In this document: one piece after another, positions 1 through 64,000 of the stretch
Layout of the letters: every line of letters begins with the position of its first letter
Position numbering within the stretch: the first letter of the stretch is position 1
NCBI GenBank assembly: GCA_963662715.1
Contig: OY759724.1
Coordinates: forward strand, 2,202,662-2,266,661
Direction of reading: 5' to 3'
DNA: 64,000 nucleotides
Source: Candidatus Omnitrophota bacterium
Lineage (GTDB): Bacteria > Omnitrophota > Gorgyraeia > Zapsychrales > JANLHA01
Program-made: the position numbers and the translations under genes
Notes under the pieces: generated by a model
Told to the model about the DNA's origin: nothing
Databases searched by the model: none
The model's input: the letters and a program-made list of their open reading frames with translations, nothing else

Positions 1-513
1 GTTGAGGCTGTAAGCAGGGAATTTAATGAGGTCCGCACCGGGAGGGCTCATCCAGGACTGATTGAGGGGCTGCACGTGAATTACTACGGCAATTTAACAT
101 TGTTGAAACAGATGGCCTCCATATCGGTCCCGGACCCGAAGACGGTTGTTATTCAGCCATGGGATCCGAGTGCTATTTCTGATATTGAAAAAGCGATCAT
201 GAATTCCAAGCTGGGTGTGATGCCGAATAATGACGGGAAAATTATCCGGCTGAATATTCCGCCTTTATCTACGGAAAGAAGAGAGGAAATGAAGAAAGTC
301 GTAAAAGATATGGCCGAGCACGGACGGATTTCTGTGCGAACCATACGCCGTGAATCGAATGAAATAGTTAAGAAAGCACAGCATGATCATTTAATTGCTG
401 AAGACGACAGCTTCCGCGGACAGGAAGATATTCAGAAGCTGACCGATAAATATATCAAAGAAATTGACGCTATCCTTTCTGCCAAGAGCAAGGATCTGGA
501 AGAATTTCATTAA
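1..513 (+). CDS. frr: Ribosome recycling factor, 5'-truncated by the window edge (the reading frame is open from base 1)
   Basis: Frame-1 translation from position 1 (VEAVSREFNEVRTGRAHPGLIEGLHVNYYG...) plus the 145-aa ORF 76..513 matches the conserved RRF C-terminal region (ISVRTIRRE..., KLTDKYIKEID). Confidence 0.85.
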   Translation, partial: VEAVSREFNEVRTGRAHPGLIEGLHVNYYGNLTLLKQMASISVPDPKTVVIQPWDPSAISDIEKAIMNSKLGVMPNNDGKIIRLNIPPLSTERREEMKKVVKDMAEHGRISVRTIRRESNEIVKKAQHDHLIAEDDSFRGQEDIQKLTDKYIKEIDAILSAKSKDLEEFH

Positions 514-555
514 TTTACGTAAGGCAGTATCGTTCTTTGTTATCGCTGATTTTTT

Positions 556-628
556 GACCCACTAGCTCATCCGGTAGAGCACAGCCCTTTTAAGGCTGGT
601 GTGCCGCGTTCGAGTCGCGGGTGGGTCA
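556..628 (+). tRNA. tRNA-Lys (anticodon UUU)
   Basis: Cloverleaf folded by hand. Acceptor GACCCAC/GTGGGTC, D-arm GCTC/GAGC, anticodon stem CAGCC/GGCTG with loop CTTTTAA, T-loop TTCGAGT, discriminator A. No encoded CCA. Confidence 0.8.
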
Positions 629-734
629 CTTATTTTCAAAATAAGAAATGTCCTTTAGAATGACGTGTTTGATATTTTAGGGTGAAAAGACATTGAATGG
701 CAGGAACATCGCCTTCTCGGTATAAATCTCTAAA

Positions 735-816
735 GGGCGGATGGCGGAATTGGTAGACGCGCATGCCTTAGGAGCATGTGGGGTGACTCGTGGAGGTTCA
801 AGTCCTCTTCCGCCCA
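735..816 (+). tRNA. tRNA-Leu (anticodon UAG), type II with long variable arm
   Basis: Acceptor GGGCGGA/TCCGCCC, GGAATTGGTAGAC D-region typical of Leu tRNAs, anticodon loop CTTAGGA, long variable arm, T-loop TTCAAGT. Confidence 0.75.
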
Positions 817-958
817 CAAAAAGATCTGCCCGGCGATTTTGATTCCCGGGTGTCTGAAAGGATATTTCAAGTTTTGTTGATGCAGAATATTACTTCTGAT
901 AACTTGAATAAATTTTCAGATTAAGTTATAATTCAACAAAATATCATTATTATCATTT

Positions 959-1032
959 GCGGCGGTAATTCAGTTGGCTAGAATGCCACCTTGCCAAGGT
1001 GGATGTCGTGGGTTCGAATCCCATCCGCCGCT
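959..1032 (+). tRNA. tRNA-Gly (anticodon GCC)
   Basis: Acceptor GCGGCGG/CCGCCGC, anticodon stem CCACC/GGTGG with loop TTGCCAA, T-loop TTCGAAT. Followed by a T-run. Confidence 0.8.
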
Positions 1033-1115
1033 TTTTTAAAAAAGAGAACAATTATTTTTTCCTGGGCCGGATTTTTTAGCGCACTTTAATGTTTTGTTGT
1101 ACGGAGGAGTAGGGT

Positions 1116-1586
1116 ATGAATATTAGCGAATTCTTGTGTAAAGAAGCTATCACGGCTGATCTGAAGTCGAAAACCAAAAAAGAAATTATAGAAGAGCTTG
1201 TGGATCTTCTTATTAAAGCAGATGCGATAGAGAAGAAAATCAAATCAAAATTGATAGAAATCCTTCTGGCCCGAGAAGCTTTAGGATCTACCGCCATAGG
1301 GCAAGGCATCGCCATCCCTCACGGCAAGTGCGAAAGTGTCACTCAATTGACGGCGGCCTTGGGGATCAGCAAGAGCGGTGTCAATTTTGATTCTCTCGAC
1401 GGAGAACCGGCTTTTATTTTTTTCCTCTTGGTCGCTCCGATTGACTCAGCTGGCCCTCACTTGAAAGCCTTAGCGAAGATTTCCCGATTGCTGAAAGATA
1501 AGTATTTTCGTGATAATTTGAAGAATGCTCAAGACGAAAAGGCTATCTTGAAGTTGATTGATCTTGAAGATAACCAAAAGATATAA
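1116..1586 (+). CDS. ptsN: PTS EIIA(Ntr)-type nitrogen-regulatory protein
   Basis: 156 aa. EIIA fructose/Ntr family with phosphorylatable His motif GIAIPHG. Confidence 0.8.
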   Translation: MNISEFLCKEAITADLKSKTKKEIIEELVDLLIKADAIEKKIKSKLIEILLAREALGSTAIGQGIAIPHGKCESVTQLTAALGISKSGVNFDSLDGEPAFIFFLLVAPIDSAGPHLKALAKISRLLKDKYFRDNLKNAQDEKAILKLIDLEDNQKI

Positions 1587-1602
1587 TCCTTATCTCTTTG
1601 AT

Positions 1603-2841
1603 ATGCCGACTAATTTGATTAAATGGCTTTATCCCGGCATGAGAATCAAGCGGTGGTTTTTTACCTCTGTTCTTGGCGTGGGAGTTGTTGCCGGGGGGGC
1701 TGTAGCTTTCGCTTCGCGTTATATGCTCGTTCGTTTTTTTGGCGTTATCATCGTCTTGTGCGGTATTGTTCTGACTGTCATGGGCATAGGCAAGATGATC
1801 GTTTCTTTGATAACATTATTCCTGCCGAAAGGTGAAAGAGAACTTGTTAATATCCTTTATCAGAAACGTTTCCTGGAGCGGGGGCCTAAAATTGTCGCCG
1901 TCGGAGGGGGACATGGCCTGTCGCATCTGATTCTGGGATTGAAGGAGTACACATCCAACATTACGGCGATTGTCACTGTTGCGGACAGCGGGGGATCTTC
2001 CGGAAGATTAAGAGAGGAATTTAATATCGTGGCTCCGGGGGATATCCGGAATTGTCTGGTGGCTTTGGCCGATGCTCCTGCTTTAATGGCGGATTTGTTT
2101 CAATTCCGTTTTTCGAAAGAGTCTCAGTTGCAGGGGCATAATTTCGGAAATCTTTTTCTGACAGCTATGGTTCAGGTGACCGGTGATTTTGAAAAGGCTG
2201 TAAAGGAATCCAGTAAAGTTTTGGCGATTCGCGGGAAAGTCATCCCTTCCACGGTTCACAATGTCCATTTAGTCGCCGAGTATGAAGATTCGTCCATTAC
2301 TGAAGGAGAGGCGAAAATTCCCCGGAAGGGTGTTAAGATTAAGCGGGTTTTTTTAAAGCCGAGTAATGCCACCCCGACCGCGGAAGCGTTGGAAGCTATC
2401 CGGGAGGCAGAGATTATTGTCCTGGGGCCGGGAAGCCTTTATACAAGTGTGATTCCCAATCTTCTTATTAAGGAACTCAGCGATGCTATTGCTGAGTCCA
2501 GTGCTTACAAGATTTATGTCTGTAATGTTATGACGCAGCAGGGAGAGTCGGAAGGTTATACGGCGAGTGATCACGTGGAGGCCATTGTTCAGCATTCTCA
2601 CAAAAATATCATTAACGCCTGCCTGGTTAATTCAGCAGAAGTCCCTCCGGAAGCTCAGGGACGATATAAGTCTGAAGATTCCTTCCCGGTTATCGCTGAC
2701 GGCGGGCGCATCAGGGATATGGGATTTGAGGCGGTTGAAACAGACCTTTTAAGTGTAACGGATTACGTCCGGCATGATTCTGTCAAATTGACTAAAGCTT
2801 TGATTAAACTTATTGAAAAGTATCGCGTTTTAAAGCGGTAA
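1603..2841 (+). CDS. YvcK/UPF0052 (CofD-like) gluconeogenesis/morphology factor with an N-terminal membrane extension
   Basis: Motifs VAVGGGHGLSHLILGLK and TVADSGGSSGRLR are diagnostic for the YvcK family. Start is ambiguous (1558/1603/1639); I chose 1603 to avoid overlap with ptsN. Confidence 0.7.
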   Translation: MPTNLIKWLYPGMRIKRWFFTSVLGVGVVAGGAVAFASRYMLVRFFGVIIVLCGIVLTVMGIGKMIVSLITLFLPKGERELVNILYQKRFLERGPKIVAVGGGHGLSHLILGLKEYTSNITAIVTVADSGGSSGRLREEFNIVAPGDIRNCLVALADAPALMADLFQFRFSKESQLQGHNFGNLFLTAMVQVTGDFEKAVKESSKVLAIRGKVIPSTVHNVHLVAEYEDSSITEGEAKIPRKGVKIKRVFLKPSNATPTAEALEAIREAEIIVLGPGSLYTSVIPNLLIKELSDAIAESSAYKIYVCNVMTQQGESEGYTASDHVEAIVQHSHKNIINACLVNSAEVPPEAQGRYKSEDSFPVIADGGRIRDMGFEAVETDLLSVTDYVRHDSVKLTKALIKLIEKYRVLKR

Positions 2842-2895
2842 AACAGAAGAAAACATTTTACGCGCGGGAGCAATCCGGGTGTTTTTACGACGATT

Positions 2896-3159
2896 ATGCC
2901 AAAGATAGAAAAAGAGCTCGAAGTAATGAACGCTCAGGGACTTCATGCACGTCCCGCCGCTCTTTTTGTGCAAATTGCGGCAAAATATGATTCGACCGTT
3001 ACGGTCAGCAAAGACGGGGAAAGCGTCAACGGAAAGTCCATTATGGGTATCTTGATGCTGGGGGCAGAGCAGCATAGTAAAATACATGTTTCTGCTGATG
3101 GAGAAGATGCCGAAAAAGTTGTTCAAGAATTAGAGGAATTTTTAAGTAAAAATGAATGA
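2896..3159 (+). CDS. ptsH: Phosphocarrier protein HPr
   Basis: 87 aa. Active-site His in GLHARPA and the HPr fold signature. Confidence 0.9.
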   Translation: MPKIEKELEVMNAQGLHARPAALFVQIAAKYDSTVTVSKDGESVNGKSIMGILMLGAEQHSKIHVSADGEDAEKVVQELEEFLSKNE

Positions 3160-4915
3160 AATCGTTTTAAAAGGTATTCCGGCTGCTCCGGGTATTGCCA
3201 TTGGGCCTGCTTATATTGTGGATAAGCAGGATTTCATTGTGCCTCCGCGCGCCATTATGGACAAGGAGGTCCCTATTGAAATTGCCCGTTTTGAAGAGGC
3301 TTTGATTAAGACCAGGGAGGAGATATCGGAACTAAAAAAGAAAATCAGCAGTGAGATGGAAGGTCAGAATGCCCAGATATTTGATGCCCATCTGCTCGTC
3401 CTGGAAGACCGGATGCTGGTTGAGGAAGTGGTGAAAAGAATCAAAAGGGAAAAACAGTCCGCAGAGTATACGTTTACTGTCGTTTTAAAAAAATACAGCA
3501 AGATCTTCTCGAGCATTCAGGATGAATATTTGAGGGAAAGAAGCAGTGATGTCAATGACATCGGACGGCGTGTCCTGAAAAATTTGATGGAAGAGCAGAA
3601 ACTGCATGATTTGGACAATATTGATGAAGAACTCGTGGTTATTGCCCATGACCTTTCCCCCTCAGATACTGTGACGATGTTCAGTAAAAATGTTTTAGCT
3701 TTTGCCACAGATATCGGAGGCCGGACATCCCACACGGCCATTATGGCCAAATCTTTAGGTGTTCCGGCGGTCGTAGGCCTTAAAGATGCGACGTTGCGGA
3801 TCAGCAACCAGGATATGCTGATTGTCGACGGCCGTATGGGCCTTGTGATTGTTCATCCTACGGAAAAGACCGTTGAGATTTATAATAATGAAAAGAAGCG
3901 CATTTCGGCTCTCCGGCACAGATTCGATGACATCATCGGCTTGCCTTCTCAAACGGCTGACGGACGGCATGTTCCGATTCTGGCGAATCTGGAACTCCCG
4001 GAAGAAATCCCCATGATTCATCAGGCCGGCTCTCAGGGGATAGGGCTATACCGTACGGAATATTTCTTTATGAACCGGGTTGATCTGCCGACAGAGGAGG
4101 AACAGTTTCTGGCCTATAAAAAGGTTGCGGAACAGATGGCGCCTTTGCCGGTCACGATCCGCACTCTGGATTTGGGCGGGGATAAGTTCATCTCAAGCGT
4201 CCAGATTCCCCGGGATATGTATCCTTTTTTGGGGTGGCGGGCGATTAAATTCTGCTTGGCCCGGCCGGATATTTTTAAATCGCAATTACGGGCCATTTTA
4301 CGAGCCTCTGTTTTTGGCAAAGTCAGGCTTATGTATCCGATGATCTCCGGCCCCAGCGAATTGCGGCAGGCCAACGCCATTCTTAACGAAGTCAAAATAA
4401 ACCTTCGCGAGGAACAGATCCGGTTCGATGAGGATATTGAGGTGGGGGCGATGATCGAGGTCCCCTCTGCGGCGGTAACCGCGGATCTTTTGGCCAAGGA
4501 AGCCAGATTTTTTAGTATCGGAACGAATGATCTGATTCAATATACCTTAGCCGTGGACCGGGTTAATGAGCAACTGGCCAATTTTTATGAACCGTGCCAT
4601 CCTGCGATATTACGCTTTATTAAAATGATTGTTGACGCCGGTCATCGTGAAAATATCTCTGTCGGCCTTTGCGGAGAAATGTCTTCCGAGCCGTTTCAGG
4701 CCTTTTTGCTGCTGGGATTAGGCGTTGATGAGCTGAGTATGTCCCATTTGAATATCCTGCAGGTTAAGAAATTGATTCGCAGCATTAACCAAAAAGATGC
4801 AGAAGAATTAGCTCAAAGAGCGTTGTGCCTGTCTACCGGACAGGAAGTAGAAGAATTAAGTAAATCCAGGTTGCAGGAGTTGGTCCCGCAGATATATAAT
4901 CCGGACAATTCTTAA
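3152..4915 (+). CDS. ptsI: PEP-protein phosphotransferase, PTS enzyme I
   Basis: 587 aa. Phosphohistidine region GGRTSHTAIMAKSLGVPAVVG and a PEP-utilising C-terminal domain. No N-terminal GAF domain, so not PtsP. Confidence 0.9.
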   Translation: MNEIVLKGIPAAPGIAIGPAYIVDKQDFIVPPRAIMDKEVPIEIARFEEALIKTREEISELKKKISSEMEGQNAQIFDAHLLVLEDRMLVEEVVKRIKREKQSAEYTFTVVLKKYSKIFSSIQDEYLRERSSDVNDIGRRVLKNLMEEQKLHDLDNIDEELVVIAHDLSPSDTVTMFSKNVLAFATDIGGRTSHTAIMAKSLGVPAVVGLKDATLRISNQDMLIVDGRMGLVIVHPTEKTVEIYNNEKKRISALRHRFDDIIGLPSQTADGRHVPILANLELPEEIPMIHQAGSQGIGLYRTEYFFMNRVDLPTEEEQFLAYKKVAEQMAPLPVTIRTLDLGGDKFISSVQIPRDMYPFLGWRAIKFCLARPDIFKSQLRAILRASVFGKVRLMYPMISGPSELRQANAILNEVKINLREEQIRFDEDIEVGAMIEVPSAAVTADLLAKEARFFSIGTNDLIQYTLAVDRVNEQLANFYEPCHPAILRFIKMIVDAGHRENISVGLCGEMSSEPFQAFLLLGLGVDELSMSHLNILQVKKLIRSINQKDAEELAQRALCLSTGQEVEELSKSRLQELVPQIYNPDNS

Positions 4916-4987
4916 TCCTTCCTCTAAGAGTTGTGTTAAAGACAGCTCGGGAGATGTTCTTCTTTTAATCCTAATATTGAAATAAAT

Positions 4988-5728
4988 ATGAAAGCATTAA
5001 TTCTAGCGGCAGGGTATGGAACAAGGTTGTATCCCTTAATAAAGGACACGGCAAAACCTTTATTGAAGATCGGCCCCCAGCCCCTGATAAACTATCTTTT
5101 GGATAAGCTGAGGCCTTTGCCTCATTTAAATGAATTGGTCGTTGTGACCAATGAGAAGTTTCATGCTGATTTTATCTCTTGGAAAGAACAGCAGAAGGAT
5201 TTCCCGGCGCCTATCACTATTATCAATGACGGGACAACGTCTCCGGAAGACCGTTTGGGGGCTGTCGGAGATATCCTTTATGCGTTCAAAAATATTAAGC
5301 AGCCGGACGATGTGCTTGTTGTGGGCGGGGATAATTTGTTTGATTACTCCTTGGAAGATTATGTCCTCTTTGCCGAGCAGAAAAGACCCCATGTTTCCAT
5401 CGGACTTTATGATATCGGTGATTTAAAAGAGGCTTCAAAATTCGGAGTGGTCCAGATGGATAAGGACAGCCGGATTACCGTCTTTGAAGAGAAACCGGAG
5501 CATCCCCGGTCCACGTTGATTGCCATGTGTTCCTATTATTTCCCTGTGGATTCGCAGAAGTTGATATTTGATTATGTCCGGCAGTCTCAGCACACGGACA
5601 AAGCCGGGGATTACATCCATTGGTTGACAGAGAGGAATACAGTTTTTGGTTTTAAATTCCAGGGAAAATGGTATGATATCGGTAGTATTGAAACATATCA
5701 GAAAGCTCAAGAGAGGTTCAAGGTTTAA
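4988..5728 (+). CDS. Sugar-phosphate nucleotidyltransferase (NTP_transferase family; possibly a heptose/hexose-1-P nucleotidyltransferase)
   Basis: N-terminal LILAAGYGTRLYPLIKDTAKPLL G-loop of NDP-sugar pyrophosphorylases. 246 aa. Confidence 0.65.
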   Translation: MKALILAAGYGTRLYPLIKDTAKPLLKIGPQPLINYLLDKLRPLPHLNELVVVTNEKFHADFISWKEQQKDFPAPITIINDGTTSPEDRLGAVGDILYAFKNIKQPDDVLVVGGDNLFDYSLEDYVLFAEQKRPHVSIGLYDIGDLKEASKFGVVQMDKDSRITVFEEKPEHPRSTLIAMCSYYFPVDSQKLIFDYVRQSQHTDKAGDYIHWLTERNTVFGFKFQGKWYDIGSIETYQKAQERFKV

Positions 5729-5830
5729 TAATATTCACACGACATTCCCCCGGGCCGGACAGCCGGGATTTTTATTCCGGCGAAGGCGGAGGGATGTTTG
5801 TGACATACAGTAAGAAAGGAAGGGAAAAAG

Positions 5831-6994
5831 GTGAAAGGACAATATTTCTTTACTTCAGAATCCGTTGGGGCAGGTCATCCTGATAAAGTTTGCGATCAGA
5901 TTTCAGATGCGGTTTTAGACTGTGTTCTTGGTAATGATCCCGCGGGGCGTGTCGCGTGTGAGACTTTTATAACGACAGGACTCGTTATTGTCGGTGGAGA
6001 AATTACGACCAAGTCATATATTGATGTGCAGACGCTGGTCCGCCGGGTCCTGACCGAGATCGGTTACACACACATTAAGTATGGGTTCAGCGCCCAGACG
6101 TGCTCGATTTTGAATGCCATTAACAGTCAGTCTCCTGATATCTCCCAGGGCGTGGATGCCGGCGGAGCCGGGGACCAGGGGATTATGATCGGGTATGCCT
6201 GTAATGAAACGCCTGAGTTAATGCCTCTGCCGATCATGCTGGCGCATCATCTTGTGCAAAGGATATCGGATGTCCGTGTCAGCGGGGAACTGGATTATCT
6301 TGGCCCTGACTGCAAGAGCCAGGTGACCATTGAATATGCTGACGGGACCCCGAAAAGGGTGGATGCCGTGGTGCTTGCCTGCCAGCATACGGAGAAAATC
6401 CTGGACAGCACTGGAAAGCGCATTACAGAGGAAGCCAAACAGGAAATTATCAAGACCGTAGCTTTGCCTATTTTGAAAGATTTGGTTGATGATCAGACGA
6501 AGTATTATATCAACGAAACCGGCAAGTTTGTCGTGGGCGGCCCTCAGTCGGATACGGGGATGACCGGGCGGAAAATTATTGTCGATACATACGGCGGTTT
6601 GGTTTCCCACGGCGGTGGGGCTTTTTCCGGGAAAGATCCGACCAAGGTGGACCGGTCGGCGACGTATATGGCCCGTTATGTCGCGAAGAATATTGTCGCT
6701 GCGAAATTGGCGGATAAATGCTGGGTCCAGCTAGGGTATGCCATCGGTAAAGCCGAGCCGGTCAGTGTTATGGTTGACACGTTCGGAACCGGGAAAATCA
6801 CGGAACAAAAGCTTGTTGATCTGGTGCGAAAGCATTTTGACTTAACGCCGCGGGGTATCATCAAGGAGTTGGACCTCCTGAAACCGATCTATCAAAAGAC
6901 GGCGGCTTACGGGCATTTCGGCCGTTCTGAATTTTCCTGGGAAAAGACAAATAAAGCCGCTGTCCTGGAGAAAGAAGCGGCCGTCACGGTTTAA
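5831..6994 (+). CDS. metK: S-adenosylmethionine synthetase (GTG start)
   Basis: [24 protein letters not shown] and downstream MAT motifs. Confidence 0.93.
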
Positions 6995-7068
6995 ACGGTT
7001 TGATTTGATGTTCGATAGAGAAGTTTTTGTTTAATAAAGCAAACTTTCTGATAAGAAGGGGAAGTCTA

Positions 7069-8487
7069 ATGAAAGCATCTACGGATATTTCTCAGGATTA
7101 TAAAATAAAAGATATGAGCTTGGCGGCATGGGGTCATAAGGAAATTGAATTAGCGGAAGCCGAAATGCCGGGGCTCATGGCTTTGAGAAGGAAATATGCA
7201 GCAGAGAAGCCGTTGAAAGGAAGCCGGATTACAGGCTCCTTGCATATGACGATTCAAACCGCTGTGCTTATCAAGACCTTGACGGAACTGGGCGCGGACG
7301 TCCGCTGGGCCAGTTGTAATATTTTCTCGACTCAGGACCATGCGGCGGCAGCGATTGCTGATCTGGGGGTGCCGGTTTTCGCATGGAAAGGGGAGAGTTT
7401 AAAAGATTATTGGTGGTGCACCAAACAGGCTTTGTCGTTCCCGGATGGTCAGGGGCCGAATCTTATCGTGGATGACGGCGGAGATGCAACACTCATGGTG
7501 CATAAAGGTTATGAAGGAGAAGAGAATCCTGCCGTGCTGGATATTGCCGCTGAAGCAGAGGACGAGAAAGAGCTGCTGGCATGTTTGAAAGAGATTTTGT
7601 CGGAAGATCCTCAGAAATGGCATCGGGCCGTTAAAGACCTCAAGGGTGTATCTGAAGAGACGACCACAGGCGTGCACCGCCTGTATCAAATGATGCAGGC
7701 GGGGAAACTGCTGTTTTCGGCGATTAATGTCAATGATTCCGTTACCAAATCCAAATTTGATAACCTTTACGGTTGCCGGGAGTCTTTGGCTGACGGGATT
7801 AAAAGGGCCACGGATATCATGATTGCTGGGAAAGTCGTCGTGGTTTGCGGTTACGGCGATGTGGGTAAGGGCTGTGCCCGCTCGATGCGCAGTTACGGGG
7901 CACGTGTTATTGTCACGGAAGTTGACCCGATTTGTGCGTTACAGGCGGCCATGGAGGGGTTTGAGGTCAAACGTTTAGAAAATGTCCTGAATATCGGCGA
8001 TATTTATGTGACAACTACAGGAAACTGTGATGTCATCAGAGCCGATCATATGTCGGCGATGAAGGACAAGGCTATCGTATGTAATATAGGACATTTTGAC
8101 AATGAGATTCAGATTGCAAAGCTAGAGCAGTGGCCGGGGATTAAGAAAGTTAATATCAAGCCCCAGGTGGATCAGTATTACTTTTCAGAGGGGCAGTCTA
8201 TTATTGTTTTAGCTGAAGGCCGTCTGGTGAACTTGGGGTGCGCCACGGGACATCCTTCTTTTGTGATGAGCAATTCTTTTACGAATCAGGTCCTTGCGCA
8301 AATCGATCTCTGGCAAAATAACCGGACGATCGATGTCTATCGTTTGTCGAAAACTTTGGACGAGGAAGTGGCCCGGCTTCATCTGGAACACGTTGGCGCC
8401 GAACTTACGCAACTGACTCCGGAACAGGCAAAATATATCGGGGTGCCGCAAGAAGGCCCGTATAAACCTGAACATTACCGCTATTAA
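7069..8487 (+). CDS. ahcY: Adenosylhomocysteinase
   Basis: [29 protein letters not shown]-terminus and NAD-binding GYGDVGKG. Track ORF starts at 7027, but the conserved N-terminus begins at the ATG at 7069. Confidence 0.9.
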
Positions 8488-8510
8488 TATCCAGATTCTT
8501 TAATTCTTCC

Positions 8511-8546
8511 AGGCCTTCTTCATATGTAAGAAGGCCTTCCAAATTT
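8511..8546. terminator. Putative intrinsic terminator after ahcY
   Basis: Perfect 10-bp hairpin AGGCCTTCTT-catatgt-AAGAAGGCCT followed by a T-rich tract (tccaaattttc). Confidence 0.45.
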
Positions 8547-8685
8547 TCACAGTGATGGCGGAGCCCGTGTCTTAGAGGGGATGCTGAGGGATCGGGTGGA
8601 AACAGGGGATTCATGATAAAGGAGTTAACATCAAATTGAAAGTATGATAAAATAACGACAATTTTAAACCAGTTAAGAAGGGGTT

Positions 8686-9684
8686 ATGAAAATGGCAAAA
8701 ATTTATTATGATCAGGACGCAAATATTGATAGGATTAAAGACCGTACCATAGCTATTGTCGGTTATGGCATTCAGGGCCGGGGGCAGGCGCTTAACTTGC
8801 GGGATAGTGGTCTGAAAGTTATCGTGAGCGAACTGGAAGGTACTGAGAATTATAAGATGGCCGAAGCTGACGGTTTTAAGCCTGTTGAGGCTAAAAAGGC
8901 TGCAAAGAAAGCCGATATTATTCAGATTTTAACCCAGGACCATATCCAGGCGGCCTTGTACCGTAAGGCGATTAAAAGAAATCTCAAGGCAGGAAAATCT
9001 CTGGTCTTTTCTCACGGGTTTAATATCCATTTTAAGCAAATCGTCCCTCCGAAAGAGGTGGATGTCTGGATGATCGCCCCTAAGGGGCCGGGGGCATTGG
9101 TGAGACGTCAATATGAGGAAGGTAAAGGCGTGCCTTGTTTAGTGGCGATTCACCAGGACGCTTCCGGTCAAGCCTTACAGGATGCTTTGGCCTATGCCAA
9201 GGGGATTGGCGGAAGCCGGGCCGGTGTCCTGGAAACAACTTTTAAAGAAGAAACAGAAACGGATTTATTCGGAGAGCAGACGGTTTTGTGCGGGGGGGCT
9301 TCTGAACTTGTGAAAGCCGGTTACGAAACTCTCGTTGAGGCTGGATATCAGCCGGAGATTGCTTACTTTGAATGTTTGCATGAACTGAAACTTATCGTAG
9401 ATTTATTTTATGAATACGGGATTCAGGGCATGCGTAAGCGGGTTTCTGATACCGCGGAATACGGTGATTACAGCCGGGGCAAACGTATTATCAATGACCG
9501 TACCCGTAAGGAAATGCGGAAAATTTTGAAGGAAATTCAGTCCGGTAAATTCGCCAGGGAATGGATGAGGGAAAACCGGAAAGGGCGTCCTAATTTTAAT
9601 CAAATGCGTGAAGACGCCAAGAATCATCCCATTGAAAAAATTGGAGAACAGCTTCGGGGCATGATGCCTTGGATGAAAAAATGA
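8686..9684 (+). CDS. ilvC: Ketol-acid reductoisomerase
   Basis: [21 protein letters not shown] Rossmann motif and the KARI family body. Confidence 0.9.
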
Positions 9685-9686
9685 TT

Positions 9687-9779
9687 GTAACGGGCACATT
9701 CTGGAATACGTTTTAACTTTGCTTTAGGGGAGCCGTTCATTTCCTGTGGCTGTGCGGTAGAGGCGCAGGAAAGCGGTGG
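9687..9779 (+). repeat. 93-bp direct repeat, copy 1 (ilvC-leuA intergenic)
   Basis: Identical to 9821..9913 except one base (GCGCAGGA vs GCGCGGGA). Starts 3 nt after the ilvC stop. Confidence 0.9.
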
Positions 9780-9820
9780 GCCCGCTTGGCTGGAATGAAG
9801 TTTTGAAAACAGTTCTTGAG

Positions 9821-9913
9821 GTAACGGGCACATTCTGGAATACGTTTTAACTTTGCTTTAGGGGAGCCGTTCATTTCCTGTGGCTGTGCGGTAGAGGCGC
9901 GGGAAAGCGGTGG
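9821..9913 (+). repeat. 93-bp direct repeat, copy 2, ending 17 nt before the leuA ATG
   Basis: See copy 1. The 3' end (GGAAAGCGGTGGAAGGTGG) supplies the leuA ribosome-binding region. Confidence 0.9.
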
Positions 9914-9929
9914 AAGGTGGGTTGTTATT

Positions 9930-11483
9930 ATGGGAAAACGAGATAAGGTTTTAATTTTTGATACGACACTACGGGACGGAGAGCAGGCCCCGGGTGCGAG
10001 TATGAACAGCGATGAGAAAATGGAAGTCGCTTATCAGCTCGAAAAACTGGGGGTCGATATCATCGAGGCGGGTTTTCCGGTGATATCCCCGGGAGATTTT
10101 GACTCGGTTAAAATGGTTGCCAAAAAGATTAAGCGGGCCAAGGTTTGCGGTCTGGCTCGCTCTATCAAAAAAGATATTGATGCGGCTTATGATGCGGTAA
10201 AAATTGCCAAAGATGGCCGGATCCATGTGTTTTTAGCCACATCAAAGATTCATATGGAGTATAAACTGAAAAAGAACAAAGAAGAAATTGTCCAGATGGC
10301 CGTTGATGCTGTTAGGTATGCCAAGAAAAAGATTGCGGATATTGAATTTTCTCCGGAAGATGCCTCAAGAACCGAAAGAGAGTTTCTGTTCCGTATTTTA
10401 GAAGAGGTGATTAAAGCTGGGGCCAGAACAGTGAATATCCCGGACACAGTCGGCTATAGCATGCCGGCAGAATATGGACAGCTGATAGCGGATATCAAAA
10501 ATAACGTCCCGAATATTCACAAGGCCATTATATCTGTTCATTGTCATGATGACTTGGGGCTTGGAGTCGCTAATTCCTTAATGGCCGTAAAAAACGGAGC
10601 CCGTCAGGTGGAATGCACGGTTAACGGGATTGGAGAGCGGGCCGGGAATGCTTCCATGGAAGAGATCGTTATGGCGATTAAAACCCGGGCGGATTTTTAC
10701 CAATGCTCAACGAATATTAACACCACAGAGATTTGTAAAGCCTCCCGTTTGGTTTCCCGTTTTACCGGTTTTGTCGTCCCCCCCAACAAGGCCATTGTGG
10801 GGAATAATGCCTTCCGGCATGAGGCAGGGATTCATCAGGACGGCGTTCTGAAGGAGCGGTCAACCTATGAAATCATGAGCCCGGATGATGTCGGCTTTGT
10901 GGGGACCGGTCTGGTTCTGGGGAAGCATTCGGGCCGGCATGCCTTTAAGGTGCGTTTGAAATCTTTGGGCATTGATTTGAAAGAAGAACAGGTGGACGCC
11001 GCTTTTGAAAGATTTAAGATCCTGGCTGATAAGAAGAAGCAGGTTTTTGACGAGGACTTAATAGCGATTGTCGAAGATGAGATCAAGGTTTCTAAGCGGA
11101 TTTGGCTTTTGGATGATCTTACAACGACCAGTGGGGCTAAGATCATTCCGGAAGTAAAGATTGTGTTGAAAAGCAAAAACCGAAAATATACCAAGATATC
11201 TTCCGGGGACGGCCCGGTCGATGCCTGTTATAAAGCCATCGACGCGATCACGAAGATCAAGGGAAAACTCCTGGATTATTCGATCCAGTCGGTCACGCAG
11301 GGCAAGGATGCCTTAGGGGAAGTGACTATTAGAGTGAAAATCAATGACAAAGTCGTTATGGCCCGGGGAACGAGTACGGATATTATCGTTGCTTCGGCGA
11401 AAGCCTATATTGACGCTGTTAATAAAGTGCTCACACAAGGGGAACAATATAACCTTAAGGACAGCAAACGGGCTAATGTTTGA
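9930..11483 (+). CDS. leuA: 2-isopropylmalate synthase (LeuA/CimA family with C-terminal regulatory domain)
   Basis: LIFDTTLRDGEQAPGASM and the HxH metal site VHCHDDLGLGVANSL. 517 aa including a LeuA-dimer regulatory domain. Citramalate synthase cannot be excluded. Confidence 0.85.
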   Translation: MGKRDKVLIFDTTLRDGEQAPGASMNSDEKMEVAYQLEKLGVDIIEAGFPVISPGDFDSVKMVAKKIKRAKVCGLARSIKKDIDAAYDAVKIAKDGRIHVFLATSKIHMEYKLKKNKEEIVQMAVDAVRYAKKKIADIEFSPEDASRTEREFLFRILEEVIKAGARTVNIPDTVGYSMPAEYGQLIADIKNNVPNIHKAIISVHCHDDLGLGVANSLMAVKNGARQVECTVNGIGERAGNASMEEIVMAIKTRADFYQCSTNINTTEICKASRLVSRFTGFVVPPNKAIVGNNAFRHEAGIHQDGVLKERSTYEIMSPDDVGFVGTGLVLGKHSGRHAFKVRLKSLGIDLKEEQVDAAFERFKILADKKKQVFDEDLIAIVEDEIKVSKRIWLLDDLTTTSGAKIIPEVKIVLKSKNRKYTKISSGDGPVDACYKAIDAITKIKGKLLDYSIQSVTQGKDALGEVTIRVKINDKVVMARGTSTDIIVASAKAYIDAVNKVLTQGEQYNLKDSKRANV

Positions 11484-11556
11484 CCGGGGACGGCATGACG
11501 GGTTAGTATTTTATCCCCTATTATCTCCATTTTATTAGACCTTCAGTGTTTTCATA

Positions 11557-12426
11557 ATGAATCAGGAAAAATCAACATATGGCTTGATCGGTTATCCGGT
11601 CAAACATTCCTTGTCTCCGCTTATGCACAATGCTGCTTTTAGAGAATTGGGCGTTGAGGCGGCCTACGAGCTTTTTCCTCTTTCCGAGGATCAGCTGGAT
11701 GATTTCTTCGAAAAATTAAAACGTCCGGACAGTCCGATTTTTGGCTTAAATGTTACGGTCCCTTATAAGGAAAAAGTTCTTAGATACATTGATTGCCTCT
11801 CTCCTTTTGCCGACAAAGTCAGGGCCGTGAACACGGTTGTCATCTCTCCCGACAGAAAACTGACCGGACATAATACGGACGGCCCGGGGTTTTTGACGCA
11901 TCTTACGGAAATCGGCTTTGATCCCAAGGGCAAAAGGATATCCCTTCTGGGGGCGGGCGGAGCTGCCAGGGCTATAGTCAGTGTCTTGTGTCTCATCCCG
12001 GAACGCCCGGAATCGATCAGGATTTATGATGTCGATCAGGAGAAAGCCGTAAACCTCGTCGCGGATTTGGGGACGCGGTTCGATACGAGTCTTGTCCGTG
12101 TTGTTCATTGCCTTGATGACCTTAACCTGGAAATTGTTGATTTGCTGATTAATGCTACTCCGATCGGGATGAAAAAGGATGATCCGTGCCTGGTTGAGGG
12201 CTTCCAGATTCCCCAGTCAGCGTTTGTTTATGATCTCGTATATAACCCTGCGGAAACACGTTTGCTGAAATGGGCGCAGGCTCAAGGGGCACGGACAGCC
12301 AATGGTCTGGGCATGTTGTTCTACCAGGGAGTGCTGGCTTTTCAACATTGGGCTGATATCCAATTGGAAAAAGCCGTTAAAGATATAATGTGGGCGAATT
12401 TACAGACAGGACTCAAACATGATTGA
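11557..12426 (+). CDS. aroE: Shikimate dehydrogenase
   Basis: YGLIGYPVKHSLSPLMHNAAF and the GAGGAARA NADP-binding motif. Confidence 0.9.
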   Translation: MNQEKSTYGLIGYPVKHSLSPLMHNAAFRELGVEAAYELFPLSEDQLDDFFEKLKRPDSPIFGLNVTVPYKEKVLRYIDCLSPFADKVRAVNTVVISPDRKLTGHNTDGPGFLTHLTEIGFDPKGKRISLLGAGGAARAIVSVLCLIPERPESIRIYDVDQEKAVNLVADLGTRFDTSLVRVVHCLDDLNLEIVDLLINATPIGMKKDDPCLVEGFQIPQSAFVYDLVYNPAETRLLKWAQAQGARTANGLGMLFYQGVLAFQHWADIQLEKAVKDIMWANLQTGLKHD

Positions 12427-13240
12427 ATTAGCCGTTTTCTTAAGTTTTATTTTTTTTATAGGAGCTATTGTGGGCAGTTTCTTGAATGTTTGTATTGTCA
12501 GGCTCCCGTATGAACAATCTGTCGTTAAGCCAAGGTCACATTGTGTGCATTGCCAAAAAACAATTCCCTGGTATGATAATATCCCTTTCTTAAGTTATAT
12601 CATCCTGGGCGGCCGCTGCCGCTTCTGTAAAGAGCGTATTTCCTTCCGGTATTTTATGGTTGAGTTTCTTACAGCCGGTACTTTTGTGTTTTTTTTCATT
12701 ATATTTGGTTTGACGCCTATTTACCTGGCTTACATGGTCATGGTCAGCTGTTTTATTGTCGCGATATTTGTTGATTTCGAACACAGGATCATTCCTGACG
12801 AAGTGAGTGTCGGGGGTATGTTCGCGGGGCTCATCTTCAGCCTTTTTATCCCGGAACTGCATGGTTATCATACGGGAGGCGGAGCCGGCCTCTGGCCTTA
12901 TGCCAAATCCCTGGGACAATCTTTATTAGGTGTCTTGATTGGCGGGGGATCGATTTATGGTATGGGGCTTTTGGGGGATTTTATTTTTAAGAAAGAATCC
13001 ATGGGAGGCGGAGATGTTAAGCTGTTAGCCATGATCGGGGCATTCCTGGGTTGGAAGCTGGCCTTGTTGACGTTTTTTATCGCGCCGTTCTTCGGTGCTG
13101 TTTATGGTGTTATTGAGAAAATCAGGACGAAAGACAGCGCAATTGCTTATGGCCCTTTTTTGGTTTTAGGGGCCCTCATAAGTTTGTTTTATGGAGACTG
13201 GATTATAGAATGGATTAAAGGAGGATACGGTTTATATTGA
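12419..13240 (+). CDS. pilD: Type IV prepilin leader peptidase / N-methyltransferase (A24 family)
   Basis: Cys-rich CxxC...CxxC cytoplasmic loop (CVHCQKT...GGRCRFCKERI) and a polytopic membrane body. Confidence 0.8.
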   Translation: MIELAVFLSFIFFIGAIVGSFLNVCIVRLPYEQSVVKPRSHCVHCQKTIPWYDNIPFLSYIILGGRCRFCKERISFRYFMVEFLTAGTFVFFFIIFGLTPIYLAYMVMVSCFIVAIFVDFEHRIIPDEVSVGGMFAGLIFSLFIPELHGYHTGGGAGLWPYAKSLGQSLLGVLIGGGSIYGMGLLGDFIFKKESMGGGDVKLLAMIGAFLGWKLALLTFFIAPFFGAVYGVIEKIRTKDSAIAYGPFLVLGALISLFYGDWIIEWIKGGYGLY

Positions 13241-13271
13241 TTTATTAGATGTCTTGAAAGCTCCTCATATT

Positions 13272-13304
13272 AAAACCCAACCCCTCAGGTTGGGTTTTAT
13301 ATTA
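13272..13304. terminator. Intrinsic terminator after pilD
   Basis: Hairpin AACCCAACC-cctca-GGTTGGGTT followed by TTTTATATT. Confidence 0.6.
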
Positions 13305-13341
13305 ATATTAGTATTAATGAGTTTGACACCCTATAGGGGTT

Positions 13342-13872
13342 ATGTTAAAATCCCCCATGAAAAATAATATTGTGCTTGTCGGTTTTATGGGAGCCGGGAA
13401 AAGCACAGTTTCTAAAAAATTAGCTGAAAGGTTGTCCCGGGAAGTGATTTCTTCGGATAAGCTGATCGTAGAACGCGAAGGGCGGCCGATAACTGAAATC
13501 TTTGCAGAATCCGGGGAACCTTATTTCCGTAAGGTAGAAAAACAGATTGTCCGTGAGCTTTCCCAGAGGGACAATGTTATTATTGATTGTGGCGGAGGGG
13601 TTGTCCTGGATCCCGAGAATTTGGCTCATCTCAAGCAGAAAGGGGTTGTCTTTTACCTTTCTGCAACAGGAGATTGTATTTATCTGCGGATCAAGGAACA
13701 GACAGACCGGCCTTTGCTGAATGTGGAGAATCCCAAAGAAAGGTTAGAGGAATTGCTGAGCAAACGGCAATCCTTTTATGAACAAGCTGATGTTATTGTT
13801 GATACGAATGACAATGATTGGGACCGGATTTGTGAAGAAATTGAAAGTATTATGAGAGATCAGAAGATGTGA
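13342..13872 (+). CDS. aroK: Shikimate kinase
   Basis: P-loop VLVGFMGAGKSTV and the shikimate-kinase body. 176 aa. Confidence 0.85.
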   Translation: MLKSPMKNNIVLVGFMGAGKSTVSKKLAERLSREVISSDKLIVEREGRPITEIFAESGEPYFRKVEKQIVRELSQRDNVIIDCGGGVVLDPENLAHLKQKGVVFYLSATGDCIYLRIKEQTDRPLLNVENPKERLEELLSKRQSFYEQADVIVDTNDNDWDRICEEIESIMRDQKM

Positions 13873-13928
13873 TGCCCCTTGGTCTGGTTGAATGTGAAGT
13901 GCCCCGTAAGGTGAGATGACCGATAGAA

Positions 13929-15050
13929 ATGACGGAAACGGATGCGTTACTTATTTTAAATGCCATTCCCGGATTAAAAAATGCGGAAATCATTCAATTG
14001 ATCCGGCTTTGTGGTTCAGCTCAGGACGTTTTGGCCGCAGATTCGGAACGCCTTGTCAAGCACACCGGATTGTCGTTGCGTCTTGCCCGAAAGATCACCA
14101 GGTTTGAGCAAAAGGCTTTCTTAGATGAGGAATATTTGCTCTGTGAACGTTTTGGGGTAAAAATCGTTTCTTGTTTTGATTCTGCTTTTCCCCGGTTATT
14201 ACGGCATATTCCTGATTGTCCTATCGTTCTTTATTATAAAGGAGACATCACGCTCGAGGACGACACGTGCGTAGCCATTGTCGGATCGCGGATATCGACG
14301 ATATACGGTCTTCACATAGCGGAAAGCCTTGCCGCACAGTTGGCGGAAGTCGGGCTGACGGTTGTGTCAGGTTTGGCGCGCGGCGTCGATTCTGCCGCGC
14401 ATCGAGGAAGTTTGAAAGCTAGCGGGCGGACTCTGGCTGTTCTAGGCTGCGGGTTGAGTCAAACTTATCCGCCGGAAAACAAAGATTTAATGGAAACAAT
14501 AGCCCTGCACGGGGCTGTGCTTTCCGAATTCCCGTTAAAAGCAGCTCCTTTGCGTTTCAATTTTCCGCGGCGAAACAGGATCATCAGCGGATTATCTTTG
14601 GGAATTGTTATTGTCGAGGCCCGGAGAAGGAGCGGGGCTTTGATTACCAGCCGTTTTGCTTTGGAGCAGGGGCGGGAAGTTTTTGCTGTGCCCGGGAGAA
14701 TCGATCAGCCAACCGCTTGGGGAACCAATCAGCTGATAAAACAAGGGGCCAGCGTGGTTTTGAGCGTTAAAGATATTTTGGCGGAGCTTAAACTTCCGTT
14801 GCGGGATTCTTTAGATAAAGGGACTGTTGCCGGTCATAAAACGCAAGGCAAAGAAAAGACCGGTGCTTGTATTCCGTTACCGCAGTCGCAGCAAATGATT
14901 TATGATATTTTGGGGCGTGAACCTTTACATATCGATGATTTGGCCGTCCGTTGTCAAAAGTCAATTCATGAGATGATGGGGCCGCTTTTACAGCTGGAAC
15001 TGCAAAGATTGGTCAAGAGGTGGCCAGGACAATTATTTTCAAAAATATAA
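13929..15050 (+). CDS. dprA: DNA processing protein DprA/Smf
   Basis: DprA Rossmann-like core (GSRISTIYGL...GLARGVDSAAHRG...GLSLGIVIVEA). The classic dprA-topA linkage follows. Confidence 0.85.
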   Translation: MTETDALLILNAIPGLKNAEIIQLIRLCGSAQDVLAADSERLVKHTGLSLRLARKITRFEQKAFLDEEYLLCERFGVKIVSCFDSAFPRLLRHIPDCPIVLYYKGDITLEDDTCVAIVGSRISTIYGLHIAESLAAQLAEVGLTVVSGLARGVDSAAHRGSLKASGRTLAVLGCGLSQTYPPENKDLMETIALHGAVLSEFPLKAAPLRFNFPRRNRIISGLSLGIVIVEARRRSGALITSRFALEQGREVFAVPGRIDQPTAWGTNQLIKQGASVVLSVKDILAELKLPLRDSLDKGTVAGHKTQGKEKTGACIPLPQSQQMIYDILGREPLHIDDLAVRCQKSIHEMMGPLLQLELQRLVKRWPGQLFSKI

Positions 15051-15069
15051 TTATTCTTAAGGATTTATA

Positions 15070-17040
15070 ATGGCAAAAGCAAAACCCTTAGTTATTGTCG
15101 AATCCCCGACTAAGATTAAGACCATCAGCCGGATTCTGGGTAATAGTTTTAAAGTGGTCTCTTCCATGGGGCATTTGATTGATTTGCCCAAATCTTCCCT
15201 GGGGGTGGATGTTGAAAATGACTTTACGCCCCGGTTTATCGTTTTGCGCAATAAACAGAAGATTTTGACGAAATTAAAAAAAGAGGCTGAGAAGAAAAAA
15301 GAAATCTATTTCGCCACCGACCCTGACAGAGAAGGAGAGGCCATCGGTTGGAATTTGATCCCCCACATAGGAGAAGGCAAAAAAGTTTTTCGTGTCACTT
15401 TTCAGGAAATAACGAAAGAAGCCGTTCTTAAGGCTTTCGAACATCCCAGACCTTTTGATAAAAATCTGATTAAAGCCCAGGTTGCCCGGAGAATTTTAGA
15501 CAGAATCGTAGGCTACAAGATCAGTCCTTTATTGTGGAAGAAAGTCGGGTCCCGTTTAAGTGCCGGCCGTGTTCAATCTGTGGCTCTTCGGTTGATTGTC
15601 GACAGGGAACGGGCGATTGCCCGGTTTATCCCTCAGGAATATTGGGAGATTGCCGTTGATCTGCAGAAGCCCGGACTCGAAACGTGCTTTACGGCTGCTC
15701 TTGAGAAGATTAACGGGGAGAAACCTGTCCTTAGAAATCAGGCGGAGACGGACGCGATTGTGCAGGAGGTGCGCGCTGAGACTTTTCTCGTGAGCCGGGT
15801 TGTGAAAAAGACGATACGGCGTAAATCTTCGCCGCCGTACATCACCAGTACATTGCAGCAGGACGCTTTTAATAAGCTGGGGTTCAGCGCCACGCGGACA
15901 ATGACTATTGCCCAGGAGCTTTACGAAGGTATTGAAGTGGGAGAGAGCGAGCCCACCGGTCTCATCACCTATATGAGAACGGATTCGGTCAATATATCTC
16001 AGGATGCCCTTGGTAAAGTGCGGGAATATATATCTTCGTCTTACGGAAAGGACTATTTGCCGGAGAAGCCGAATGCCTTTAAATCAAAGAAATCCGCGCA
16101 GGAAGCTCACGAGGCGATTCGGCCGTCCAGCGTGCAGCGGAAACCCGAAAGCATCAGGCAATATTTAAATGATGATCAATACAAGCTTTATGAGCTGATC
16201 TGGAAAAGATTCGTCTGTTCTCAGATGAATCCGGCCATTTATGAGAATAAAAAGATCGAGATCGAAGCCGGCCGTTTTCAGCTCGGGGCCTCGGGGTCGT
16301 CTCTCCTGTTTGACGGATATTTGCTGTTGCAGCAGGATTCCAAAGAAGAAGAGGCGAAAATGGATTTCACCCCCTATCAGAAAGGGGACCAGCTGCAGTG
16401 CCTTGATATTAAGCCGTCCCAGCATTTCACGAAACCCCCGCCCAGGTATTCGGATGCCACTTTGGTTAAATCGCTCGAGGAGGACGGGATCGGCCGTCCC
16501 AGCACCTATGCGTCGATCATCCAGACACTTGTTTTCCGCAACTACGTTAACCGGGAACGCGGATATTTCAGGGCCACGGAATTGGGCATGCAGATTTCGG
16601 ATTTGCTGGTTGAGTATTTCTCCCGGATTATGGATGTGAAATTTACGGCGGCTATGGAAGAGCGGCTGGACCAGGTCGAGGAGGGGACATTAGAGCATGT
16701 GAAATTGTTGCAGGATTTTTATGAGCCGTTTAAAAAAGAATTGAATTATGCGATGGACACCATCGAGAAGACGGAAAATTTTATTGATAAGCAATGTCCG
16801 GAATGCGGCCGGCAGATGGTGATTAAGTGGGGGCGCAGAGGAAAGTTTTTGAGCTGTTCCGGATTTCCGAAATGTAAGTATGCCCAGCCTTTTACGTCCG
16901 GGGTAAAATGCCCTGTGGAAGGATGTGAAGGCGAGCTTATTAAAAGAAGATCAAAGCGCGGTCAGACATTTTACGGATGCAGCAAATATCCTGAGTGTAC
17001 GTTTACGGACAGCAAGCTTCCTGAGGACACGGCTTCGTAA
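15070..17040 (+). CDS. topA: DNA topoisomerase I
   Basis: TOPRIM N-terminus (LVIVESPTKIKTI), catalytic-Tyr region, and C-terminal C4 zinc ribbons (CPECGRQMV..., CPVEGCEGEL...). Confidence 0.93.
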   Translation: MAKAKPLVIVESPTKIKTISRILGNSFKVVSSMGHLIDLPKSSLGVDVENDFTPRFIVLRNKQKILTKLKKEAEKKKEIYFATDPDREGEAIGWNLIPHIGEGKKVFRVTFQEITKEAVLKAFEHPRPFDKNLIKAQVARRILDRIVGYKISPLLWKKVGSRLSAGRVQSVALRLIVDRERAIARFIPQEYWEIAVDLQKPGLETCFTAALEKINGEKPVLRNQAETDAIVQEVRAETFLVSRVVKKTIRRKSSPPYITSTLQQDAFNKLGFSATRTMTIAQELYEGIEVGESEPTGLITYMRTDSVNISQDALGKVREYISSSYGKDYLPEKPNAFKSKKSAQEAHEAIRPSSVQRKPESIRQYLNDDQYKLYELIWKRFVCSQMNPAIYENKKIEIEAGRFQLGASGSSLLFDGYLLLQQDSKEEEAKMDFTPYQKGDQLQCLDIKPSQHFTKPPPRYSDATLVKSLEEDGIGRPSTYASIIQTLVFRNYVNRERGYFRATELGMQISDLLVEYFSRIMDVKFTAAMEERLDQVEEGTLEHVKLLQDFYEPFKKELNYAMDTIEKTENFIDKQCPECGRQMVIKWGRRGKFLSCSGFPKCKYAQPFTSGVKCPVEGCEGELIKRRSKRGQTFYGCSKYPECTFTDSKLPEDTAS

Positions 17041-17074
17041 AAAGCCTTTCGTTCTCCGGACTTGGGGGTTCTTT

Positions 17075-17935
17075 ATGAACCGCTATATTGATAAATTCAT
17101 ATCCTACCTCAATATTGAAAAGAATTATTCTTCTTACACCATCACAAACTACAGTCTTGATTTAAATGAATTTATGGTCTTCGTGGACAATAAGCCCGTC
17201 GAGCAGATTCAGTATTTGCACCTGAGGAAATTCCTGGCACATCTCAGGGCCAGGCATCTTAAGTCGAGAAGTATTGCCCGAAAACTTTCTTCCATAAGAA
17301 GTTTCTTCCGCTTTTTGCAGAAAGAGGGGCTGATAAAAGAAAACCCGGCAGTGCTTCTCGTTACGCCCAAACTGGAGAAGAGTCTGCCGAAATTTCTCTC
17401 AGAACAGGAGATGGCGGAGTTAATAGAGTCTCCTTCTTTTAACAACCTTTCGGACAAGAGGGATCGGGCTATATTGGAGACGCTTTACAGTTCCGGCTTG
17501 AGGGTTTCCGAGCTCGTCGGGTTAAATACCGGGGATGTGGACTTTATCAGCAGTATCCTGCGGGTCAGGGGGAAAGGAAAAAAGGAACGATTGGTCCCTG
17601 TCGGACAGAAAGCTCTTGATGCACTTAAGCTTTATCTTGATGCCAGAAAAAAAGAGACCCGTGCCGTATTTTTAAACAAAAACCATACCCGGCTTTCGTC
17701 CCGAAGTGTCCGTAATATTATTAACAAACATATTTTGATCACAAGTTTGAGAATGAAAGTTTCTCCGCATGTGTTGCGGCATTCTTTCGCCACTCATTTA
17801 CTCGAGCGGGGAGCTGATTTAAGATCAGTGCAGGAATTGCTGGGACATGTGAACCTTTCGACAACTCAGATCTATACTCACGTGACAACGGAAAGGCTGA
17901 AGAGCGTCTATGACAGGGCTCATCCCCGTGCGTAG
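17075..17935 (+). CDS. Tyrosine site-specific recombinase XerC/XerD
   Basis: N-terminal SAM-like domain (YLNIEKNYSSYTITNYSLDL) and catalytic R...HxxR...Y (RHSFATHLLERGADLRSVQELLGH...IYTH). Start taken at ATG 17075, not the track's 16925 which overlaps topA. Confidence 0.85.
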   Translation: MNRYIDKFISYLNIEKNYSSYTITNYSLDLNEFMVFVDNKPVEQIQYLHLRKFLAHLRARHLKSRSIARKLSSIRSFFRFLQKEGLIKENPAVLLVTPKLEKSLPKFLSEQEMAELIESPSFNNLSDKRDRAILETLYSSGLRVSELVGLNTGDVDFISSILRVRGKGKKERLVPVGQKALDALKLYLDARKKETRAVFLNKNHTRLSSRSVRNIINKHILITSLRMKVSPHVLRHSFATHLLERGADLRSVQELLGHVNLSTTQIYTHVTTERLKSVYDRAHPRA

Positions 17936-17972
17936 CGCAAAACCGTTCGTAACAAGCCGTTTGATATGCCCT

Positions 17973-19229
17973 ATGCCTTGGATTATTAATTTTCTTTTTT
18001 TTCTTGTTGCTGTTTTTTATGTGCCGTTATTATTTTTTAAAGGCCGGTGGAGAAGTGCGGTTTTATCCCGCTTGAGACCTGTCCCTGAGGATATTAAAAA
18101 ATTTTGCTCCGAAAATAAGATCATTTGGATTCATGCCGTCAGCGTCGGGGAAGTTCAGGCGGTTATCCGTTTTGTCGGGCTGTTGAAAGTCCGGTTTCCC
18201 GGTTATAAAGTTGTCCTGACGACGGTCACAGGTACAGGGTATCAATTGGCCCTTTCAAAAGTGGGGGCGGAAAGTCCGGTCCTTTATGCGCCTTTAGATT
18301 TCAGCTGGGTTGTCCAGAATTATATCCAAGCGTTTCAGCCGCGGGTTTATATTACGACTGAAACCGAGATCTGGCCGAATCTGTTCCTGGCGCTGACCAG
18401 GCGGCAAGTGCCTGTTATTTTATTTAATGGCCGTATTTCTGCGCGATCCTTTTCCAGATACCGCCGGGTCAAATTTTTCCTTCGTTTGATCCTTAAAAAA
18501 GTTTCTTTATGTTGTATGCAGACGGAAAAGGATGCCTTGAGAATCCGCGCTCTAGGGGTGCCCCGGGAAAGAATTCATGTCCTGGGGAGTGTTAAGTTTG
18601 ACGATGCGTCCGCGAAACAGGGATATGACCGTGCGGAATACGGATATGCGGAAGATGATTTTATCCTTGTCGCCGGAAGCACGCACCCGGGGGAAGAAGG
18701 GGTCCTGCTGTCGACGTTTCAGAGACTGCAGAAAGAATTCCCCCGCCTGCATCTCATTTTAGCGCCCCGGCATATCGAACGGACTTCGGAGGTCATGGCT
18801 TTGATTGAAAATTCCGGTTATGTCGCTGTCCCCTGGACTAGGATAAAAACTGTTCCCATGCAGCCTCAGGTCGTTGTCGCGGTGGATACGATTGGCCACT
18901 TGCAGAAACTGTATTCTTTGGCCACAATCGTTTTTGTGGGAAAGAGCCTTTTGGGTAAAGGGGGGCAGAATATCATTGAGCCGGCTGTCTTTGGGAAACC
19001 CATTCTGGTCGGGCCTTATACGGAAAATTTTCAGCGTATCGTTGAAATTTTTAAGGATCAAAAAGCCGTTATTCAGGTTGATCACCCAAGATCTTTAGAG
19101 CAGAACATGAGGGCCCTGTTGTCTGATAAGGCTTTAAGAAATGAATTGGGGCGCAATGCCAAGAATGTCATCCGGAACCACCAAGGAGCCACCGAAAACT
19201 CCCTTAACCTGATATCGCCTTTCCTTTAG
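17973..19229 (+). CDS. waaA: 3-deoxy-D-manno-octulosonic acid (Kdo) transferase
   Basis: IWIHAVSVGEVQAVIRFV N-terminal signature and GT30 family body. Alternative start 17910. Confidence 0.85.
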   Translation: MPWIINFLFFLVAVFYVPLLFFKGRWRSAVLSRLRPVPEDIKKFCSENKIIWIHAVSVGEVQAVIRFVGLLKVRFPGYKVVLTTVTGTGYQLALSKVGAESPVLYAPLDFSWVVQNYIQAFQPRVYITTETEIWPNLFLALTRRQVPVILFNGRISARSFSRYRRVKFFLRLILKKVSLCCMQTEKDALRIRALGVPRERIHVLGSVKFDDASAKQGYDRAEYGYAEDDFILVAGSTHPGEEGVLLSTFQRLQKEFPRLHLILAPRHIERTSEVMALIENSGYVAVPWTRIKTVPMQPQVVVAVDTIGHLQKLYSLATIVFVGKSLLGKGGQNIIEPAVFGKPILVGPYTENFQRIVEIFKDQKAVIQVDHPRSLEQNMRALLSDKALRNELGRNAKNVIRNHQGATENSLNLISPFL

Positions 19230-19282
19230 AAATAATATAATTATTGAAACAAATATTATAAAACTATAGTAAAATACACAAG

Positions 19283-20362
19283 ATGTCGTTACGTCATTAT
19301 TATTATTTAATCGTAACAGATCAGGAAGCAGGCCTTTATGCTTTTGTTGTGAAAATATTTTTGCGTCTGGCATCCTTCTTATACGTGTTTTTTGTCCGGA
19401 TGATACTGGGCGCGTATGCTGTCAAACTGCTGCCGGTCCATGATTTGGAGAAGCCGGTTCTCAGTGTCGGAAATATCACCTGGGGTGGAGTCGGTAAAAC
19501 GCCGTTTGTGGAGTGGCTCACAGAATACTTTTTAAGCCGGAACCTTAAACCCGCTATTTTAACGCGGGGGTATATGCCGCAGCGGCGGAGATGGCAGGGC
19601 TGTCCCCCGGAAAGCGATGAAGTGCTTATGCTTCGCAGGCGGTTCCCGCAAGTTCCTGTTGTCATTGGTAAAGATCGTGTGCGAGGCGCGAAAGCCGTTT
19701 TACGGCGAACTCCTGTGGGGATGTTCATCCTGGATGACGGATTCCAGCAATGGGGGATCAGAAAAAAATTGGATATTGTGCTCATAGACGCGACCAACCC
19801 GTTTGGCAACGGATTTTTGTTGCCGCGAGGTCCGCTTCGGGAGCCTTTGTCTTCTTTAAAGAGAGCGGATATTTTTGTTATAACAAAGGCTCACCTGGAA
19901 AGAGGCCGTCTGGATTCGCTGACCAAAAAACTCAACCGGGTCAATCCGCAAGCTCTTGTCGTTGAGAGTGTCCATCAGCCCCGATCCTTGGTTTCTTTGC
20001 TCAGTCAGAGAAAAATGGATTTTTCCCTTATCGCCGGCCAGAATGTCTGTTTGGTCAGCAGCATCGGAGATCCGGCCTCCTTTGAAAGAACGGTGCAGCA
20101 ACAGGGAGCCGTTGTTAAAGAAAGATTTTATTTTATGGACCATGAGTGTTTCCTGCCTTCGGATTTGCAGCGCATAACCGAGGCTTGTCAGCGTCAGGGG
20201 ATCAAACAGGTCATTATCACAGCTAAAGATGCGCCTAAACTGCATCCCGGAGAAGACCCGTTCTTTTCGGATTTGCAGATTCTCATATTAAACATGGTCA
20301 TTCAAATTACTCGAGGAAGAGAGGCCTTTGTTGATAGAGTCAACTCTGTATTACATTGTTAA
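19283..20362 (+). CDS. lpxK: Tetraacyldisaccharide 4'-kinase
   Basis: VGNITWGGVGKTPFVEWL P-loop characteristic of LpxK. Confidence 0.85.
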   Translation: MSLRHYYYLIVTDQEAGLYAFVVKIFLRLASFLYVFFVRMILGAYAVKLLPVHDLEKPVLSVGNITWGGVGKTPFVEWLTEYFLSRNLKPAILTRGYMPQRRRWQGCPPESDEVLMLRRRFPQVPVVIGKDRVRGAKAVLRRTPVGMFILDDGFQQWGIRKKLDIVLIDATNPFGNGFLLPRGPLREPLSSLKRADIFVITKAHLERGRLDSLTKKLNRVNPQALVVESVHQPRSLVSLLSQRKMDFSLIAGQNVCLVSSIGDPASFERTVQQQGAVVKERFYFMDHECFLPSDLQRITEACQRQGIKQVIITAKDAPKLHPGEDPFFSDLQILILNMVIQITRGREAFVDRVNSVLHC

Positions 20363-22295
20363 AATTTGTGGAGCCGTTATCCGGATGCTGCCGGTTGAAT
20401 GGTCATTATTCTTGGGCCGTCTTTTGGGCTGGTTGGCTTATTTATTTGACGTAAAGCATAAAGATCAAGTCCTGCTGAATTTAAAGATTGCTTTCTCCGG
20501 GGAGAAAACGCCTCAGGAAATCCGGTCGATTGCCAAAGCTGTGTTTATGAATTTCGGGCAGCATATGATCGAACTTTTGCGGTTGCCTCGCATGAATGAG
20601 GAAACGTTTAAACGCTATGTAAAGATTGAAGGGCGGGAACATGTCGAGGAGGCTTTGCAGGAAGGCAAAGGCGTCATTCTTTTGGCCATGCATACAGGGA
20701 GCTGGGAACTGGCTAATTTGGCAAGTTCAATGCTAGGCGGGGTCTATAAAGTGATGGTCAATCCCCAGGCAAGATTTTCCCGCCTGGACGAACTGCTTAA
20801 TTCGTACCGTTCCTGCGGCGGATCCGTTGTTTTAGAAAGAGGGGCGGGGACGCGGGAACTGCTTAAGAGCCTTAAAATGAATGAAATTGTCGCTATGGTC
20901 GTGGACCAGGGAGGCAAGAGCGGGCAAAGGGTCCCCTTCTTCAACCGGGAAGCAAGCCTTTCTGTCGGGGCGGTTCGTATTGCACTGAAGTCCGATACTC
21001 CTGTTTGTTTCGCGATTATTCAAAGAGAACGCGGGCCGTATCATCGTCTCACGATTCATAAAAAACTGCATTTTATTAAAACAGGTCATACGCAGAACGA
21101 TATCCGGACGAATCTTCAGCAGATTGCCCGGATTATGGAAGGATATATCAGGTCGAATCCTCTGGAATACATGTGGTTTTACAAAATTTGGAAATATTCC
21201 AATGACTATGAAGCTATTATTCTTAATGATAAGCGGACGGGGCATCTGCGGCAATCCCAGACGGTCGCGCATTTATTGGAATCGCATTTAAAAGAACAAA
21301 GTAAGACGTGTAAAACAAAGATTGTGGATGTCACTTACCGTAACATGGCCCTGGCGAGAGTCCTGATGCTCTGCACTTTTTTTGCGACCAGCCTGCTTCG
21401 TAATTTTAGGGTCGGCCTTTTGCGTTTATGCCTGACCCCGGATTCTTTCCGGGACATCTTCTCTCTGAAGCCCGATTTTATCATCTCCTGCGGGTCAGCC
21501 GCTGCGTATGTCAATTATTTGTTAGCCAAGGAACAGTATGCTAAAAATATCGCTGTATTGAAACCGGGGAGCCTTAATTATCGGCACTATGATTTGAACA
21601 TTTTGCCCGAGCATGACCGGAAGTGGGAGAAGGTTTATGATTCTAACGTGATTTATACCAAAGGAGCTCCGAATCTTATTACGAAAAATTATTTGCAGGA
21701 GAACAGTGAGAAATTGCTGAAGCGCTTTTCGCATCTCAAAATAGGAGACAATTATAAAATTGGCGTTCTTCTGGGCGGAGATACAAAGGATTTTGTCCTG
21801 TCGGCCAGTAAGGTTAAACTGATGTTGCACCAGCTTGTTGAAGCTTCTGAGGAAATGAATGCAGATATTCTGTTCACCACTTCCCGCCGGACATCGGAAA
21901 AAGTGGAAGGTCTTATTTACCGCCATTTGAAACGTTTCCCCCGTTGTCGGCTCTTGATCCTGGCCAACCGCAATAATGTGCCTGAAGCGGTCGGAGGGAT
22001 TCTGGGGCTGTCGGATATCGTTATCGTTTCAGGGGACAGCATTTCTATGATTTCGGAAGCGGCCTGCTCGGGGAAGAAAACGATTGTTTTCCCCGTCCAG
22101 AGCCGGTTTTCTTTAAGGGGAAAGGATTTGAAACACAACCGGTTTATTGATTTGTTAACAGAACAGGGGTATATTCTCTCTTCGGATGTCAAACATATAA
22201 AACAGGCCGTATATAACCTTGTCAAAAATAAAATCCAGCTGCGGATCCTGGATGACAATTCCGTTATCAAGGTCGGATTAAAGCGAATCATATAA
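20328..22295 (+). CDS. Two-domain fusion: N-terminal lipid A late acyltransferase (LpxL/LpxM/HtrB family, ~aa 1-290) plus C-terminal ELM1/DUF1022-like GT-B domain (~aa 300-655)
   Basis: N-terminal half has GKGVILLAMHTGSWELAN and PLEYMWFYKIWK (compare E. coli LpxL HFLTLEL and EQYMWLHRRFK). C-terminal half carries motifs I recall from PF06258: PDFIISCGSAAA, HYDLNILPEHDR, VLLGGDTKDF, LFTTSRRT, VIVSGDSISMISEAACSGK. One uninterrupted 655-codon ORF. Confidence 0.7.
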   Translation: MLIESTLYYIVKICGAVIRMLPVEWSLFLGRLLGWLAYLFDVKHKDQVLLNLKIAFSGEKTPQEIRSIAKAVFMNFGQHMIELLRLPRMNEETFKRYVKIEGREHVEEALQEGKGVILLAMHTGSWELANLASSMLGGVYKVMVNPQARFSRLDELLNSYRSCGGSVVLERGAGTRELLKSLKMNEIVAMVVDQGGKSGQRVPFFNREASLSVGAVRIALKSDTPVCFAIIQRERGPYHRLTIHKKLHFIKTGHTQNDIRTNLQQIARIMEGYIRSNPLEYMWFYKIWKYSNDYEAIILNDKRTGHLRQSQTVAHLLESHLKEQSKTCKTKIVDVTYRNMALARVLMLCTFFATSLLRNFRVGLLRLCLTPDSFRDIFSLKPDFIISCGSAAAYVNYLLAKEQYAKNIAVLKPGSLNYRHYDLNILPEHDRKWEKVYDSNVIYTKGAPNLITKNYLQENSEKLLKRFSHLKIGDNYKIGVLLGGDTKDFVLSASKVKLMLHQLVEASEEMNADILFTTSRRTSEKVEGLIYRHLKRFPRCRLLILANRNNVPEAVGGILGLSDIVIVSGDSISMISEAACSGKKTIVFPVQSRFSLRGKDLKHNRFIDLLTEQGYILSSDVKHIKQAVYNLVKNKIQLRILDDNSVIKVGLKRII

Positions 22296-22323
22296 TTTTT
22301 CTCAATGATACTATTCTGAAAAA

Positions 22324-24432
22324 ATGAAATTGCGGATTTTACAGGTTTTGCCGGAATTGAATGTGGGGGGTGTGGAAACCGGAACCATTGATCTGGCCAA
22401 ATATTTAAAAGAACATGGCCATACCCCGGTTGTCGTGTCAAATGGCGGAAGCCTTGTCCATGAGCTCGAGGACATGGGCATTGTTCATTATACGTTACCC
22501 GTCCATAAGAAATCATTTCTTACAGTTTTAAAATCCATAAAATTGCTGCGGGAGATCATCCGGGAGGAAAAGATTGATGTCGTTCATGCCCGATCTCGTA
22601 TCCCCGGATGGATTGCCTTCTTTGCCTGCCGGGGGACCGAGGCCGAGTTTATAACCACCTGTCACGGCTATTATTCAACCCATCTGCTGAGCCGGGTCAT
22701 GGGGTGGGGGAAGCTCGTTATTGTCCCCAGTGAAGTCATCGGCCGGCATATGATAGAAGATTTCTCCGTCCCGGCTGATCATATCCGGTGTGTGCCCCGA
22801 AGCGTTGATCTGGGCCGGTTCAACGTGTCGCAGGAACCTCCCAAAGCCAAGACGACTTTTACGATCTCGATTGTCGGCCGTTTGACTCCGCTGAAAGGGC
22901 ATGTTTATTTTCTGAAAGCCATGGCGAAGGTTGTGCGCATTATGCCTTATGTGAAAATCTGGATTATCGGAGAGGCTCCTGCGCATAAAGAAAACTACCG
23001 GATGGAATTAGAAGCTTTGACGCGCCGTTTGGGACTGACAGATGTCGTTGAATTCCTGGGGAACCGCAAAGATGTTCCGCAGCTTTTGTCCCAGACGGAT
23101 GTGTTGGTGCTGGCGTCCACGGTCCCGGAAGCTTTTGGCCGGGTTATCATTGAGGCCCAGGCGATGAGCGTTCCTGTTGTCGCCACGAAAGTCGGCGGTG
23201 TCGTTGAAATTATCGATCATGAAAAGACCGGCCTGCTGGTTTTGCCGAAAGACCCCGAGGCGATGGCCCAGGCTGTTATCCGTTTGTTGCAGGACCGCCG
23301 CTTTGCTCAGGAAATGACAAGGCAGGCGAAGAAAAAACTGATGGGGAAATACACTCTTGAACATATGGCCAAAAAGACGCTGGCTGTTTATAAGGAACTC
23401 CTGAAATCCTTAAACATTTTGGTTATTAAACTGAGTTCCGTCGGGGATGTCATCCTGGTGACGGCTTCGCTCAAGGCGATCCGGCAAAGATTCCCTCGTG
23501 CGAAAATTGTGTGTTTGATTGGGGAAGAGTCCCGGGAAATTTTGCAGAGGTGTCCCTATATTGATGAACTGATGATTATTGATGTCAAGAATCCCAAGGG
23601 AAGACTCTGGCGTATCTTGAAATACGGAAGGAAATTGGCGCGGTATAAATTTGACAAAGTGATTGATTTTCAAAACAATCGTATGAGTCACCTCCTGTGT
23701 TTTTTGGGATTTTCCAGAGAAAGTTATGGTTACCGGAATCATAAGTGGGGGTTCTTTTTAAGCCGCCCGGTGATGCCGCCCGACCATCATATGCCGCCCG
23801 TTCCGCATCAATTTCAGATCTTGAAAGCGCTGGAGATAGATTATCATGAAGACATGCGGCTGGAATTATGGCCTTCTGAAAGGGATCATAAAAATGTTGA
23901 AGATTTATTCGAATCAGAATGGCTGGGGGGGCAACATTCTGTCGTGGGGCTTCACCTGTCGGCATCCCCACGATGGGGGACGAAGAACTGGCCCGTGGCT
24001 TATGCCGCGAAGCTTTGTGATTTATTGGCAGCAAGAAATATACGGGTTGTTATCACGGGCGCCGAGAAAGATGCCGGGTTGGGCCAGCAGCTTATGGCTT
24101 TGGCAAAGTCTAAGCCGGCAAACTTAATCGGTAAAACGAATATTTTGGAGCTGGCTGTTTTGATTTCCAAATGCAAGGTTTTTATCGCTCCTGATACGGC
24201 CCCCATGCACATCGCGGCCGCGATGAAAACCCCTTTTATCGTCTTCTTCGGCCCGACATCGGCCTTCCGCCATTTGCCCCCGGCAGACTCCTATGTCGTT
24301 TTTCAGAAAAAGTTGCCGTGCGTTCCTTGTTACAGCTCGTCTTGCCGGATTAAAACCCATGCGTGTATGACTGAAATCACCCCGGAGGAGGTTGCCGTGC
24401 AAGTCTCCCGCTTGTTGAAAGAGACATCATGA
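22324..24432 (+). CDS. Two-domain fusion: GT4 glycosyltransferase (aa ~1-365) plus GT9 ADP-heptose:LPS heptosyltransferase (aa ~370-702)
   Basis: N-terminal half has the GT4 Glycos_transf_1 core (EAFGRVIIEAQAMSVPVVATKVGG). C-terminal half starts ILVIKLSSVGDVILVTASLKAIRQRFP and ends with the GT9 motif FIAPDTAPMHIAAAMKTPFIVFFGPT. Confidence 0.75.
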   Translation: MKLRILQVLPELNVGGVETGTIDLAKYLKEHGHTPVVVSNGGSLVHELEDMGIVHYTLPVHKKSFLTVLKSIKLLREIIREEKIDVVHARSRIPGWIAFFACRGTEAEFITTCHGYYSTHLLSRVMGWGKLVIVPSEVIGRHMIEDFSVPADHIRCVPRSVDLGRFNVSQEPPKAKTTFTISIVGRLTPLKGHVYFLKAMAKVVRIMPYVKIWIIGEAPAHKENYRMELEALTRRLGLTDVVEFLGNRKDVPQLLSQTDVLVLASTVPEAFGRVIIEAQAMSVPVVATKVGGVVEIIDHEKTGLLVLPKDPEAMAQAVIRLLQDRRFAQEMTRQAKKKLMGKYTLEHMAKKTLAVYKELLKSLNILVIKLSSVGDVILVTASLKAIRQRFPRAKIVCLIGEESREILQRCPYIDELMIIDVKNPKGRLWRILKYGRKLARYKFDKVIDFQNNRMSHLLCFLGFSRESYGYRNHKWGFFLSRPVMPPDHHMPPVPHQFQILKALEIDYHEDMRLELWPSERDHKNVEDLFESEWLGGQHSVVGLHLSASPRWGTKNWPVAYAAKLCDLLAARNIRVVITGAEKDAGLGQQLMALAKSKPANLIGKTNILELAVLISKCKVFIAPDTAPMHIAAAMKTPFIVFFGPTSAFRHLPPADSYVVFQKKLPCVPCYSSSCRIKTHACMTEITPEEVAVQVSRLLKETS

Positions 24433-25529
24433 AAATCCTTTTTTTGACGACTCATTTGAACGTGGGCGGTATCACCTCCTATCTCTGGACATTAAGCCGC
24501 GGTCTGATATCATCGGGACATTCCGTCTATATCGCTTCCTCCGGGGGCAACAGGCAGGATGATTTCATGTCCTTAGGGGTTCGTCTTTATCCTGTCAATA
24601 TCCGGACAAAATCGGAACTTGACATCCGCATTTATTGGGCCACCTATCGTCTGCGTTCTTTCATCAGGGAAGAAGGTATTCAGCTCGTTCACGCTCAGAC
24701 ACGGGTGACTCAAGTGATGGGTGATTTGCTCAAGAGAATAACGGGGACGGCTTTTTGTTCGACCTGCCACGGATTTTTTAAACCCAGATGGTCAAGAAAA
24801 GTTTTCCCGTGCTGGGGCGATTCCGTTGTCGCAATTAGTCCGGCTGTCGAGGAACATCTGCGAAACGATTTTCGCATTGAACCCAGCCGGATTGTTTTGA
24901 TAAGGCATGGCCTTGATCTGGCGTCTTTCTCCTTGAAGTCCCCGGAGGAAAAACAGAAGATGAAAGCGAGATTCCATATCCAGCAAGGGCCGGTGCTGGG
25001 GATTATTGCCAGGTTGTCGGATGTCAAAGGACATTCTGTCCTGCTCGATGCCATGCCCGACGTGCTGTCCCGGTTTCCCGGAGTGCGGCTTGTCATCGTC
25101 GGGGAAGGTCCTATGGAGGCTTGCTTAAAAGAAAAGGTTTTGTCCTTGGGGATAAAAGAGCATGTGATTTTTTTCCCTGTTGTCAATCAGACTTCGGACA
25201 TGTTGTCTCTGTTGGACGTTTTCGTGCTGCCTTCTCTCCAGGAAGGACTGGGGTTGTCTGTCATGGAGGCCCAGGCTGCCGGCCTGCCTGTTGTGGTCTC
25301 CCGTGTCGGCGGTCTTCCCAGCCTTGTTCAAGACAGGGAAACTGGACGTTTGTTTGAGCCCCGGAACAGCCGGCAGCTGGCGGAGGTTCTCCTTGATGTT
25401 TTGACGCACCCTCAGGAAGCGGCTGCTATGGGGCGGCGGGCAAGGGCGTTTATTGAACGGGAATTCTCGGCTGAGAAAATGGTGCAGGAAACCGTCCTCA
25501 TGTGCCAGCGCCTCATAAAGAGTTCTTAG
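24429..25529 (+). CDS. GT4 family glycosyltransferase (paralog of the N-domain of the preceding gene)
   Basis: MKILFLTTHLNVGGITSY..., EGLGLSVMEAQAAGLPVVVSRVGG. Confidence 0.8.
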   Translation: MKILFLTTHLNVGGITSYLWTLSRGLISSGHSVYIASSGGNRQDDFMSLGVRLYPVNIRTKSELDIRIYWATYRLRSFIREEGIQLVHAQTRVTQVMGDLLKRITGTAFCSTCHGFFKPRWSRKVFPCWGDSVVAISPAVEEHLRNDFRIEPSRIVLIRHGLDLASFSLKSPEEKQKMKARFHIQQGPVLGIIARLSDVKGHSVLLDAMPDVLSRFPGVRLVIVGEGPMEACLKEKVLSLGIKEHVIFFPVVNQTSDMLSLLDVFVLPSLQEGLGLSVMEAQAAGLPVVVSRVGGLPSLVQDRETGRLFEPRNSRQLAEVLLDVLTHPQEAAAMGRRARAFIEREFSAEKMVQETVLMCQRLIKSS

Positions 25530-25562
25530 AAATTTATCGCGCAATAACAGTGATTTGTTCTG

Positions 25563-26603
25563 TTGAACAATAAGGGAATCATGAAACGAATTCTTGTTGT
25601 TAATGTCAATTGGGTCGGAGACGTGGTTTTTTCAACACCGGTTTTTAAAGCGATCAGAGCCAATTGGCCGGAGGCCTTTATTGCCTGTATGGCCGTTCCC
25701 CGGGTAAAAGAGATATTGGAAAGCTGTCCTGATATCCATGAGATTATTGAATATGATGAACGGGGCCGGCATCAGGGACTTTGGGGAAAGATCCAGCTCG
25801 TTTCAACGTTGAGACGTCATCATTTTGATGCCGCGTTCCTTCTTCATAGATCCTGGACCCGGGCCTTTCTTGTTTATTTGGCGGGCATAAGGGAACGCGT
25901 GGGTTATGACACGAAAAAGCGGGGGAAGTTCCTGACGCACAAAATTCCTCTCCCTCAGGAGTTGTCTCACCGTTCTGATTTTTACCTTAATGTGATCAAA
26001 CACTACGGCTTGAAAGTGGAAGACCGCACGTGCGAATTAAGCGTCGACAGGCAGGCCCAAAAGCAAATGGATGACATGTTGTCCCGCCATAACATCTCGC
26101 AGACGGACACTGTCATTATTGTCAACGTTGGCGGGAACTGGGATCTTAAGAAATGGCCGCTTGACCATTTCTCAGAGCTTTTATCCCGCCTGACGCAGGA
26201 ATGTCCTGTGAAAATCGTCATTCCCGGGGCAGCCAAAGATCTTGAGGTTGCCCGGGAGATCAGCCGCAAAGCCGGTGTTCAGCCTGTTGTTCTTGCGGGG
26301 CAGACGAATCTCAAGCAATTAATAGCTTTGATGAAAAGAGCCTTCCTGGTCATCTCGGCGGATTCCGGGCCTATGCACATTGCCAGTTCCGTGGGAACGA
26401 ATGGTATCGCTCTTTTTGGCCCGACCCGGCCGGAATTAACCGGTCCGAGAGGGAAGGGGGTCTTCCATGTGTTACAAAAAGATGTGGGGTGTAACCGGCA
26501 GGCCTGTTATTTCCTGCAATGCCCGGATAACGTGTGTATGCAGTCTGTGACCGTGGATGACGTTATGAGGGCTGTCCGGCCATTACTGGAAAAAGCTCAA
26601 TGA
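25563..26603 (+). CDS. GT9 heptosyltransferase (WaaC/WaaF/WaaQ family)
   Basis: ILVVNVNWVGDVVFSTPVFKAIR, and the C-terminal VISADSGPMHIASSVGTNGIALFGPT motif. Likely true start at the MKRILVV ATG 25581. Confidence 0.8.
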   Translation: MNNKGIMKRILVVNVNWVGDVVFSTPVFKAIRANWPEAFIACMAVPRVKEILESCPDIHEIIEYDERGRHQGLWGKIQLVSTLRRHHFDAAFLLHRSWTRAFLVYLAGIRERVGYDTKKRGKFLTHKIPLPQELSHRSDFYLNVIKHYGLKVEDRTCELSVDRQAQKQMDDMLSRHNISQTDTVIIVNVGGNWDLKKWPLDHFSELLSRLTQECPVKIVIPGAAKDLEVAREISRKAGVQPVVLAGQTNLKQLIALMKRAFLVISADSGPMHIASSVGTNGIALFGPTRPELTGPRGKGVFHVLQKDVGCNRQACYFLQCPDNVCMQSVTVDDVMRAVRPLLEKAQ

Positions 26604-26742
26604 AAAAGCGGCGCCCTGATGAGGGGGCGCGGATGCGGGACAGAAACAGAAAAATTTTAAGCCGATAACTTTGATGGATTTATTTTTAAATCGTATTAAA
26701 ATAGGGAAGAAGAATATTCTTTCATGATATCCTGTGGCCTGA

Positions 26743-27762
26743 TTGCTTGGGACCGTCTTGATGAAAATAAGCAAACCCAAAATTAAAAAGATTCTAGTTA
26801 TCACACTGAGCAATATCGGTGATGTGATACTGACTTTCCCGGTCATTGACATCCTCAAGAGGGATTTCCCTAAAGCCAATTTGTCGGTGGTTGTCGGGCC
26901 TAAAGCGGAGAATTTGCTGAGCCGTAACCCCTATATCGATCAGATTATCGTTTTTCAAAAGAAACAACCTTTTTTAAGAATGATCTCCTGGATTTTTTTG
27001 TTGCGCAGGAAGAATTATGACTTGGTCGTGGACTTGCGCAATACGATGATTCCTTTTCTCGTTTCGACCAAATATCTTACTTCGCCTTTTTTGAAAAGAC
27101 AGCCGCATCGGCACATGCGCCAGCAGCATCTGTTGAGATTGAAATCGCTGTACTCTTATAAGACCGTATCTCAGGAACGTTTTGCCCTGCATATACAGAC
27201 AAATACCCGTTTGGCAACCACGAATATGATATGCAATGAAATCGGTGACCGGAAGAAATACATTGTTGTCGCTCCTGGCGCGGCAGACAGCAATAAGCGG
27301 TGGAGTGAGGAAAACTTTGCCAAACTCGCTGACGAACTCATCCGGAAGCATGAAGTTCAAATAGCCTTTGTGGGCGACAAAAATGACCGTCCGGTCGCTG
27401 ACGCCATCTGCCATCTCATGTCTCACCGGGCTGTGAACTTTTGTGGCCGCATAGATTTAATCCAATTGGCCGTCCTGTTGGAAAGAAGCTGCTTGGCTAT
27501 CGTCAATGACAGTGCCCCTATGCATTTGGCTTCTTATCTTAATGTCCCGACGCTTGCCCTTTTCGGCCCAACAGATCCTCTGAAATACGGCCCTTGGTCT
27601 GAACAGAGCTGTGTCATTGAACGGAAAAAATCCTGTCCTGCTTGTCAAGGAAAGCCCGGCGTTAAGAGACACACATGCTTAAGCCAAATTAAGGTTGAAG
27701 ACGCTCTCAACGCCTTTGAGTTGACCCCTGACGGCGTCCTTTTCCGTAATTCACAGCCGTAA
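26743..27762 (+). CDS. GT9 heptosyltransferase
   Basis: ILVITLSNIGDVILTFPVIDILK, IVNDSAPMHLASYLNVPTLALFGPT. Confidence 0.8.
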   Translation: MLGTVLMKISKPKIKKILVITLSNIGDVILTFPVIDILKRDFPKANLSVVVGPKAENLLSRNPYIDQIIVFQKKQPFLRMISWIFLLRRKNYDLVVDLRNTMIPFLVSTKYLTSPFLKRQPHRHMRQQHLLRLKSLYSYKTVSQERFALHIQTNTRLATTNMICNEIGDRKKYIVVAPGAADSNKRWSEENFAKLADELIRKHEVQIAFVGDKNDRPVADAICHLMSHRAVNFCGRIDLIQLAVLLERSCLAIVNDSAPMHLASYLNVPTLALFGPTDPLKYGPWSEQSCVIERKKSCPACQGKPGVKRHTCLSQIKVEDALNAFELTPDGVLFRNSQP

Positions 27763-27774
27763 CTTAATTTTCTG

Positions 27775-28833
27775 TTGAACTCATCCCGCAAACACGCAAT
27801 GTATCGTAACATTCTTGTCATTAGAACGGATAGACTCGGAGACGTTGTTTTAACAACACCGGCCTTACGTGCCCTGAGGAAAAAATTCCCGGAGGCCCGA
27901 ATCACTCTTCTTTTAGCTCCTTTAACGAAGGAGCTTGTGGAAGGTAATCCGTATATTGACCAGATACTGATAGATGACCGTCGTTGCACCCATAAAGGAT
28001 GGCTTGGTTATATAAAACTTGTGAATCGTTTAAGACAAGAACATTTTGATCTGGTGATTAATTATCATACCAAGAAAAGGACAAACCTTTTATGCTGGTT
28101 TGCCGGTATTCCTGTCCGGATAGGATACAGAAATGATAAGTTTGGTTTTTTGTTGAATAAGCCTGTCCCTGACCGGCGCCCGGCAGGAGAAAAGCACGAA
28201 GCCCGGTATTGCCTGGATGTTTTAAAAGTTCTGGGTATTTCCGGGGAGGCCCTGGAGCTGTATGTCGCCACAAAAGATGATAATGATAAATGGGCCGAGG
28301 ATTGGTTAAAGAGCAGACAACTCCCGATTGAGGGGAAAATCGTGGCGGTTCATCCAGGGTCAAGCTGTCCCACAAAACAATGGCCGGTGGAGAGGTTTGT
28401 TGAGCTTATCCGCATTTTGAGATCGCGCTATCAGACAGAGATTGTTTTAGTGGGCGGGGCGGATGGCCGGAAGGCGGCTGCCCAAATTCAGAATGAGGTT
28501 CAGGGGCCTCTTTTCAGCTTGGTAGGGGAGACGAGTGTCGGGCAATTAACCAGTCTTTTAAAGAAATGTGCTCTTTTGATATCCAATGATTCCGGCCCGG
28601 TTCATATAGCTGCGGCTCTGGGAACGCCTGTTGTTTCTATTTTTACCAGGAATCAGCCGGGCATTAACCCCGAACGCTGGTGTCCTCTGGGACCGAAAAG
28701 CCGATATGTGGCTCCGCCTGTGGATATGAGTCTGTCCTTTGCCCAGGGAACGATTGATCATCCGGATTTCCTGTATAAAATGACCGTTAAGGACGTTTTG
28801 CTGGCAGTTGACGCTTTATATAAACTATGTTAG
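27775..28833 (+). CDS. GT9 heptosyltransferase (WaaF-like)
   Basis: ILVIRTDRLGDVVLTTPALRALRKKFP, ISNDSGPVHIAAALGTPVVSIF. Likely start at MYRNILVI 27799. Confidence 0.8.
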   Translation: MNSSRKHAMYRNILVIRTDRLGDVVLTTPALRALRKKFPEARITLLLAPLTKELVEGNPYIDQILIDDRRCTHKGWLGYIKLVNRLRQEHFDLVINYHTKKRTNLLCWFAGIPVRIGYRNDKFGFLLNKPVPDRRPAGEKHEARYCLDVLKVLGISGEALELYVATKDDNDKWAEDWLKSRQLPIEGKIVAVHPGSSCPTKQWPVERFVELIRILRSRYQTEIVLVGGADGRKAAAQIQNEVQGPLFSLVGETSVGQLTSLLKKCALLISNDSGPVHIAAALGTPVVSIFTRNQPGINPERWCPLGPKSRYVAPPVDMSLSFAQGTIDHPDFLYKMTVKDVLLAVDALYKLC

Positions 28834-28890
28834 AATCATCCTTCTTATTCTAGATCTTTTTATTAAGATAAAATATTTAAAATCAATAGG

Positions 28891-29925
28891 ATGAATCCCT
28901 ATAAAAAGCTAATAAAACAGTTTAAAAAGAAGAGAATCCTGGTTATCGGGGATGTTATCCTTGATCAGCATATTCAAGGCGTTGTGTCCAGGATATCCCC
29001 GGAGGCTCCGGTTCCGGTTGTGCTCCAAAAGCAGGACCCGACCTTTTCTCCCGGAGGTGCGGCGAATGTCGCGAACAATTTAAGAGTTCTGGGAGCAAAA
29101 GTTTTACTGGTCGGCCGGGTAGGAAAGGACCAGGAAGGGAAAATTCTGCAGACATGCTTAAAAGAAAGCGGGCTTTCAACACTGGGCGTGTTTGTGGACC
29201 GCTTTTCGCCGACCATCGTTAAAACCAGGATTATCGCCCAGCACCAGCAGGTCTTGCGGCTTGACCGGGAAAAGGTTGCCCCTTCGGAAGACAAGAAATT
29301 TTATCCCAAAGTGCTGAGTTTTTTAAAAAGAAATATTCACCGCTTTGACGCTGTCATTATCTCTGATTACGGGAAGGGGATGATCACCCGCAACCTTGTT
29401 GAGGAAAGCTGCGCCCTTGCTTTAGAAAACAATAAAATCCTGACAGTCGATCCCAAGGTGGAACATTTTGCCTATTATTCAGGAGTGACGGCCATAACCC
29501 CCAACCGCAGCGAAGCGGAAAATGCGATTCGTAATATTAAAATCACACATAACGGCAAACGAAAACTTGCTTTAACCAGCGACCGGTTAGAGACCATCGC
29601 GGATGTGGAAAAGGCCGGGAAGCAGCTGTTGAGATTTATGAATTTGTCATCTTTGTTGATTACCTTGGGAGAATACGGGTTGATGCTTTTCGAAAAAGGG
29701 AAGAAACCGGTCCGGATCCCGACCAAAGCCCAGGACGTTTTTGATGTGACCGGGGCCGGGGATACGGTGATTTCCGTTTTTACTTTGGGCCTGACGACCG
29801 GGGCGACAATGTTTCAGGCGGCGGATTTGGCCAATTATGCGGCGGGCATTGTTGTCGGGAAAATGGGCGCTGTTTCAGTGACCCCGAAGGAACTGCTAGA
29901 TGTGACGCAGCGTCCCGGGGCATAA
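28891..29925 (+). CDS. D-glycero-beta-D-manno-heptose-7-phosphate kinase (HldA / RfaE domain I only, PfkB family)
   Basis: ILVIGDVILDQHIQG...ISPEAPVPVV and the PfkB C-terminal DVTGAGDT motif. 344 aa, so no adenylyltransferase domain II. Confidence 0.8.
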   Translation: MNPYKKLIKQFKKKRILVIGDVILDQHIQGVVSRISPEAPVPVVLQKQDPTFSPGGAANVANNLRVLGAKVLLVGRVGKDQEGKILQTCLKESGLSTLGVFVDRFSPTIVKTRIIAQHQQVLRLDREKVAPSEDKKFYPKVLSFLKRNIHRFDAVIISDYGKGMITRNLVEESCALALENNKILTVDPKVEHFAYYSGVTAITPNRSEAENAIRNIKITHNGKRKLALTSDRLETIADVEKAGKQLLRFMNLSSLLITLGEYGLMLFEKGKKPVRIPTKAQDVFDVTGAGDTVISVFTLGLTTGATMFQAADLANYAAGIVVGKMGAVSVTPKELLDVTQRPGA

Positions 29926-29958
29926 GAGAGGACGTTACAGTTATATGAGGAGTGAGCC

Positions 29959-30699
29959 ATGAAGATCATCGGAGTGATTCCGGCCCGTTACGGATCGACA
30001 AGAATGCCGGCGAAAGTCCTGGCGCTGATCCAGGGGCGTCCCATGATTGAGCACGTTTACCGGCAGGCGAAAAAATGCCGGCTTTTGGATGAAGTTTTTA
30101 TTGCCTGTGATGACCAGCGGGTTATGGACGCGGCCCTTGGTTTCGGGGCCCGAGCCGTTATGACCTCCCCGGACCACGCTTCCGGGACAGACAGGATCGC
30201 CGAAGCCTCGGCGAACATTCCGGCGGAGATCATCATCAATATCCAGGGGGATGAACCTCTTGTCCATCCTGATATGATTGACGCCCTGGCCCGGGGTATA
30301 AAAGAAGATGATGGTTGTTTTATGGCCACGGTTGCCAGGCGCATCACGGATGAGGAGGATGTCGGTAATCCCAATGTTGTTAAAGTTGTTTTGAATCAAA
30401 GAGGAGACGCTTTGTATTTTTCCCGTTCGGCGATCCCGTTTAACAGGGATAATGCGGATGTGTCGCAATTGAGCTATTATAAACATTTCGGGATTTATGC
30501 TTACCGTAAATCCTTTTTGCTGTCATTAAAAGATTTTCCCCCTTCGCTCCTGGAGCAGACGGAGAAGCTGGAACAGCTTCGTGTCCTGGAAGCAGGGTAT
30601 GATATTAAAGTGCTTATCACCGAGCATGACACGATCAGCGTGGACACCAGGGAAGACCTGACCCGTGTCGAATTTTTTCTCGGCGCAAGGAAAGTATAG
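29959..30699 (+). CDS. kdsB: 3-deoxy-manno-octulosonate cytidylyltransferase (CMP-Kdo synthetase)
   Basis: IIGVIPARYGSTRMPAKVL...NIQGDEPL. Confidence 0.9.
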   Translation: MKIIGVIPARYGSTRMPAKVLALIQGRPMIEHVYRQAKKCRLLDEVFIACDDQRVMDAALGFGARAVMTSPDHASGTDRIAEASANIPAEIIINIQGDEPLVHPDMIDALARGIKEDDGCFMATVARRITDEEDVGNPNVVKVVLNQRGDALYFSRSAIPFNRDNADVSQLSYYKHFGIYAYRKSFLLSLKDFPPSLLEQTEKLEQLRVLEAGYDIKVLITEHDTISVDTREDLTRVEFFLGARKV

Positions 30700-30793
30700 C
30701 GATTGTTTGTTATCCTGACGCCGGGGGATTTTTGTTTTTTGGGGTGAATTTAAGCAGGAGGCTCCTGTCTTTTTCGGAAAGGATGCAAAGCCG

Positions 30794-31648
30794 ATGACAA
30801 TGATTAAATTGCAAGACATGAAAATCGGGGGCGGACACCCGTTCGTTCTCATCGCCGGCCCCTGTGTTATTGAGAATGAAAAGACAGTTTTCCTGATCGC
30901 CGAAACCCTGAAAGATATTACGGGCCGTTTGAAAATCCCTTTCATTTTTAAAGCGAGTTATGATAAAGCCAACCGGACGTCCATTCAGTCGTTTCGGGGC
31001 CCGGGCATTAAAAAGGGGTTGAAAATCCTTGCGAAGATTAAAAAGACACTGCAGGTCCCGGTGACGAGTGACGTTCATTGTGTCGCGGACGTTGACCAGG
31101 CGGCAGAAGTGCTGGACATCATCCAGATCCCGGCGTTCCTTTGCCGGCAGACAGATCTATTGGTCAAGGCCGCCAGGACAAAAAAGATTATTAACGTTAA
31201 AAAGGGCCAGTTTTTGGCGCCTTGGGACATGAAATCTGTTGCTGAAAAAATACAGCAGAGCGGGAATACAAGAATTATCCTGACAGACCGGGGGTGTTCG
31301 TTCGGCTACAATAATCTTGTGAGTGATTTTCGGTCTCTGGCCGTCATGCGTGGTTTGGGGTATCCGGTCTGTTTTGATGCTTCGCACAGCGTTCAGCAGC
31401 CCGGCGGTTTAGGGACGGCTTCCGGAGGCAAACGGGAGTTTATCCCTCTCTTGGCCCGTTGCGGTGCTGCCGCCGGGTGTGATGCGATATTCATGGAAGT
31501 GCATTCTCGTCCTCAAGACGCTTTGTCTGACGGTCCTAATATGCTGCCCTTAAAGGACCTGGAGGGCCTTTTCGTTGACCTTGTGGCCATTGATACGGTC
31601 GTTAAAAGGGAGCACGGGGCCCTGCGGAAATCCGGGAAAACAAAATAA
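30794..31648 (+). CDS. kdsA: 2-dehydro-3-deoxyphosphooctonate aldolase (Kdo-8-P synthase)
   Basis: FVLIAGPCVIENE...KASYDKANRTS...DVHCV, DAHP/KDO8P synthase family. Confidence 0.9.
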   Translation: MTMIKLQDMKIGGGHPFVLIAGPCVIENEKTVFLIAETLKDITGRLKIPFIFKASYDKANRTSIQSFRGPGIKKGLKILAKIKKTLQVPVTSDVHCVADVDQAAEVLDIIQIPAFLCRQTDLLVKAARTKKIINVKKGQFLAPWDMKSVAEKIQQSGNTRIILTDRGCSFGYNNLVSDFRSLAVMRGLGYPVCFDASHSVQQPGGLGTASGGKREFIPLLARCGAAAGCDAIFMEVHSRPQDALSDGPNMLPLKDLEGLFVDLVAIDTVVKREHGALRKSGKTK

Positions 31649-32607
31649 TGTCTATCAGTAAAGCCAAAGAAGTCATTGATATTGAAGCCGCTGCCGTTAA
31701 GGGGTTGAAAAAGCATCTGGATCATAATTTTACGGATGCCGTTGACTTAATGATCTCTTGTGAAGGGCGGGTGATCGTTACCGGGATGGGCAAGACAGGA
31801 ATTGTCGGCCGGAAGATTGCCGCCACCCTGTCTTCAACCGGGACTCCGAGCATTTTTATGCATAGCGCTGAGGCCGTTCATGGGGACCTGGGGCAGGTAA
31901 CAAGGTCTGATGTCCTTATGGTTATTTCCAACAGCGGAGAGACGGAAGAAACCACCCGTCTGCTTCCGCTGGTAAAGAAGATTGGAGCGAAGACCATTGC
32001 TTTGACGGCTAACCCGCATTCCAACCTGGCCAAACACAGTGATGTGATTTTAAACATCGCGGTCGAACAGGAGGGGTGTCCTCTGGGGCTGGCCCCGATG
32101 GCCTCAACGACAGCGACCCTCGTTATGGGCGATGCGTTGGCGGCCTGTCTTATTGTGCGCCGGGGATTTAAGAAAGAGGATTTCGCTTTTTATCATCCCG
32201 GCGGGGCTCTGGGGCGGAGGTTGTTGCTAAAGGTTGAAGATATCATGAGAAAGGAAGGGTTTTTCCCCCGGGTAGAAGAAGACATGTTTGTCAAGGATGT
32301 GCTTTTTGCGATTACACGCTCCAGATGCGGCTCCGCTATCGTGGTCAACCCCAAAGGGGTTTTGGTCGGCATTTTCACCGACGGGGATCTAAGGCGCCAC
32401 CTGGAAGAGGACCGTGACCTGCTGAAACGCAAGGTGGAAGAAGTTATGACGAGGAATCCGACTACGATACGTTCAGACAAGCTCGCCGTGGAAGCCTTTA
32501 CCTTGTTGCAGGACAGGAAGGTCGATGAGCTGCCGGTTGTCAACCCGAAAGGCCAGGCCGTGGGATTGCTGGATATTCAGGATTTATTAAGAGCGGGTTT
32601 GTTTTAA
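31648..32607 (+). CDS. kdsD: Arabinose-5-phosphate isomerase (SIS + tandem CBS)
   Basis: SIS domain GRVIVTGMGKTGIVGRKIAATLSSTGTPS plus C-terminal CBS pair. Confidence 0.85.
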   Translation: MSISKAKEVIDIEAAAVKGLKKHLDHNFTDAVDLMISCEGRVIVTGMGKTGIVGRKIAATLSSTGTPSIFMHSAEAVHGDLGQVTRSDVLMVISNSGETEETTRLLPLVKKIGAKTIALTANPHSNLAKHSDVILNIAVEQEGCPLGLAPMASTTATLVMGDALAACLIVRRGFKKEDFAFYHPGGALGRRLLLKVEDIMRKEGFFPRVEEDMFVKDVLFAITRSRCGSAIVVNPKGVLVGIFTDGDLRRHLEEDRDLLKRKVEEVMTRNPTTIRSDKLAVEAFTLLQDRKVDELPVVNPKGQAVGLLDIQDLLRAGLF

Positions 32608-32630
32608 CGAGAATTCCTTAAGGATAAAAA

Positions 32631-33143
32631 ATGAATGACAAAATGGAACGCATAAAAGTTTTGGCTTTGGATGTGGATGGCGTTTTGACCGACGGCCGTA
32701 TTGTTTATAATTCCCTTGGTCATGAAATTAAATCTTTCGATGTCCAGGACGGCTATGGAATTATCCTTTGGCGCCGGTTAGGGCTGAAAACCGCTATCCT
32801 TTCCGCCCGTTCGGCCAAGCCGGTTGATATCCGGGCGCAGGATTTAAAAATTGACAGGATTTATCAGAATGCTTATCCCAAGATAGACACCTACGAAACC
32901 CTGCTGGCCGATTTTGAGGTGGGCGATGAAAATGTCTGTTTTATCGGAGATGATCTGCCTGATCTGGCCGTGCTCAAACGGGCCGGGTTTTCTGTGGCCG
33001 TGGCCAATGCGAATCAGGAGATTAAGACTGTTGTTGATCATGTGACGGAGAAACCCGGCGGGCGCGGGGCTGTCCGGGAAGTTATTGAAATGATTCTTAA
33101 ACACCAGGGGCGATGGCAAGATGTCATTCATATGCACGAATAA
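32631..33143 (+). CDS. kdsC: Kdo-8-phosphate phosphatase (HAD family)
   Basis: IKVLALDVDGVLTDGRI...GDDLPDL. Confidence 0.85.
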   Translation: MNDKMERIKVLALDVDGVLTDGRIVYNSLGHEIKSFDVQDGYGIILWRRLGLKTAILSARSAKPVDIRAQDLKIDRIYQNAYPKIDTYETLLADFEVGDENVCFIGDDLPDLAVLKRAGFSVAVANANQEIKTVVDHVTEKPGGRGAVREVIEMILKHQGRWQDVIHMHE

Positions 33144-33993
33144 TTTGAAATATTGGCAGCGGATCGTCAACGTGTCGGTTGTCTCCGCGGTTCTGCTGTT
33201 GGCCGGTCCGGGTTTGGCCCAGGGGGTCGGACAGCAATTTGAGGGGTTTAACCTTCAGGGCTTCGAGGATGACGGCCGAAAGAAGTGGGATCTTCGCGGA
33301 GATACGGCCAACATTTTTGGGGAACAGATTGAGATCACGAATGTTGATGCCAATCATTACGGGGCTCAACCGATGAACCTCAAAGCCCGTACCGGAACCA
33401 TCGATAAGGCCAGCGGAGATATTCAGCTGAAAGAGAATGTTGTCATTACGTCTGAACAAGGCGCTCGGATGACTACGGAGTCATTGGATTGGTATAAAGA
33501 AAAGGATCTTATCGAAACGAGCGACCGGGTCGTGCTGTCGGACCAGCGTTTAACTGCAACAGGAACAGGGCTGCGCGCCAGCCCGGGACTCATGGTGGCC
33601 CAGATGAATGAAGATGTCACCATCAAGGTTAAACCGGCTCCGGAGAAGGATGACCAGCCGCCGGTCACGATTACCTGTGACGGGCCTCTGGAAATTGACC
33701 AGAAAAAGAATAAGGCTATTTTAAAAGATAACGTGGTCGCCGTTCAGGGGGAAAGGATCCTCAAGGCCGATGAAATCCAGGTCTATTTCGATCCCGAAAC
33801 CCAGCAGGTTAAGAAAATGATCTGCGCGGGAAATGTGGAAATTATTCAGGGAGCCAACAAGACGTATTCGCAGAGGGCCGTCTATGAGGCGGACAGCCAG
33901 AAGCTTGTTTTGACCGGAAGTCCCAAAATCACCCTGATCACATCCGGCGAAGGGAGTGTCGAGTCGTTGATGAAGGATGAAAAGTCAGATTAG
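33121..33993 (+). CDS. LptC/LptA-family protein with two tandem OstA-like beta-jellyroll regions (possible LptC-LptA fusion or double-jellyroll LptA)
   Basis: N-terminal hydrophobic segment ending GLAQG, an LptC-like region (aa ~40-150), then a clear LptA/OstA_N signature (ITCDGPLEIDQKKNKAILKDNVVAVQGERILKADEIQVY...AGNVEIIQG...AVYEADSQKLVLTGSPKI). It is the only gene between kdsC and lptB. Confidence 0.65.
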   Translation: MSFICTNNLKYWQRIVNVSVVSAVLLLAGPGLAQGVGQQFEGFNLQGFEDDGRKKWDLRGDTANIFGEQIEITNVDANHYGAQPMNLKARTGTIDKASGDIQLKENVVITSEQGARMTTESLDWYKEKDLIETSDRVVLSDQRLTATGTGLRASPGLMVAQMNEDVTIKVKPAPEKDDQPPVTITCDGPLEIDQKKNKAILKDNVVAVQGERILKADEIQVYFDPETQQVKKMICAGNVEIIQGANKTYSQRAVYEADSQKLVLTGSPKITLITSGEGSVESLMKDEKSD

Positions 33994-34077
33994 GTAAGGG
34001 TTTAGGACAAAAGGGGCTCCGGACAGGTTTTGGGGGAAATAAATACTGAAATTCCTTTTCATTTATTAAAATTGTAC

Positions 34078-34083
34078 TATAAT
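34078..34083 (+). promoter_or_regulatory. Candidate -10 hexamer (TATAAT) in the 218-bp gap upstream of lptB
   Basis: Perfect TATAAT in an AT-rich intergenic region ~130 nt upstream of lptB. I found no convincing -35 at canonical spacing. Confidence 0.2.
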
Positions 34084-34210
34084 TGTTAGATATTTTTCAG
34101 CGGTCTCTGAAAAGGATGTGTCGCAAGGCAGCGGAAAAAACGGATGGGCCTTAAGAGGGTTGAACCGTTTCAATTGTCATTCTAGCGGTTGATTCATGTG
34201 AGATAATATT

Positions 34211-34939
34211 ATGAGCTTACATTTGCTAGAAACAAAGGGGTTAGTTAAGACCTACGGTGGCCGGAGAGTTGTCGACGGGTTAAGTATTACTGTCGGCCGT
34301 TCGGAAATTGTCGGGATCCTGGGGCCGAATGGCGCGGGCAAAACAACCTCTTTTTACATGATCGTAGGTATTATTGCCCCGGACCTGGGGCAGATATTTT
34401 TTGATCAGGTGGACATAACCAAAAAACCCATTCATGACAGATGCCGGCTCGGCATGGGATATTTAGCGCAGGAAAATTCCATTTTCCGCAAACTGACCGT
34501 CCGTGAGAATATTATGTCCATTCTGGAAACTCTCGATATCAGTCCGAGAGAGAGGCGTCGCCGTCTCAATGCTTTGTTGGAGGAATTAAATATCGCGCAT
34601 TTGGCCAAAAGCAAAGCGTATACGTTGAGCGGCGGGGAACGCCGGCGGTTGGAAATCACCCGGGCCTTGGTCACGAATCCGTCTTTTCTTCTGCTGGACG
34701 AACCCTTTTCCGGTATAGATCCGATTGTTGTGGCTGAAGCTCAGGAAATCATTAAGGATTTGAAGAATCGGGGGATCGGGATTCTGCTGACGGATCATAA
34801 TGTGCGGGAAACCCTTTCCATCACCGACCGGGCTTATCTCGTGGCGGAGGGCAATGTCCTGATTTCAGGAACGACGAAGGATTTGATTAATGATCCGAAA
34901 GCGAAGCAGATATATTTGGGTGAAAAGTTCAGTATGTAG
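34211..34939 (+). CDS. lptB: LPS export ABC transporter ATP-binding protein
   Basis: Walker A GPNGAGKTT, signature LSGGERRRLEI, Walker B LLLDEP. 242 aa. Position matches the kdsC-lptC-lptA-lptB order. Confidence 0.9.
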   Translation: MSLHLLETKGLVKTYGGRRVVDGLSITVGRSEIVGILGPNGAGKTTSFYMIVGIIAPDLGQIFFDQVDITKKPIHDRCRLGMGYLAQENSIFRKLTVRENIMSILETLDISPRERRRRLNALLEELNIAHLAKSKAYTLSGGERRRLEITRALVTNPSFLLLDEPFSGIDPIVVAEAQEIIKDLKNRGIGILLTDHNVRETLSITDRAYLVAEGNVLISGTTKDLINDPKAKQIYLGEKFSM

Positions 34940-34962
34940 CGTAATTGTAAGGAGGTTATAAG

Positions 34963-35853
34963 TTGACGATGAAAGTTGAAGTCAAGAAAGTTGATGCTCT
35001 TAAACGGGAATTAAATTTTGAAGTTCCTAAAGAACGGGTCGCGCAGACGCTCGATGAGGTTTACCAGGATTTGGCCAAGGTTGCGAAGGTGAAGGGATTC
35101 CGGCCGGGGAAAGTGCCCCGTCATATCCTGGAAAACGAACATGCGGCTTTGGCCCGGGAAGAAACCCTGAAAAAGATTATCCCGGCCGTTTACCGCGAAG
35201 GGATTGAACAGGAATCGATTTCTCCCATTGATTTGCCGGAGATTGAAAATGTCGAGTTTAAAGACGGAGCGGTAACATTTACAGCCGTTATTGATATTAA
35301 ACCCGACGTAAAGATCAATAATTATAAGGGCATTTCCGTTAAAAGAAAAAGTTCCCAGGTGACGGAAGAAGAGATTAATAAAACTCTGGAATTCTTTAAG
35401 AAAAGTCAAGGTGACGATAAAGAGATCGCCCTGGACGATAATTTTGCCAAAGGATTAGGTTACCCGAGCCTGGATGATTTTAAACAGACATTGCGGCGGC
35501 AGATGGAGATGGATAAAGACCGGGCGAACCGGGCTGATATCGAAAATCAGATTGTGGAAGCTTTACTCAAGGAATCAAAGTTCCCTGTGCCGCAATCACT
35601 TGTTAAAAAACAGCTGGAGCACCGCCTTCATCATGCCAAGGAACGGCTGGTGTCGCAGGGGATGCCGGAAGAAGATGTGGCAAAGAAAGAAACGGACATT
35701 CGCAAAGAATTGCAGCAGACCGTAGAAAAGGATGTCAAAGTCTACTTGATTTTTGATAAAATTGCCCAGTTGGAGGGGATCGCTGTTAAGGAGAATGAGA
35801 ATTTGCCGGCCAAGGTTATGGAATTTTTATTTAAAGAAGCTCGTTGGGAATAA
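34963..35853 (+). CDS. tig: Trigger factor lacking the central PPIase (FKBP) domain
   Basis: N-terminal ribosome-binding domain ([13 protein letters not shown]) joined almost directly to the C-terminal chaperone arms. Only ~8 residues (GDDKEIAL) sit where the ~100-aa PPIase domain normally is. 296 aa versus ~430 typical. Confidence 0.8.
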
Positions 35854-35894
35854 TATTTATTAATTTTTCTACCCGATGCAAAGGAGCAGAGAAT

Positions 35895-36488
35895 ATGGAT
35901 GCAAAATACCAAACATTGGTTCCAATGGTCATAGAGAAAACAGGGCATGCTGAAAGAGCGTATGATATTTATTCGCGTCTTTTGAAAGACCGGATTATTT
36001 TTATCGGAACAGCGATTGATGACATGGTCGCCAATCTTGTCATTGCCCAGCTATTGTTCCTCCAAAGTGAAGACTCATCAAAGGATATCAACGTGTACGT
36101 TAATTCGCCCGGAGGTTCCGTCACGGCCGGTTTGGCTATTTATGATACGATTCAGTATATCAAACCCGATGTTTGCACCTACTGTATCGGACAGGCGGCG
36201 AGCATGGGCGCGGTTTTGCTTTCCGCCGGGACAAAAGGGAAAAGATTCGCGTTGCCTTTCTCGAGAATCATGATTCATCAGCCGTGGGGCGGCGCGCAGG
36301 GTACGGCCAGCGATATCTCCATACAAGCCAAGGAAATATTAAGGATGAAAGAAGATTTAGTTAAGATTCTAGCCAAACATACCGGCCAGACGATCGAAAA
36401 GATTGAAAAGGATTCCGACAGGGATTTCTTTATGTCTTCATTTGAGGCTAAAGATTACGGACTGGTGGACCAGGTGTTAGAAAATTAA
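35895..36488 (+). CDS. clpP: ATP-dependent Clp protease proteolytic subunit
   Basis: Catalytic Ser in GQAASMGA, plus His in MIHQP. Start chosen at MDAKYQ, preceded by AAAGGAG. Confidence 0.93.
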
Positions 36489-36581
36489 CGGAAAGGATTG
36501 CGTATTCATATAGCTTGAGATGACATTTTATGAACCAGGGTATAGTTTGTGATTAACTCTTTCTAACAGAAAGGTTTTGCC

Positions 36582-37727
36582 ATGAAAAGGAATTTATTGC
36601 TTACTCCCGGCCCGACGCATGTCCCGCCGAAATTATGTGAAGTCTTGGGGCGTCCGATCATTCACCACCGGACACCGCAGTTTCAGGATCATCTGAAAGA
36701 TGTTATTTCCGGATTAAAATACGTTTTGCAGACGGAGAATGACGTCTATTTGATGGCCTCTTCCGGCAGCGGGGCGATGGAGGCCAGTGTCTGCAGTCTG
36801 CTTTCCCCTCAGGATAAGGTTATTACCGTTGAGGGCGGAAAATTCGGCGAGCGCTGGACAGAACTCTGCCGGGCTTATCAAGCCGAACCCAAAGTCGTCG
36901 AAGTGCCGTGGGGCCAGTCTGTTGATCCTAAAAAGATTGAACAGCTTTTATCGGAAGACAAGGACATCAAAGCCGTTTATGTGACGCTGTGTGAAACGTC
37001 AACGGGAGTGACCGCCGATATTCAGGCCATCGGGAAGATTGTCCGGAAAACCGATGCTGTTTTGGTTGTCGACGCCGTGAGCGCCCTGGGCGTTATTGAC
37101 TTGCAGATGGATGCCTGGGGTGTGGACGTTGTTGCTTCGGCTTCCCATAAGGGATTAATGCTCCCGCCCGGCGTCGCCTTTGTCGCTATGAGCCCTAAAG
37201 CCCAGGCTTTGATGGAACAGTCGAAATGTCCTAAATATTATTTTGACCTGAAGAAGTATAAAAAAGTCGCCGGTAAGCCCGACACGCCTTTTACTCCTGC
37301 CATCGGCATCATGATCGCTTTGACGGAAAGCTTAAAGCTTATCCAGGAAACGGGGTTGGCTAATTTATTTAAACATTACGAACGTTTGGCCAAAGCAACG
37401 CGGTCTGCCGCTAAAGCTTTGGGGCTGACGTTATTTGCTGATGACTCCTGCATTTCCAATGTTTTAACCGCTATTAACCTGCCCGAAGGGGTGGACGGCG
37501 GCAAAGTGGTAAAGCTTATGCGCGATAAATACGGTATTTCTGTTGCCGGAGGTCAAGGCGAGTTGAAAGGGAAGATTGTCCGGATAGCGCATATGGGCTG
37601 TCTGGACGAATATGATATGCTGACCGGGCTTTCCTGCCTTGAGAAGGTTTTGAAGGAATTGGGGTATTCTTTCGAGTTAGGGGTGGGTGTCGCCGCTGCG
37701 CAGAAATATTTTAATGAAAATTCATGA
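36582..37727 (+). CDS. Class-V aminotransferase (phosphoserine / serine-pyruvate aminotransferase type)
   Basis: LLTPGPTHVP N-terminus typical of AGXT/archaeal-type SerC. Sits next to serA. Confidence 0.75.
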   Translation: MKRNLLLTPGPTHVPPKLCEVLGRPIIHHRTPQFQDHLKDVISGLKYVLQTENDVYLMASSGSGAMEASVCSLLSPQDKVITVEGGKFGERWTELCRAYQAEPKVVEVPWGQSVDPKKIEQLLSEDKDIKAVYVTLCETSTGVTADIQAIGKIVRKTDAVLVVDAVSALGVIDLQMDAWGVDVVASASHKGLMLPPGVAFVAMSPKAQALMEQSKCPKYYFDLKKYKKVAGKPDTPFTPAIGIMIALTESLKLIQETGLANLFKHYERLAKATRSAAKALGLTLFADDSCISNVLTAINLPEGVDGGKVVKLMRDKYGISVAGGQGELKGKIVRIAHMGCLDEYDMLTGLSCLEKVLKELGYSFELGVGVAAAQKYFNENS

Positions 37728-37880
37728 TATCAGATTTTTTGATAATGGAATGTTGTTGAATAAATATGATGTCTCTTGCGAATGGTCAAAGTATTGAAGT
37801 CGCTGTGAATTTTTCACCTGATTATTCGTCCAATACCATAGCCGGTCGTGAGTGCCTTATGAGGGAAAGGAGAGGGTCCC

Positions 37881-39464
37881 ATGAAGATCTTGATTAGTGA
37901 TAAATTGGCCAATGAAGGCGTTGAAATACTTAAATCCGAAAAGGATTTCGAGGTGGACTGCAAATTCGGCATTAAGCCGGATGAGTTAAAAAAAATTATT
38001 AAAGAGTACCATGCCCTGATCATCCGTAGCGGGACGAAGGTGACGGAGGACATCCTGCAAGAAGCCGATAATTTAAGAATCATCGGCCGGGCGGGGGTTG
38101 GTTTGGATAACGTTGACCTGAAAGCGGCCACCAAGAAAGGTGTTGTGGCCATGAATACTCCTGCCGGGAACACGACGTCCACGGCGGAACATACCATGAG
38201 CCTTATTCTGGCCTTGTCCCGGAACATCCCCCAGGCGTGCGCTTCCTTGAAGGCGGGGAAATGGGAACGTTCGAAGTTCGGCGGCGTTGAATTGTATGGA
38301 AAAGTTTTGGGTATTATCGGACTCGGCCGTATCGGCTCTACAGTGGCGACAATGGCCAAAGGGTTCGGGATGAAAATCATCGGTTTTGACCCTTTCCTTT
38401 CTATGGAGGTCGCCAATAAGCTGGGTGTTGACATGGTTGATCTGGAAGATTTGATAAAAACTTCGGATTATATCACCATTCATATCCCCAAGAGCGCGGA
38501 AACAAAAAATATGATTTCTAATAAAGAATTTGCTATGATGAAAAAGTCCGTCCGTTTGATCAATTGTGCCCGGGGGGGCATTATTGATGAAAAAGCTCTT
38601 GAGAAGGCTCTTCAGGAGGAGAAAATTTCCGGATGTGCCTTGGATGTTTATGAGCAGGAACCGCCGCCGCCGGATTTTCCTCTTTTGAAGTATGATAATT
38701 GCATCGTGACTCCGCATCTGGGGGCTTCGACATCTGAAGCCCAGATTAACGTGGCGATTGAAATTGCCCAGGCCGTGCGGGATGCCCTTTTAGGGAAAGG
38801 TATTATCAACGCGGCTAATTTCCCTTCGGTAAGCAGCGAGGCCTTTAAAATTTTAGTGCCTTATATTGATTTGGCCGAACGCATGGGCAAATTTGCCGGG
38901 CAATTGCTTAACGGCCGGATCAGTGAAATCAAGATTACTTTTGCGGGCGTCATGACGAAGTATAAAACAGATCCGCTGACCATGGCTCTTGTCAAAGGTT
39001 TGCTGCACTCTATCCTGGGAGACACCGTCAACATGGTTAACGCTCTGGAGGTCGCGGGGGAAAGGGGTGTTAATATCCAGGGCATTCATTCCACCAAGGA
39101 AGAAGAGTTTGTGAACCTTATTAAGGCGGAAGTTGTTACCGATAAGGAATCCTTTCTGGTCTGGGGAACGCTGGCGGGGAATAATCAGCCCCGTATTGTC
39201 AAGGTCAATGATGTCTACGTTGAGGCGATTCCTTCCGGTTCAATGATCTTTATTAATAATAATGACAAGCCTGGAATTGTCGGCGCTGTCGGAACGATCC
39301 TGGGAGATGCCAAGATTAATATCGCAAGCATCACATTCGGAAGGGAATCCCCGGGGGGATTAGCCGTTAGTCTTGTGAATGTTGACAGCCCTGTTGCTGA
39401 CGATATTATTGAGAAAATCAGGCAGACTCAAGATGTCCTTTTTGTCAAGTTGCTGAAAGTTTAG
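37881..39464 (+). CDS. serA: D-3-phosphoglycerate dehydrogenase with C-terminal ACT domain
   Basis: 2-hydroxyacid dehydrogenase NAD motif GIIGLGRIGSTVA, catalytic region, and a 527-aa length with ACT. Confidence 0.9.
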   Translation: MKILISDKLANEGVEILKSEKDFEVDCKFGIKPDELKKIIKEYHALIIRSGTKVTEDILQEADNLRIIGRAGVGLDNVDLKAATKKGVVAMNTPAGNTTSTAEHTMSLILALSRNIPQACASLKAGKWERSKFGGVELYGKVLGIIGLGRIGSTVATMAKGFGMKIIGFDPFLSMEVANKLGVDMVDLEDLIKTSDYITIHIPKSAETKNMISNKEFAMMKKSVRLINCARGGIIDEKALEKALQEEKISGCALDVYEQEPPPPDFPLLKYDNCIVTPHLGASTSEAQINVAIEIAQAVRDALLGKGIINAANFPSVSSEAFKILVPYIDLAERMGKFAGQLLNGRISEIKITFAGVMTKYKTDPLTMALVKGLLHSILGDTVNMVNALEVAGERGVNIQGIHSTKEEEFVNLIKAEVVTDKESFLVWGTLAGNNQPRIVKVNDVYVEAIPSGSMIFINNNDKPGIVGAVGTILGDAKINIASITFGRESPGGLAVSLVNVDSPVADDIIEKIRQTQDVLFVKLLKV

Positions 39465-39504
39465 GCCGGCTGATCCTGAGAAAATATCGACTCCCAGAAG
39501 ATGT

Positions 39505-40308
39505 TTGGGAGAAAGGGGGCGGGTTATCTTGAAAAGCGCAGATCGGTGTCCGCAGCATCCTCTGGCTGTTTTCGGAGTGTTGCCGGCTTTGAAAGGAGGA
39601 CTCCTGGATTCTTTGACTCCGGGAAGCATGGCTGCGTGGCTGATCTTGGCGGCTTTGCTCGTCCTCATCAACCGGCGAAACAAGCATATGGTTCAGTACG
39701 CGGCCCTGATCATTACCGGGGTCTTTGTCCTGAGGATTATGATCGTTTCGAGTGCTTTGGATTTTTTTATTTTGTCCAAGGGGCTGGATGTTTTTCTGGA
39801 AATCTGGTATTTTATTTTTTCCATCGTTTGTCTGGCTCTCGGCTGTATCTTCTGGCACGACTGGTGGGTGGGCAAAAGAAACGGGAAGGTGTGGGTGACC
39901 GCGGATTTCTTTTTCGGCCCTTTGAACTCCCCTAATGATGGCGCATGCGTCTCCCCTAAAGGTCATTGGCTAAAAGCTTTTCTGCGATATTTGCTTGCCG
40001 CAGTCCTGGCCCTGCTGACCGGAGGGGGACTGGCCCTGCTTGCTTCAGCCTGGGCCGAAAACGCTGTTTTTGTCACGACGGTTTTATCGTTGATGTCTGC
40101 TTATAATATGCCGGGGCTGTTTCTTGTCTTATGCGTTTATTCTTTTATGTATGTCTTGCCGCTGTTCCTGGTGCTGATTTTGAGTATACTCGGGTTAAAA
40201 AAGAAAAGATCCGCAGACTATCTGCGAAGTCATTTTTCTTTGGTTCAAATCGTGATTGCTGCCGTGTTCTTGGGATACGGGATTGCCTTTATATCATATT
40301 ATCCTTAA
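39505..40308 (+). CDS. Hypothetical polytopic membrane protein (7-8 predicted TM helices), family not recognised
   Basis: Strongly hydrophobic helices throughout. Start ambiguous (39505 or the internal ATG at 39631). I recognised no family. Confidence 0.5.
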   Translation: MGERGRVILKSADRCPQHPLAVFGVLPALKGGLLDSLTPGSMAAWLILAALLVLINRRNKHMVQYAALIITGVFVLRIMIVSSALDFFILSKGLDVFLEIWYFIFSIVCLALGCIFWHDWWVGKRNGKVWVTADFFFGPLNSPNDGACVSPKGHWLKAFLRYLLAAVLALLTGGGLALLASAWAENAVFVTTVLSLMSAYNMPGLFLVLCVYSFMYVLPLFLVLILSILGLKKKRSADYLRSHFSLVQIVIAAVFLGYGIAFISYYP

Positions 40309-40326
40309 ATTAATTCTTAGGAGTAA

Positions 40327-41610
<1,284 letters not shown>

Positions 41611-41758
41611 GAAATATTCAGAAATATCTCGGGGACGTTTTCTCCCTGGTTATTAAATATTATTAATTAATAACTAGTAATAAGAGTGAGGTTTGTGAGA
41701 ATCCTCTTGACTTTAAAAAGGGCATATGTTAATTTGAAAATCAAAAAAGGAGGAAGGC

Positions 41759-42415
41759 ATGCGCCATAAATTTGCGATTTTTGTAACTTTTACTCTGTTA
41801 AGCATTTTTGTCGTCAGTCTTTCAGGATGTACAATTGTTTTTCAGAAGGGACAACGCAAGGATAATCAGAAGATAGCTTATTTAAAGAATGAATATTCTC
41901 GCTTGCAAAATGAACTATCTGAGTTAGAGCGTGCCAAAATGGAGTTGGAGAACCGGTTGAGAAACGAAATCGACGATCAGGAAGTCAAAGTGGAAATGTT
42001 GGATCGCGGTTTAGTAATAACTTTTGTAGCGGAAGTATTATTTGACTCTGGAAAAGCAAAGTTAAGATCGGAAGCCCTGGGTAAACTTGACCGTGTCGGG
42101 TCGGTCCTGAAAACGACGGTTTCTGATTTAAATATTGGGGTTGAAGGACATACGGACAATGTCCCTATCAAGGTTTCCGGCTGGAAGTCCAATTGGGAGC
42201 TGTCTTCGGCACGAGCCATGAGTGTTCTTCATTATCTGGTTGATGATGTGGGAGTTGCCCCGGACCGTTTGTCCGCAACGGGTTACGGCGAATATCGTCC
42301 TGTTGCCAGCAATGCTTCGGCCGAGGGCCGACAAAATAACCGGCGAGTGGAGATTGTTATTTTACCTAAAACAACAAAGAAGGCCACAACAGAGCCAAGG
42401 GAAAATTTGAAGTAA
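41759..42415 (+). CDS. OmpA/MotB-family lipoprotein with an N-terminal coiled coil
   Basis: Lipobox LSGC, a coiled-coil segment, and an OmpA_C-like domain (NNRRVEIVILP). Confidence 0.75.
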   Translation: MRHKFAIFVTFTLLSIFVVSLSGCTIVFQKGQRKDNQKIAYLKNEYSRLQNELSELERAKMELENRLRNEIDDQEVKVEMLDRGLVITFVAEVLFDSGKAKLRSEALGKLDRVGSVLKTTVSDLNIGVEGHTDNVPIKVSGWKSNWELSSARAMSVLHYLVDDVGVAPDRLSATGYGEYRPVASNASAEGRQNNRRVEIVILPKTTKKATTEPRENLK

Positions 42416-42430
42416 TTCACACAGATCAAC

Positions 42431-42838
42431 ATGTCAAAAACGGAGGATGACGTGAAAAATATTACCGTACCTGTTGCTGTGGCCATTGCGATCATTGGGT
42501 GTGTCCTGGCGGTTAATGCAAGCGTGAATATGAGTAAGATTGACCAGATTCTCGAACAGGAGAGATTTCACCGCCTTGCTTCCGAGCAGAAATTGCAAGG
42601 GGCTCAAAGGACGATTAAACAATTGGAAAGGGACTTGGCTGACTCCCGGAAGAAAATCAAAAACATCGAGGATATCATTAATCAAGGCAAAACAACGACC
42701 TCTGATTTACATGCGCAGTTAGAAAAGGAAGCCCACGAAAAGGTGAAGTTAATGCAGCAAGTCCAGCAGCTGCAAAACACTCTTGGGCAATTGGAAAAGG
42801 TGAATCAACCCGTGAACGCTCCAACAGGAAGTCAGTAA
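42431..42838 (+). CDS. Small membrane-anchored coiled-coil protein (hypothetical)
   Basis: One N-terminal TM helix followed by heptad-rich sequence. Confidence 0.5.
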   Translation: MSKTEDDVKNITVPVAVAIAIIGCVLAVNASVNMSKIDQILEQERFHRLASEQKLQGAQRTIKQLERDLADSRKKIKNIEDIINQGKTTTSDLHAQLEKEAHEKVKLMQQVQQLQNTLGQLEKVNQPVNAPTGSQ

Positions 42839-42878
42839 GATGTAAAAAGGGTTGATCCTTGAAAGCGCTGCTCTCAAT

Positions 42879-42906
42879 GGGGGATGAAGAATCCCCTATT
42901 TTTTTG
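42879..42906. terminator. Intrinsic terminator
   Basis: GGGGAT-gaaga-ATCCCC hairpin followed by TATTTTTTT. Confidence 0.6.
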
Positions 42907-42935
42907 AATGACAACTCAGGGACGTTTGACCAAAG

Positions 42936-43676
42936 GTGTACTTCGTGACAGGGTTAATTAACAAGACTATCATTCCCCAGCATATTGCGATTATTATGGA
43001 CGGAAACGGGCGCTGGGCGAAGAGCCGGGAACTTCCTCGTTTCCGGGGGCATTTGGAAGGCGTTAAACGGATTGAGGAGATTTCCGCGGCAGCTAATGAA
43101 CTGGGCGTCAAGGTATTGACGATTTTTGCTTTTTCTACGGAGAATTGGCAGCGTCCCAAAAGAGAAGTTGCGATGCTTATGAATATGCTGGGGAATGTCT
43201 TGACCAAAAGGCTCAATCGTCTGATTCACGAAAATATCCGTTTGCGTTTTATGGGAAAACGGGAAGGTATTCCGGCAGCTGTTTTGAAGTCTGTTGATCG
43301 GGCCATAATTAAAACCCAGAACAACACCGGACTTATTCTTAATCTCGCCTTTAATTATGGCGCGAGGCAGGAAATGGTTGATGCCGTTATAAGCATTGCG
43401 TCTCAGGTGCAGGATGGTTCTCTGTCTATAGCTGATATTGACGAAAAGACTGTGGGGCGAACGCTGTTGACCCATGATCTCCCTGACCCGGATCTTCTTA
43501 TCAGGACATCGGGGGAACAGCGGATCAGCAATTTTCTTTTGTGGCAGTTGTCCTATGCGGAATTTTATTTTACGAATATTTTTTGGCCCGACTTTGATAA
43601 AAAAGAGTTTGAAAAGGCATTACGCGAATACCAAAAACGGGATCGCCGTTTTGGACGGGTCGTATCTAAAAAGTAG
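42936..43676 (+). CDS. uppS: Undecaprenyl pyrophosphate synthase
   Basis: HIAIIMDGNGRWA...FAFSTENWQRP. Confidence 0.93.
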   Translation: MYFVTGLINKTIIPQHIAIIMDGNGRWAKSRELPRFRGHLEGVKRIEEISAAANELGVKVLTIFAFSTENWQRPKREVAMLMNMLGNVLTKRLNRLIHENIRLRFMGKREGIPAAVLKSVDRAIIKTQNNTGLILNLAFNYGARQEMVDAVISIASQVQDGSLSIADIDEKTVGRTLLTHDLPDPDLLIRTSGEQRISNFLLWQLSYAEFYFTNIFWPDFDKKEFEKALREYQKRDRRFGRVVSKK

Positions 43677-43700
43677 ATAATCTGTCAGAAGATAATTCCT

Positions 43701-44516
43701 ATGTCCATGAGCCGATTTTACAGTTCCGTGTTGATGATCGCGCTGATCAGCGCGGTTATTATGTATGATGCCACATTTCTTCTTATGGTGATGCTGTTGA
43801 CGATCGGCGGTCTTTACGAGTTCTTTTATATGATCAAAAAGAAGGGGATCCCGATCTACAGTTATTTTGGAATTATTATCGGGTTGTTTATCCCGGCTTC
43901 CATATACTGGCGGATGGAATTGACGAGGAATCTGGAATTATTGTTTATTGTCCTGGCGTTTCTGTCCATCTTGATCTTGCAGTTTGCCCGCCGGGATAAT
44001 ACCAACGCTGTTGTCGGCATTTCGACAACGATGTTCGGGATTTTTTATGTGTCCTGGTTGTTCAGTTTTCTTATAAAAGTCCGATTTCTTCTGCCGGGTA
44101 TTGCCGGCGTAAAGTTGTTGGTTTTTATTTTGCTCGTAACGAAAATGGGGGATATCGGGGCCCTGCTGGTCGGGAGCCGTTTTGGGAAACATCCGCTGCT
44201 GCCCCGGGTCAGTCCCAACAAATCTATTGAAGGAAGTTTGGGAAGTTTCGTTTTCAGCATTGCAACGGCCCTCGTGAGTCAACCCTTATTGCCTGCAACG
44301 ACTCAATTTACCTTTTGGAAAATTGTGCTTATAGGGGCTTTTTTCGGCGGTATGGGACAGCTTGGAGACCTGTCCGAATCTCTCATGAAACGGGACTGCA
44401 ATGTCAAGGATTCCGGTAAGCTTTTGCCCGGGATGGGAGGCGTATTGGATGTCATTGACAGCCTTCTTTTTTCGGTCCCGGCCTTTTACTTATTTATGAG
44501 CGCGGCGTTGAATTAG
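43701..44516 (+). CDS. cdsA: Phosphatidate cytidylyltransferase
   Basis: C-terminal CTP_transf_1 signature SIEGSLGSF...GGVLDVIDSLLF. Confidence 0.85.
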   Translation: MSMSRFYSSVLMIALISAVIMYDATFLLMVMLLTIGGLYEFFYMIKKKGIPIYSYFGIIIGLFIPASIYWRMELTRNLELLFIVLAFLSILILQFARRDNTNAVVGISTTMFGIFYVSWLFSFLIKVRFLLPGIAGVKLLVFILLVTKMGDIGALLVGSRFGKHPLLPRVSPNKSIEGSLGSFVFSIATALVSQPLLPATTQFTFWKIVLIGAFFGGMGQLGDLSESLMKRDCNVKDSGKLLPGMGGVLDVIDSLLFSVPAFYLFMSAALN

Positions 44517-44671
44517 GCTGCGGTGTGCTTTGCTGAGGCGCGCGGGAAGAAGGCCCCCGATGACGTTCGGCGGCTGTCAAGACACAGGAAGCATCCGCCG
44601 TATCATACACGTTTTGAAGAGATATCATTTTTGAAGCCTTGCTTCAAATGTCTTGGAGCGACATATTTTTT

Positions 44672-45856
44672 ATGCGACAAGAAATCCGAAGACTTGCTGT
44701 CCTGGGCTCAACCGGGTCTATAGGGATTAATACATTAAAAGTAGCTGAGCGTTATCCGGGACGTTTTGAAGTTGTTGCTTTAACGGCTTTTAATAACCAC
44801 AAGCTTTTAGAACGGCAAATTCGGCAGTTTCAGCCGAAGTATGTCGGAATCAGTCAGGATAAGATCGCTCTTTTAAAACAGAATATCCGCAGCAGCCGGA
44901 TAAAAATATTTGATGTTGAATCAGAGTTGGCGGCCATCACCGTACAGCCGGATATCGATATTGTGGTTATCGGTATGAGCGGGGGCGCGGCCTTGGCCCC
45001 TTTCTTAAGCGCTGTAAGAGCCGGGAAAAGGGTGGCGCCGGCGAATAAAGAAGCGCTTGTCATAGCCGGGGAACTCATTATGAAAGAGGCCCGCAGGCAC
45101 AGGGCGGACGTCATTCCGGTTGATTCGGAGCAAAGCGCTATCTTTCAATGTTTGGCCGGCGGGAAAAGATCCGATCTGCAGAAAGTTTATCTGACGGCAT
45201 CAGGGGGGGCGTTGAGAAACGTCCCGAAAAACCGGTTTCCTCATTTGACGGTTGAGGATATCTTGAATCACCCTCGCTGGAAGATGGGAAAAAAGATCAC
45301 TGTTGATTCGGCAACACTTATGAATAAAGGGTTTGAGGTGATAGAAGCCCAAAGGTTATTTGGACTCAAAGTTGAGGATATTGAGGTTTTGATTCATCCG
45401 GAAGCCATCATTCATTCTATGGTCGCTTTTAAAGACGGGTCTATTATAGCCCAGTTGGGGATTACGGACATGCGTTTGCCGATTCAATATGCTTTAACAT
45501 ATCCGGACAGGATCGAAACAGGGCTCAAGCAAATTGATTTTTATCATTTGAAAAAGTTAACATTTTCAGAGCCCCGTTGGAAGAAATTCCCTTCCTTAAC
45601 GTTAGCTATTCATGTCGCGCGGGAAGGAGGGACACTCCCGAGTGTTTTGAACGCCGCAGATGAAGAAGTGGTTAAGGCTTTTTTATCTCGTCGTATCCCG
45701 TTTTTGGGGATATATCATATCGTAGAAAAAGTGGTCTTGAAACATATAAAGAAAACAAATCCTGACCTCTCGGATATTCTTGAAGCGGATTCCTGGGCCA
45801 GAAAAGAAAGCCGTCGTTTGGTCGAATCCTTTCAGCAGCAGAACATCATGATTTGA
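44672..45856 (+). CDS. dxr: 1-deoxy-D-xylulose-5-phosphate reductoisomerase
   Basis: LAVLGSTGSIGINTLKV NADPH motif. Start chosen at MRQEIRRLAVLG rather than the track's 44639. Confidence 0.9.
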   Translation: MRQEIRRLAVLGSTGSIGINTLKVAERYPGRFEVVALTAFNNHKLLERQIRQFQPKYVGISQDKIALLKQNIRSSRIKIFDVESELAAITVQPDIDIVVIGMSGGAALAPFLSAVRAGKRVAPANKEALVIAGELIMKEARRHRADVIPVDSEQSAIFQCLAGGKRSDLQKVYLTASGGALRNVPKNRFPHLTVEDILNHPRWKMGKKITVDSATLMNKGFEVIEAQRLFGLKVEDIEVLIHPEAIIHSMVAFKDGSIIAQLGITDMRLPIQYALTYPDRIETGLKQIDFYHLKKLTFSEPRWKKFPSLTLAIHVAREGGTLPSVLNAADEEVVKAFLSRRIPFLGIYHIVEKVVLKHIKKTNPDLSDILEADSWARKESRRLVESFQQQNIMI

Positions 45857-45911
45857 AGGGTATGCCGCTTTGCACCGGTCGTCGGGGATTTTGTTTAGAG
45901 GTGAATAAACT

Positions 45912-47267
45912 ATGGATATCTTGATATTTTTAATCGTTTTAAGCATTTTGGTTATTGTCCACGAATGGGGCCACTTTTTTACGGCCAGATCTTTAGGTGT
46001 TGACGTGGAGAAATTCTCTGTTGGTTTTGGCCCGAAAATTATTTCCAAAAAGCATAAAGGCACGGAATTCCTTGTCAGTGCGATCCCGCTGGGGGGGTAT
46101 GTTAAACTGGCCGGGGATGACCGTAATACCTGTAAAGGGGCGGCGGGCGAATTTTATTCCCATCCGGTAGGGCACCGGGCTCTTGTCGTTTTAATGGGAC
46201 CTGTTGTTAATTTTGTTTTTGCTTTTATCAGTCTCTGGATCATTTTTATGGTCGGGTTCCCGGGCTCTTCTACGAGGATTATGTACTTGGAAGCAGGCGG
46301 GGCGGCCCAGGCTGCGGGGGTGTTAAAAGGGGATAAAATCCTGGAAGTCAATAACGAGCAAGTCCATGGACAGATGCACTTGGAAAGGGTCCTTCGCAAA
46401 AAGACGGACGGGCCGTTGCAGCTTAAGGTCCAAAGGGGCGATGCGGTTATGGTGCGGCAACTCACCCCGGAATTAGTCAGGAAAGAAAATGATTTCGGTG
46501 AAAAAGAATGGGCTTATGATATCGGGGTGGATTTTTATAGCAATGAGATCGGCTGGGTCGCCGAAGATTCTCCGGCGCAGAAAGCAGGGCTCCGGCACGG
46601 TGATGTTATTACGGCGATTAACGGAGTGCCGATTCTCGGCTGGCCGGATATCAAAACGAATATCAGCGACAGCTCTCTGGATGTTTTGCCGATCACCTAT
46701 GAACGGGACGGGCAAAAGACCACGATCCAGGTGACTCCTACAACGAGGACTTTTGAAAATGAAGAGGGCGAAGAGGTTGAAATGAAAATTATTGGGATCA
46801 GTCCCATCCAGGAAGTCGAATCCTATCGCTTCGGTTTTTTTGACTCTATGCGGCATTCCGTCTCAGAGTTGTGGAATATTATTTCCCTGACTTTGAAGAC
46901 GTTAGGGAAAGTTATTACGGGGTCCTTGTCAGCCAAACGGGCTATCGGAGGTCCTATCCGGATTTTCTCCGTTGTGAGTAATGCCGCGGCGACCGGGATT
47001 CTCAGCCTTATCTATGTCATGGCCGTTATTAGTGCCAGTTTGGGCCTGTTTAATTTATTCCCTGTCCCGATCCTTGACGGGGGACATATTTTCCTTTTTT
47101 TAATCGAGCGCTTACGCGGCCGGCCGTTGCCCCTCAAATGGGAAGAGAATTTGAATAAGGTCGGTTTCACGGCTTTGATGGTATTAATGGTTTTTGTTAT
47201 TTATAACGATATCGTGGAAATTGGTCTGTTACGAAAAATTTCTGACTTTGTGACAAAAATAAAATGA
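45912..47267 (+). CDS. rseP: RIP zinc metalloprotease RseP (site-2 protease, M50) with PDZ domains
   Basis: HEWGHFFTAR zinc site at the N-terminus, PDZ domains, and a C-terminal LDGG motif. Confidence 0.9.
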   Translation: MDILIFLIVLSILVIVHEWGHFFTARSLGVDVEKFSVGFGPKIISKKHKGTEFLVSAIPLGGYVKLAGDDRNTCKGAAGEFYSHPVGHRALVVLMGPVVNFVFAFISLWIIFMVGFPGSSTRIMYLEAGGAAQAAGVLKGDKILEVNNEQVHGQMHLERVLRKKTDGPLQLKVQRGDAVMVRQLTPELVRKENDFGEKEWAYDIGVDFYSNEIGWVAEDSPAQKAGLRHGDVITAINGVPILGWPDIKTNISDSSLDVLPITYERDGQKTTIQVTPTTRTFENEEGEEVEMKIIGISPIQEVESYRFGFFDSMRHSVSELWNIISLTLKTLGKVITGSLSAKRAIGGPIRIFSVVSNAAATGILSLIYVMAVISASLGLFNLFPVPILDGGHIFLFLIERLRGRPLPLKWEENLNKVGFTALMVLMVFVIYNDIVEIGLLRKISDFVTKIK

Positions 47268-47303
47268 ACTTAGAAGAATTTTTCTGTAAAAAAGGAGTTT
47301 GTC

Positions 47304-48575
47304 ATGGTCGAAGATACCGAACTTAAGGAAATCGTTCATCGTTATCTGATTCAGAAGACGGATTTTTTAAAAGTCAAAGATACAATGAATGAAGATCAGC
47401 TCCGTGTTTATGTGGATAAGTCTATTACGGATGTCTGTTACGAAGAACAGATGGAAATCACCATGGAGCAGCGCATCCGCCTGATTCGGGAGATGGTGGG
47501 TGCGGTTGTGGCTTTAGGGCCGCTCCGTCCCTTGATGGAGGATAAGGAGATTACCGAAATTATGGTCAATGGGGCGCATCAGATTTATATTCAACGAAAA
47601 GGTCGGATTGACTTGTCGGATGTTAAATTTGAACATAACGAGCATCTCACGCATACGATACAGAAGTTGCTCAACAGTTCGGGAACCAACCGGCGTGTCG
47701 ATGAGTCGAACCCTTACGTGGACTTTCCCCTGCCGGACGGGACCCGCTGTAATGTTATCCTGCCTCCGTGTTCTTTGGTCGGCCCGGTCATGACAATACG
47801 AAAATTTGCCGATATTTCTACGATTGATGACGTATTAAGACTTAAAATGCTCGATCAAGATATTGCAACGTTTTTGTGCGGAACGATGTTGGCGAAACAT
47901 AATATCGTTTTCTGCGGGGCGACGGGTACCGGTAAAACGACATTGCTTAACGTTTTGTCCCGGCATATCGATGATGAAGAGCGTATTATCACCATTGAGG
48001 ATACCCCGGAATTGCGTCTTAAGCAGGACCACGTCGTGACCCTGCAGGCCAAAATGGCGAACGTAGAAGGAAAAGGCGCGATCTCGATCCGGGACCTTTT
48101 CGTCAACTCGCTGCGTATGCGTCCCGACCGGCTGATCATCGGGGAAGTCCGTTCCGATGAAATGCTCGACTTGATTGAATCTATCGCCTCCGGACACTCC
48201 GGTTCCTTGGCGATCGTCCACGCTGAATCCCCGGAGGACTGTTTCTCCCGTATGACCACGATGATGCTCATGACGGGTATTAAGCTGGATACCAGGATTA
48301 TTGAAAAGCAGATCGGGCGGGCGATTGACCTGATCGTTCATATTATTCTGTATCCGGACGGTGTGCGCCGGGTTACAAACGTGACCGATGTTTCCTGGGA
48401 TGATGAGAGAGAAAAACCTGTCATGAAGGATATTTTTACTTTTAAACAGGACAGCATATCCGCGGAGGGGAAGATTTCCGGGCATTGGGAATTCAACAGG
48501 GAAACTCCGGCAGCTTATGAGAAATTCAAGAAGAAGAACATTAAGCTGCCGGAAGGCTTTTTTAATAAGATGTAG
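47304..48575 (+). CDS. CpaF/TadA-family secretion/pilus-assembly ATPase (orphan)
   Basis: Walker A GATGTGKTT, then ITIEDTPEL, an Asp box and His box (GHSGSLAIVHA), and a CpaF-like N-terminal domain. No other tad/flp genes in the window. Confidence 0.75.
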   Translation: MVEDTELKEIVHRYLIQKTDFLKVKDTMNEDQLRVYVDKSITDVCYEEQMEITMEQRIRLIREMVGAVVALGPLRPLMEDKEITEIMVNGAHQIYIQRKGRIDLSDVKFEHNEHLTHTIQKLLNSSGTNRRVDESNPYVDFPLPDGTRCNVILPPCSLVGPVMTIRKFADISTIDDVLRLKMLDQDIATFLCGTMLAKHNIVFCGATGTGKTTLLNVLSRHIDDEERIITIEDTPELRLKQDHVVTLQAKMANVEGKGAISIRDLFVNSLRMRPDRLIIGEVRSDEMLDLIESIASGHSGSLAIVHAESPEDCFSRMTTMMLMTGIKLDTRIIEKQIGRAIDLIVHIILYPDGVRRVTNVTDVSWDDEREKPVMKDIFTFKQDSISAEGKISGHWEFNRETPAAYEKFKKKNIKLPEGFFNKM

Positions 48576-48581
48576 GTTAAG

Positions 48582-49877
48582 ATGAATGAGACCGAATTGA
48601 GGAATATTATGCGCTGGTCGCAATATTTTATACCCACTTTGAAAGAAACCCCTGTCGGGACAGAGGCTGTGAGTCATCAGCTGCTGTTAAGGGCCGGGCT
48701 GGTGAATATGCTGACTTCGGGGGTGTACTCTTATCTTCCGTTGGGCTTACGGGTGCTTCGCCGTATCGAAAGTATTATCCGTGAAGAGATGGATGCCGCC
48801 GGGGCTCAGGAGCTTTTTTTGCCTTGCTTGCAGCCCAGGGATTTGTGGAAAAAAACCGGGCGGGATCAGGTTTTAAATGAGATTATGATCCGCTTTACGG
48901 ATAACCGCGGCAGAGAAATGTGTCTGGGCCCGACACATGAAGAAGTTATTACGGAATTAGTTAGGAATTATGTCCAGTCGTATCGTCAGCTTCCGGTGAC
49001 GCTGTATCAGATTCAGACAAAATTCCGCGATGAACTGCGTACGCGTTTTGGGATCGTTCGGGCTTGTGAATTTATTATGAAGGACGCCTACAGTTTTGAC
49101 CGCGACTGGGAAGGACTGAAACAAACGTATCAACGGATGCATGCCGCTTATCAGAATGTCTTTCGCCGGTGTGGTGTTGATGTTTACATTATTGCCGCAG
49201 ATTCGGGCGCCATGGGGGGCGATGTCTCTCATGAGTTTTTGGCGCCGGCCCCGATCGGGGAAGACGAAGTCGCTCTTTGTGAAAGCTGCGGTTTTGTCGG
49301 TGCGGGAGCCATGCTCACAGAGACAAAGGGGGCGTGCCCGTCATGCCAGCAGGCGTTGACGAGACAGGTGGCGATCGAACTCGGACATATTTTTCAGTTG
49401 GGAACAAAATACAGCCAGTCGTTGGAAGCCTTGTTTCTTGATGAGGATGGTCAATTAAAGCCGATTATCATGGGCTGTTACGGAATCGGCGTGAGCCGTC
49501 TGATTGCGGCGGTCATTGAAAGGAATTATGACGATAAAGGCATTCTTTGGCCCCGGGAGGTGGCCCCTTTTGATGTCGAGATATTGCCTTTGCAGATGGA
49601 AGATCCTCAGGTGCAGACGGTTGCTCAGGATTTGGCACAGGTGTTGGAAGCCCGGGGCCTTAAAGTTCTGGTTGACGACCGTTCGGAAAGTCCGGGAAGA
49701 AAGTTCCACGATGCTGATTTGATCGGTCTCCCGTACCGGATTGTGATAGGAACAAGGGGGCTGAAAGAGGGAATGCTTGAAATTAAGGAACGCCGGAGCG
49801 GGGAGGTCCTTAAAGTCAGGAAAGAAGACGCAGCTTCTAAATTTATGGACGTGCTTCATAAAGGGATGGGCCGTTGA
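48582..49877 (+). CDS. proS: Prolyl-tRNA synthetase, short bacterial form lacking the INS editing domain
   Basis: Class II motifs with bacterial-type N-terminus (WSQYFIPTLKETP...SHQLLLRAG) and motif 2 (FRDELRTRFGIVRACEFIMKDAYSF). Only 431 aa, so the ~180-aa insertion between motifs 2 and 3 is absent. Confidence 0.8.
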   Translation: MNETELRNIMRWSQYFIPTLKETPVGTEAVSHQLLLRAGLVNMLTSGVYSYLPLGLRVLRRIESIIREEMDAAGAQELFLPCLQPRDLWKKTGRDQVLNEIMIRFTDNRGREMCLGPTHEEVITELVRNYVQSYRQLPVTLYQIQTKFRDELRTRFGIVRACEFIMKDAYSFDRDWEGLKQTYQRMHAAYQNVFRRCGVDVYIIAADSGAMGGDVSHEFLAPAPIGEDEVALCESCGFVGAGAMLTETKGACPSCQQALTRQVAIELGHIFQLGTKYSQSLEALFLDEDGQLKPIIMGCYGIGVSRLIAAVIERNYDDKGILWPREVAPFDVEILPLQMEDPQVQTVAQDLAQVLEARGLKVLVDDRSESPGRKFHDADLIGLPYRIVIGTRGLKEGMLEIKERRSGEVLKVRKEDAASKFMDVLHKGMGR

Positions 49878-49878
49878 C

Positions 49879-50334
49879 GTGCTGGATGGGTATTGTGATC
49901 GTATTCGTGAATTCCTGGGGCCTATTTTGGAGGAGCAGGGGGCGGATCTGGTTGATTTAGAAGTTAAACGGGTGCAGAGAAAGATCCTTGTGAGGATTCT
50001 TATAGATTTGCCACAGGGCGGAATAACGATCGGACAATGCACGAAAGTGAATAAAGCGTTGTCCCGTATCCTCGATGAGCAAAATGTGATCGGAAGTGAT
50101 TTCTTCCTGGAGGTTTGTTCTCCGGGCATTGACTGGCCTCTGAAGAGTGCGAAGGATTTTTTAAGGGTTGTGGGACGGCCGGTTCGCATGACTCTGTCGG
50201 AACCGCTCAATCAGAAAAGGGAATATTCGGGCAAGGTGGAAACTGTCAAAGAAGATCAGGTGATCATTGAAAGCGCAGGCGCGTCTTGTGCGATACCGTT
50301 GAACCAAATTAAAAATGCAACTCAAATGATTTAG
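49879..50334 (+). CDS. rimP: Ribosome maturation factor RimP (GTG start)
   Basis: RimP family body (LEVCSPGIDWPL). Start set at the first in-frame GTG after the proS stop. The track's 49777 start overlaps proS. Confidence 0.75.
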   Translation: MLDGYCDRIREFLGPILEEQGADLVDLEVKRVQRKILVRILIDLPQGGITIGQCTKVNKALSRILDEQNVIGSDFFLEVCSPGIDWPLKSAKDFLRVVGRPVRMTLSEPLNQKREYSGKVETVKEDQVIIESAGASCAIPLNQIKNATQMI

Positions 50335-50347
50335 GAAGGGACAAGAA

Positions 50348-51580
50348 ATGGACAATAGAGAATTGCTAGCCATTTTAGATCAATTAGAACGGGATAAGGG
50401 CATTAATAAAGATGTTCTGATCGAGGCGGTGGAAGCGGCCGTGGCCTCCGCGGCCAAGAAGGTCTGGACCGTTGATAGCAATGAGGAAATCAATGTTGTT
50501 TTAAACCGCAAGACCGGGAAGCTTACGGCTTATGCCGGTGAACATGAAATTCGTTCGAGCGAGTTCGGCCGGATCGCCGCCCAGACGGCCAAGCAAGTTG
50601 TTATACAGAAAATCCGGGAGGCAGAGAAGGATGTTGTTTACCAGGAATACTACAACAGAATCGGACAAATTATTTCCGGGGGGGTTTACCGTTTTGAAAA
50701 AGGGAATATTATTGTTGATTTGGGCAAGTCGGAAGGATATCTGCCAAAGACGGAAATATCAAGTAAAGAGGAATTTAAACAGGGGGACCGTATCAGGGCT
50801 TATGTCCTGGATGTTACCCGGGAGGCTAAAGGCCCGCAGATCATTTTGTCCCGAGCCAACCCGAATTTTGTCAAAAGACTTTTTGAACTGGAGGTCCCGG
50901 AGATATATGAAGGCATCGTGGAAATCAAATCGATTTCCCGAACGGTGGGAGAAAGAACCAAAATCGCTGTTTATTCAAAAGATGACAAGGTCGATTGCGT
51001 CGGGGCTTGTGTCGGTATGCGGGGAGCCAGGGTGAAAAATATTGTCACGGAGCTCCAGGGGGAGAAGATTGATATTGTCCGTTATTCGAGCGATATTAAG
51101 GAATATATTCAGGCCGCTTTGTCTCCGGCGGAAATTTCGCAAATACAGATTAATGCCGAAGATAAAAAGGCGAATTTGATTGTTGCGGACGATCAGTTGT
51201 CGCTTGCGATCGGCAAGAGGGGACAAAATGTGCGCCTGGCCAGTGAACTCGTAGGGTGGGAATTAAATATCTTTACCGCAGAACAATGGGCTCAGCAGCA
51301 GGAACCCCCTGTTCCGGAAGAGCCTTCACTGGAAGGTGTTGTAGAAGAAACGGCCGCTTTTTCAACGGCGGAGAACAAGGATTCTCTGGATTCGGAACTA
51401 TCCAAATTATCAAGCGTGGGCACGAAAACCATTGAAGCTTTACAGGAAGCCGGTTTTCAGACAATAGAGAGTATTGCCGCGGCGAGTATCGAGGATTTGA
51501 CACGCATTAAAGGTTTGGGTACAATCAAGGCTGAAAAATTAATCGAAGAAGCCGAATCTATGACAGGGAAGAAAGAATAA
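50348..51580 (+). CDS. nusA: Transcription termination/antitermination factor NusA
   Basis: N-terminal domain, S1 and KH domains, plus a C-terminal acidic repeat. Confidence 0.93.
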   Translation: MDNRELLAILDQLERDKGINKDVLIEAVEAAVASAAKKVWTVDSNEEINVVLNRKTGKLTAYAGEHEIRSSEFGRIAAQTAKQVVIQKIREAEKDVVYQEYYNRIGQIISGGVYRFEKGNIIVDLGKSEGYLPKTEISSKEEFKQGDRIRAYVLDVTREAKGPQIILSRANPNFVKRLFELEVPEIYEGIVEIKSISRTVGERTKIAVYSKDDKVDCVGACVGMRGARVKNIVTELQGEKIDIVRYSSDIKEYIQAALSPAEISQIQINAEDKKANLIVADDQLSLAIGKRGQNVRLASELVGWELNIFTAEQWAQQQEPPVPEEPSLEGVVEETAAFSTAENKDSLDSELSKLSSVGTKTIEALQEAGFQTIESIAAASIEDLTRIKGLGTIKAEKLIEEAESMTGKKE

Positions 51581-51608
51581 TTTTTGAAAAAGGGATTAGG
51601 GATATTAT

Positions 51609-52235
51609 ATGCATGTTTATGAACTAGCAGATGAATTACATATCAGTATAGAAGCTGTCCTGAAAAAGCTGAAATCTTTGAAGCTCAAGGCCAAGGACGG
51701 GGATCAGGTCCTCAATAAGGCTGTTATTATCGTTTTGCGCAGTGAACTTAAAAAGGATATGCAGGATCCCCAAAAGATGCAGCTCATGCAGAAGCAAAGG
51801 GCCCGGGAGAAAGAAAAGAAAAGTCTTGTTCGGAAATCCCCTGAGACAGCTGTCCCTGCGGAGGAACCCGCTTCGGACACAGAATCGAAGGCGGCTAAGA
51901 AGGGAACGACTGTCAAGAAAAAGACGGTTCGCGGCCGGAAGCCGGCGGCAAAAACCAAAGCAGAGGGGAATAAAGCCAAGGTCGCCAGCCCAGATAAGAA
52001 GGCACAAGCGAAACCGGAACCTGAACCAGAAGAGAAGCCGAAGAAAATTAAAACAAAAAAAATCGAAGCTCCTTTCGTCCCGCTTAAACCGTTGGCCAAA
52101 AAGAAACGTAAAACAGCCGGAGGAAAAACGGCCCGGGATTCCTCCGATTCCAAGAGCTCTTCGGGGAGAAGACGATCTTCCTCCGATGCCTCCTTTGCCC
52201 CCGGCGAAGGAACAGACAATGACTCGCGTCGGTAA
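51609..52235 (+). CDS. infB: Translation initiation factor IF-2, N-terminal fragment (IF2_N domain plus Lys/Pro/Glu-rich linker), separated from the core by a frame change
   Basis: MHVYELADELHISIEAVLKKLKSL is the IF2_N domain, followed by a low-complexity K/A/P/E linker. Stop TAA at 52233. The downstream G-domain ORF is in another frame and opens at 52223. Confidence 0.7.
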   Translation: MHVYELADELHISIEAVLKKLKSLKLKAKDGDQVLNKAVIIVLRSELKKDMQDPQKMQLMQKQRAREKEKKSLVRKSPETAVPAEEPASDTESKAAKKGTTVKKKTVRGRKPAAKTKAEGNKAKVASPDKKAQAKPEPEPEEKPKKIKTKKIEAPFVPLKPLAKKKRKTAGGKTARDSSDSKSSSGRRRSSSDASFAPGEGTDNDSRR

Positions 52236-52264
52236 CACAGCCGCCGATTGAGAAAACAAAGGAC

Positions 52265-54025
52265 ATGGTCGAGCTGGAATTGAAGATCCCTATTTCCGTA
52301 AAAGATTTTTCCGTCCGTATTCAGCAAAAGACCAGTTTGGTCCTGAAGAAGCTCATGCAGATGGGGGTGATGTGTAATATTAATCAGAATCTTGATGAGG
52401 ATGTCGTTAAACGTCTAGCTGTGGACTTTGGTTATTTTATCATAAAAATGAAAACCCAGGAACAACAGCTCATTGAGACCCATCAAAAAGAAGAAGAAGA
52501 CCCTTCTACCCTGGAATTCCGGGCTCCGGTGGTTACTTTTATGGGCCATGTTGATCACGGGAAAACCTCTTTGCTGGACAGGATACGGAAAAGTCAGATT
52601 GTTGACAGCGAACACGGCGGTATCACACAACATATCGGCGCTTATTCTGTCAGACTGCCTAAAGGGAAGATAACATTTTTAGATACTCCGGGTCACGAGG
52701 CTTTTACAGCCATGCGGGCGCGCGGGGCCCATATCACCGATCTCGTTGTTTTGGTTGTTGCCGCGGATGAAGGGGTGATGCCGCAGACGGAAGAGGCCAT
52801 TGATCATGCGCGTGCGGCCGACGTGCCTCTTGTTGTGGCTATGAACAAGATTGATCGCCGCAATGCCGATCCCGACCGGATCAAAAAGGAATTATCCGAG
52901 CACGGGTTGAATCCTGAGGACTGGGGCGGAAAGACAATCGTCGTGGGCGTTTCGGCCGTCACGGGAGAGGGTATTGACCAGTTGCTTGAAATGATTTTAC
53001 TGGAAGCGGAAATGCTGGAACTTAAAGCCAACAGGAATAAAGCTGCCTCGGGGATCGTGGTTGAGGCCCATTTGAGCCGTGGAAAAGGGGCCGTTGCAAG
53101 TTTAATCGTGCAAAGCGGAACCCTCTACGTCAATGATATCATTGTTGTGGGGTCATATTACGGGAAGATTAAAGCCATGTTTGATGACCAGGAACGCCCT
53201 GTCAGGGAAGCCGGTCCGTCGACTCCCGTTGAAATTTTAGGCCTTCCGGGAGTGCCGGAAGCAGGAGAGCAGTTCTACGTTATTCAGGATGAAAAACAGG
53301 CCAGAGAAATCGCGCTTATGCGTTCAGAACAGCTGAAGAAGGAAAAATTAATGGCCTCCTCTAAACGTGTGACTTTAGAGGATTTATATTCCCAGATACA
53401 AGAAGGCAGTATCAAAGAGTTAAATGTCATCCTGAAGGCTGATGTGCAGGGTTCGGTTGAGGCTTTACGCGATTCTCTGGAAAAAATCCCCAGCAATGAA
53501 GTTAAAGTGAAGTTTATCCATACCGGGGTAGGAGATGTTAATGCTTCGGATGTTATTTTGGCGGTAGCTTCAAATGCCATTATCATTGCTTTTCATGTCG
53601 GGATCGGGCCCAAGGCCGCCGATGACCTGGAAAAACAGCCTGTGGATGTGCGGCAGTACCGGATCATCTATGATGCGGTGAACGATGTCCGCAAAGCTTT
53701 AGAAGGTATGCTGGCGCCCAAAATGAAGCGGCGGGATTTGAGTCAGATTGATGTCCGGCAGGTTTTTAAACTCAGTAAGTCCGGGATTATTGCCGGCTGT
53801 TATGTGACGAAAGGGAAGGTCACCCGCAAGTCGAATATTGAAGTGATTCGTAACGGAGAAGTCATTTTCTCCGGAACGATCAGCACTTTAAAGCGTTTTA
53901 AAGATGATGTGCGGGAAGTCGCCGAAGGCTATGAATGCGGTGTTTCTATTAACGGATTTACCGATTTCCAGCCGGGAGATAAACTGGTGACTTTTGAAAT
54001 TGAGACAATTGCCAGGACATTATAA
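52265..54025 (+). CDS. infB: Translation initiation factor IF-2 core (second IF2_N-like domain, G domain, C-terminal domains)
   Basis: [13 protein letters not shown]1 motif, [12 protein letters not shown]. 586 aa with its own ATG and an AAAGGA RBS. Confidence 0.9.
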
Positions 54026-54111
54026 GGGCCCAGAAACCTCCTCTATGGACTTATGAACACGGCACTGTCGCATCACGATAATCACAATTTTTTAATCATC
54101 AGATAACGTTT

Positions 54112-55095
54112 ATGAAAAAAATAATTTTTAGCGGAATGCGCCCTACGGGGAAATTGCACTTAGGCCATCTTGTCGGCGCATTGCAGAACTGGATTCAGCT
54201 GCAGGAGTCCTATGCGAGTATCTTTTGTATTGTCGACTGGCATGCTTACATGGGGGAATATGAGCAGAGCGGGAATATCAAAGATAATATTCTTGATATG
54301 GCTGTGGACTGGATCGCCTGCGGGATAGACCCGGTCAAATCAACGGTCTATGTTCAATCTCATGTCCCGGAGCATACGGAACTGCATATGGTCCTTTCCT
54401 GCATCACCCCGTTAGGCTGGTTGGAGCGGAATCCGACCTATAAAGAACAACTGCGGGAGATCACAACGCGGGATCTTCAAACGTATGGTTTTTTGGGGTA
54501 CCCGGTTCTCCAGGCCGCGGATATCTTACTGTATAAAGCGAACGCTGTTCCTATCGGGGAGGATCAGCTCCCACATATTGAACTGACACGGGAAATTTCC
54601 CGGCGGTTCAATTTCCTTTGCAAGAGAGATGTTTTTTCTGACTGCGAAGCTATTTTAACCCAGACACCGCGCTTGCTCGGTATTGACGGACGGAAAATGA
54701 GCAAAAGTTATAATAATGCGATTAACTTGTCTGATACGGCAGAGGAGGTCAAAGAAAAAGTCCGCCAAATGTTTACGGATCCTCAACGCATCAGACGTTC
54801 GGACCCCGGGCGTCCCGATCAATGCAATGTCTACAGCTATTATCAGGTTTTTGCCCCGCAGAGCACGGAGGAGGTCTGCCGGTGGTGTACAAAGGCCGAG
54901 AAAGGATGCACGGATTGTAAACGGACTTTATCCGAATGCCTCTTGAAGCATCTTGCGCCGATTCAGGAGAAGAGGCAGGCGCTTCTTAGTGAAAGGAATA
55001 AGATTTTTGATGTTTTAGAAGAGGGGAAGCAAAAAGCTCAGGCGATAGCCCGTCGGACTTTGAATGAAGTGAAGGAGGTGATTTTTCGATCATGA
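54112..55095 (+). CDS. trpS: Tryptophanyl-tRNA synthetase with Cys-rich (probable Fe-S) motif
   Basis: HIGH-like TGKLHLGH and KMSKS motifs. C-terminal Cys cluster C-x17-C-x2-C-x6-C-x2-C-x6-C (DQC...VCRWCTKAEKGCTDC...EC). Confidence 0.9.
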   Translation: MKKIIFSGMRPTGKLHLGHLVGALQNWIQLQESYASIFCIVDWHAYMGEYEQSGNIKDNILDMAVDWIACGIDPVKSTVYVQSHVPEHTELHMVLSCITPLGWLERNPTYKEQLREITTRDLQTYGFLGYPVLQAADILLYKANAVPIGEDQLPHIELTREISRRFNFLCKRDVFSDCEAILTQTPRLLGIDGRKMSKSYNNAINLSDTAEEVKEKVRQMFTDPQRIRRSDPGRPDQCNVYSYYQVFAPQSTEEVCRWCTKAEKGCTDCKRTLSECLLKHLAPIQEKRQALLSERNKIFDVLEEGKQKAQAIARRTLNEVKEVIFRS

Positions 55096-55868
55096 GCTAT
55101 AAACTCAAATTAGATATTTTTGAGGGGCCGTTGGATTTATTGCTTTATTTGATTAAGAAAAATGATATTGATATTTGTGATATCCCCATCACTCAGATCA
55201 CGGATCAATATATGGAATATATTGAAATGATGCGGCTTTTGGACCTGGAGTTTGTGGGGGATTTCCTCGTTATGGCGGCGACGCTGATGCAGATAAAATC
55301 AAGGATGCTGCTGCCTCCGGACCCGTCGCAGGAAGAAGAGGAAGAAGACCCCCGAGACGAATTGGTCAGAAAATTGCAGGAATATAAAATATTTAAGGAA
55401 ATAGCCGACCACCTGAAAATAAAAGAGACGGAGCGTCAGAAGCTGTTCCCCCGAAAACTGGATGAGGAGCTTCGCAAGGAGATAGAGGATGAAAGCAAGG
55501 AAGTCTATTTTGAAGCGAATCTGTTTGATTTGATTGACGCTTTTACAAAAGCCCTGAACCGTTTTAAAGAAGCGCCGGTTTATGAAGTGGCCAAAGAGGA
55601 ATTCACCGTTGAACAGAAAGTCCATGATGTCCTGCATGCCTTGCTTAAAAACCCGACGATCCTTTTAACGGAATTTTTTGTCCGTTCTTCCAGCAAAATG
55701 GAAGTGATTGTGACTTTCATGGCTATCCTGGAATTGATCCGGTTGCGGGAAATCCGGGTCGTGCAGAAACGCCTTTTTGCTGATATTGAAGTGATACGGA
55801 ACAGGGAAAAAGAAACCCCGCCTCAGCCGGAGAGGCCGGAGACGGGAGAGGTGGAGACGGATACTTAA
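55092..55868 (+). CDS. scpA: Segregation and condensation protein A
   Basis: [30 protein letters not shown]-terminus. Confidence 0.85.
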
Positions 55869-55872
55869 GGTT

Positions 55873-56919
55873 ATGACAGAGGACAGGCAGGCAAGAAAAA
55901 AACTGGTGCTTAATCAGGAGACCGAAGAGGACAAGATCGTCAGTTTATCCCTGCGTCCGGCAAAATTTTCTGAATTTGTGGGGCAGCAGGATGTGATTCA
56001 CAATCTGCAGGTGACTCTTTCCGCCGCAAAACAGCGGGGCGACTGCCTGGAACACATGCTTTTTTCCGGTCCTCCGGGGTTGGGAAAGACGTCGCTGTCT
56101 TACATCATTGCGCATGAGATGGGCTCCCGGATCACGGTAACGTCCGGTCCGGCGATTGACCGTGCCGGGGATTTGATCGGCATTTTAACGAATCTGGAAC
56201 GCGGGGATATTTTATTTATTGATGAAATTCACCGGCTGTCAAAAGTCGTTGAAGAATTCCTTTATCCGGCTATGGAAAATTTTAAAATTGATTTTATTGT
56301 GGATAAAGGCCCTTATGCGAGGACGATTAATTTCCATTTAAAGCCGTTCACATTGGTCGGCGCAACAACACGAAGCGGGCTGCTGGCATCACCCTTAAGA
56401 GACAGGTTCGGGATTTTCCATCATCTGGACTTTTATTCGGAAGAGGATTTAAGCGTTATTATTGTCAATTCAGCCCGAAAGCTGAACGTTTCTGTTGAAC
56501 AGCCGGCGGCTTATGAAATTGCCCGCAGGGCCAGGGGGACCCCCCGTATTGCCAACCGTTTGCTCCGTCGGGTCAGGGATTTTGCCCAGGTTAAAACGGA
56601 GTCAGGCGTTATTTCCCCGGCTGTCGTTCTTGAGTCCATGAAATTTTTAGGCATTGATCCTCTGGGCTTGGACGATGTTGACAGACGGCTGCTGAAAGTG
56701 ATCGATCAACATTATAATGGCGGCCCGGTTGGTATTGAAGCTTTGGCGGCGACGTTAAACGAGGAGATAGATACTATCGTGGATGTGATTGAACCGTATC
56801 TGCTTAAGACAGGGTTTTTGCGCCGGACCCCCCGTGGCCGTGAATTGACACCGCAGGCTATTCAGCATATTAACGGTTCATCCTTCCAGAAAGTGAACCT
56901 TCAACAAGAGTTCCTGTAA
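55873..56919 (+). CDS. ruvB: Holliday junction ATP-dependent DNA helicase RuvB
   Basis: [12 protein letters not shown] Walker [11 protein letters not shown], sensor-2 [12 protein letters not shown]. Confidence 0.93.
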
Positions 56920-56927
56920 ACTCACCT

Positions 56928-57149
56928 TTGATGGATCATACTATGTCTAAATGGCTGTTTTTATGTGCGGCTTGCTTTTTTATAGCAGGTCTTTTTGTAT
57001 TTATATTTGAGAGAATCCCCGGGGCAGGCCGCCTGCCGGGAGATTTGCTTTTTAAAAAACCAGCTTTTACCGTTTATATCCCTTTGACGACATGTCTGGT
57101 CCTCAGCATTCTGTTAACCCTGATTTTGAACTTTTTTGGAAAGAAATAA
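56928..57149 (+). CDS. DUF2905-family small membrane protein
   Basis: 73 aa, two TM helices flanking the GRLPGD motif typical of DUF2905. The post-ruvB position is typical of this family. Confidence 0.65.
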   Translation: MMDHTMSKWLFLCAACFFIAGLFVFIFERIPGAGRLPGDLLFKKPAFTVYIPLTTCLVLSILLTLILNFFGKK

Positions 57150-58374
57150 AATGCCGTTAGGAATAAAATCCTTTTTAGACCAAACAAGGCAACGGACTCT
57201 TTCACGAACCGTTATGGTTTTGTTTGTTATGTCCCTCCTGGGGGGCGGATGTCCTCATCCGGCTTCGGCCCGGGACGATGATACGACGGTCCGTATTGCG
57301 ATTTTAAAAGATGTGAAACAGGCGGACATGAAGATCCCCCGGGGCTATGAAATTATCGATCCGCTGACGTCGCAACAATTGGAAGAGGGCCGCCGCGGGT
57401 TGTCCCGGACAGAAATTTCCGCAGGCCCGGACGGGATACGGCTGGGGGCCAGGCTTTTTAAAGTCAAGAGGATCCGTTTCATCCCGCGCCAGTATTTTTC
57501 ATTGTTTGCGGATAGGAAAGAACGAAAGTATCGCGGGGCGGTTGACGTTCTTTTGACCGAAACCCAGCAGCTTTTATTTGTTAATGTTATCAGTATAGAG
57601 AGTTATATTAAAGGGGTTCTTTATCACGAGGTTTCTCACCGCTGGCCCCTGGAGGCGATAAAGGCCCAGGCCGTTGCCGCCAGGACCTATGCGGCTTTTC
57701 AGATACAGCAGAACAAGAAAAAAGATTATGATATGACAAACGATATCTATTCCCAGGTTTATGGAGGAAAGACGTCTGAACGGTATCGGACAAATCTGGC
57801 AGTGCAAAGGACCCAGGGGGATATCCTCGTCTTTGACGGAAAGATTCTTCCGGCGTATTACCATGCTACCTGCGGCGGCCGCACCGAGGATGTCCAGGAG
57901 GTCTGGAAACATAATCTGTACCCTTTGAAGGGAGTCCGCTGCGTTTTTTGTTCCCATTCGCCGCATTATTTCTGGAAAAAAAATATTCAGCTGCAGGAGA
58001 TCCAGGAAAAGCTGAATCAACACGGACACAAGATAGGTCTTATAAAAAGTATAGAAATCCGCGAGCATACGTCTTCCGGCCGGGTTAAAACTCTGGAGAT
58101 CGTGGGCCGCAAGGGTGAGAAACTGACATTGTCTGGGAAAGATTTCCGGGAGATCATGGGCCCTAATGTGCTTCGTAGCAACGATTACCGCGTATTTATG
58201 AAAGGATATTATTGTGATTTTATCGGGAAAGGATGGGGGCACGGTGTCGGCATGTGTCAGTGGGGTGCGATGGGGATGGCCCGGCAGCAGTACAGTTACG
58301 ACGCCATATTGACCTATTATTATCCCGGGTCTGAGCTGAAAACGTTGTCAGAGGTTAAACACTTATTAAAGTGA
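57136..58374 (+). CDS. SpoIID/LytB-domain protein
   Basis: SpoIID signature regions (ESYIKGVLYHEVSHRWPLEAIKAQAVAARTYA...YHATCGGRTEDV). Confidence 0.8.
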   Translation: MERNKMPLGIKSFLDQTRQRTLSRTVMVLFVMSLLGGGCPHPASARDDDTTVRIAILKDVKQADMKIPRGYEIIDPLTSQQLEEGRRGLSRTEISAGPDGIRLGARLFKVKRIRFIPRQYFSLFADRKERKYRGAVDVLLTETQQLLFVNVISIESYIKGVLYHEVSHRWPLEAIKAQAVAARTYAAFQIQQNKKKDYDMTNDIYSQVYGGKTSERYRTNLAVQRTQGDILVFDGKILPAYYHATCGGRTEDVQEVWKHNLYPLKGVRCVFCSHSPHYFWKKNIQLQEIQEKLNQHGHKIGLIKSIEIREHTSSGRVKTLEIVGRKGEKLTLSGKDFREIMGPNVLRSNDYRVFMKGYYCDFIGKGWGHGVGMCQWGAMGMARQQYSYDAILTYYYPGSELKTLSEVKHLLK

Positions 58375-58468
58375 TTTGTGTGTCCCGGAGTCTTGGGCGG
58401 TCGCAAGAAGATCCGGGAGCCTTCCTCCGTAATCCTTCAATGATGTTTTTGTTTTTCAGGTGACGTTC

Positions 58469-59479
58469 ATGCAGTTAAAACATTTTATTTATGATTTGCC
58501 GGAAAACCTGATCGCTCAGCAGCCGCTTCCGGACCGGACGCAAGCGAGACTTATGGTCGTGGATCGAGAAAGAAGGACATTGATTCATGACCGCTTTGAA
58601 AATATCGGCCATTTTCTGCCGGATCAGGCTGTCTTGGTCCTGAATAACAGCAAAGTTGTTCCGGCCCGATTAAAAGGCATCAAACAGCGGTCCGGTGGCC
58701 AGGTGGAGCTGTTTCTTTTGCGGAAGTTGTCCGACGGGTTTTCCTTCGAAGTTCTTATGCGGCCGACCCGGCGCATCAAAACAGGGGATGTCATCCTGTT
58801 TCCCGGCACGCGTTTAAAAGCGGTCATTATAGACGTTCCCGGGAGGATTGTCCGCTTTTCCAGCCGTGCCGTTCAGCAACAGCTTTTTCGTGTCGGGCAT
58901 ATGCCTTTACCCCCGTATATCAAGCGCATGGACACGGCGGAGGACAAGGTCTATTATCAGACCGTTTATGCCAGGCACGCGGGTTCGGTTGCCGCCCCGA
59001 CGGCAGGGTTGCATTTTAGCAAAGAACTGCTGGCAGATTTAAAAGGACAGGGGCATGATACCGCAGAAGTGACCCTGCATATTAATTATGCAACGTTCAA
59101 GCCTGTTGAGGAAAAGGATATCACTCAGCATGAGATGCACCAGGAAACTTATTCTGTTTCAAAAGTGAATTATGAAAAGGTCGAGCTGGCTAGAAAAGAG
59201 CGTCGTCCCGTTTGCGCTGTCGGAACAACGAGCTGCCGCGTCCTGGAATCCGTCGCCATAACGCAACGCTTAAGGGGAACAACAAACCTGTTCCTTTATC
59301 CGGGCTGTTCCTTTAAAATGGTTGACCATCTGCTGACGAATTTCCATCTGCCGCAGAGTTCGCTGCTTATGCTTGTGTATGCTTTCGGCGGAATGACATT
59401 AATGAAAAGAGCTTACCGGGAAGCTATCCGGCGGCAGTACCGCTTTTACAGTTATGGGGATGCCATGCTTATTTTATGA
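58469..59479 (+). CDS. queA: S-adenosylmethionine:tRNA ribosyltransferase-isomerase
   Basis: FIYDLPENLIAQQPLPDRTQARLMVVD N-terminus. Alternative start 58460. Confidence 0.9.
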   Translation: MQLKHFIYDLPENLIAQQPLPDRTQARLMVVDRERRTLIHDRFENIGHFLPDQAVLVLNNSKVVPARLKGIKQRSGGQVELFLLRKLSDGFSFEVLMRPTRRIKTGDVILFPGTRLKAVIIDVPGRIVRFSSRAVQQQLFRVGHMPLPPYIKRMDTAEDKVYYQTVYARHAGSVAAPTAGLHFSKELLADLKGQGHDTAEVTLHINYATFKPVEEKDITQHEMHQETYSVSKVNYEKVELARKERRPVCAVGTTSCRVLESVAITQRLRGTTNLFLYPGCSFKMVDHLLTNFHLPQSSLLMLVYAFGGMTLMKRAYREAIRRQYRFYSYGDAMLIL

Positions 59480-59651
59480 CGGGGGCACAAGATGCCTTTA
59501 TATGCAGAATAACCGGGGACCCCATTCCGGCGGTCCAGATGCTTGAGAGGGTGGATGCCTTGGCCAACCGGCCGTTACCTTTTTTGGCTTTGGGACACGC
59601 AGCATAAAATTTTTAACGAGATACCATGCACAAGAGGCGTATTTTACAAAT

Positions 59652-60788
59652 ATGGAATTCCAGGTTTTAAAAACAGATTCTCAGACACCGGCGAGGCGTG
59701 GCTGTCTGAAGACGCCCCACGGCATCATCCAGTCGCCTTTTTTCATGCCGGTCGGGACGAACGCAACGGTCAAAGGTATTTCCGCCGAAGAGTTGATTGG
59801 AATGGGTTCCCAACTGATGCTGTCAAACACATACCATTTATTCTTAAGGCCCGGGATGGATATTATCAGGTCTTTTGGCGGTTTGCACGGGTTTATGAAT
59901 TGGCCGAAGCCCTTATTGACCGACAGCGGAGGATATCAGGTCTTTAGCCTGGCACAGTTCCGGAAAATTACGGATGAAGGCGTGAAATTTCAGTCGCACA
60001 TTGACGGGAGAAAACATTTCCTGTCCCCGGAAGATGTTTTGGCCATTGAACAGGTTTTAGGGTCTGATATGATTATGCCGCTTGATGAATGCGCACCCTA
60101 TCCTTGTGAGTATCATGAAGCGAAGCGTTCTGTGACAAGAACGTCGCTTTGGGCCGAACGCTCCCGGGCTTATTATCAGACTCATATGGCGTCCGAGCAG
60201 CGGCAATGGCTTTTCGGCATTATTCAGGGAGCCGTGTATGAGGACTTAAGACGAAAATCCGCGCAAGATATACTGGACATCGGGTTTGACGGCTACGCCA
60301 TCGGAGGGGTCAGCGTTGGAGAGCCGATTCATCTTATGTTTGAAACCGTGGACTGGGTCGCGCCTCTTTTGCCGGCGGAGAAGCCCCGTTACTTGATGGG
60401 GATCGGGATGCCGGACCAGATCGTTCACGCCGTATCCAAAGGCATTGATATGTTTGACACCTGTATCCCGACCCGGTACGGCCGGCACGGATCAGTTTTT
60501 ACCCGGAAAGGCCGCAAAATACTTTTAAATGCCGAGTATGCCGATGATCAAAGACCCATTGATGAAGACTGCGACTGTTTTGTGTGCCGGACATATTCCC
60601 GGAGTTATCTTAGACATCTGATGAAAGCCGGGGAGATGCTAGGGTTGCGCCTGCTTTCCTACCACAATCTGTTTTTTTATATTCACCTGATGCAGGATAT
60701 CCGTCAAGCCATCGAAAAGGAGTCTTTCGCGGAATTTCACCGGTCGTTCTTGCGTGAATACGGCTCGGAATTGTATAATGAACTCTAA
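59652..60788 (+). CDS. tgt: Queuine tRNA-ribosyltransferase
   Basis: TPHGIIQSPFFMPVGT, catalytic LLTDSGGYQVFSL, zinc site CDCFVCRTYSRSYLRHL. Confidence 0.93.
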   Translation: MEFQVLKTDSQTPARRGCLKTPHGIIQSPFFMPVGTNATVKGISAEELIGMGSQLMLSNTYHLFLRPGMDIIRSFGGLHGFMNWPKPLLTDSGGYQVFSLAQFRKITDEGVKFQSHIDGRKHFLSPEDVLAIEQVLGSDMIMPLDECAPYPCEYHEAKRSVTRTSLWAERSRAYYQTHMASEQRQWLFGIIQGAVYEDLRRKSAQDILDIGFDGYAIGGVSVGEPIHLMFETVDWVAPLLPAEKPRYLMGIGMPDQIVHAVSKGIDMFDTCIPTRYGRHGSVFTRKGRKILLNAEYADDQRPIDEDCDCFVCRTYSRSYLRHLMKAGEMLGLRLLSYHNLFFYIHLMQDIRQAIEKESFAEFHRSFLREYGSELYNEL

Positions 60789-60806
60789 CAGAATCATGAG
60801 GCGGGT

Positions 60807-61493
60807 ATGATTAATTTTGATGTCATCACGATTTTTCCGGAGATATTTGCGCCGGTCTTAAATGAGTCGATCATGAAGAGGGCGCAAGCCAAGAAAAAAG
60901 TGCGTATAAGGGTTCATGATTTAAGGGCGTATTCTCAGGATAAACATAAAAAGGTTGACGACCGTCCTTTCGGCGGAGGGCCCGGGATGGTGATGACGCC
61001 GCAGCCCTTCTATGATGCCGTGAAAAAGGTTAAGGGCCGGCGTAAAGCTGAAGTCCTGTTAATGTGTCCGGGGGGAACTCCGTTCAGTCAAAGAAAAGCA
61101 CGGCAGTTGGTTAAGCAAAGAAATATCATTATCCTTTGCGGTCACTATGAAGGTATTGATGAGCGTGTCCGCCAGACGGTCGTTGACGAAAGTCTATCTA
61201 TCGGGGACTATATTTTGACCGGAGGAGAGCTGCCGGCCATGATCGTTATCGATGCTGTCACGCGGCTTATCCCGGGAGTCCTGGGGAAGGAAGCCTCTTT
61301 GCAGGACGAGTCTTTTGAAAGAGGTCTTATCGAATATCCTCAATATACACGGCCGGCTGATTTCAGGGGGTTGAAAGTGCCTGATATCCTGCTGTCCGGG
61401 CATCACCGCCAGATCAGTCAATGGCGGCAGGCGCAGTCTTTAAAAAGAACGAAAAAGGTCCGTCCGGACCTTTTAAAAGATGAAGCCCCTTAA
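60807..61493 (+). CDS. trmD: tRNA (guanine37-N1)-methyltransferase
   Basis: [11 protein letters not shown]...[13 protein letters not shown]...[10 protein letters not shown]. Confidence 0.93.
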
Positions 61494-61561
61494 CAGAAAC
61501 CTTCCCGAGGCTGTTTGAACGGCTTAAGTTTGCTGAACCACGGATTTATTTCGCAAATTAT

Positions 61562-62473
61562 ATGAACAGACGCATGGCCCAGAAAACAAAATCAGTTGAT
61601 CATCAGGCCTGGAATGTGTCCCGGAGTCTTATGGACGTTGTGGATTATCTCCCGGACCCGTGTTTTGTCATTGACCGGGAAAAGAAAGTGATCGCCTGGA
61701 ACCGGGGCATGGAACAGTTAACGGGCGTCCCCCGTCATCAGATGCTGGGAAAAGGGCAGTATGAATATGCGGTTCCTTTTTATGGCGAACGCCGGCCGAT
61801 TCTCATTGATCTTGTCCTAGAAAGCCAGGAGGAGATTGAGCGGCAGTATCATATTGTTCAAAAGAGCCCGGGTGTTTTGGAGGCGGAAACAACGGCCGCG
61901 CGCATAAAAGGAAAAAATGTCTTTATCTGGGGCCGGGCCAGTATATTGCGCGACGCAAGGGGCCATATTGTCGGGGCGATAGAAACGATTCGTGATATTA
62001 CCGATATTAAAAAAATAGAGGCGGCTCTTAAGGAATCGGAAGGGCGTTTATTGCAACAGAAATCAGCTTTAGAACAGAAAAATGTTGATTTGAAAGATAT
62101 TCTCGAACAGGTTGAACAGGAAAAAAGAAAAATTAAAGAAGACGTGATGGATAATGTTGAGCATATTTTGCTCCCCTTGGTCAAGAAGATCAAGCTTAAA
62201 GGGGCATCTCAAAAGTATGCCAAATTGCTGCAGCAGGCCCTTGAACACATTACCTCGTCTTTCGGCAAAGAACTTTCCCGTCCGGTCTATGGCCTGACAA
62301 ACCGGGAGATTGAAATTTGTCACATGATCAAAAACGGGTTGAGCGGCAAAGAAATAGCTGTTTTATTAAACCTGTCTTTTAACACTGTAGAGATGCACCG
62401 GAAGAATATTCGGCGTAAACTTGGCCTTTCTCATCAAAAGATTAATTTAATGACTTTTTTGCAGCAAGTGTAG
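61562..62473 (+). CDS. PAS-sensor LuxR-family (HTH) transcriptional regulator
   Basis: N-terminal PAS fold (CFVIDREKKVIAWNRGMEQLTGV), a central coiled coil, and a C-terminal LuxR HTH (LTNREIEICHMIKNGLSGKEIAVLLNLSFNTVEMHRKNIRRKLG). Confidence 0.75.
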   Translation: MNRRMAQKTKSVDHQAWNVSRSLMDVVDYLPDPCFVIDREKKVIAWNRGMEQLTGVPRHQMLGKGQYEYAVPFYGERRPILIDLVLESQEEIERQYHIVQKSPGVLEAETTAARIKGKNVFIWGRASILRDARGHIVGAIETIRDITDIKKIEAALKESEGRLLQQKSALEQKNVDLKDILEQVEQEKRKIKEDVMDNVEHILLPLVKKIKLKGASQKYAKLLQQALEHITSSFGKELSRPVYGLTNREIEICHMIKNGLSGKEIAVLLNLSFNTVEMHRKNIRRKLGLSHQKINLMTFLQQV

Positions 62474-62618
62474 GCCTTATCAGTTATATTTACTAACCGA
62501 AATATAACTGATTTACCCCTGTTGCAATATCCTTTAAATGCGGTATCCTGTATACTCAAAACGTGGAGTTTTTTTATCTGTCGCATTTAAAGGAGGCGAA
62601 TATTTTTTTGCGTTTTTA

Positions 62619-62635
62619 TGTGACGATTTTCACAA
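62619..62635. promoter_or_regulatory. Rex-box-like palindrome upstream of rex (candidate autoregulatory operator)
   Basis: aTGTGAc-gatt-TTCACAA versus the Rex consensus TTGTGAA-N4-TTCACAA. Right half is perfect. Lies 17 nt upstream of the rex ATG. Confidence 0.35.
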
Positions 62636-62651
62636 AAAATGAGACAATATA

Positions 62652-63308
62652 ATGAATTTACCGCAAAGAATATCAGGGGTTAATAAAAACAGTATCCCGC
62701 GTTTGGTTCAATATAGACACGTGCTCAAGAGAATATCAGATTCCGGAAGAATACGGGTTTATTCAAACGATTTAGCGGAGGCGATCGGAATTACCGCAGC
62801 GCAAGTACGAAAGGATTTTTCGCTTTTCGGTATTATTGGTAAAAAAAGAGGCGGTTATGATGTCCACGATCTTCTGGTGGTTATTCAGAAAATTCTCGGT
62901 TTTCAGCAAGGACAGGATGTCGTTATCGTAGGCATGGGGCATTTAGGCACGGCGCTTAGCAATTATAAAGGTTTCGGGGAAGAGGGCATTTGTATCAAGG
63001 CTGGTTTTGATACGGATGCGGATAAATGCGGCACCCGGGGACATATCCCGGTGTATCCTTTCTCAGAGTGTCTTAAATATATTACGGACCATCATATTAA
63101 GGTGGGAATCATTGCCGTCCCTGCAGGAGCGGCTCAAAAGGTTCTGAATGTTATGTTGCTCGGAGGAATTGAGGGAGTCTTAAATTTTGCTCCGGTCCAC
63201 CTGTTTGCCGACCAGCCCTGTGTGATTCATGATGTGAATTTAATGGTGGAACTGGAATCTTTGCTGTATTTTGTCAACGCTTTAAATACCCGGGAGCACA
63301 ATCCATGA
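62652..63308 (+). CDS. rex: Redox-sensing transcriptional repressor Rex
   Basis: N-terminal winged helix (IPRLVQYRHVLKRI) and Rossmann NADH domain VVIVGMGHLGTAL. 218 aa. Confidence 0.85.
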   Translation: MNLPQRISGVNKNSIPRLVQYRHVLKRISDSGRIRVYSNDLAEAIGITAAQVRKDFSLFGIIGKKRGGYDVHDLLVVIQKILGFQQGQDVVIVGMGHLGTALSNYKGFGEEGICIKAGFDTDADKCGTRGHIPVYPFSECLKYITDHHIKVGIIAVPAGAAQKVLNVMLLGGIEGVLNFAPVHLFADQPCVIHDVNLMVELESLLYFVNALNTREHNP

Positions 63309-64000
63309 ATATGATTATACGTCTGAGGACATATATTGTGTTGCTTTTACTGGCGTTGATTCTTTTTTGGGGCCTCTGCATGTCTTTGTACAGTTTCTTT
63401 GTGCTGAAGACTTTTATTATCGGTGAGGCGCAGAAAGAAGTTCAGCTAAAACTTAAAACGGTCCGGACGGTTTATCAGGATTATTTGAAGTCTATGGCTT
63501 TGAATTTCACTTTAATCGAGAAAGATGATGATATTCAGGCTTTAAAAAATAATTTGAAACTGGATTACCTTCGCTGGATTGCCCTTCCCGAAGCTTCCTC
63601 GTCATCCAGTGAAATCGTGCAAGCTGTTTTCCGTGAGGGCCGGGCCTTTGGAGCAACACGGGTGTTGTCGGCAGAGGAATTGGCGGCACAGCCGCAGGAT
63701 TTTCTCATTCGGATTAGAGAAACCCCGAAAGCCCTCCAGTCTGACCGGAAGGTTTTAGATACCGCGTTGAGTCTTGAATATGTGCGGCCGTTTTTTGACG
63801 AACAGGGCCGGGTCGATAAAGTGCTTTGCGGGGGATGGATTATTAATAAGAATTTTAACTTAATCGACCGGATCAAAAATTCAGTTTTCCGAAAGGAATT
63901 ATACGAAGACAAACCGGTGGGAACAGTGACGATTTTTCAGGACGACGTCCGCGTCGCCACGAATGTTTTGGATAAAGAGGGACGCCGCGCGATCGGCACG
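63305..64000 (+). CDS. Membrane sensor protein, 5' part only (N-terminal TM helix plus an extracytoplasmic Cache-like domain). Probable sensor kinase or chemoreceptor; runs off the window end.
   Basis: Open frame from ATG 63305 (overlaps the rex stop as ATGA) to the window end: MNMIIRLRTYIVLLLLALILFW..., then a periplasmic-type domain ending ...VTIFQDDVRVATNVLDKEGRRAIGT (Cache-like G-x-R-x-x-GT). Not in the ORF track because no stop lies within the window. Confidence 0.5.
   Translation, partial: MNMIIRLRTYIVLLLLALILFWGLCMSLYSFFVLKTFIIGEAQKEVQLKLKTVRTVYQDYLKSMALNFTLIEKDDDIQALKNNLKLDYLRWIALPEASSSSSEIVQAVFREGRAFGATRVLSAEELAAQPQDFLIRIRETPKALQSDRKVLDTALSLEYVRPFFDEQGRVDKVLCGGWIINKNFNLIDRIKNSVFRKELYEDKPVGTVTIFQDDVRVATNVLDKEGRRAIGT

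What the first reader, a model, noticed from the sequence alone, without database searches (positions are those of the whole stretch)
9687..9913. Near-perfect 93-bp direct repeat pair filling the ilvC-leuA intergenic region
Two 93-bp copies differ at one base (1 mismatch in 93) and are separated by 41 bp. The second copy ends in the leuA Shine-Dalgarno region, 17 nt before the ATG. Each copy contains internal inverted repeats (ATTCTGGAAT; TTTCCTG…CAGGAAA). The single mismatch weakens that stem in copy 2. It is a duplicated leader-like element in front of a branched-chain amino-acid gene. It could be a duplicated attenuator or riboregulator, a tandem transcription-factor binding module, or a recent duplication.
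Basis: seen in the sequence. Interest (0 to 1): 0.55.

Follow-up and report, generated by a model that had tools for sequence, protein, structure and literature searches.

The report
Young 93-bp duplication before leuA
Two almost identical 93-base copies really do fill the gap between the ilvC and leuA genes of this uncultivated Omnitrophota bacterium, but they look like a very recent, lineage-specific DNA duplication, not a conserved regulatory RNA, so the finding is fairly ordinary.

Summary
Copies at 9687-9779 and 9821-9913 differ at one base (A9767/G9901) and are 41 nt apart. They fill 227 of the 245 nt between ilvC and leuA.

The riboregulator or attenuator reading is not supported:
- Rfam gives no hit.
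- There is no terminator, no promoter-like site and no Leu/Ile/Val-rich leader ORF.
- Each copy folds no better than shuffled sequence (z about +0.3).
- No similar sequence exists in 85 related Omnitrophota loci, JGI metagenome contigs, viral contigs, plasmids or phages.

The closest relatives (LeuA 88-90% identical) keep the same gene order but have unrelated 51-70 nt spacers. The 70 nt upstream of ilvC, in contrast, are 84-85% conserved. The unit is therefore new to this lineage and its two copies are very young.

It is not a simple tandem duplication: the period is 134 nt but only 227 nt are periodic. Deleting both copies leaves a 59-nt spacer of typical length that folds into one hairpin. 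A discrete 93-nt unit inserted twice therefore remains a live rival.

An assembly error is unlikely but cannot be tested without reads.

Side finding: some relatives carry a covarying structured element, absent from Rfam, at this junction and upstream of other genes.

The parts
8613..8682 (+). Conserved ilvC upstream region. It includes a sigma-70-like promoter match (8625-8653, TTAACA-17-TAAAAT) and the ilvC ribosome-binding region. It serves as the positive control for non-coding conservation.
   Evidence: 84-85% identity over 67-70 nt to L001, L002, L050, L081 and L082. Promoter-like site.
8686..9684 (+). ilvC (ketol-acid reductoisomerase), 332 aa
   Evidence: NCBIfam NF004017, E = 9e-164
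9687..9779 (+). Repeat copy 1 (unit A), 93 nt. It starts 2 nt after the ilvC stop codon. Its main predicted hairpin is at 9733-9776, and the variant base is A at 9767.
9780..9820 (+). Spacer B, 41 nt, unique sequence. Contains a mini-ORF, ATG AAG TTT TGA, at 9795-9806. Its origin is unresolved. It shows weak similarity to unit A positions 15-42 (p about 0.02) and to the ilvC tail in register (p about 0.005). Its 5' end can pair with the leuA Shine-Dalgarno region.
9821..9913 (+). Repeat copy 2 (unit A'), 93 nt, with G at 9901. Its main predicted hairpin is at 9867-9910.
9914..9929 (+). 16-nt segment C, carrying the leuA Shine-Dalgarno-like AAGGTGG (9914-9920), 9 nt before the ATG
   Evidence: read from the sequence
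9930..11483 (+). leuA (2-isopropylmalate synthase), 517 aa
   Evidence: NCBIfam NF002086, E = 3e-235. A 100% identical protein, P0001, is on record on a 3,360,633-bp contig.

Best explanation
The pair is a very recent duplication of a 93-bp stretch of fast-evolving, non-conserved spacer DNA between ilvC and leuA. It is specific to this Omnitrophota lineage.

What is shown:
- The unit has no counterpart in any relative.
- The spacer is 3-4 times longer than in the closest relatives.
- The two copies differ at 1 of 93 bases.

What is inferred:
- The second copy arose by a replication or repair error, such as template switching or illegitimate recombination. A simple one-step tandem duplication does not fit.
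- It has no dedicated regulatory function.
- Its practical effect is to lengthen the untranslated stretch that ribosomes and RNA polymerase cross between ilvC and leuA from about 111 to 245 nt. leuA is still most likely transcribed from the conserved promoter-like site upstream of ilvC.
- Such close direct repeats are prone to deletion, so the arrangement is probably transient and may be polymorphic in the population.
For: - The repeat is real and far beyond chance.
- It is the only such repeat in 64 kb.
- The gene order ahcY-ilvC-leuA-aroE is conserved in Omnitrophota. The ilvC-leuA spacer of relatives has a median of 70 nt, and 51-70 nt in the closest ones with LeuA 83-90% identical. None shows similarity to the unit.
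- Exact 20-22-mers of the unit are absent from JGI metagenome contigs and viral contigs. blastn finds nothing in plasmids or phages.
- Positive control: the 70 nt upstream of ilvC and the ahcY terminator hairpin are conserved at 84-93% identity in the same relatives. A functional element older than the split would therefore have been visible.
- There is no Rfam hit, terminator, promoter-like site or amino-acid-rich leader ORF.
- Folding z-scores are +0.2 to +0.5 for the unit and -0.3 for a single-copy spacer. The spacers of relatives have a median of -3.4.
- Direct repeats under 200 bp that lie close together undergo RecA-independent deletion and expansion by template switching in E. coli (PMC7145654). 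Near-identity therefore fits a young event.
Against: - A one-step tandem duplication is excluded. The period is 134 nt, but spacer B matches neither the 41 nt before copy 1 (16/41) nor, by my hand count, the 41 nt after copy 2 (8/41). At least two events, or a non-tandem copy mechanism, are needed.
- The origin of the first copy is unexplained, since relatives have nothing like it.
- Persistence of a deletion-prone repeat could instead mean selection for it.
- Only 64 kb of a genome of about 3.36 Mb could be searched. Other copies elsewhere are not excluded.
- No strain closer than 90% LeuA identity was available.
Confidence: 0.55

Rival explanations
1. The 93-nt unit is a discrete insertion element, small and non-autonomous, that landed twice in what was originally a 59-nt hairpin spacer (TT + spacer B + segment C). 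One copy sits just after the ilvC stop codon and the other just before the leuA Shine-Dalgarno sequence.
For: - Removing both copies leaves 59 nt, which is within the 51-70 nt range of the closest relatives.
- With short flanks, that reconstructed spacer folds into a single hairpin that brings the ilvC stop codon next to the leuA Shine-Dalgarno sequence: -19.1 kcal/mol, z = -2.49, with 3 of 200 shuffles as good. This resembles the strongly structured spacers of relatives, whose median z is -3.4.
- Relatives show that this junction does accept inserted structured elements: element X, in either orientation.
- The unit has no homologue in relatives, so at least one copy must be an insertion.
Against: - There are no terminal inverted repeats, no target-site duplication and no shared target sequence at the two sites (sequence inspection).
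- There is no third copy in 64 kb and none in any collection searched.
- Two independent hits in the same orientation within 59 nt would need strong target specificity.
- The hairpin statistic is post hoc: one of three constructs was tested. The 59-nt version alone gives z = -1.66.
Confidence: 0.2
2. The copies are a functional, duplicated cis-regulatory module for leuA. This could be a leader RNA, a protein-binding or small-RNA-binding site, or tandem operator or promoter units. In this reading the duplication is kept because it tunes leuA expression relative to ilvC.
For: - Copy 2 abuts the leuA ribosome-binding site. Each copy is followed 15-16 nt later by an ATG: the mini-ORF at 9795 and leuA at 9930.
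- Each copy has a 44-nt hairpin of about -22 kcal/mol. The only substitution keeps the pair, U-A to U.G.
- A deletion-prone repeat is present in the consensus genome.
Against: - No Rfam match. No terminator or promoter-like site. No regulatory leader peptide.
- Stability is not above shuffled controls.
- There is no orthologue in relatives, although neighbouring regulatory DNA is conserved.
- One wobble-compatible substitution is not covariation evidence.
Confidence: 0.12
3. The duplication is an assembly or polishing artefact and the true spacer has one copy, or a different number of copies.
For: The source is a metagenome-derived genome and reads were not available. Repeats shorter than a read or k-mer can be given the wrong copy number.
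Against: - Spacer B is unique sequence bounded by the unit on both sides, so reads must join the unit's end to B and B to the unit's start. That requires at least two copies in the real molecule. Collapse would lower the copy number, not raise it (inference from sequence).
- The copies differ at one base, so they were resolved separately.
- The locus lies on a 3.36-Mb contig, which suggests a long-read or curated assembly.
Confidence: 0.06

Closest known systems
Local direct-repeat duplications made and removed by replication template switching or slippage (E. coli 101-bp repeat assays; PMC7145654)
   Same: Direct repeats of about 100 bp separated by a few tens of bp. The copies are near-identical, which implies a recent origin. 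They are expected to be unstable, with deletion of one copy plus the spacer, or expansion.
   Different: The pair is not a clean head-to-tail duplication. The 41-nt spacer is not explained by either flank. The generating event itself was not observed.
Leader-peptide attenuators and T-box leaders of branched-chain amino-acid operons (enterobacterial leu/ilv leaders; Firmicutes ilv-leu T-box, Rfam RF00230). This comparison rests on established knowledge of these families.
   Same: Position directly upstream of a leucine-biosynthesis gene. Contains a stem-loop.
   Different: No leader ORF with runs of Leu/Ile/Val codons. No terminator. No T-box or other Rfam match. No conservation.
MIRU-type intercistronic minisatellites of mycobacteria. 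This comparison is from my own knowledge and was not checked in the library.
   Same: Direct repeats of 50-100 bp sitting in the spacer between co-directional genes of one operon.
   Different: MIRUs are dispersed over many loci and carry short ORFs that overlap the stop and start codons of the neighbouring genes. Here all three forward frames are closed and no other locus carries the unit.
Element X of other Omnitrophota. It was found here in L017, L040, L067, L068, L042, L020, L030, L061 and L032, with a weaker match in L058.
   Same: Occupies the same ilvC-leuA junction in some relatives and enlarges the spacer to 150-240 nt.
   Different: X has invariant UAAAUUCG and CUCAUU motifs and a hairpin in which 13 of 14 pairs covary. 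It is dispersed, occurs in both orientations, and is often directly upstream of AAGGAGG-ATG. The covariance model of X does not match the window. The unit of the window has no such motifs.
MITE, REP or BIME-type intergenic repeats
   Same: Short, non-coding and hairpin-containing. Located between convergent or co-directional genes.
   Different: No terminal inverted repeats or target-site duplications. Only two adjacent copies are known. Absent from relatives.

Membership tests
Leader-peptide transcription attenuator (leu/ilv type) | Short leader ORF enriched in codons of the regulating amino acids | tested here: not met
   The longest forward ORF in the spacer has 24 codons (GTG 9776-9850) with no run of Leu/Ile/Val. 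The others have 6 codons or fewer. All three frames are closed.
Leader-peptide transcription attenuator (leu/ilv type) | Intrinsic terminator (GC-rich hairpin plus a U run) in front of the structural gene | tested here: not met
   No terminator-like site in 8400-10200. My own scan of 9675-9939 also found none. The hairpins are followed by UGGGCCCGC and UGGAAGGUG.
T-box riboswitch or any Rfam 15 family | Covariance-model match | tested here: not met
   The gathering-threshold scan of the window found only three tRNAs. A permissive scan of 9500-10100 gave one spurious lncRNA hit at E = 1.7.
Conserved structured cis-regulatory RNA (a candidate new riboswitch or leader) | Homologues upstream of the same gene in related genomes, with covariation | tested here: not met
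   No similarity in 85 related loci. The ilvC upstream control is conserved at 84-85%.
Conserved structured cis-regulatory RNA (a candidate new riboswitch or leader) | Folding stability above the compositional background | tested here: not met
   z = +0.35 and +0.54 for the copies. z = -0.3 for a single-copy spacer and -1.85 to -1.94 for the full spacer.
Simple tandem duplication | Two complete adjacent units, with periodicity over twice the period | tested here: not met
   The period is 134 nt but only 227 of 268 nt are periodic. Spacer B versus the upstream 41 nt gives 16/41. Spacer B versus the downstream 41 nt gives 8/41 (hand count).
Dispersed or mobile miniature repeat (MITE, REP, PATE) | Copies at several unlinked loci | tested here: inconclusive
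   None in the other 63.7 kb of the window, nor in any collection searched. The remaining 3.3 Mb of the genome could not be retrieved.
Dispersed or mobile miniature repeat (MITE, REP, PATE) | Terminal inverted repeats and/or target-site duplication | tested here: not met
   The ends GTAACGGGC... and ...GCGGTGG are not complementary. The flanks TGATT|...|GCCCG and TTGAG|...|AAGGT share no duplication.
   The best window hits score 9 bits or less at E of 0.2 or more with filters off. The best hit on the ilvC-leuA spacer scores 3.3 bits at E = 6. The whole window has none at E of 1 or less.
MIRU-like intercistronic minisatellite | Short ORF in the repeat that overlaps the stop and start codons of the neighbouring genes | tested here: not met
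   There are stops in all three forward frames of each copy.

The most novel reading that the evidence does not exclude
The 93-nt unit is a previously undescribed small insertion element, or a lineage-specific leader module, that targets the hairpin spacer between translationally linked genes. It inserted twice, splitting a stop-codon-to-Shine-Dalgarno coupling hairpin and so uncoupling leuA from ilvC. It would belong to the same broad phenomenon as element X, which colonises the ilvC-leuA junction in other Omnitrophota.
Probability: 0.12. Interest if true: 0.45.

Novelty: new member of a known kind. Interest (0 to 1): 0.2.

Why it matters
As it stands, it matters little. It is an example of how quickly intercistronic spacers turn over in Omnitrophota, and a probable marker of very recent, possibly polymorphic, structural change in one genome.

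It would matter more if the unit proved to be mobile, or to alter the coupling of leuA to ilvC. It would then be a handle on how operon spacers are remodelled in a phylum with no genetic system.

The by-product, element X, may be the more useful lead for RNA or mobile-element specialists. It is a covarying structured element, absent from Rfam, that sits in front of ilvC, aroC and leuA in several Omnitrophota.

Tried and rejected
1. Rfam at gathering and permissive thresholds: nothing relevant.

2. Promoter and terminator scan of 8400-10200: nothing in the spacer.

3. Search for the unit elsewhere:
   - the window;
   - 85 related loci;
   - JGI metagenome contigs, with two 22-mers;
   - viral contigs;
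   - plasmids and phages.
   All were negative.

4. Retrieving the rest of the source genome through exact-protein look-up failed. Genome-wide copy number is therefore unknown.

5. Spacer B as a relic copy of the ilvC 3' end:
   - in-register best-16-nt window, p about 0.005;
   - gapped local alignment, p = 0.17;
   - a profile HMM of 54 ilvC tails (53 relatives plus the window) finds nothing in the spacer.
   Treated as unsupported.

6. Spacer B as a degenerate partial copy of the unit: local alignment p about 0.02. Marginal and unresolved.

7. The unit, or the reconstructed 59-nt spacer, as a homologue of the spacers of the closest relatives: no significant alignment.

8. Minus-strand ORFs across the repeat (69 and 45 aa): no Pfam match. 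Judged spurious.

9. The unit as a member of element X: rejected by the covariance model.

10. Provenance through the literature: a preprint on complete Omnitrophota genomes gave no match to the contig size.

Full report
OBSERVATION

The window carries two 93-nt direct copies at 9687-9779 and 9821-9913 on the + strand. They are identical at 92 of 93 positions, with a start-to-start spacing of 134 nt and a unique 41-nt spacer, B, at 9780-9820. A search with up to 3 mismatches finds exactly these two sites in 64 kb, and none in 100 dinucleotide-preserving shuffles. No other long near-perfect repeat exists in the window.

The flanking ORFs are ilvC (8686-9684) and leuA (9930-11483). The 245-nt spacer is therefore TT, copy 1, B, copy 2, and a 16-nt segment C that carries the Shine-Dalgarno-like AAGGTGG.

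The single difference, A9767 versus G9901, turns a U-A pair into U.G in the main predicted hairpin. The energy changes from -24.4 to -23.7 kcal/mol.

ORGANISM AND CONTEXT

The genes around the repeat are ptsI, a nucleotidyltransferase, metK, ahcY, ilvC, leuA, aroE, a prepilin peptidase, aroK and dprA, all on the + strand. LeuA finds its best relatives in Candidatus Omnitrophota genomes, at 90% identity or less. A 100% identical protein is on record on a 3,360,633-bp contig, but that contig could not be retrieved. The gene order ahcY-ilvC-leuA-aroE is widely conserved in the phylum.

IS IT A REGULATORY RNA?

- Rfam gives nothing at gathering thresholds except three tRNAs. A permissive scan gives one spurious hit.
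- The spacer has no terminator-like hairpin with a U run and no sigma-70-like promoter match. A good promoter match lies upstream of ilvC at 8625-8653.
- All three forward frames are closed, and no short ORF is rich in Leu, Ile or Val codons.
- Each copy folds no better than shuffled sequence (z = +0.35 and +0.54). The reverse strand is the same.
- The full spacer reaches z of about -1.9, mostly by pairing the left arm of copy 1 with the right arm of copy 2. Any duplicated hairpin can do this.

COMPARATIVE EVIDENCE

In 51 related loci where ilvC directly precedes leuA, the spacer has a median length of 70 nt. In the closest relatives (LeuA 83-90% identical: L001, L002, L050, L081, L082, L085) it is 51-70 nt.

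None of the 85 loci has any blastn similarity to the 245-nt spacer. Local alignments against the closest spacers are not significant. Exact 20-22-mers from both halves of the unit are absent from the JGI metagenome contigs and from viral contigs. Plasmid and phage collections give no blastn match.

The positive control is decisive. The 70 nt directly upstream of ilvC (window 8613-8682, including the promoter-like site) are 84-85% identical in the same relatives. The ahcY terminator hairpin (8510-8537) is 85-93% identical. Functional non-coding DNA is therefore visible at this distance, and the ilvC-leuA spacer is simply not conserved.

The unit arose in this lineage after the split from the nearest sampled relatives. 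With 1 difference in 93, its two copies are far younger than that split.

The spacers of relatives are strongly structured: median z = -3.36, and 77% are below -2. Coding controls give about -0.1. Ten of 51 look like intrinsic terminators. The window's spacer stands out by lacking such a hairpin.

HOW DID IT ARISE?

A one-step tandem duplication would give 2 x 134 periodic nucleotides, but only 227 are periodic. B matches the 41 nt before copy 1 at 16/41. By hand count it matches the 41 nt after copy 2 at 8/41. With the copies 99% identical, B cannot be a diverged duplicate of either flank. At least two events, or a non-tandem copy mechanism, are needed.

Three weak signals about B were found:
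- an in-register resemblance to the ilvC tail (p about 0.005 for the best 16-nt window, but p = 0.17 for gapped alignment, and no hit with a profile of 54 ilvC tails);
- a resemblance to unit positions 15-42 (p about 0.02);
- the fact that removing both copies leaves TT + B + C, a 59-nt spacer of typical length. With short flanks it folds into one hairpin joining the ilvC stop region to the leuA Shine-Dalgarno region (-19.1 kcal/mol, z = -2.49, 3 of 200 shuffles).

These signals all involve the same low-complexity segment and were found post hoc, so none is taken as established. The third keeps alive the model of a discrete 93-nt unit inserted twice.

Close direct repeats under 200 bp are substrates for RecA-independent deletion and expansion by template switching in E. 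coli (PMC7145654). Near-identity therefore fits a young, probably transient arrangement.

ASSEMBLY

B is unique and bounded by the unit on both sides. Real molecules must therefore contain at least two copies, and an assembler could only have collapsed further copies, not invented the second. The copies also differ at one base, and the contig is 3.36 Mb. An artefact is unlikely but cannot be tested without reads.

VERDICT

The feature is real. It is a recent, lineage-specific duplication in a rapidly evolving spacer (confidence 0.55). The rivals are:
- a discrete insertion unit present twice (0.20);
- a functional regulatory module (0.12);
- an assembly artefact (0.06).

It is not a member of any known leader, riboswitch or repeat family tested. 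Interest is low (0.2).

SIDE FINDING

In relatives L017, L040, L067 and L068, the ilvC-leuA spacer contains a structured element, X, lying between the real ilvC 3' end and a second copy of its last 24 nt, ATGATGCCnTGGATGAAnAAnTAA.

A covariance model of X finds further copies at other sites:
- L042 has two, one directly in front of a chorismate-synthase-like gene start;
- L020 has a divergent pair, one copy in front of ilvC;
- L068 has one in front of ilvC;
- L030 and L032 have one each;
- L061 has one in reverse orientation;
- L058 gives a weaker match.

In 12 copies, 13 of the 14 pairs of the main helix show changes on both sides. 93.6% of cells are paired, and 0 of 500 shuffles reach the observed values. 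Rfam has no match. X is absent from the window.

Noticed in passing
L017:2179-2263, L040:2879-3010, L067:2779-2871, L068:2885-2976 and 1777-1855, L042:3297-3375 and 5715-5800, L020:1102-1173(-) and 1204-1292, L030:6517-6590, L061:2834-2900(-), L032:547-602: Element X is a dispersed structured element of about 70-130 nt in several Omnitrophota. Its layout is GGrrUAAAUUCG, a covarying hairpin with core CUUACGU...UCCGUAAG, then CUCAUU. It is often followed directly by AAGGAGG and an ATG (ilvC, a chorismate-synthase-like gene and others). Thirteen of 14 helix pairs covary. It has no Rfam match and is not present in the window.
   Followed up: partly
L017:2117-2263, L040:2805-3010, L067:2739-2868, L068:2814-2976 (also a weaker case in L049:2894-2996): Where element X sits between ilvC and leuA, the last 24 nt of ilvC (ATGATGCCnTGGATGAAnAAnTAA, encoding MMPWMKK*) are present twice, once on each side of X. 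In L040 the leuA start codon lies inside the second copy. This looks like a duplication that preserved both genes when an insertion split an overlapping ilvC/leuA junction.
   Followed up: partly
L045 and L058 (around locus position 2987-3007): In some relatives ilvC and leuA overlap, giving a spacer of 0 nt. The leuA start then lies within the ilvC tail, which suggests ancestral translational coupling.
   Followed up: no
ilvC-leuA spacers of 35 related loci (for example L015, L021, L033, L061): These spacers are unrelated in sequence but strongly structured: median MFE z = -3.36, with 77% below -2. Ten of 51 carry an intrinsic-terminator-like hairpin directly before leuA. A stem-loop between ilvC and leuA seems to be selected for in the phylum, but the window lacks one.
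   Followed up: partly
window 8510-8537 and 8613-8682: The ahcY-ilvC spacer holds two blocks conserved in the closest relatives. One is a hairpin after ahcY (CAGGCCTTCTTCATATGTAAGAAGGCCT). The other is the 70 nt before ilvC, with a TTAACA-17-TAAAAT promoter match at 8625-8653.
   Followed up: partly
window 556-1032: Three tRNA genes lie in a cluster at 556-628, 735-816 and 959-1032.
   Followed up: no
window 1-64000: Almost all long ORFs lie on the + strand across the whole 64 kb, so the genes form a long co-directional array.
   Followed up: no
L082:157-1857 (and L083): In the JGI relatives of L001, a 566-aa DUF4140/DUF4139 gene lies between ahcY and ilvC. The window and L081 lack it.
   Followed up: no

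Follow-up and report, generated by a model that had tools for sequence, protein, structure and literature searches.

One gene in the LPS operon of the window (the whole stretch of Omnitrophota DNA that was analysed, 64,000 nucleotides) joins a lipid A late acyltransferase in frame to a glycosyltransferase domain of the ELM1/KdoT family. The fusion is a phylum-wide fused variant of a known enzyme, being found in 73 of the 80 Omnitrophota species-representative genomes inspected (the best 80 of at least 564 genome matches), and its product, on balance, probably combines LpxL and KdoT-like activities, both exerted on Kdo2-lipid IVA, in one bifunctional enzyme.

Bacterial ELM1 proteins have been studied in A. 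baumannii. Kenyon et al. 2014 predicted the Mito_fiss_Elm1 proteins GtrOC1, 14, 19 and 22 of the LOS outer-core locus to be glycosyltransferases (PMC4172580). The ELM1-like A1S_2903 was found to be required, along with LpsB, for extension of Kdo2-lipid A by VanOtterloo et al. 2024 (PMC10936431), and VanOtterloo, Voss and Trent 2025 showed that the purified protein, renamed KdoT, moves Kdo from CMP-Kdo to Kdo2-lipid IVA (PMC12856342). The product of KdoT (GtrOC1/A1S_2903) is KdoIII, in alpha-2,5 linkage to Kdo I, and this is the acceptor to which GnaT/LpsB, a GT4 UDP-GlcNAcA transferase, then adds GlcNAcA (PMC12856342). Both Kdo2-lipid IVA and hexa-acylated Kdo2-lipid A are substrates of KdoT and lipid IVA is not used, so that KdoT acts on LpxL's own substrate and product (PMC12856342). 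The family has had a biochemical function only since December 2025, and its distribution has been described only for Acinetobacter and Rickettsia. A first-pass annotation of this DNA had taken bacterial ELM1 members to be of unknown function with generic annotation only, a premise that is outdated in the light of these three studies and of the name that NCBI gives to the Omnitrophota fusion proteins, 'ELM1/GtrOC1 family putative glycosyltransferase'; nor is the ELM1 activity undefined, as it had also held, since purified KdoT transfers Kdo. Its Rosetta-stone prediction, which placed the action of ELM1/DUF1022 proteins at lipid A or the inner core, was right, but the experiments came first; the new elements are the fusion and where it occurs. 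A search of the Omnitrophota LPS literature returned nothing on an LpxL-ELM1 fusion and a full-text search for 'DUF1022' returned no papers.

The fused gene and its neighbours are arranged as follows.

17910-19229 and 19283-20362, plus strand: waaA and lpxK, upstream, whose products make Kdo2-lipid IVA (Pfam and NCBIfam)
20328..22295, plus strand: the whole fused gene, LpxL-type acyltransferase plus ELM1/KdoT-like glycosyltransferase, 655 aa
22324..24432, plus strand: downstream partner gene, 702 aa, a GnaT/LpsB-like GT4 fused to a GT9 (Pfam and NCBIfam)
24429..34939, plus strand: remaining LPS operon, with a GT4, three GT9, a pfkB-type kinase, kdsB, kdsA, kdsD, kdsC, an LptC-LptA fusion and lptB

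The position of waaA-lpxK upstream agrees with the first-pass annotation. The fused ORF is an uninterrupted frame with 655 codons before its stop. It starts with TTG at either 20328 or 20331, shares 35 nt with the 3' end of lpxK, which ends at 20362, and has the purine run GGAAGAGAGG immediately 5' of its start. A public protein of 654 aa, P0001, is 100% identical to its product. Two separate Pfam matches, both well over their gathering scores and without overlap, account for the two halves; together with the continuous frame they bear out the single fused ORF of acyltransferase and ELM1 domains that the annotation had described, and every motif it had quoted (HTGSWE, EYMWFYKIWKYS, LLGGDTK, TTSRRT and GDSISMISEA) was located.

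The acyltransferase half has three marked features.

20346..21194, plus strand: LpxL/LpxM/HtrB-family lipid A late (secondary) acyltransferase domain, aa 7-289 (PF03279)
20691..20708, plus strand: HTGSWE, the HX4E dyad motif, aa 122-127 (motif position and conservation)
aa 280-291, plus strand: EYMWFYKIWKYS (motif position)

PF03279 (Lip_A_acyltrans) matches aa 7-289 over profile positions 15-294 of 295, scoring 163.3 bits where the gathering threshold is 22.3 (E 9.4e-48), and this half was found to have an LpxM-like fold. HX4E is the catalytic dyad of LpxL/LpxM acyltransferases, and H122, G124, W126 and E127 are invariant in the set of 64 fused homologues used for residue conservation. No NCBIfam equivalog (LpxL, LpxM, LpxP), and with it no acyl chain or acyl position, was assigned, the best match being NF006270 with 149 bits against a cut-off of 248 and the others also falling below theirs.

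The features of the ELM1/KdoT-like half are given below.

21204..22292, plus strand: ELM1/GtrOC1 (KdoT) family GT-B glycosyltransferase domain, aa 293-655 (PF06258)
21216..21260, plus strand: IILNDKRTGHLRQSQ, first strand and glycine loop of the acceptor-side Rossmann half, aa 297-311 (hhalign to KdoT residues 2-16)
21339..21446, plus strand: hydrophobic two-helix insertion of 36 aa, aa 338-373 (gap in the hhalign alignment to KdoT; helices in models)
21606..21617, plus strand: PEHD, aa 427-430 (aligned PEHD to PEHD with KdoT)
aa 481-487, plus strand: LLGGDTK (motif position)
21876..21893, plus strand: TTSRRT, containing the family SRRT motif, aa 517-522 (aligned to KdoT TTSRRT)
22032..22061, plus strand: GDSISMISEA, donor-side helix-start motif of the C-terminal Rossmann half, aa 569-578 (aligns to KdoT EDSVSMVFEA)

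PF06258 (Mito_fiss_Elm1) scores 156.5 bits over aa 305-620 (cut-off 27, E 1.1e-45), and the profile search that the annotation had called for is therefore significant for both families. The C-terminal half was found to have a GT-B fold with two Rossmann-like halves, again as anticipated. A BLASTP comparison with A. baumannii KdoT gave 29% identity over 253 aa (E 1e-17), and hhalign gave 99.84% with E 2.5e-30 over 248 columns. The KdoT sequence was that of the first gene after ilvE, in which D8, H13, H109, D110, R179 and R180 lie at exactly the published positions; it and the LpsB query came from pieces of A. baumannii chromosome that PLSDB wrongly lists as plasmids. D301 and H306 are the equivalents (hhalign) of KdoT D8 and H13, H429 and D430 of H109 and D110, and R520 and R521 of R179 and R180, so that the fused protein has a counterpart for each KdoT residue that PMC12856342 names; D430 is the one counterpart that is not invariant in the 64 homologues. 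Invariance in the same set extends to D301, G305, H306 and Q309 in the first loop, P427 and H429 of PEHD (D430 is at least 90% conserved), S519, R520, R521 and T522, which align to KdoT S178-T181, and S571, S573, M574 and E577. The donor-site motifs GG, SRRT and DSxSMxSEA are invariant across sequences down to ~30% identity, which argues for selection on catalysis. The 36-aa insertion is found in Omnitrophota ELM1 domains and its hydropathy peaks at 1.59 at residue 348; it may make contact with the membrane or the lipid acceptor. The lack of a KdoT counterpart to it is an observation that runs against a KdoT reading. A PDB sequence search with the C-domain gave no meaningful match, and none of the NCBIfam models matched it.

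The gene downstream provides a second line of evidence. Its GT4 domain occupies aa 1-360 (22324-23403), with EX7E at aa 269-277, and is followed by a GT9 heptosyltransferase domain at aa ~364-698. A tblastn search of PLSDB matched 356 records, and the best four were A. baumannii LpsB (33% identity, 99% coverage, E 4e-53). Conversely, the best match of LpsB within the window was this GT4, which scored 197 bits where the next GT4 reached 80. Aligned pairwise along their full length, the two are 33% identical (E 4e-70), with E283 and E291 of EX7E conserved, and by these sequence comparisons they are reciprocal best matches. A GnaT/LpsB-like GT4 lies directly 3' of the ELM1 domain in 74/80 loci (from the best 80 of at least 564 genome matches), an adjacency that is also kept beside LpxK-ELM1, GT9-ELM1 and unfused ELM1 variants, and lpxK lies directly upstream in 65 of the loci analysed, most other fusion genes beginning at a contig end. 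This genomic evidence suggests that the ELM1 domain and a GnaT/LpsB-type GT4 act as a pair. The LpxL/GnaT linkage of the window locus has an echo in A. baumannii, where lpxL sits next to gnaT/lpsB. The genes for CMP-Kdo synthesis, kdsA, kdsB, kdsC and kdsD, are encoded in the same operon, but they are not specific evidence for a KdoT-like activity because WaaA requires them anyway. No UDP-sugar 6-dehydrogenase, which would provide the GlcNAcA donor for a GnaT-like step, was seen in the scanned parts of the window, an observation that counts against a KdoT/GnaT pathway.

Relatives in species genomes were retrieved by the pattern GDSISMISEA, and a KdoT-like domain was present in nearly all of the 80 genomes inspected (the best 80 of at least 564 matches). 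Among the nearest 50%-identity cluster representatives (best 150 of 1916), 81 of the 84 full-length proteins had an LpxL domain. In other relatives the ELM1 domain is fused to LpxK (a subclade) or to a GT9 heptosyltransferase (one relative), and LpxL, LpxK and GT9 are three independent fusion partners, all enzymes of the Kdo2-lipid A stage. Four loci that appeared to hold the ELM1 domain only were rejected as unfused genes, since each starts at a contig end and is a truncation. Divergent Omnitrophota ELM1 paralogues sit in O-antigen-like clusters, and a match on the Tistrella mobilis megaplasmid had no recognisable LPS neighbours with the queries used.

Taken as a bifunctional enzyme, the fused protein would work at the cytoplasmic face and carry out two reactions on one intermediate, the Kdo2-lipid IVA made by the lpxK and then the waaA products. 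The LpxL-type domain would add a secondary acyl chain from acyl-ACP by means of the HX4E dyad, and the KdoT-like inverting GT-B domain would extend the Kdo disaccharide, most likely by adding a third Kdo, with CMP-Kdo as the donor. R520 and R521 of SRRT would position the carboxylate and phosphate of that donor. The product would then pass to the GnaT/LpsB-like GT4 domain, fused to a heptosyltransferase, that the next gene encodes. Kdo as the donor is extrapolated by analogy with KdoT across ~26-29% identity, and the acceptor position and the order of the two reactions are likewise what we infer, while channelling of substrate between the acyltransferase and ELM1 domains would be pure conjecture. 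Fusion might lend LpxL's hydrophobic N-terminus to an otherwise anchorless KdoT-like domain, although the argument from anchoring is soft because hydropathy at the N-terminus of the fused protein is moderate (peak 1.43), and it would set a 1:1 stoichiometry at the shared substrate. Where the partner is LpxK or a GT9 enzyme, that enzyme would fill the role of LpxL.

The most serious alternative keeps the architecture and the pathway stage, but has the ELM1 domain attach a different sugar, for example a hexose, hexosamine, uronic acid or heptose instead of Kdo, to the Kdo region of Kdo2-lipid A. It is unlikely, but it draws on an identity to KdoT of only 26-29%, on the several A. baumannii Mito_fiss_Elm1 paralogues at variable outer-core positions and on the divergent Omnitrophota paralogues in O-antigen-type clusters. 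These paralogues (GtrOC14, 19 and 22 in A. baumannii) probably use other donors or acceptors. Against a non-Kdo sugar, SRRT is invariant, and KdoT R180 is needed for activity and has been modelled at the Kdo carboxylate of CMP-Kdo (PMC12856342). The adjoining GT4 is, moreover, the reciprocal best match by sequence of GnaT, whose acceptor is KdoIII, and even a distant Rickettsia homologue complements delta-kdoT (PMC12856342).

That the ELM1 domain modifies lipid A itself, for example by glycosylating the 1- or 4'-position of the disaccharide, is improbable. The fusions to LpxK (the 4'-kinase) and LpxL do tie the domain to lipid A enzymes and not to core glycosyltransferases only, but KdoT requires the Kdo disaccharide and is inactive on lipid IVA, and the GT9 fusion and the conserved GnaT-like neighbour indicate the inner core. 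In addition, ArnT and RgtD, which carry out the known glycosylations of the 1- and 4'-positions, work at the periplasmic side of the membrane with sugars linked to undecaprenyl phosphate.

It is more improbable still that the domain is a non-catalytic adaptor or scaffold that tethers LpxL to core glycosyltransferases. Plant ELM1 is an adaptor that recruits dynamin, KdoT and GnaT are mutually dependent in vivo in A. baumannii for reasons that are not understood, and single mutants of the candidate catalytic bases of KdoT kept function (PMC12856342). However, purified KdoT is catalytic on its own, and the invariant donor-site motifs are those expected of an enzyme under selection for catalysis.

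That faulty assembly or sequencing merged two neighbouring genes at the junction has a negligible probability, and is refuted for practical purposes. The junction can be placed at

21195..21227, plus strand: domain junction, aa 290-300 (YSNDYEAIILN), in frame and virtually linker-free

and its sequence, ...WFYKIWKYSNDYEAIILNDKRTGHLRQSQ..., has neither a stop nor a frameshift, with a linker of <10 aa. The junction has the same length as in the window, with zero indels, in 68/68 measurable fused orthologues from independent assemblies; >120 independent full-length fused homologues are known at 49-100% identity, and K289, Y290, D301 and G305 beside it are invariant in the 64 fused homologues. An artefact is excluded because the fusion is conserved across independent homologues and genomes, and the annotation was correct in treating it as genuine.

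A wider and only tentative proposal is that the KdoT and GnaT inner-core module, described to date in Acinetobacter and Rickettsia only, might be ancient and hard-wired across Omnitrophota as LpxL~KdoT and GnaT~heptosyltransferase fusions. If such a two-fusion module is real, late acylation, the addition of a third Kdo and the earliest extensions of the core would take place in one physically coupled assembly on Kdo2-lipid IVA, and the mutual dependence of KdoT and GnaT in vivo might be accounted for. The locus gives independent comparative support for the two-step KdoT/GnaT pathway, for an inner core of the Kdo3 type in this uncultured phylum and for the coupling of late acylation with inner-core extension. 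No new functional class is opened, and the main value of the analysis lies in correcting the 'unknown function' premise. To our knowledge no structure has been solved for the ELM1/KdoT family, and for this reason the naturally anchored fused constructs could aid structural work.

The closest known system is A. baumannii KdoT, which shares PF06258, the GT-B fold and the SRRT, PEHD, D..GH loop and DSxSMxxEA motifs with the window domain, acts on the WaaA product and is partnered with a GnaT/LpsB-type GT4. KdoT is a free-standing peripheral protein of 296 aa, whereas the window domain (~360 aa) is the C-terminal half of a 655-aa LpxL fusion, a difference that is architectural, not catalytic. At 26-29% identity the activity of the window domain is a prediction from sequence; KdoT has no equivalent of the hydrophobic insertion in the acceptor-side half, and its gene heads the ilvE-aspS outer-core locus whereas the window gene is in a waaA-lpxK operon. 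A. baumannii GnaT/LpsB resembles the downstream GT4 as its reciprocal best match and in its genetic linkage to lpxL, but the window GT4 is fused to a GT9 heptosyltransferase domain. LpxL and LpxM (HtrB/MsbB; A. baumannii LpxM structure PDB 5knk) are without the C-terminal glycosyltransferase domain, and the window protein is under every NCBIfam cut-off for their equivalog models. WaaA (KdtA, GT30), encoded two genes upstream, has the GT-B fold, belongs to the same pathway and would share CMP-Kdo chemistry, but it is a PF04413 (Glycos_transf_N) protein, and the fused ORF had no match to that family even with E values up to 1 allowed. PF06258 takes its name from Arabidopsis ELM1, an adaptor in mitochondrial fission that belongs to the same family; it is a eukaryotic adaptor of a dynamin-related protein, whereas the window locus is an LPS operon with nothing relating to membrane fission, and the bacterial members of PF06258 are LPS-core glycosyltransferases.

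The fused gene lies within a large LPS operon, and the features on which the argument rests are these.

Upstream neighbours of the fused gene: dprA, topA, xerC/D, waaA and lpxK
20328-22295, + strand: fused gene, 655 codons in a single uninterrupted frame
21339-21446, + strand: 36-aa insertion (aa 338-373) within the ELM1 domain, N-terminal Rossmann half
22324-24432, + strand: GT4-GT9 fusion gene directly 3' of the fused gene, 702 aa, GnaT/LpsB-like GT4 plus GT9 heptosyltransferase
Downstream of the fused gene: GT4-GT9 fusion, GT4, three GT9 genes, pfkB-type kinase, kdsB, kdsA, kdsD, kdsC, LptC-LptA fusion and lptB

A Pfam search of the fused ORF found PF03279 (Lip_A_acyltrans) at aa 7-289 (163 bits, E 9.4e-48) and PF06258 (Mito_fiss_Elm1) at aa 305-620 (156.5 bits, E 1.1e-45), both strong matches and without mutual overlap. 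The two-domain fusion proposed in the first-pass annotation was thus borne out, and all of the motifs quoted there were found in the ORF. The junction, ...EYMWFYKIWKYS-NDYEA-IILNDKRTGHLRQSQ..., is intact, the frame running on with no stop codon, no frameshift and almost no linker. Candidate TTG starts were found at 20328 or 20331, preceded by a purine-rich run, and about 35 nt are shared with the end of lpxK.

Outside the LPS operon the window carries housekeeping genes. Across 1-64000 all ORFs with a family match are on the + strand and every 2-kb bin shows positive GC skew, a pattern that would fit a single long stretch of leading strand. No Pfam match at E<=1e-8 was obtained for the ORFs at 39505-40308 (+, 267 aa) and 51609-52235 (+, 208 aa). 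In its longest form the xerC/D-type ORF begins with GTG at 16925 and shares 116 nt (16925-17040) with the 3' end of topA; its true start is probably further downstream than 16925. The apparent LptC-LptA fusion is a 290-aa ORF (33121-33993, +) that adjoins lptB and has an LptC-type match (PF06835, aa 40-166) followed by an LptA/LptD_N-type match (PF03968, aa 190-278).

Bacterial ELM1/DUF1022 proteins have been studied in Acinetobacter baumannii, in which GtrOC1, 14, 19 and 22 of the LOS outer-core locus are Mito_fiss_Elm1 glycosyltransferases and GtrOC1 was proposed to make the link from inner to outer core (Kenyon et al. 2014, PMC4172580). Deletion of the ELM1-like A1S_2903 left Kdo2-lipid A, and 2903 together with LpsB was found to add KdoIII and GlcNAcA, E. 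coli WBB06 included (VanOtterloo et al. 2024, PMC10936431). The protein was then purified and renamed KdoT (VanOtterloo, Voss and Trent 2025, PMC12856342). Alone it used CMP-Kdo to add Kdo to either Kdo2-lipid IVA or hexa-acylated Kdo2-lipid A, after which GlcNAcA was added by GnaT (LpsB, a GT4 enzyme); a Rickettsia homologue complemented KdoT function, and the SRRT motif was invariant in the family, with R180 required (PMC12856342). The earlier statement that bacterial ELM1 proteins are of unknown function is therefore outdated, given the activity of purified KdoT on Kdo2-lipid IVA. The accompanying prediction of action on lipid A or inner core pointed in the right direction, but was partly overtaken, as the inner-core link and the activity of the family had already been established by experiment. 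No ELM1 fusion is mentioned in PMC4172580, PMC10936431 or PMC12856342, and a literature search on Omnitrophota LPS genes found no paper describing an LpxL-ELM1 fusion; the NCBI name on the Omnitrophota fusions is 'ELM1/GtrOC1 family putative glycosyltransferase'. What is apparently undescribed is the phylum-wide fusion of LpxL to a KdoT-like domain, its LpxK and GT9 variants and the conserved GnaT-GT9 neighbour.

AlphaFold2 gave a confident model of the full-length fused protein from a 64-sequence alignment (pLDDT 88.9, pTM 0.82), and the C-terminal ELM1-like domain (C-domain, aa ~293-655) modelled separately (pLDDT 92.8, pTM 0.90) gave the same Foldseek picture. The expected GT-B fold of the C-terminal half was confirmed, at the level of predicted structure, by the Foldseek results on these models. 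No sequence relatives of the C-domain were found in the PDB, and the ELM1/KdoT family is without a solved structure.

The C-domain is very probably a glycosyltransferase of the inner core that works on Kdo2-lipid A, and CMP-Kdo is a somewhat favoured candidate for its donor. The best-supported reading of the whole protein is a bifunctional enzyme on Kdo2-lipid IVA: the LpxL-type domain would carry out secondary acylation, and the KdoT-like inverting GT-B domain would extend the Kdo disaccharide, most likely by a third Kdo, the product then being handed to the adjacent GnaT-like domain. Fusion would plausibly supply membrane anchoring and fixed stoichiometry; channelling between the two domains is speculation. 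A donor sugar other than Kdo is the first alternative. Divergent standalone ELM1 paralogues occur in O-antigen-type clusters at two loci (L087 7001-8074, L088 7001-8101), both with methyltransferases and a GT2 nearby and the former also with an MsbA-like ABC transporter, Wzm/Wzt and a Wzy_C ligase; they probably differ in specificity, and their existence means that membership of the ELM1 family alone does not fix the donor. A second alternative has the ELM1 domain acting on lipid A itself; lipid IVA was not an acceptor for KdoT (PMC12856342). A third makes the domain a non-catalytic adaptor; purified KdoT is catalytic by itself (PMC12856342). The last, that the fusion is an assembly artefact, was excluded without read mapping because independent fused homologues exist and junction length is exactly that of the window in 68/68 measurable fusions.

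The two-domain architecture recurs across Omnitrophota. A search of 5.8 billion proteins returned more than 120 full-length two-domain proteins (632-670 aa, with a single shorter fragment besides; 49-100% identity), of which all those named were Candidatus Omnitrophota. With only the C-domain as query, an exhaustive HMMER search at E<=1e-3 gave relatives in 1916 clusters built at 50% identity. Among the best 150 of these, examined for architecture, 105 had an N-terminal LpxL domain (81/84 proteins of at least 600 aa and 24 truncated fragments), and named fused members were all Omnitrophota, down to ~32-35% identity. When one genome per GTDB species was scanned, at least 564 relatives were recovered; the 80 best loci, in which domains were mapped, all came from Omnitrophota or from metagenome-assembled genomes with only a coarse PVC label. 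LpxL-ELM1 was the arrangement in 73 of these 80, LpxK-ELM1 in three, and four were cut by a contig end; lpxK was directly 5' of the ELM1 gene in 65 and a GT4-GT9 gene directly 3' in 74. Sequence comparison thus indicates a fusion that is real and old.

Other partners of the ELM1 domain were found among relatives, at these positions in their loci.

L001 1784-3940: alternative ELM1 fusion
L033, L066, L068 ~8.9-11.1 kb: alternative ELM1 fusions, with LpxK
L002 4116-6326: alternative ELM1 fusion, with GT9 heptosyltransferase

The LpxK fusions comprise P0165, P0177, L033, L066 and L068; in the tree, the three full-length domains fused to LpxK group as a single clade with LpxL fusions as its nearest neighbours, and LpxK-ELM1 loci have no lpxL at the site. 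The GT9 fusion was seen in one relative (P0236, L002), and locus L086 has an unfused ELM1 domain flanked by a GT9 gene and a GT4-GT9 gene. A GnaT-like/GT9 gene follows the ELM1 gene in the LpxK-fused, GT9-fused and unfused cases alike.

The KdoT sequence was obtained by tblastn of the C-domain against PLSDB, where five A. baumannii 'plasmids' of 0.56-4.1 Mb (CP040041.1, CP035931.1, NZ_CP077849.1, NZ_CP064203.1 and NZ_CP104448.1) carry core chromosomal genes, e.g. ilvE, the OC locus, lpxL and lpsB, and look like chromosomal DNA deposited under the wrong heading. The matching gene immediately follows ilvE, encodes 296 aa and carries the annotation 'nucleoside-diphosphate sugar epimerase'; it was identified as KdoT because D8, H13, H109, D110, R179 and R180 all sit at the exact numbering of the JBC paper. 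The window C-domain is 29% identical to it over 253 aa (pairwise E 1e-17), and the Omnitrophota profile aligned with it at an hhalign probability of 99.84% (E 2.5e-30). D301, H306, H429, R520 and R521 (D8, H13, H109, R179 and R180 of KdoT) are invariant in the fused family, and D430 (D110 of KdoT) is at least 90% conserved. The main difference is the hydrophobic two-helix insertion in the acceptor-side half (hydropathy peak 1.59), which the aligned Omnitrophota sequences share and A. baumannii KdoT lacks. For the GT4 domain of the 702-aa protein, A. baumannii LpsB took the first four places among 356 PLSDB records (33% identity, 99% coverage, E 4e-53; next full-length match 2e-39). LpsB as query found the same GT4 domain as its best window match (197 bits, against 80 for the other GT4), and its EX7E glutamates (E283, E291) align with that domain. 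The KdoT/GnaT pair is thus preserved in two adjacent genes. In A. baumannii CP035931.1 (L085 2800-5101) lpsB/gnaT is directly downstream of the lauroyl acyltransferase gene (lpxL), an adjacency that echoes the linkage of LpxL to KdoT/GnaT in the window.

Follow-up and report, generated by a model that had tools for sequence, protein, structure and literature searches.

The gene block and the question it raises

Omnitrophota are abundant, uncultured and often ultra-small bacteria. To our knowledge, nothing is known of their envelope chemistry, and our literature search found no paper on Omnitrophota LPS. Here, we consider a block of glycosyltransferase genes in a 64-kb stretch of DNA from an Omnitrophota bacterium (hereafter, the window). 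In a preliminary description, one open reading frame (ORF) of this block was said to join a complete GT4 domain to a complete GT9 domain. Is this 702-residue protein a natural fusion and, if so, what might it do? The relevant features are listed below.

22324-24432, + strand: fusion ORF, 702 aa, encoding a GT4 and a GT9 module together (ORF list, Pfam, NCBIfam)
22324-23409, + strand: GT4 module, aa 1-362, retaining GT-B type (PF13439 and PF00534)
23128-23154, + strand: EX7E motif of the fused GT4 (E269-AFGRVII-E277)
23410-24429, + strand: GT9 module, aa 363-702 (PF01075, 9.3e-34; TIGR02195, 131.6 bits)
24429-25529, + strand: standalone GT4, 'GT4b', 366 aa, EX7E intact (Pfam); overlaps the fusion by 4 nt (ATGA)
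25563-26603, + strand: GT9a (Pfam GT9 7.6e-39, 133.9 bits; TIGR02195 168.7 bits)
26743-27762, + strand: GT9b (Pfam GT9 1e-32, 113.9 bits; TIGR02195 124.5 bits)
27775-28833, + strand: GT9c (Pfam GT9 3.8e-37, 128.4 bits; TIGR02195 128.3 bits)

One ORF contains complete GT4 and GT9 modules

All five ORFs are on the + strand and lie at exactly the coordinates first reported. Within 6.5 kb there are indeed two GT4 and four GT9 domains, as originally counted, a number far beyond chance. Pfam assignment also confirmed the domain families of the fusion, with all models above their gathering scores. Glyco_transf_4 (PF13439) aligned with residues 14-165 (6.7e-27, 95 bits; cut-off 28.5), Glycos_transf_1 (PF00534) with residues 169-337 (4e-40, 137.6 bits; cut-off 26.4) and Glyco_transf_9 (PF01075) with residues 432-677 (117.3 bits; gathering score 22 bits). 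The NCBIfam model for heptosyltransferase II spanned residues 364-698 end to end. In these alignments, the ORF consists of a complete GT4 (residues 1-362) and a complete GT9 (from residue 363/364 to 702), as proposed. At the junction (...AVYKELLKS, followed by LNILVIKLSSVGDV) the GT4 alignments stop at residues 360-362, leaving 0-2 linker residues. The AlphaFold2 model of the protein had a pLDDT of 88.2 and a pTM of 0.84. A structure search with the predicted model recovered no PDB chain covering both modules (best query TM 0.47).

The fusion is found throughout the phylum

Adjacent GT4 and GT9 genes could have been merged in assembly by a lost stop codon or frameshift. The junction without a linker would fit with such an artefact, as would one MAG in which a standalone gene of the fused GT9 type (Fus_GT9) begins exactly at the junction position. 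However, the ORF is continuous in 118 independent protein clusters, and no indel occurs at the junction in any of the full-length fusion homologues (at least 118). The same single, uninterrupted ORF was present in 81 of 81 independently assembled related loci, and also in lineages down to 27% identity and in another phylum. With length and register kept in 118 homologues, the ORF is free of any hidden stop or frameshift. Hence, the comparative data refute the artefact at the level of the family, and we give it a negligible probability. We conclude from these comparisons that the 702-residue protein is a natural fusion, neither a one-off oddity nor an assembly error.

Among the 120 best database matches to the fusion, 118 are ~700 residues long and contain both domains (identity 59-77%). 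Among representatives at 50% identity, ~43 clusters contain the fusion at full length, with identities of 27-48%. Across the 81 loci, the genes follow an almost fixed order, XerC-WaaA-LpxK-LpxL/Elm1-fusion-GT4-GT9-GT9-GT9-HldA-KdsB, and operon synteny persists in clades where the fusion is just 27-33% identical. The fusion, with partial synteny, also occurs in Ca. Theseobacter exili of the phylum Auribacterota. The arrangement had been called uncommon. This is so with respect to model organisms but not in Omnitrophota, where fusion is the rule. Judged by its distribution, the fusion is a genuine, phylum-wide hallmark of the Omnitrophota lineage. Public databases already hold orthologues under automatic names; the NCBI label is 'heptosyltransferase II' for many and 'GT4 family glycosyltransferase PelF' for some.

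The two modules exist separately in some genomes. Since they are separable, physical coupling of GT4 and GT9 is evidently not obligatory. Related lineages contain further fusions, namely GT4-GT9-GT9 and, in a divergent sister clade, GT9b joined to GT9c as one protein. Such neighbour fusions argue that the enzymes cooperate.

Both modules retain their catalytic residues

Retaining GT4 enzymes have an EX7E motif in the C-terminal domain. In the fused GT4, residues E269 and E277 of this motif are invariant (27 aligned homologues). In the AF2 model, this module has a GT-B fold and superposes on the GT4 structures 7MI0, 4XSU and 2JJM (target TM 0.84-0.87). For the fused GT9, which has PDB relatives 3TOV and 1PSW, residue mapping aligned D375 (nucleotides 23446-23448), K554 and D624 with Asp13, Lys192 and Asp261 of WaaC. 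All three are invariant throughout the fusion family. In E. coli HepI, Asp13 is the catalytic base and Lys192 is a phosphate ligand (bioRxiv 10.1101/2021.06.16.448588). The fused GT9 also has a Cys4 motif (C666/C669/C674/C681). Homologue alignments and residue mapping thus confirm that both modules keep their catalytic residues. Across the 81 loci, no other transferase of the operon is as well conserved as the fused GT4 (median identity 60%). The fused GT9 comes second (51%), and the standalone enzymes reach 42-47%.

These observations bear on the idea that only one module is catalytic and that the other has degenerated into a scaffold or membrane-targeting domain. We consider this improbable. 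The GT9 half is indeed weak in the most divergent clade (Pfam 29.9 bits for P0207; 152 bits on the group HMM). Conversely, neither module shows any change at its catalytic residues in the window protein and 118 close homologues, both halves match their families strongly and the standalone transferases are less conserved than either.

The transferase genes lie between lipid A and Kdo genes

The genes surrounding the transferase block are as follows.

17910-19229, + strand: WaaA, Kdo transferase (Pfam/NCBIfam)
19283-20362, + strand: LpxK (Pfam/NCBIfam)
20328-22295, + strand: LpxL-type late acyltransferase of lipid A, joined to an Elm1/PF06258 domain (Pfam)
28891-29925, + strand: HldA-type D-glycero-beta-D-manno-heptose-7-phosphate kinase (TIGR02198, 354.5 bits; cut-off 345)
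29959-34939, + strand: KdsB, KdsA, KdsD, KdsC, LptC/LptA fusion and LptB, downstream in the same gene string (Pfam/NCBIfam)

WaaA and LpxK make Kdo-lipid A, the presumed acceptor. The LpxL/Elm1 protein (PF03279 at residues 7-289, PF06258 at residues 305-620) is a second conserved fusion of the operon, and almost every locus has it beside the GT4-GT9 fusion. HldA is here the RfaE domain I only, unfused, and is syntenic in most loci. It indicates that a nucleotide-heptose donor is supplied. The inner-core LPS setting first suggested for the block is upheld, with this heptose-7-phosphate kinase adjoining.

Could the enzymes instead build a non-LPS glycan (a capsule, Pel-like exopolysaccharide or protein-linked heptan) beside lipid A and Kdo genes by coincidence? 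The PelF model NF038011 gave 105 bits (cut-off 100), matching the name of some database entries, and the GT9-like enzyme TibC is described as heptosylating proteins (PMC4358343). However, of the 489 positions of the PelF model only 278-488 are aligned, which form its generic half for nucleotide binding, and pel genes are absent nearby. The surrounding genes are those for lipid A, Kdo and Lpt, and we rejected PelF as the identity of the fusion. The transferases lie between WaaA-LpxK-LpxL and HldA-KdsB-KdsA-KdsD-KdsC-LptC/A-LptB, in an order kept phylum-wide. Leptospirillia (LpxB-MsbA-WaaA-LpxK-...-GT4) and Ratteibacteria (LpxK-GT9-...-GT4-GT9) also have standalone relatives of the fused GT4 within their lipid A/core operons. 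A non-LPS product is quite improbable.

The standalone enzymes form ancient orthologous groups

A standalone GT4 follows the fusion, as first described, but the close kinship proposed for the two GT4s did not hold; they share 30% identity and belong to separate, old orthologous groups. The fused GT4 is closer to a Rickettsia enzyme (35% identity). Fused GT4 and GT4b scored 633 and 530 bits on their own group HMMs, with cross-scores of 278 and 211. GT4b matched Pfam above the gathering scores (1.3e-40; 78 bits for PF13439 and 139.2 bits for PF00534), its EX7E motif is E-GLGLSVM-E and an orthologue is present at the same position in 76 loci.

Three GT9 genes come after GT4b, in agreement with the preliminary description (Pfam). 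Their ORF starts, as listed, are the most upstream TTG codons chosen by the tool. The true starts are probably ATG codons a few codons further in, because the HMM alignments begin at residues 9-16. Only GT9a, among the four GT9 domains, passed the heptosyltransferase II model (WaaF, TIGR02195; 168.7 bits, cut-off 134.6), which the fused GT9 just missed at 131.6 bits. None of the four passed the models for heptosyltransferase I (WaaC, TIGR02193, cut-off 185.3; 78.6, 84.3, 87.2 and 95.3 bits) or heptosyltransferase III (WaaQ, TIGR02201, cut-off 170.2; 103.3, 134.7, 127.3 and 114.1 bits). A WaaC-type enzyme could be encoded elsewhere than in the window. E. coli WaaF scored highest on the GT9a group HMM (154 bits) and WaaQ on that of GT9c (151 bits); WaaC gave 50-62 bits on the four HMMs. 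The equivalents of Asp13, Lys192 and Asp261 are kept as D, K and D in each of the four groups (13 sequences per group), with R in place of Lys192 in 3 of the 13 GT9c sequences. GT9b is the least conserved GT9 (median identity 42%). In CAZy, the GT9 family also holds non-heptose transferases, and sequence is no guide to the specificity for donor or acceptor.

Genes of the same family, side by side, might have arisen by recent tandem duplication specific to the lineage. The two GT4s and the four GT9s would then be young paralogues diversifying an outer, variable glycan. Tree and synteny contradict this, and we regard it as extremely unlikely. The paralogues are just 25-32% identical to one another, each forms a monophyletic orthologous group in its own right, tied to one position across 80 species, and the block lies in a core housekeeping region without signs of mobility. 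The supposed 'GT9 expansion' is not a local amplification; it comprises four ancient groups with fixed positions phylum-wide.

Comparison with known enzymes

The Omnitrophota GT9 domains share PF01075 and the GT-B fold with E. coli WaaF (heptosyltransferase II, 1PSW), WaaC and WaaQ. The catalytic positions of WaaC are also common to them, as is an LPS inner-core operon with an adjoining heptose-activation gene. Conversely, identity to the E. coli proteins is just 21-28%, and the four domains group together without one-to-one pairing to WaaC, WaaF or WaaQ. Unlike these enzymes, one Omnitrophota GT9 is covalently joined to a GT4. The Cys4 motif, present in most of the Omnitrophota domains, is absent from the E. 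coli GT9 proteins.

The closest solved relative of the fused GT4, over its whole length, is 7MI0, a structural-genomics entry for a Rickettsia africae glycosyltransferase (phmmer 1.2e-64, 35% identity, Foldseek TM 0.85). It scored 282 bits on the fused-GT4 HMM and 186 on the GT4b HMM. Unlike the fusion, 7MI0 is a standalone 398-residue protein without a GT9 module, and a literature search found no published function for it. E. coli WaaG is a retaining GT4 of the LPS core. It is glucosyltransferase I, acting on heptose II directly after the GT9 heptosyltransferases, and so the textbook GT9-then-GT4 analogue. WaaG matched the Omnitrophota GT4s weakly (47-62 bits and ~31% identity over partial length by BLASTP; 50-77 bits on group HMMs).

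GT4-GT4 proteins and HldE, in which the kinase and adenylyltransferase of the heptose pathway are joined, resemble GT4-GT9 as fused enzymes of one glycan pathway, with different module combinations. A search of the accessible literature turned up no GT4-GT9 protein that has been characterised. LpcC attaches mannose directly to Kdo. The core mannosyltransferases Rhizobium LpcC and Brucella WadC are the precedent for a GT4 in the inner LPS core (PMC3349745). They would be functional analogues, likened by function alone, if the GT4 module takes the place of a WaaC-type enzyme in the first step.

A model for the fusion protein

Given the invariant catalytic residues in its two modules, the fusion most likely works as a bifunctional glycosyltransferase of the core, with Kdo-lipid A as acceptor. 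As a whole, the best explanation is an LPS-core enzyme with two active modules and a single ancestral origin, which we consider probable. The protein would be cytoplasmic, encoded in the phylum-wide Kdo-lipid A/core/Lpt operon. Its N-terminal, retaining GT4 module would use an NDP-hexose, and its C-terminal, inverting GT9 module most likely ADP-heptose. Both would work on one nascent core, anchored to Kdo-lipid A on the inner side of the membrane, in reactions that may be consecutive. The standalone GT4 and three further GT9 enzymes would then extend the core, and a heptose-rich core is plausible. The fusion event would have happened once, in the ancestor of Omnitrophota and Auribacterota, followed by vertical inheritance.

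With low confidence, we prefer an order in which the fusion does the innermost core steps. The GT4 module might glycosylate Kdo directly, like LpcC and WadC, or act on the first heptose. The top conservation of both fused modules would fit with innermost, least variable steps, although rank in conservation bears on step order only indirectly. The recurrent neighbour fusions (LpxL-Elm1, GT4-GT9, GT9b-GT9c in the sister clade and GT4-GT9-GT9 elsewhere) are the reason to entertain an assembly line of coupled GT-B modules. Here, the fused GT4, not a WaaC-type enzyme, would glycosylate Kdo first and pass its product to the attached GT9. We think this rather unlikely. If true, inner-core chemistry and substrate channelling would be unlike the enterobacterial Kdo-Hep-Hep paradigm.

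The modules, operon and pathway logic are all of known kinds, and no principle is overturned. The automatic names 'heptosyltransferase II' and 'PelF' cover at best half of the protein. Kept through the whole history of the phylum, the GT4-GT9 fusion is a Rosetta-stone link between two core glycosyltransferase families. It is also a sequence marker of the lineage, and a compact target for expression and reconstitution of a non-proteobacterial LPS core pathway.

Results

A GT4-GT9 fusion within a conserved LPS operon

ORF calling placed five co-directional reading frames between positions 22324 and 28833, with exactly the coordinates of the preliminary description. Its count of four GT9 and two GT4 domains within 6.5 kb was borne out by Pfam and NCBIfam. 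The first frame is the fusion, with a GT4 module (aa 1-362) and a GT9 module (aa 363-702). The others are a standalone GT4 (GT4b) and three GT9 genes (GT9a, GT9b and GT9c).

Features of the transferase block and its surroundings (window coordinates)
20328-22295, + strand: LpxL-type lipid A late acyltransferase (aa 7-289) with Elm1/PF06258 domain (aa 305-620), just upstream of the fusion
22324-24432, + strand: GT4-GT9 fusion, 702 aa, with three Pfam models, Glyco_transf_4 (aa 14-165), Glycos_transf_1 (aa 169-337) and Glyco_transf_9 (aa 432-677)
24319-24366: four-cysteine motif C666-x2-C669-x4-C674-x6-C681 (fusion aa 666-681)
24429-25529, + strand: GT4b, complete GT4, 4-nt overlap with the fusion
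25563-26603, + strand: GT9a, complete GT9
26743-27762, + strand: GT9b, complete GT9
27775-28833, + strand: GT9c, complete GT9
33121-33993, + strand: apparent LptC-LptA fusion, 290 aa (LptC, aa 40-166; LptA/LptD_N, aa 190-278), just before LptB

GT4 alignments on the fusion end at aa 360-362, and the NCBIfam heptosyltransferase II model aligns over its full length with aa 364-698. The junction reads ...AVYKELLKS, followed directly by LNILVIKLSSVGDV. Thus, the last GT4 helix joins the first GT9 beta-strand essentially without a linker.

The gene order is XerC-like recombinase, WaaA, LpxK, LpxL-Elm1/PF06258 fusion, GT4-GT9 fusion, GT4b, GT9a, GT9b, GT9c, HldA-type heptose-7-phosphate kinase, KdsB, KdsA, KdsD, KdsC, LptC/LptA fusion and LptB. 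To compare synteny, each genomic interval in 81 loci was assigned to the best-scoring window protein. The order recurs almost without exception, and does so too in a divergent clade whose fusion has an identity of just 27-33%. The remainder of the window consists of housekeeping genes. Hence, the region belongs to the core genome and is not an island; the context of the fusion is a phylum-wide LPS operon. In almost every related locus, the LpxL-Elm1/PF06258 fusion adjoins the GT4-GT9 fusion. For its Elm1-like half, the PDB holds no relative by sequence; bacterial PF06258 proteins carry annotation as putative, GtrOC1-like glycosyltransferases.

The 139 nt between GT9a and GT9b (26604-26742) are the sole sizeable intergenic space in an otherwise tightly packed transferase block, and include a G+C-rich hairpin with a T-run on the minus strand (26630-26611). 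A scan of 16.5-35.5 kb for promoters and terminators gave nothing above shuffled expectation. In L001, a locus from a relative of Ca. Aceula lacicola, GT9a and GT9b instead overlap. The same locus has an insertion between GT9c and HldA (16224-21220 of L001), with no counterpart in the window, which encodes a PilZ protein, a response regulator, an unknown ORF and two tandem serpins.

All ORFs with a Pfam assignment in the window (1-64000) lie on the + strand, GC skew is positive in 32 of 32 two-kb bins, and the window is an unusually long unbroken co-directional run of housekeeping genes. Two ORFs have no Pfam match (39505-40308, 267 aa; 51609-52235, 208 aa). Around the second, which lies between NusA and IF-2, both strands carry overlapping long ORFs, several in all, and AT skew reaches its maximum (0.167, 50-52 kb bin), suggesting a segment that is repetitive or biased in composition.

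The fusion is genuine and widespread

An unrecognised stop or frameshift at the junction (23390-23420) would make the fusion an artefact, as the preliminary description had allowed. We searched 5.8 billion proteins and inspected the best 120 matches. All but two (118 of 120) are 680-770 aa long, contain both domain sets and share 59-77% identity with the fusion; the named sources among these 118 are Candidatus Omnitrophota MAGs. Across the aligned homologues there are zero indels in residues 350-375, at the junction. When species-representative genomes were scanned, at least 585 stretches matched. All of the best 80 loci span residues from about 3 to 699; their label is either Omnitrophota or the placeholder "uncultured Planctomycetales". 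Best matches and synteny place the window organism in Omnitrophota. In 81 of 81 related loci, both modules lie in a single unbroken ORF longer than 650 aa. The comparison thus rules out an artefact, and the fusion is genuine; we regard this exclusion across many sequences as stronger than a read-level look at one genome would be.

About 43 more clusters of full-length fusions, reaching down to 27% identity, are present among 50%-identity representatives. One of these, at 39% identity, comes from Ca. Theseobacter exili (phylum Ca. Auribacterota, PVC group).

No direct precursor arrangement was found for the fusion. A GT4-GT9 gene pair in Ratteibacteria was considered and rejected; its downstream GT9 is not of the fused type, scoring best, at 136 bits, on the HMM for GT9b. 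Fusions in the reverse order, GT9-GT4, were suspected from two-stretch matches with a C-terminal GT4; Pfam identified these as GT4-GT4 proteins.

Neighbouring transferases fuse repeatedly and sometimes split

In a divergent sister clade that shares the synteny of the window, GT9b and GT9c form one protein of 670-677 aa, and a polysaccharide deacetylase gene is inserted between GT4b and GT9a (L085 13004-15037, L091 14024-16036 and L087 11238-12047 for the fusion and insertion). Metagenomic proteins include a GT4-GT9-GT9 triple fusion (P0163, 1081 aa), a GT9-GT9 fusion (P0247, 685 aa) and GT4-GT4 fusions (P0154, P0169 and P0181, 738-773 aa). Larger metagenomic proteins of 1100-1400 aa combine three GT4-type modules with a deacetylase. 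Repeated fusion of neighbours argues that the enzymes cooperate closely. In one MAG, the GT4 module is missing; a standalone fused-type GT9 begins exactly at the junction and is followed by GT4b. Such fission cases show that the modules are autonomous units.

Four distinct GT9 enzymes

We compared the paralogues by identity, with group HMMs (profiles built from syntenic orthologues of each module or gene) and with an NJ tree. The fused GT4 and GT4b are 30% identical, and the four GT9 domains share 25-32% identity. Group HMMs score their own member at 458-633 bits versus 152-278 bits for other groups, and each GT9 group is monophyletic. Hence, GT4b is not closely related to the fused GT4, as had been proposed, and what had been read as a GT9 expansion is an ancient, fixed set of four distinct enzymes inherited phylum-wide. 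A one-to-one match of the four domains to WaaC, WaaF and WaaQ is given neither by the tree, whose references were E. coli enzymes only, nor by the HMM cross-scores.

Catalytic residues and predicted structure

The EX7E glutamates of the GT4 module (E269 and E277) are invariant, as are D375, K554 and D624 of the GT9 module. In all four GT9 groups, the latter align with Asp13, Lys192 and Asp261 of E. coli HepI (WaaC); the role of Asp261 is reportedly described in the WaaC structure paper. HepI Asp13 is the catalytic base and Lys192 a phosphate ligand (bioRxiv 10.1101/2021.06.16.448588).

The AlphaFold2 model of the fusion is confident (pLDDT 88.2, pTM 0.84). Such a high pTM for a four-lobed protein hints that the modules may adopt a defined arrangement. 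The GT4 half superposes on 7MI0, HepE and BshA, and the GT9 half on 3TOV and WaaF (1PSW). A fold search of the PDB found no solved chain spanning both halves (best query TM 0.47).

The four-cysteine motif is invariant in the fused GT9 and GT9a, and partly retained in GT9b and in 8 of 13 GT9c orthologues; GT9c of the window does not have it. The motif is missing from E. coli WaaC, WaaF, WaaQ and WaaU. It may form a structural zinc site; model pLDDT is low here (59-65).

Proposed assignment to LPS-core steps

On the NCBIfam heptosyltransferase II model (curated cut-off 134.6), GT9a alone qualifies, at 168.7; the fused GT9 just misses, at 131.6. All four GT9 domains score 78-95 on the WaaC model, none near its cut-off of 185, and none is near the WaaQ cut-off. 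On the group HMMs, E. coli WaaF has its highest score with GT9a and WaaQ its highest with GT9c and GT9b; WaaC scores weakly throughout. Of one-to-one pairings with these enzymes, just the likeness of GT9a to WaaF finds any support.

Median identity to the window proteins over the loci is 60% for the fused GT4, 51% for the fused GT9, 47% for GT4b, GT9a and GT9c, and 42% for GT9b. This ranking would be expected if the steps done by the fusion were the innermost and least variable ones.

On the HMM of the fused GT4, its standalone relatives reach 368-448 bits, versus 226-258 on that of GT4b. In Leptospirillia, such a gene lies directly 3' of LpxB-MsbA-WaaA-LpxK; in Ratteibacteria, it lies between GT9 genes and adjoins LpxK. 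In L084 (6725-9089), from the 1.43-Mb Omnitrophota genome CP070780.1, a standalone fused-type GT4 (440 bits on the fused-GT4 HMM) is remote from lipid A genes and directly 3' of a GlgC-like NTP_transferase. That neighbour may hint at the donor sugar, or at a different use of the GT4 in a reduced genome. Elsewhere in L084 (15075-16652), the GTP cyclohydrolase I gene is split by an intein with Hint, intein-splicing and faint LAGLIDADG domains.

The closest solved relative of the fused GT4 is 7MI0, a Rickettsia africae enzyme (34-35% identity by BLASTP and Foldseek); a literature search on 7MI0 found nothing relevant. Taken together, the scores on the WaaC model, the conservation ranking, the standalone GT4 contexts and the 7MI0 relative point to an LPS-core GT4 family that may be able to do without a WaaC-type partner. 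A functional precedent is given by the LpcC/WadC core mannosyltransferases (PMC3349745).

Discussion

We predict that the fusion is a bifunctional inner-core transferase. That its modules catalyse consecutive steps is an evenly balanced proposition; that the GT4 module acts directly on Kdo is rather doubtful.

Neither module is unusual for its family (GT4 or GT9), and the operon follows the logic of LPS core synthesis. What sets the fusion apart from characterised systems is that GT4 and GT9 are covalently joined and that this architecture is fixed throughout the phylum Omnitrophota. Literature searches found no paper describing a GT4-GT9 fusion, and none on Omnitrophota LPS. Public databases already contain such proteins, named automatically as "lipopolysaccharide heptosyltransferase II", "GT4 family glycosyltransferase PelF" or "ADP-heptose:LPS heptosyltransferase/glycosyltransferase". 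The NCBI names "heptosyltransferase II" and "PelF" each fit one half of the fusion only. Identity as PelF itself was rejected; the match (105 bits against a low cut-off of 100) is partial, involves the generic C-terminal half of the model and is contradicted by genomic context. A specialist in LPS would see nothing surprising in principle about the fusion, but for an uncultured phylum it offers a useful way into envelope biochemistry.
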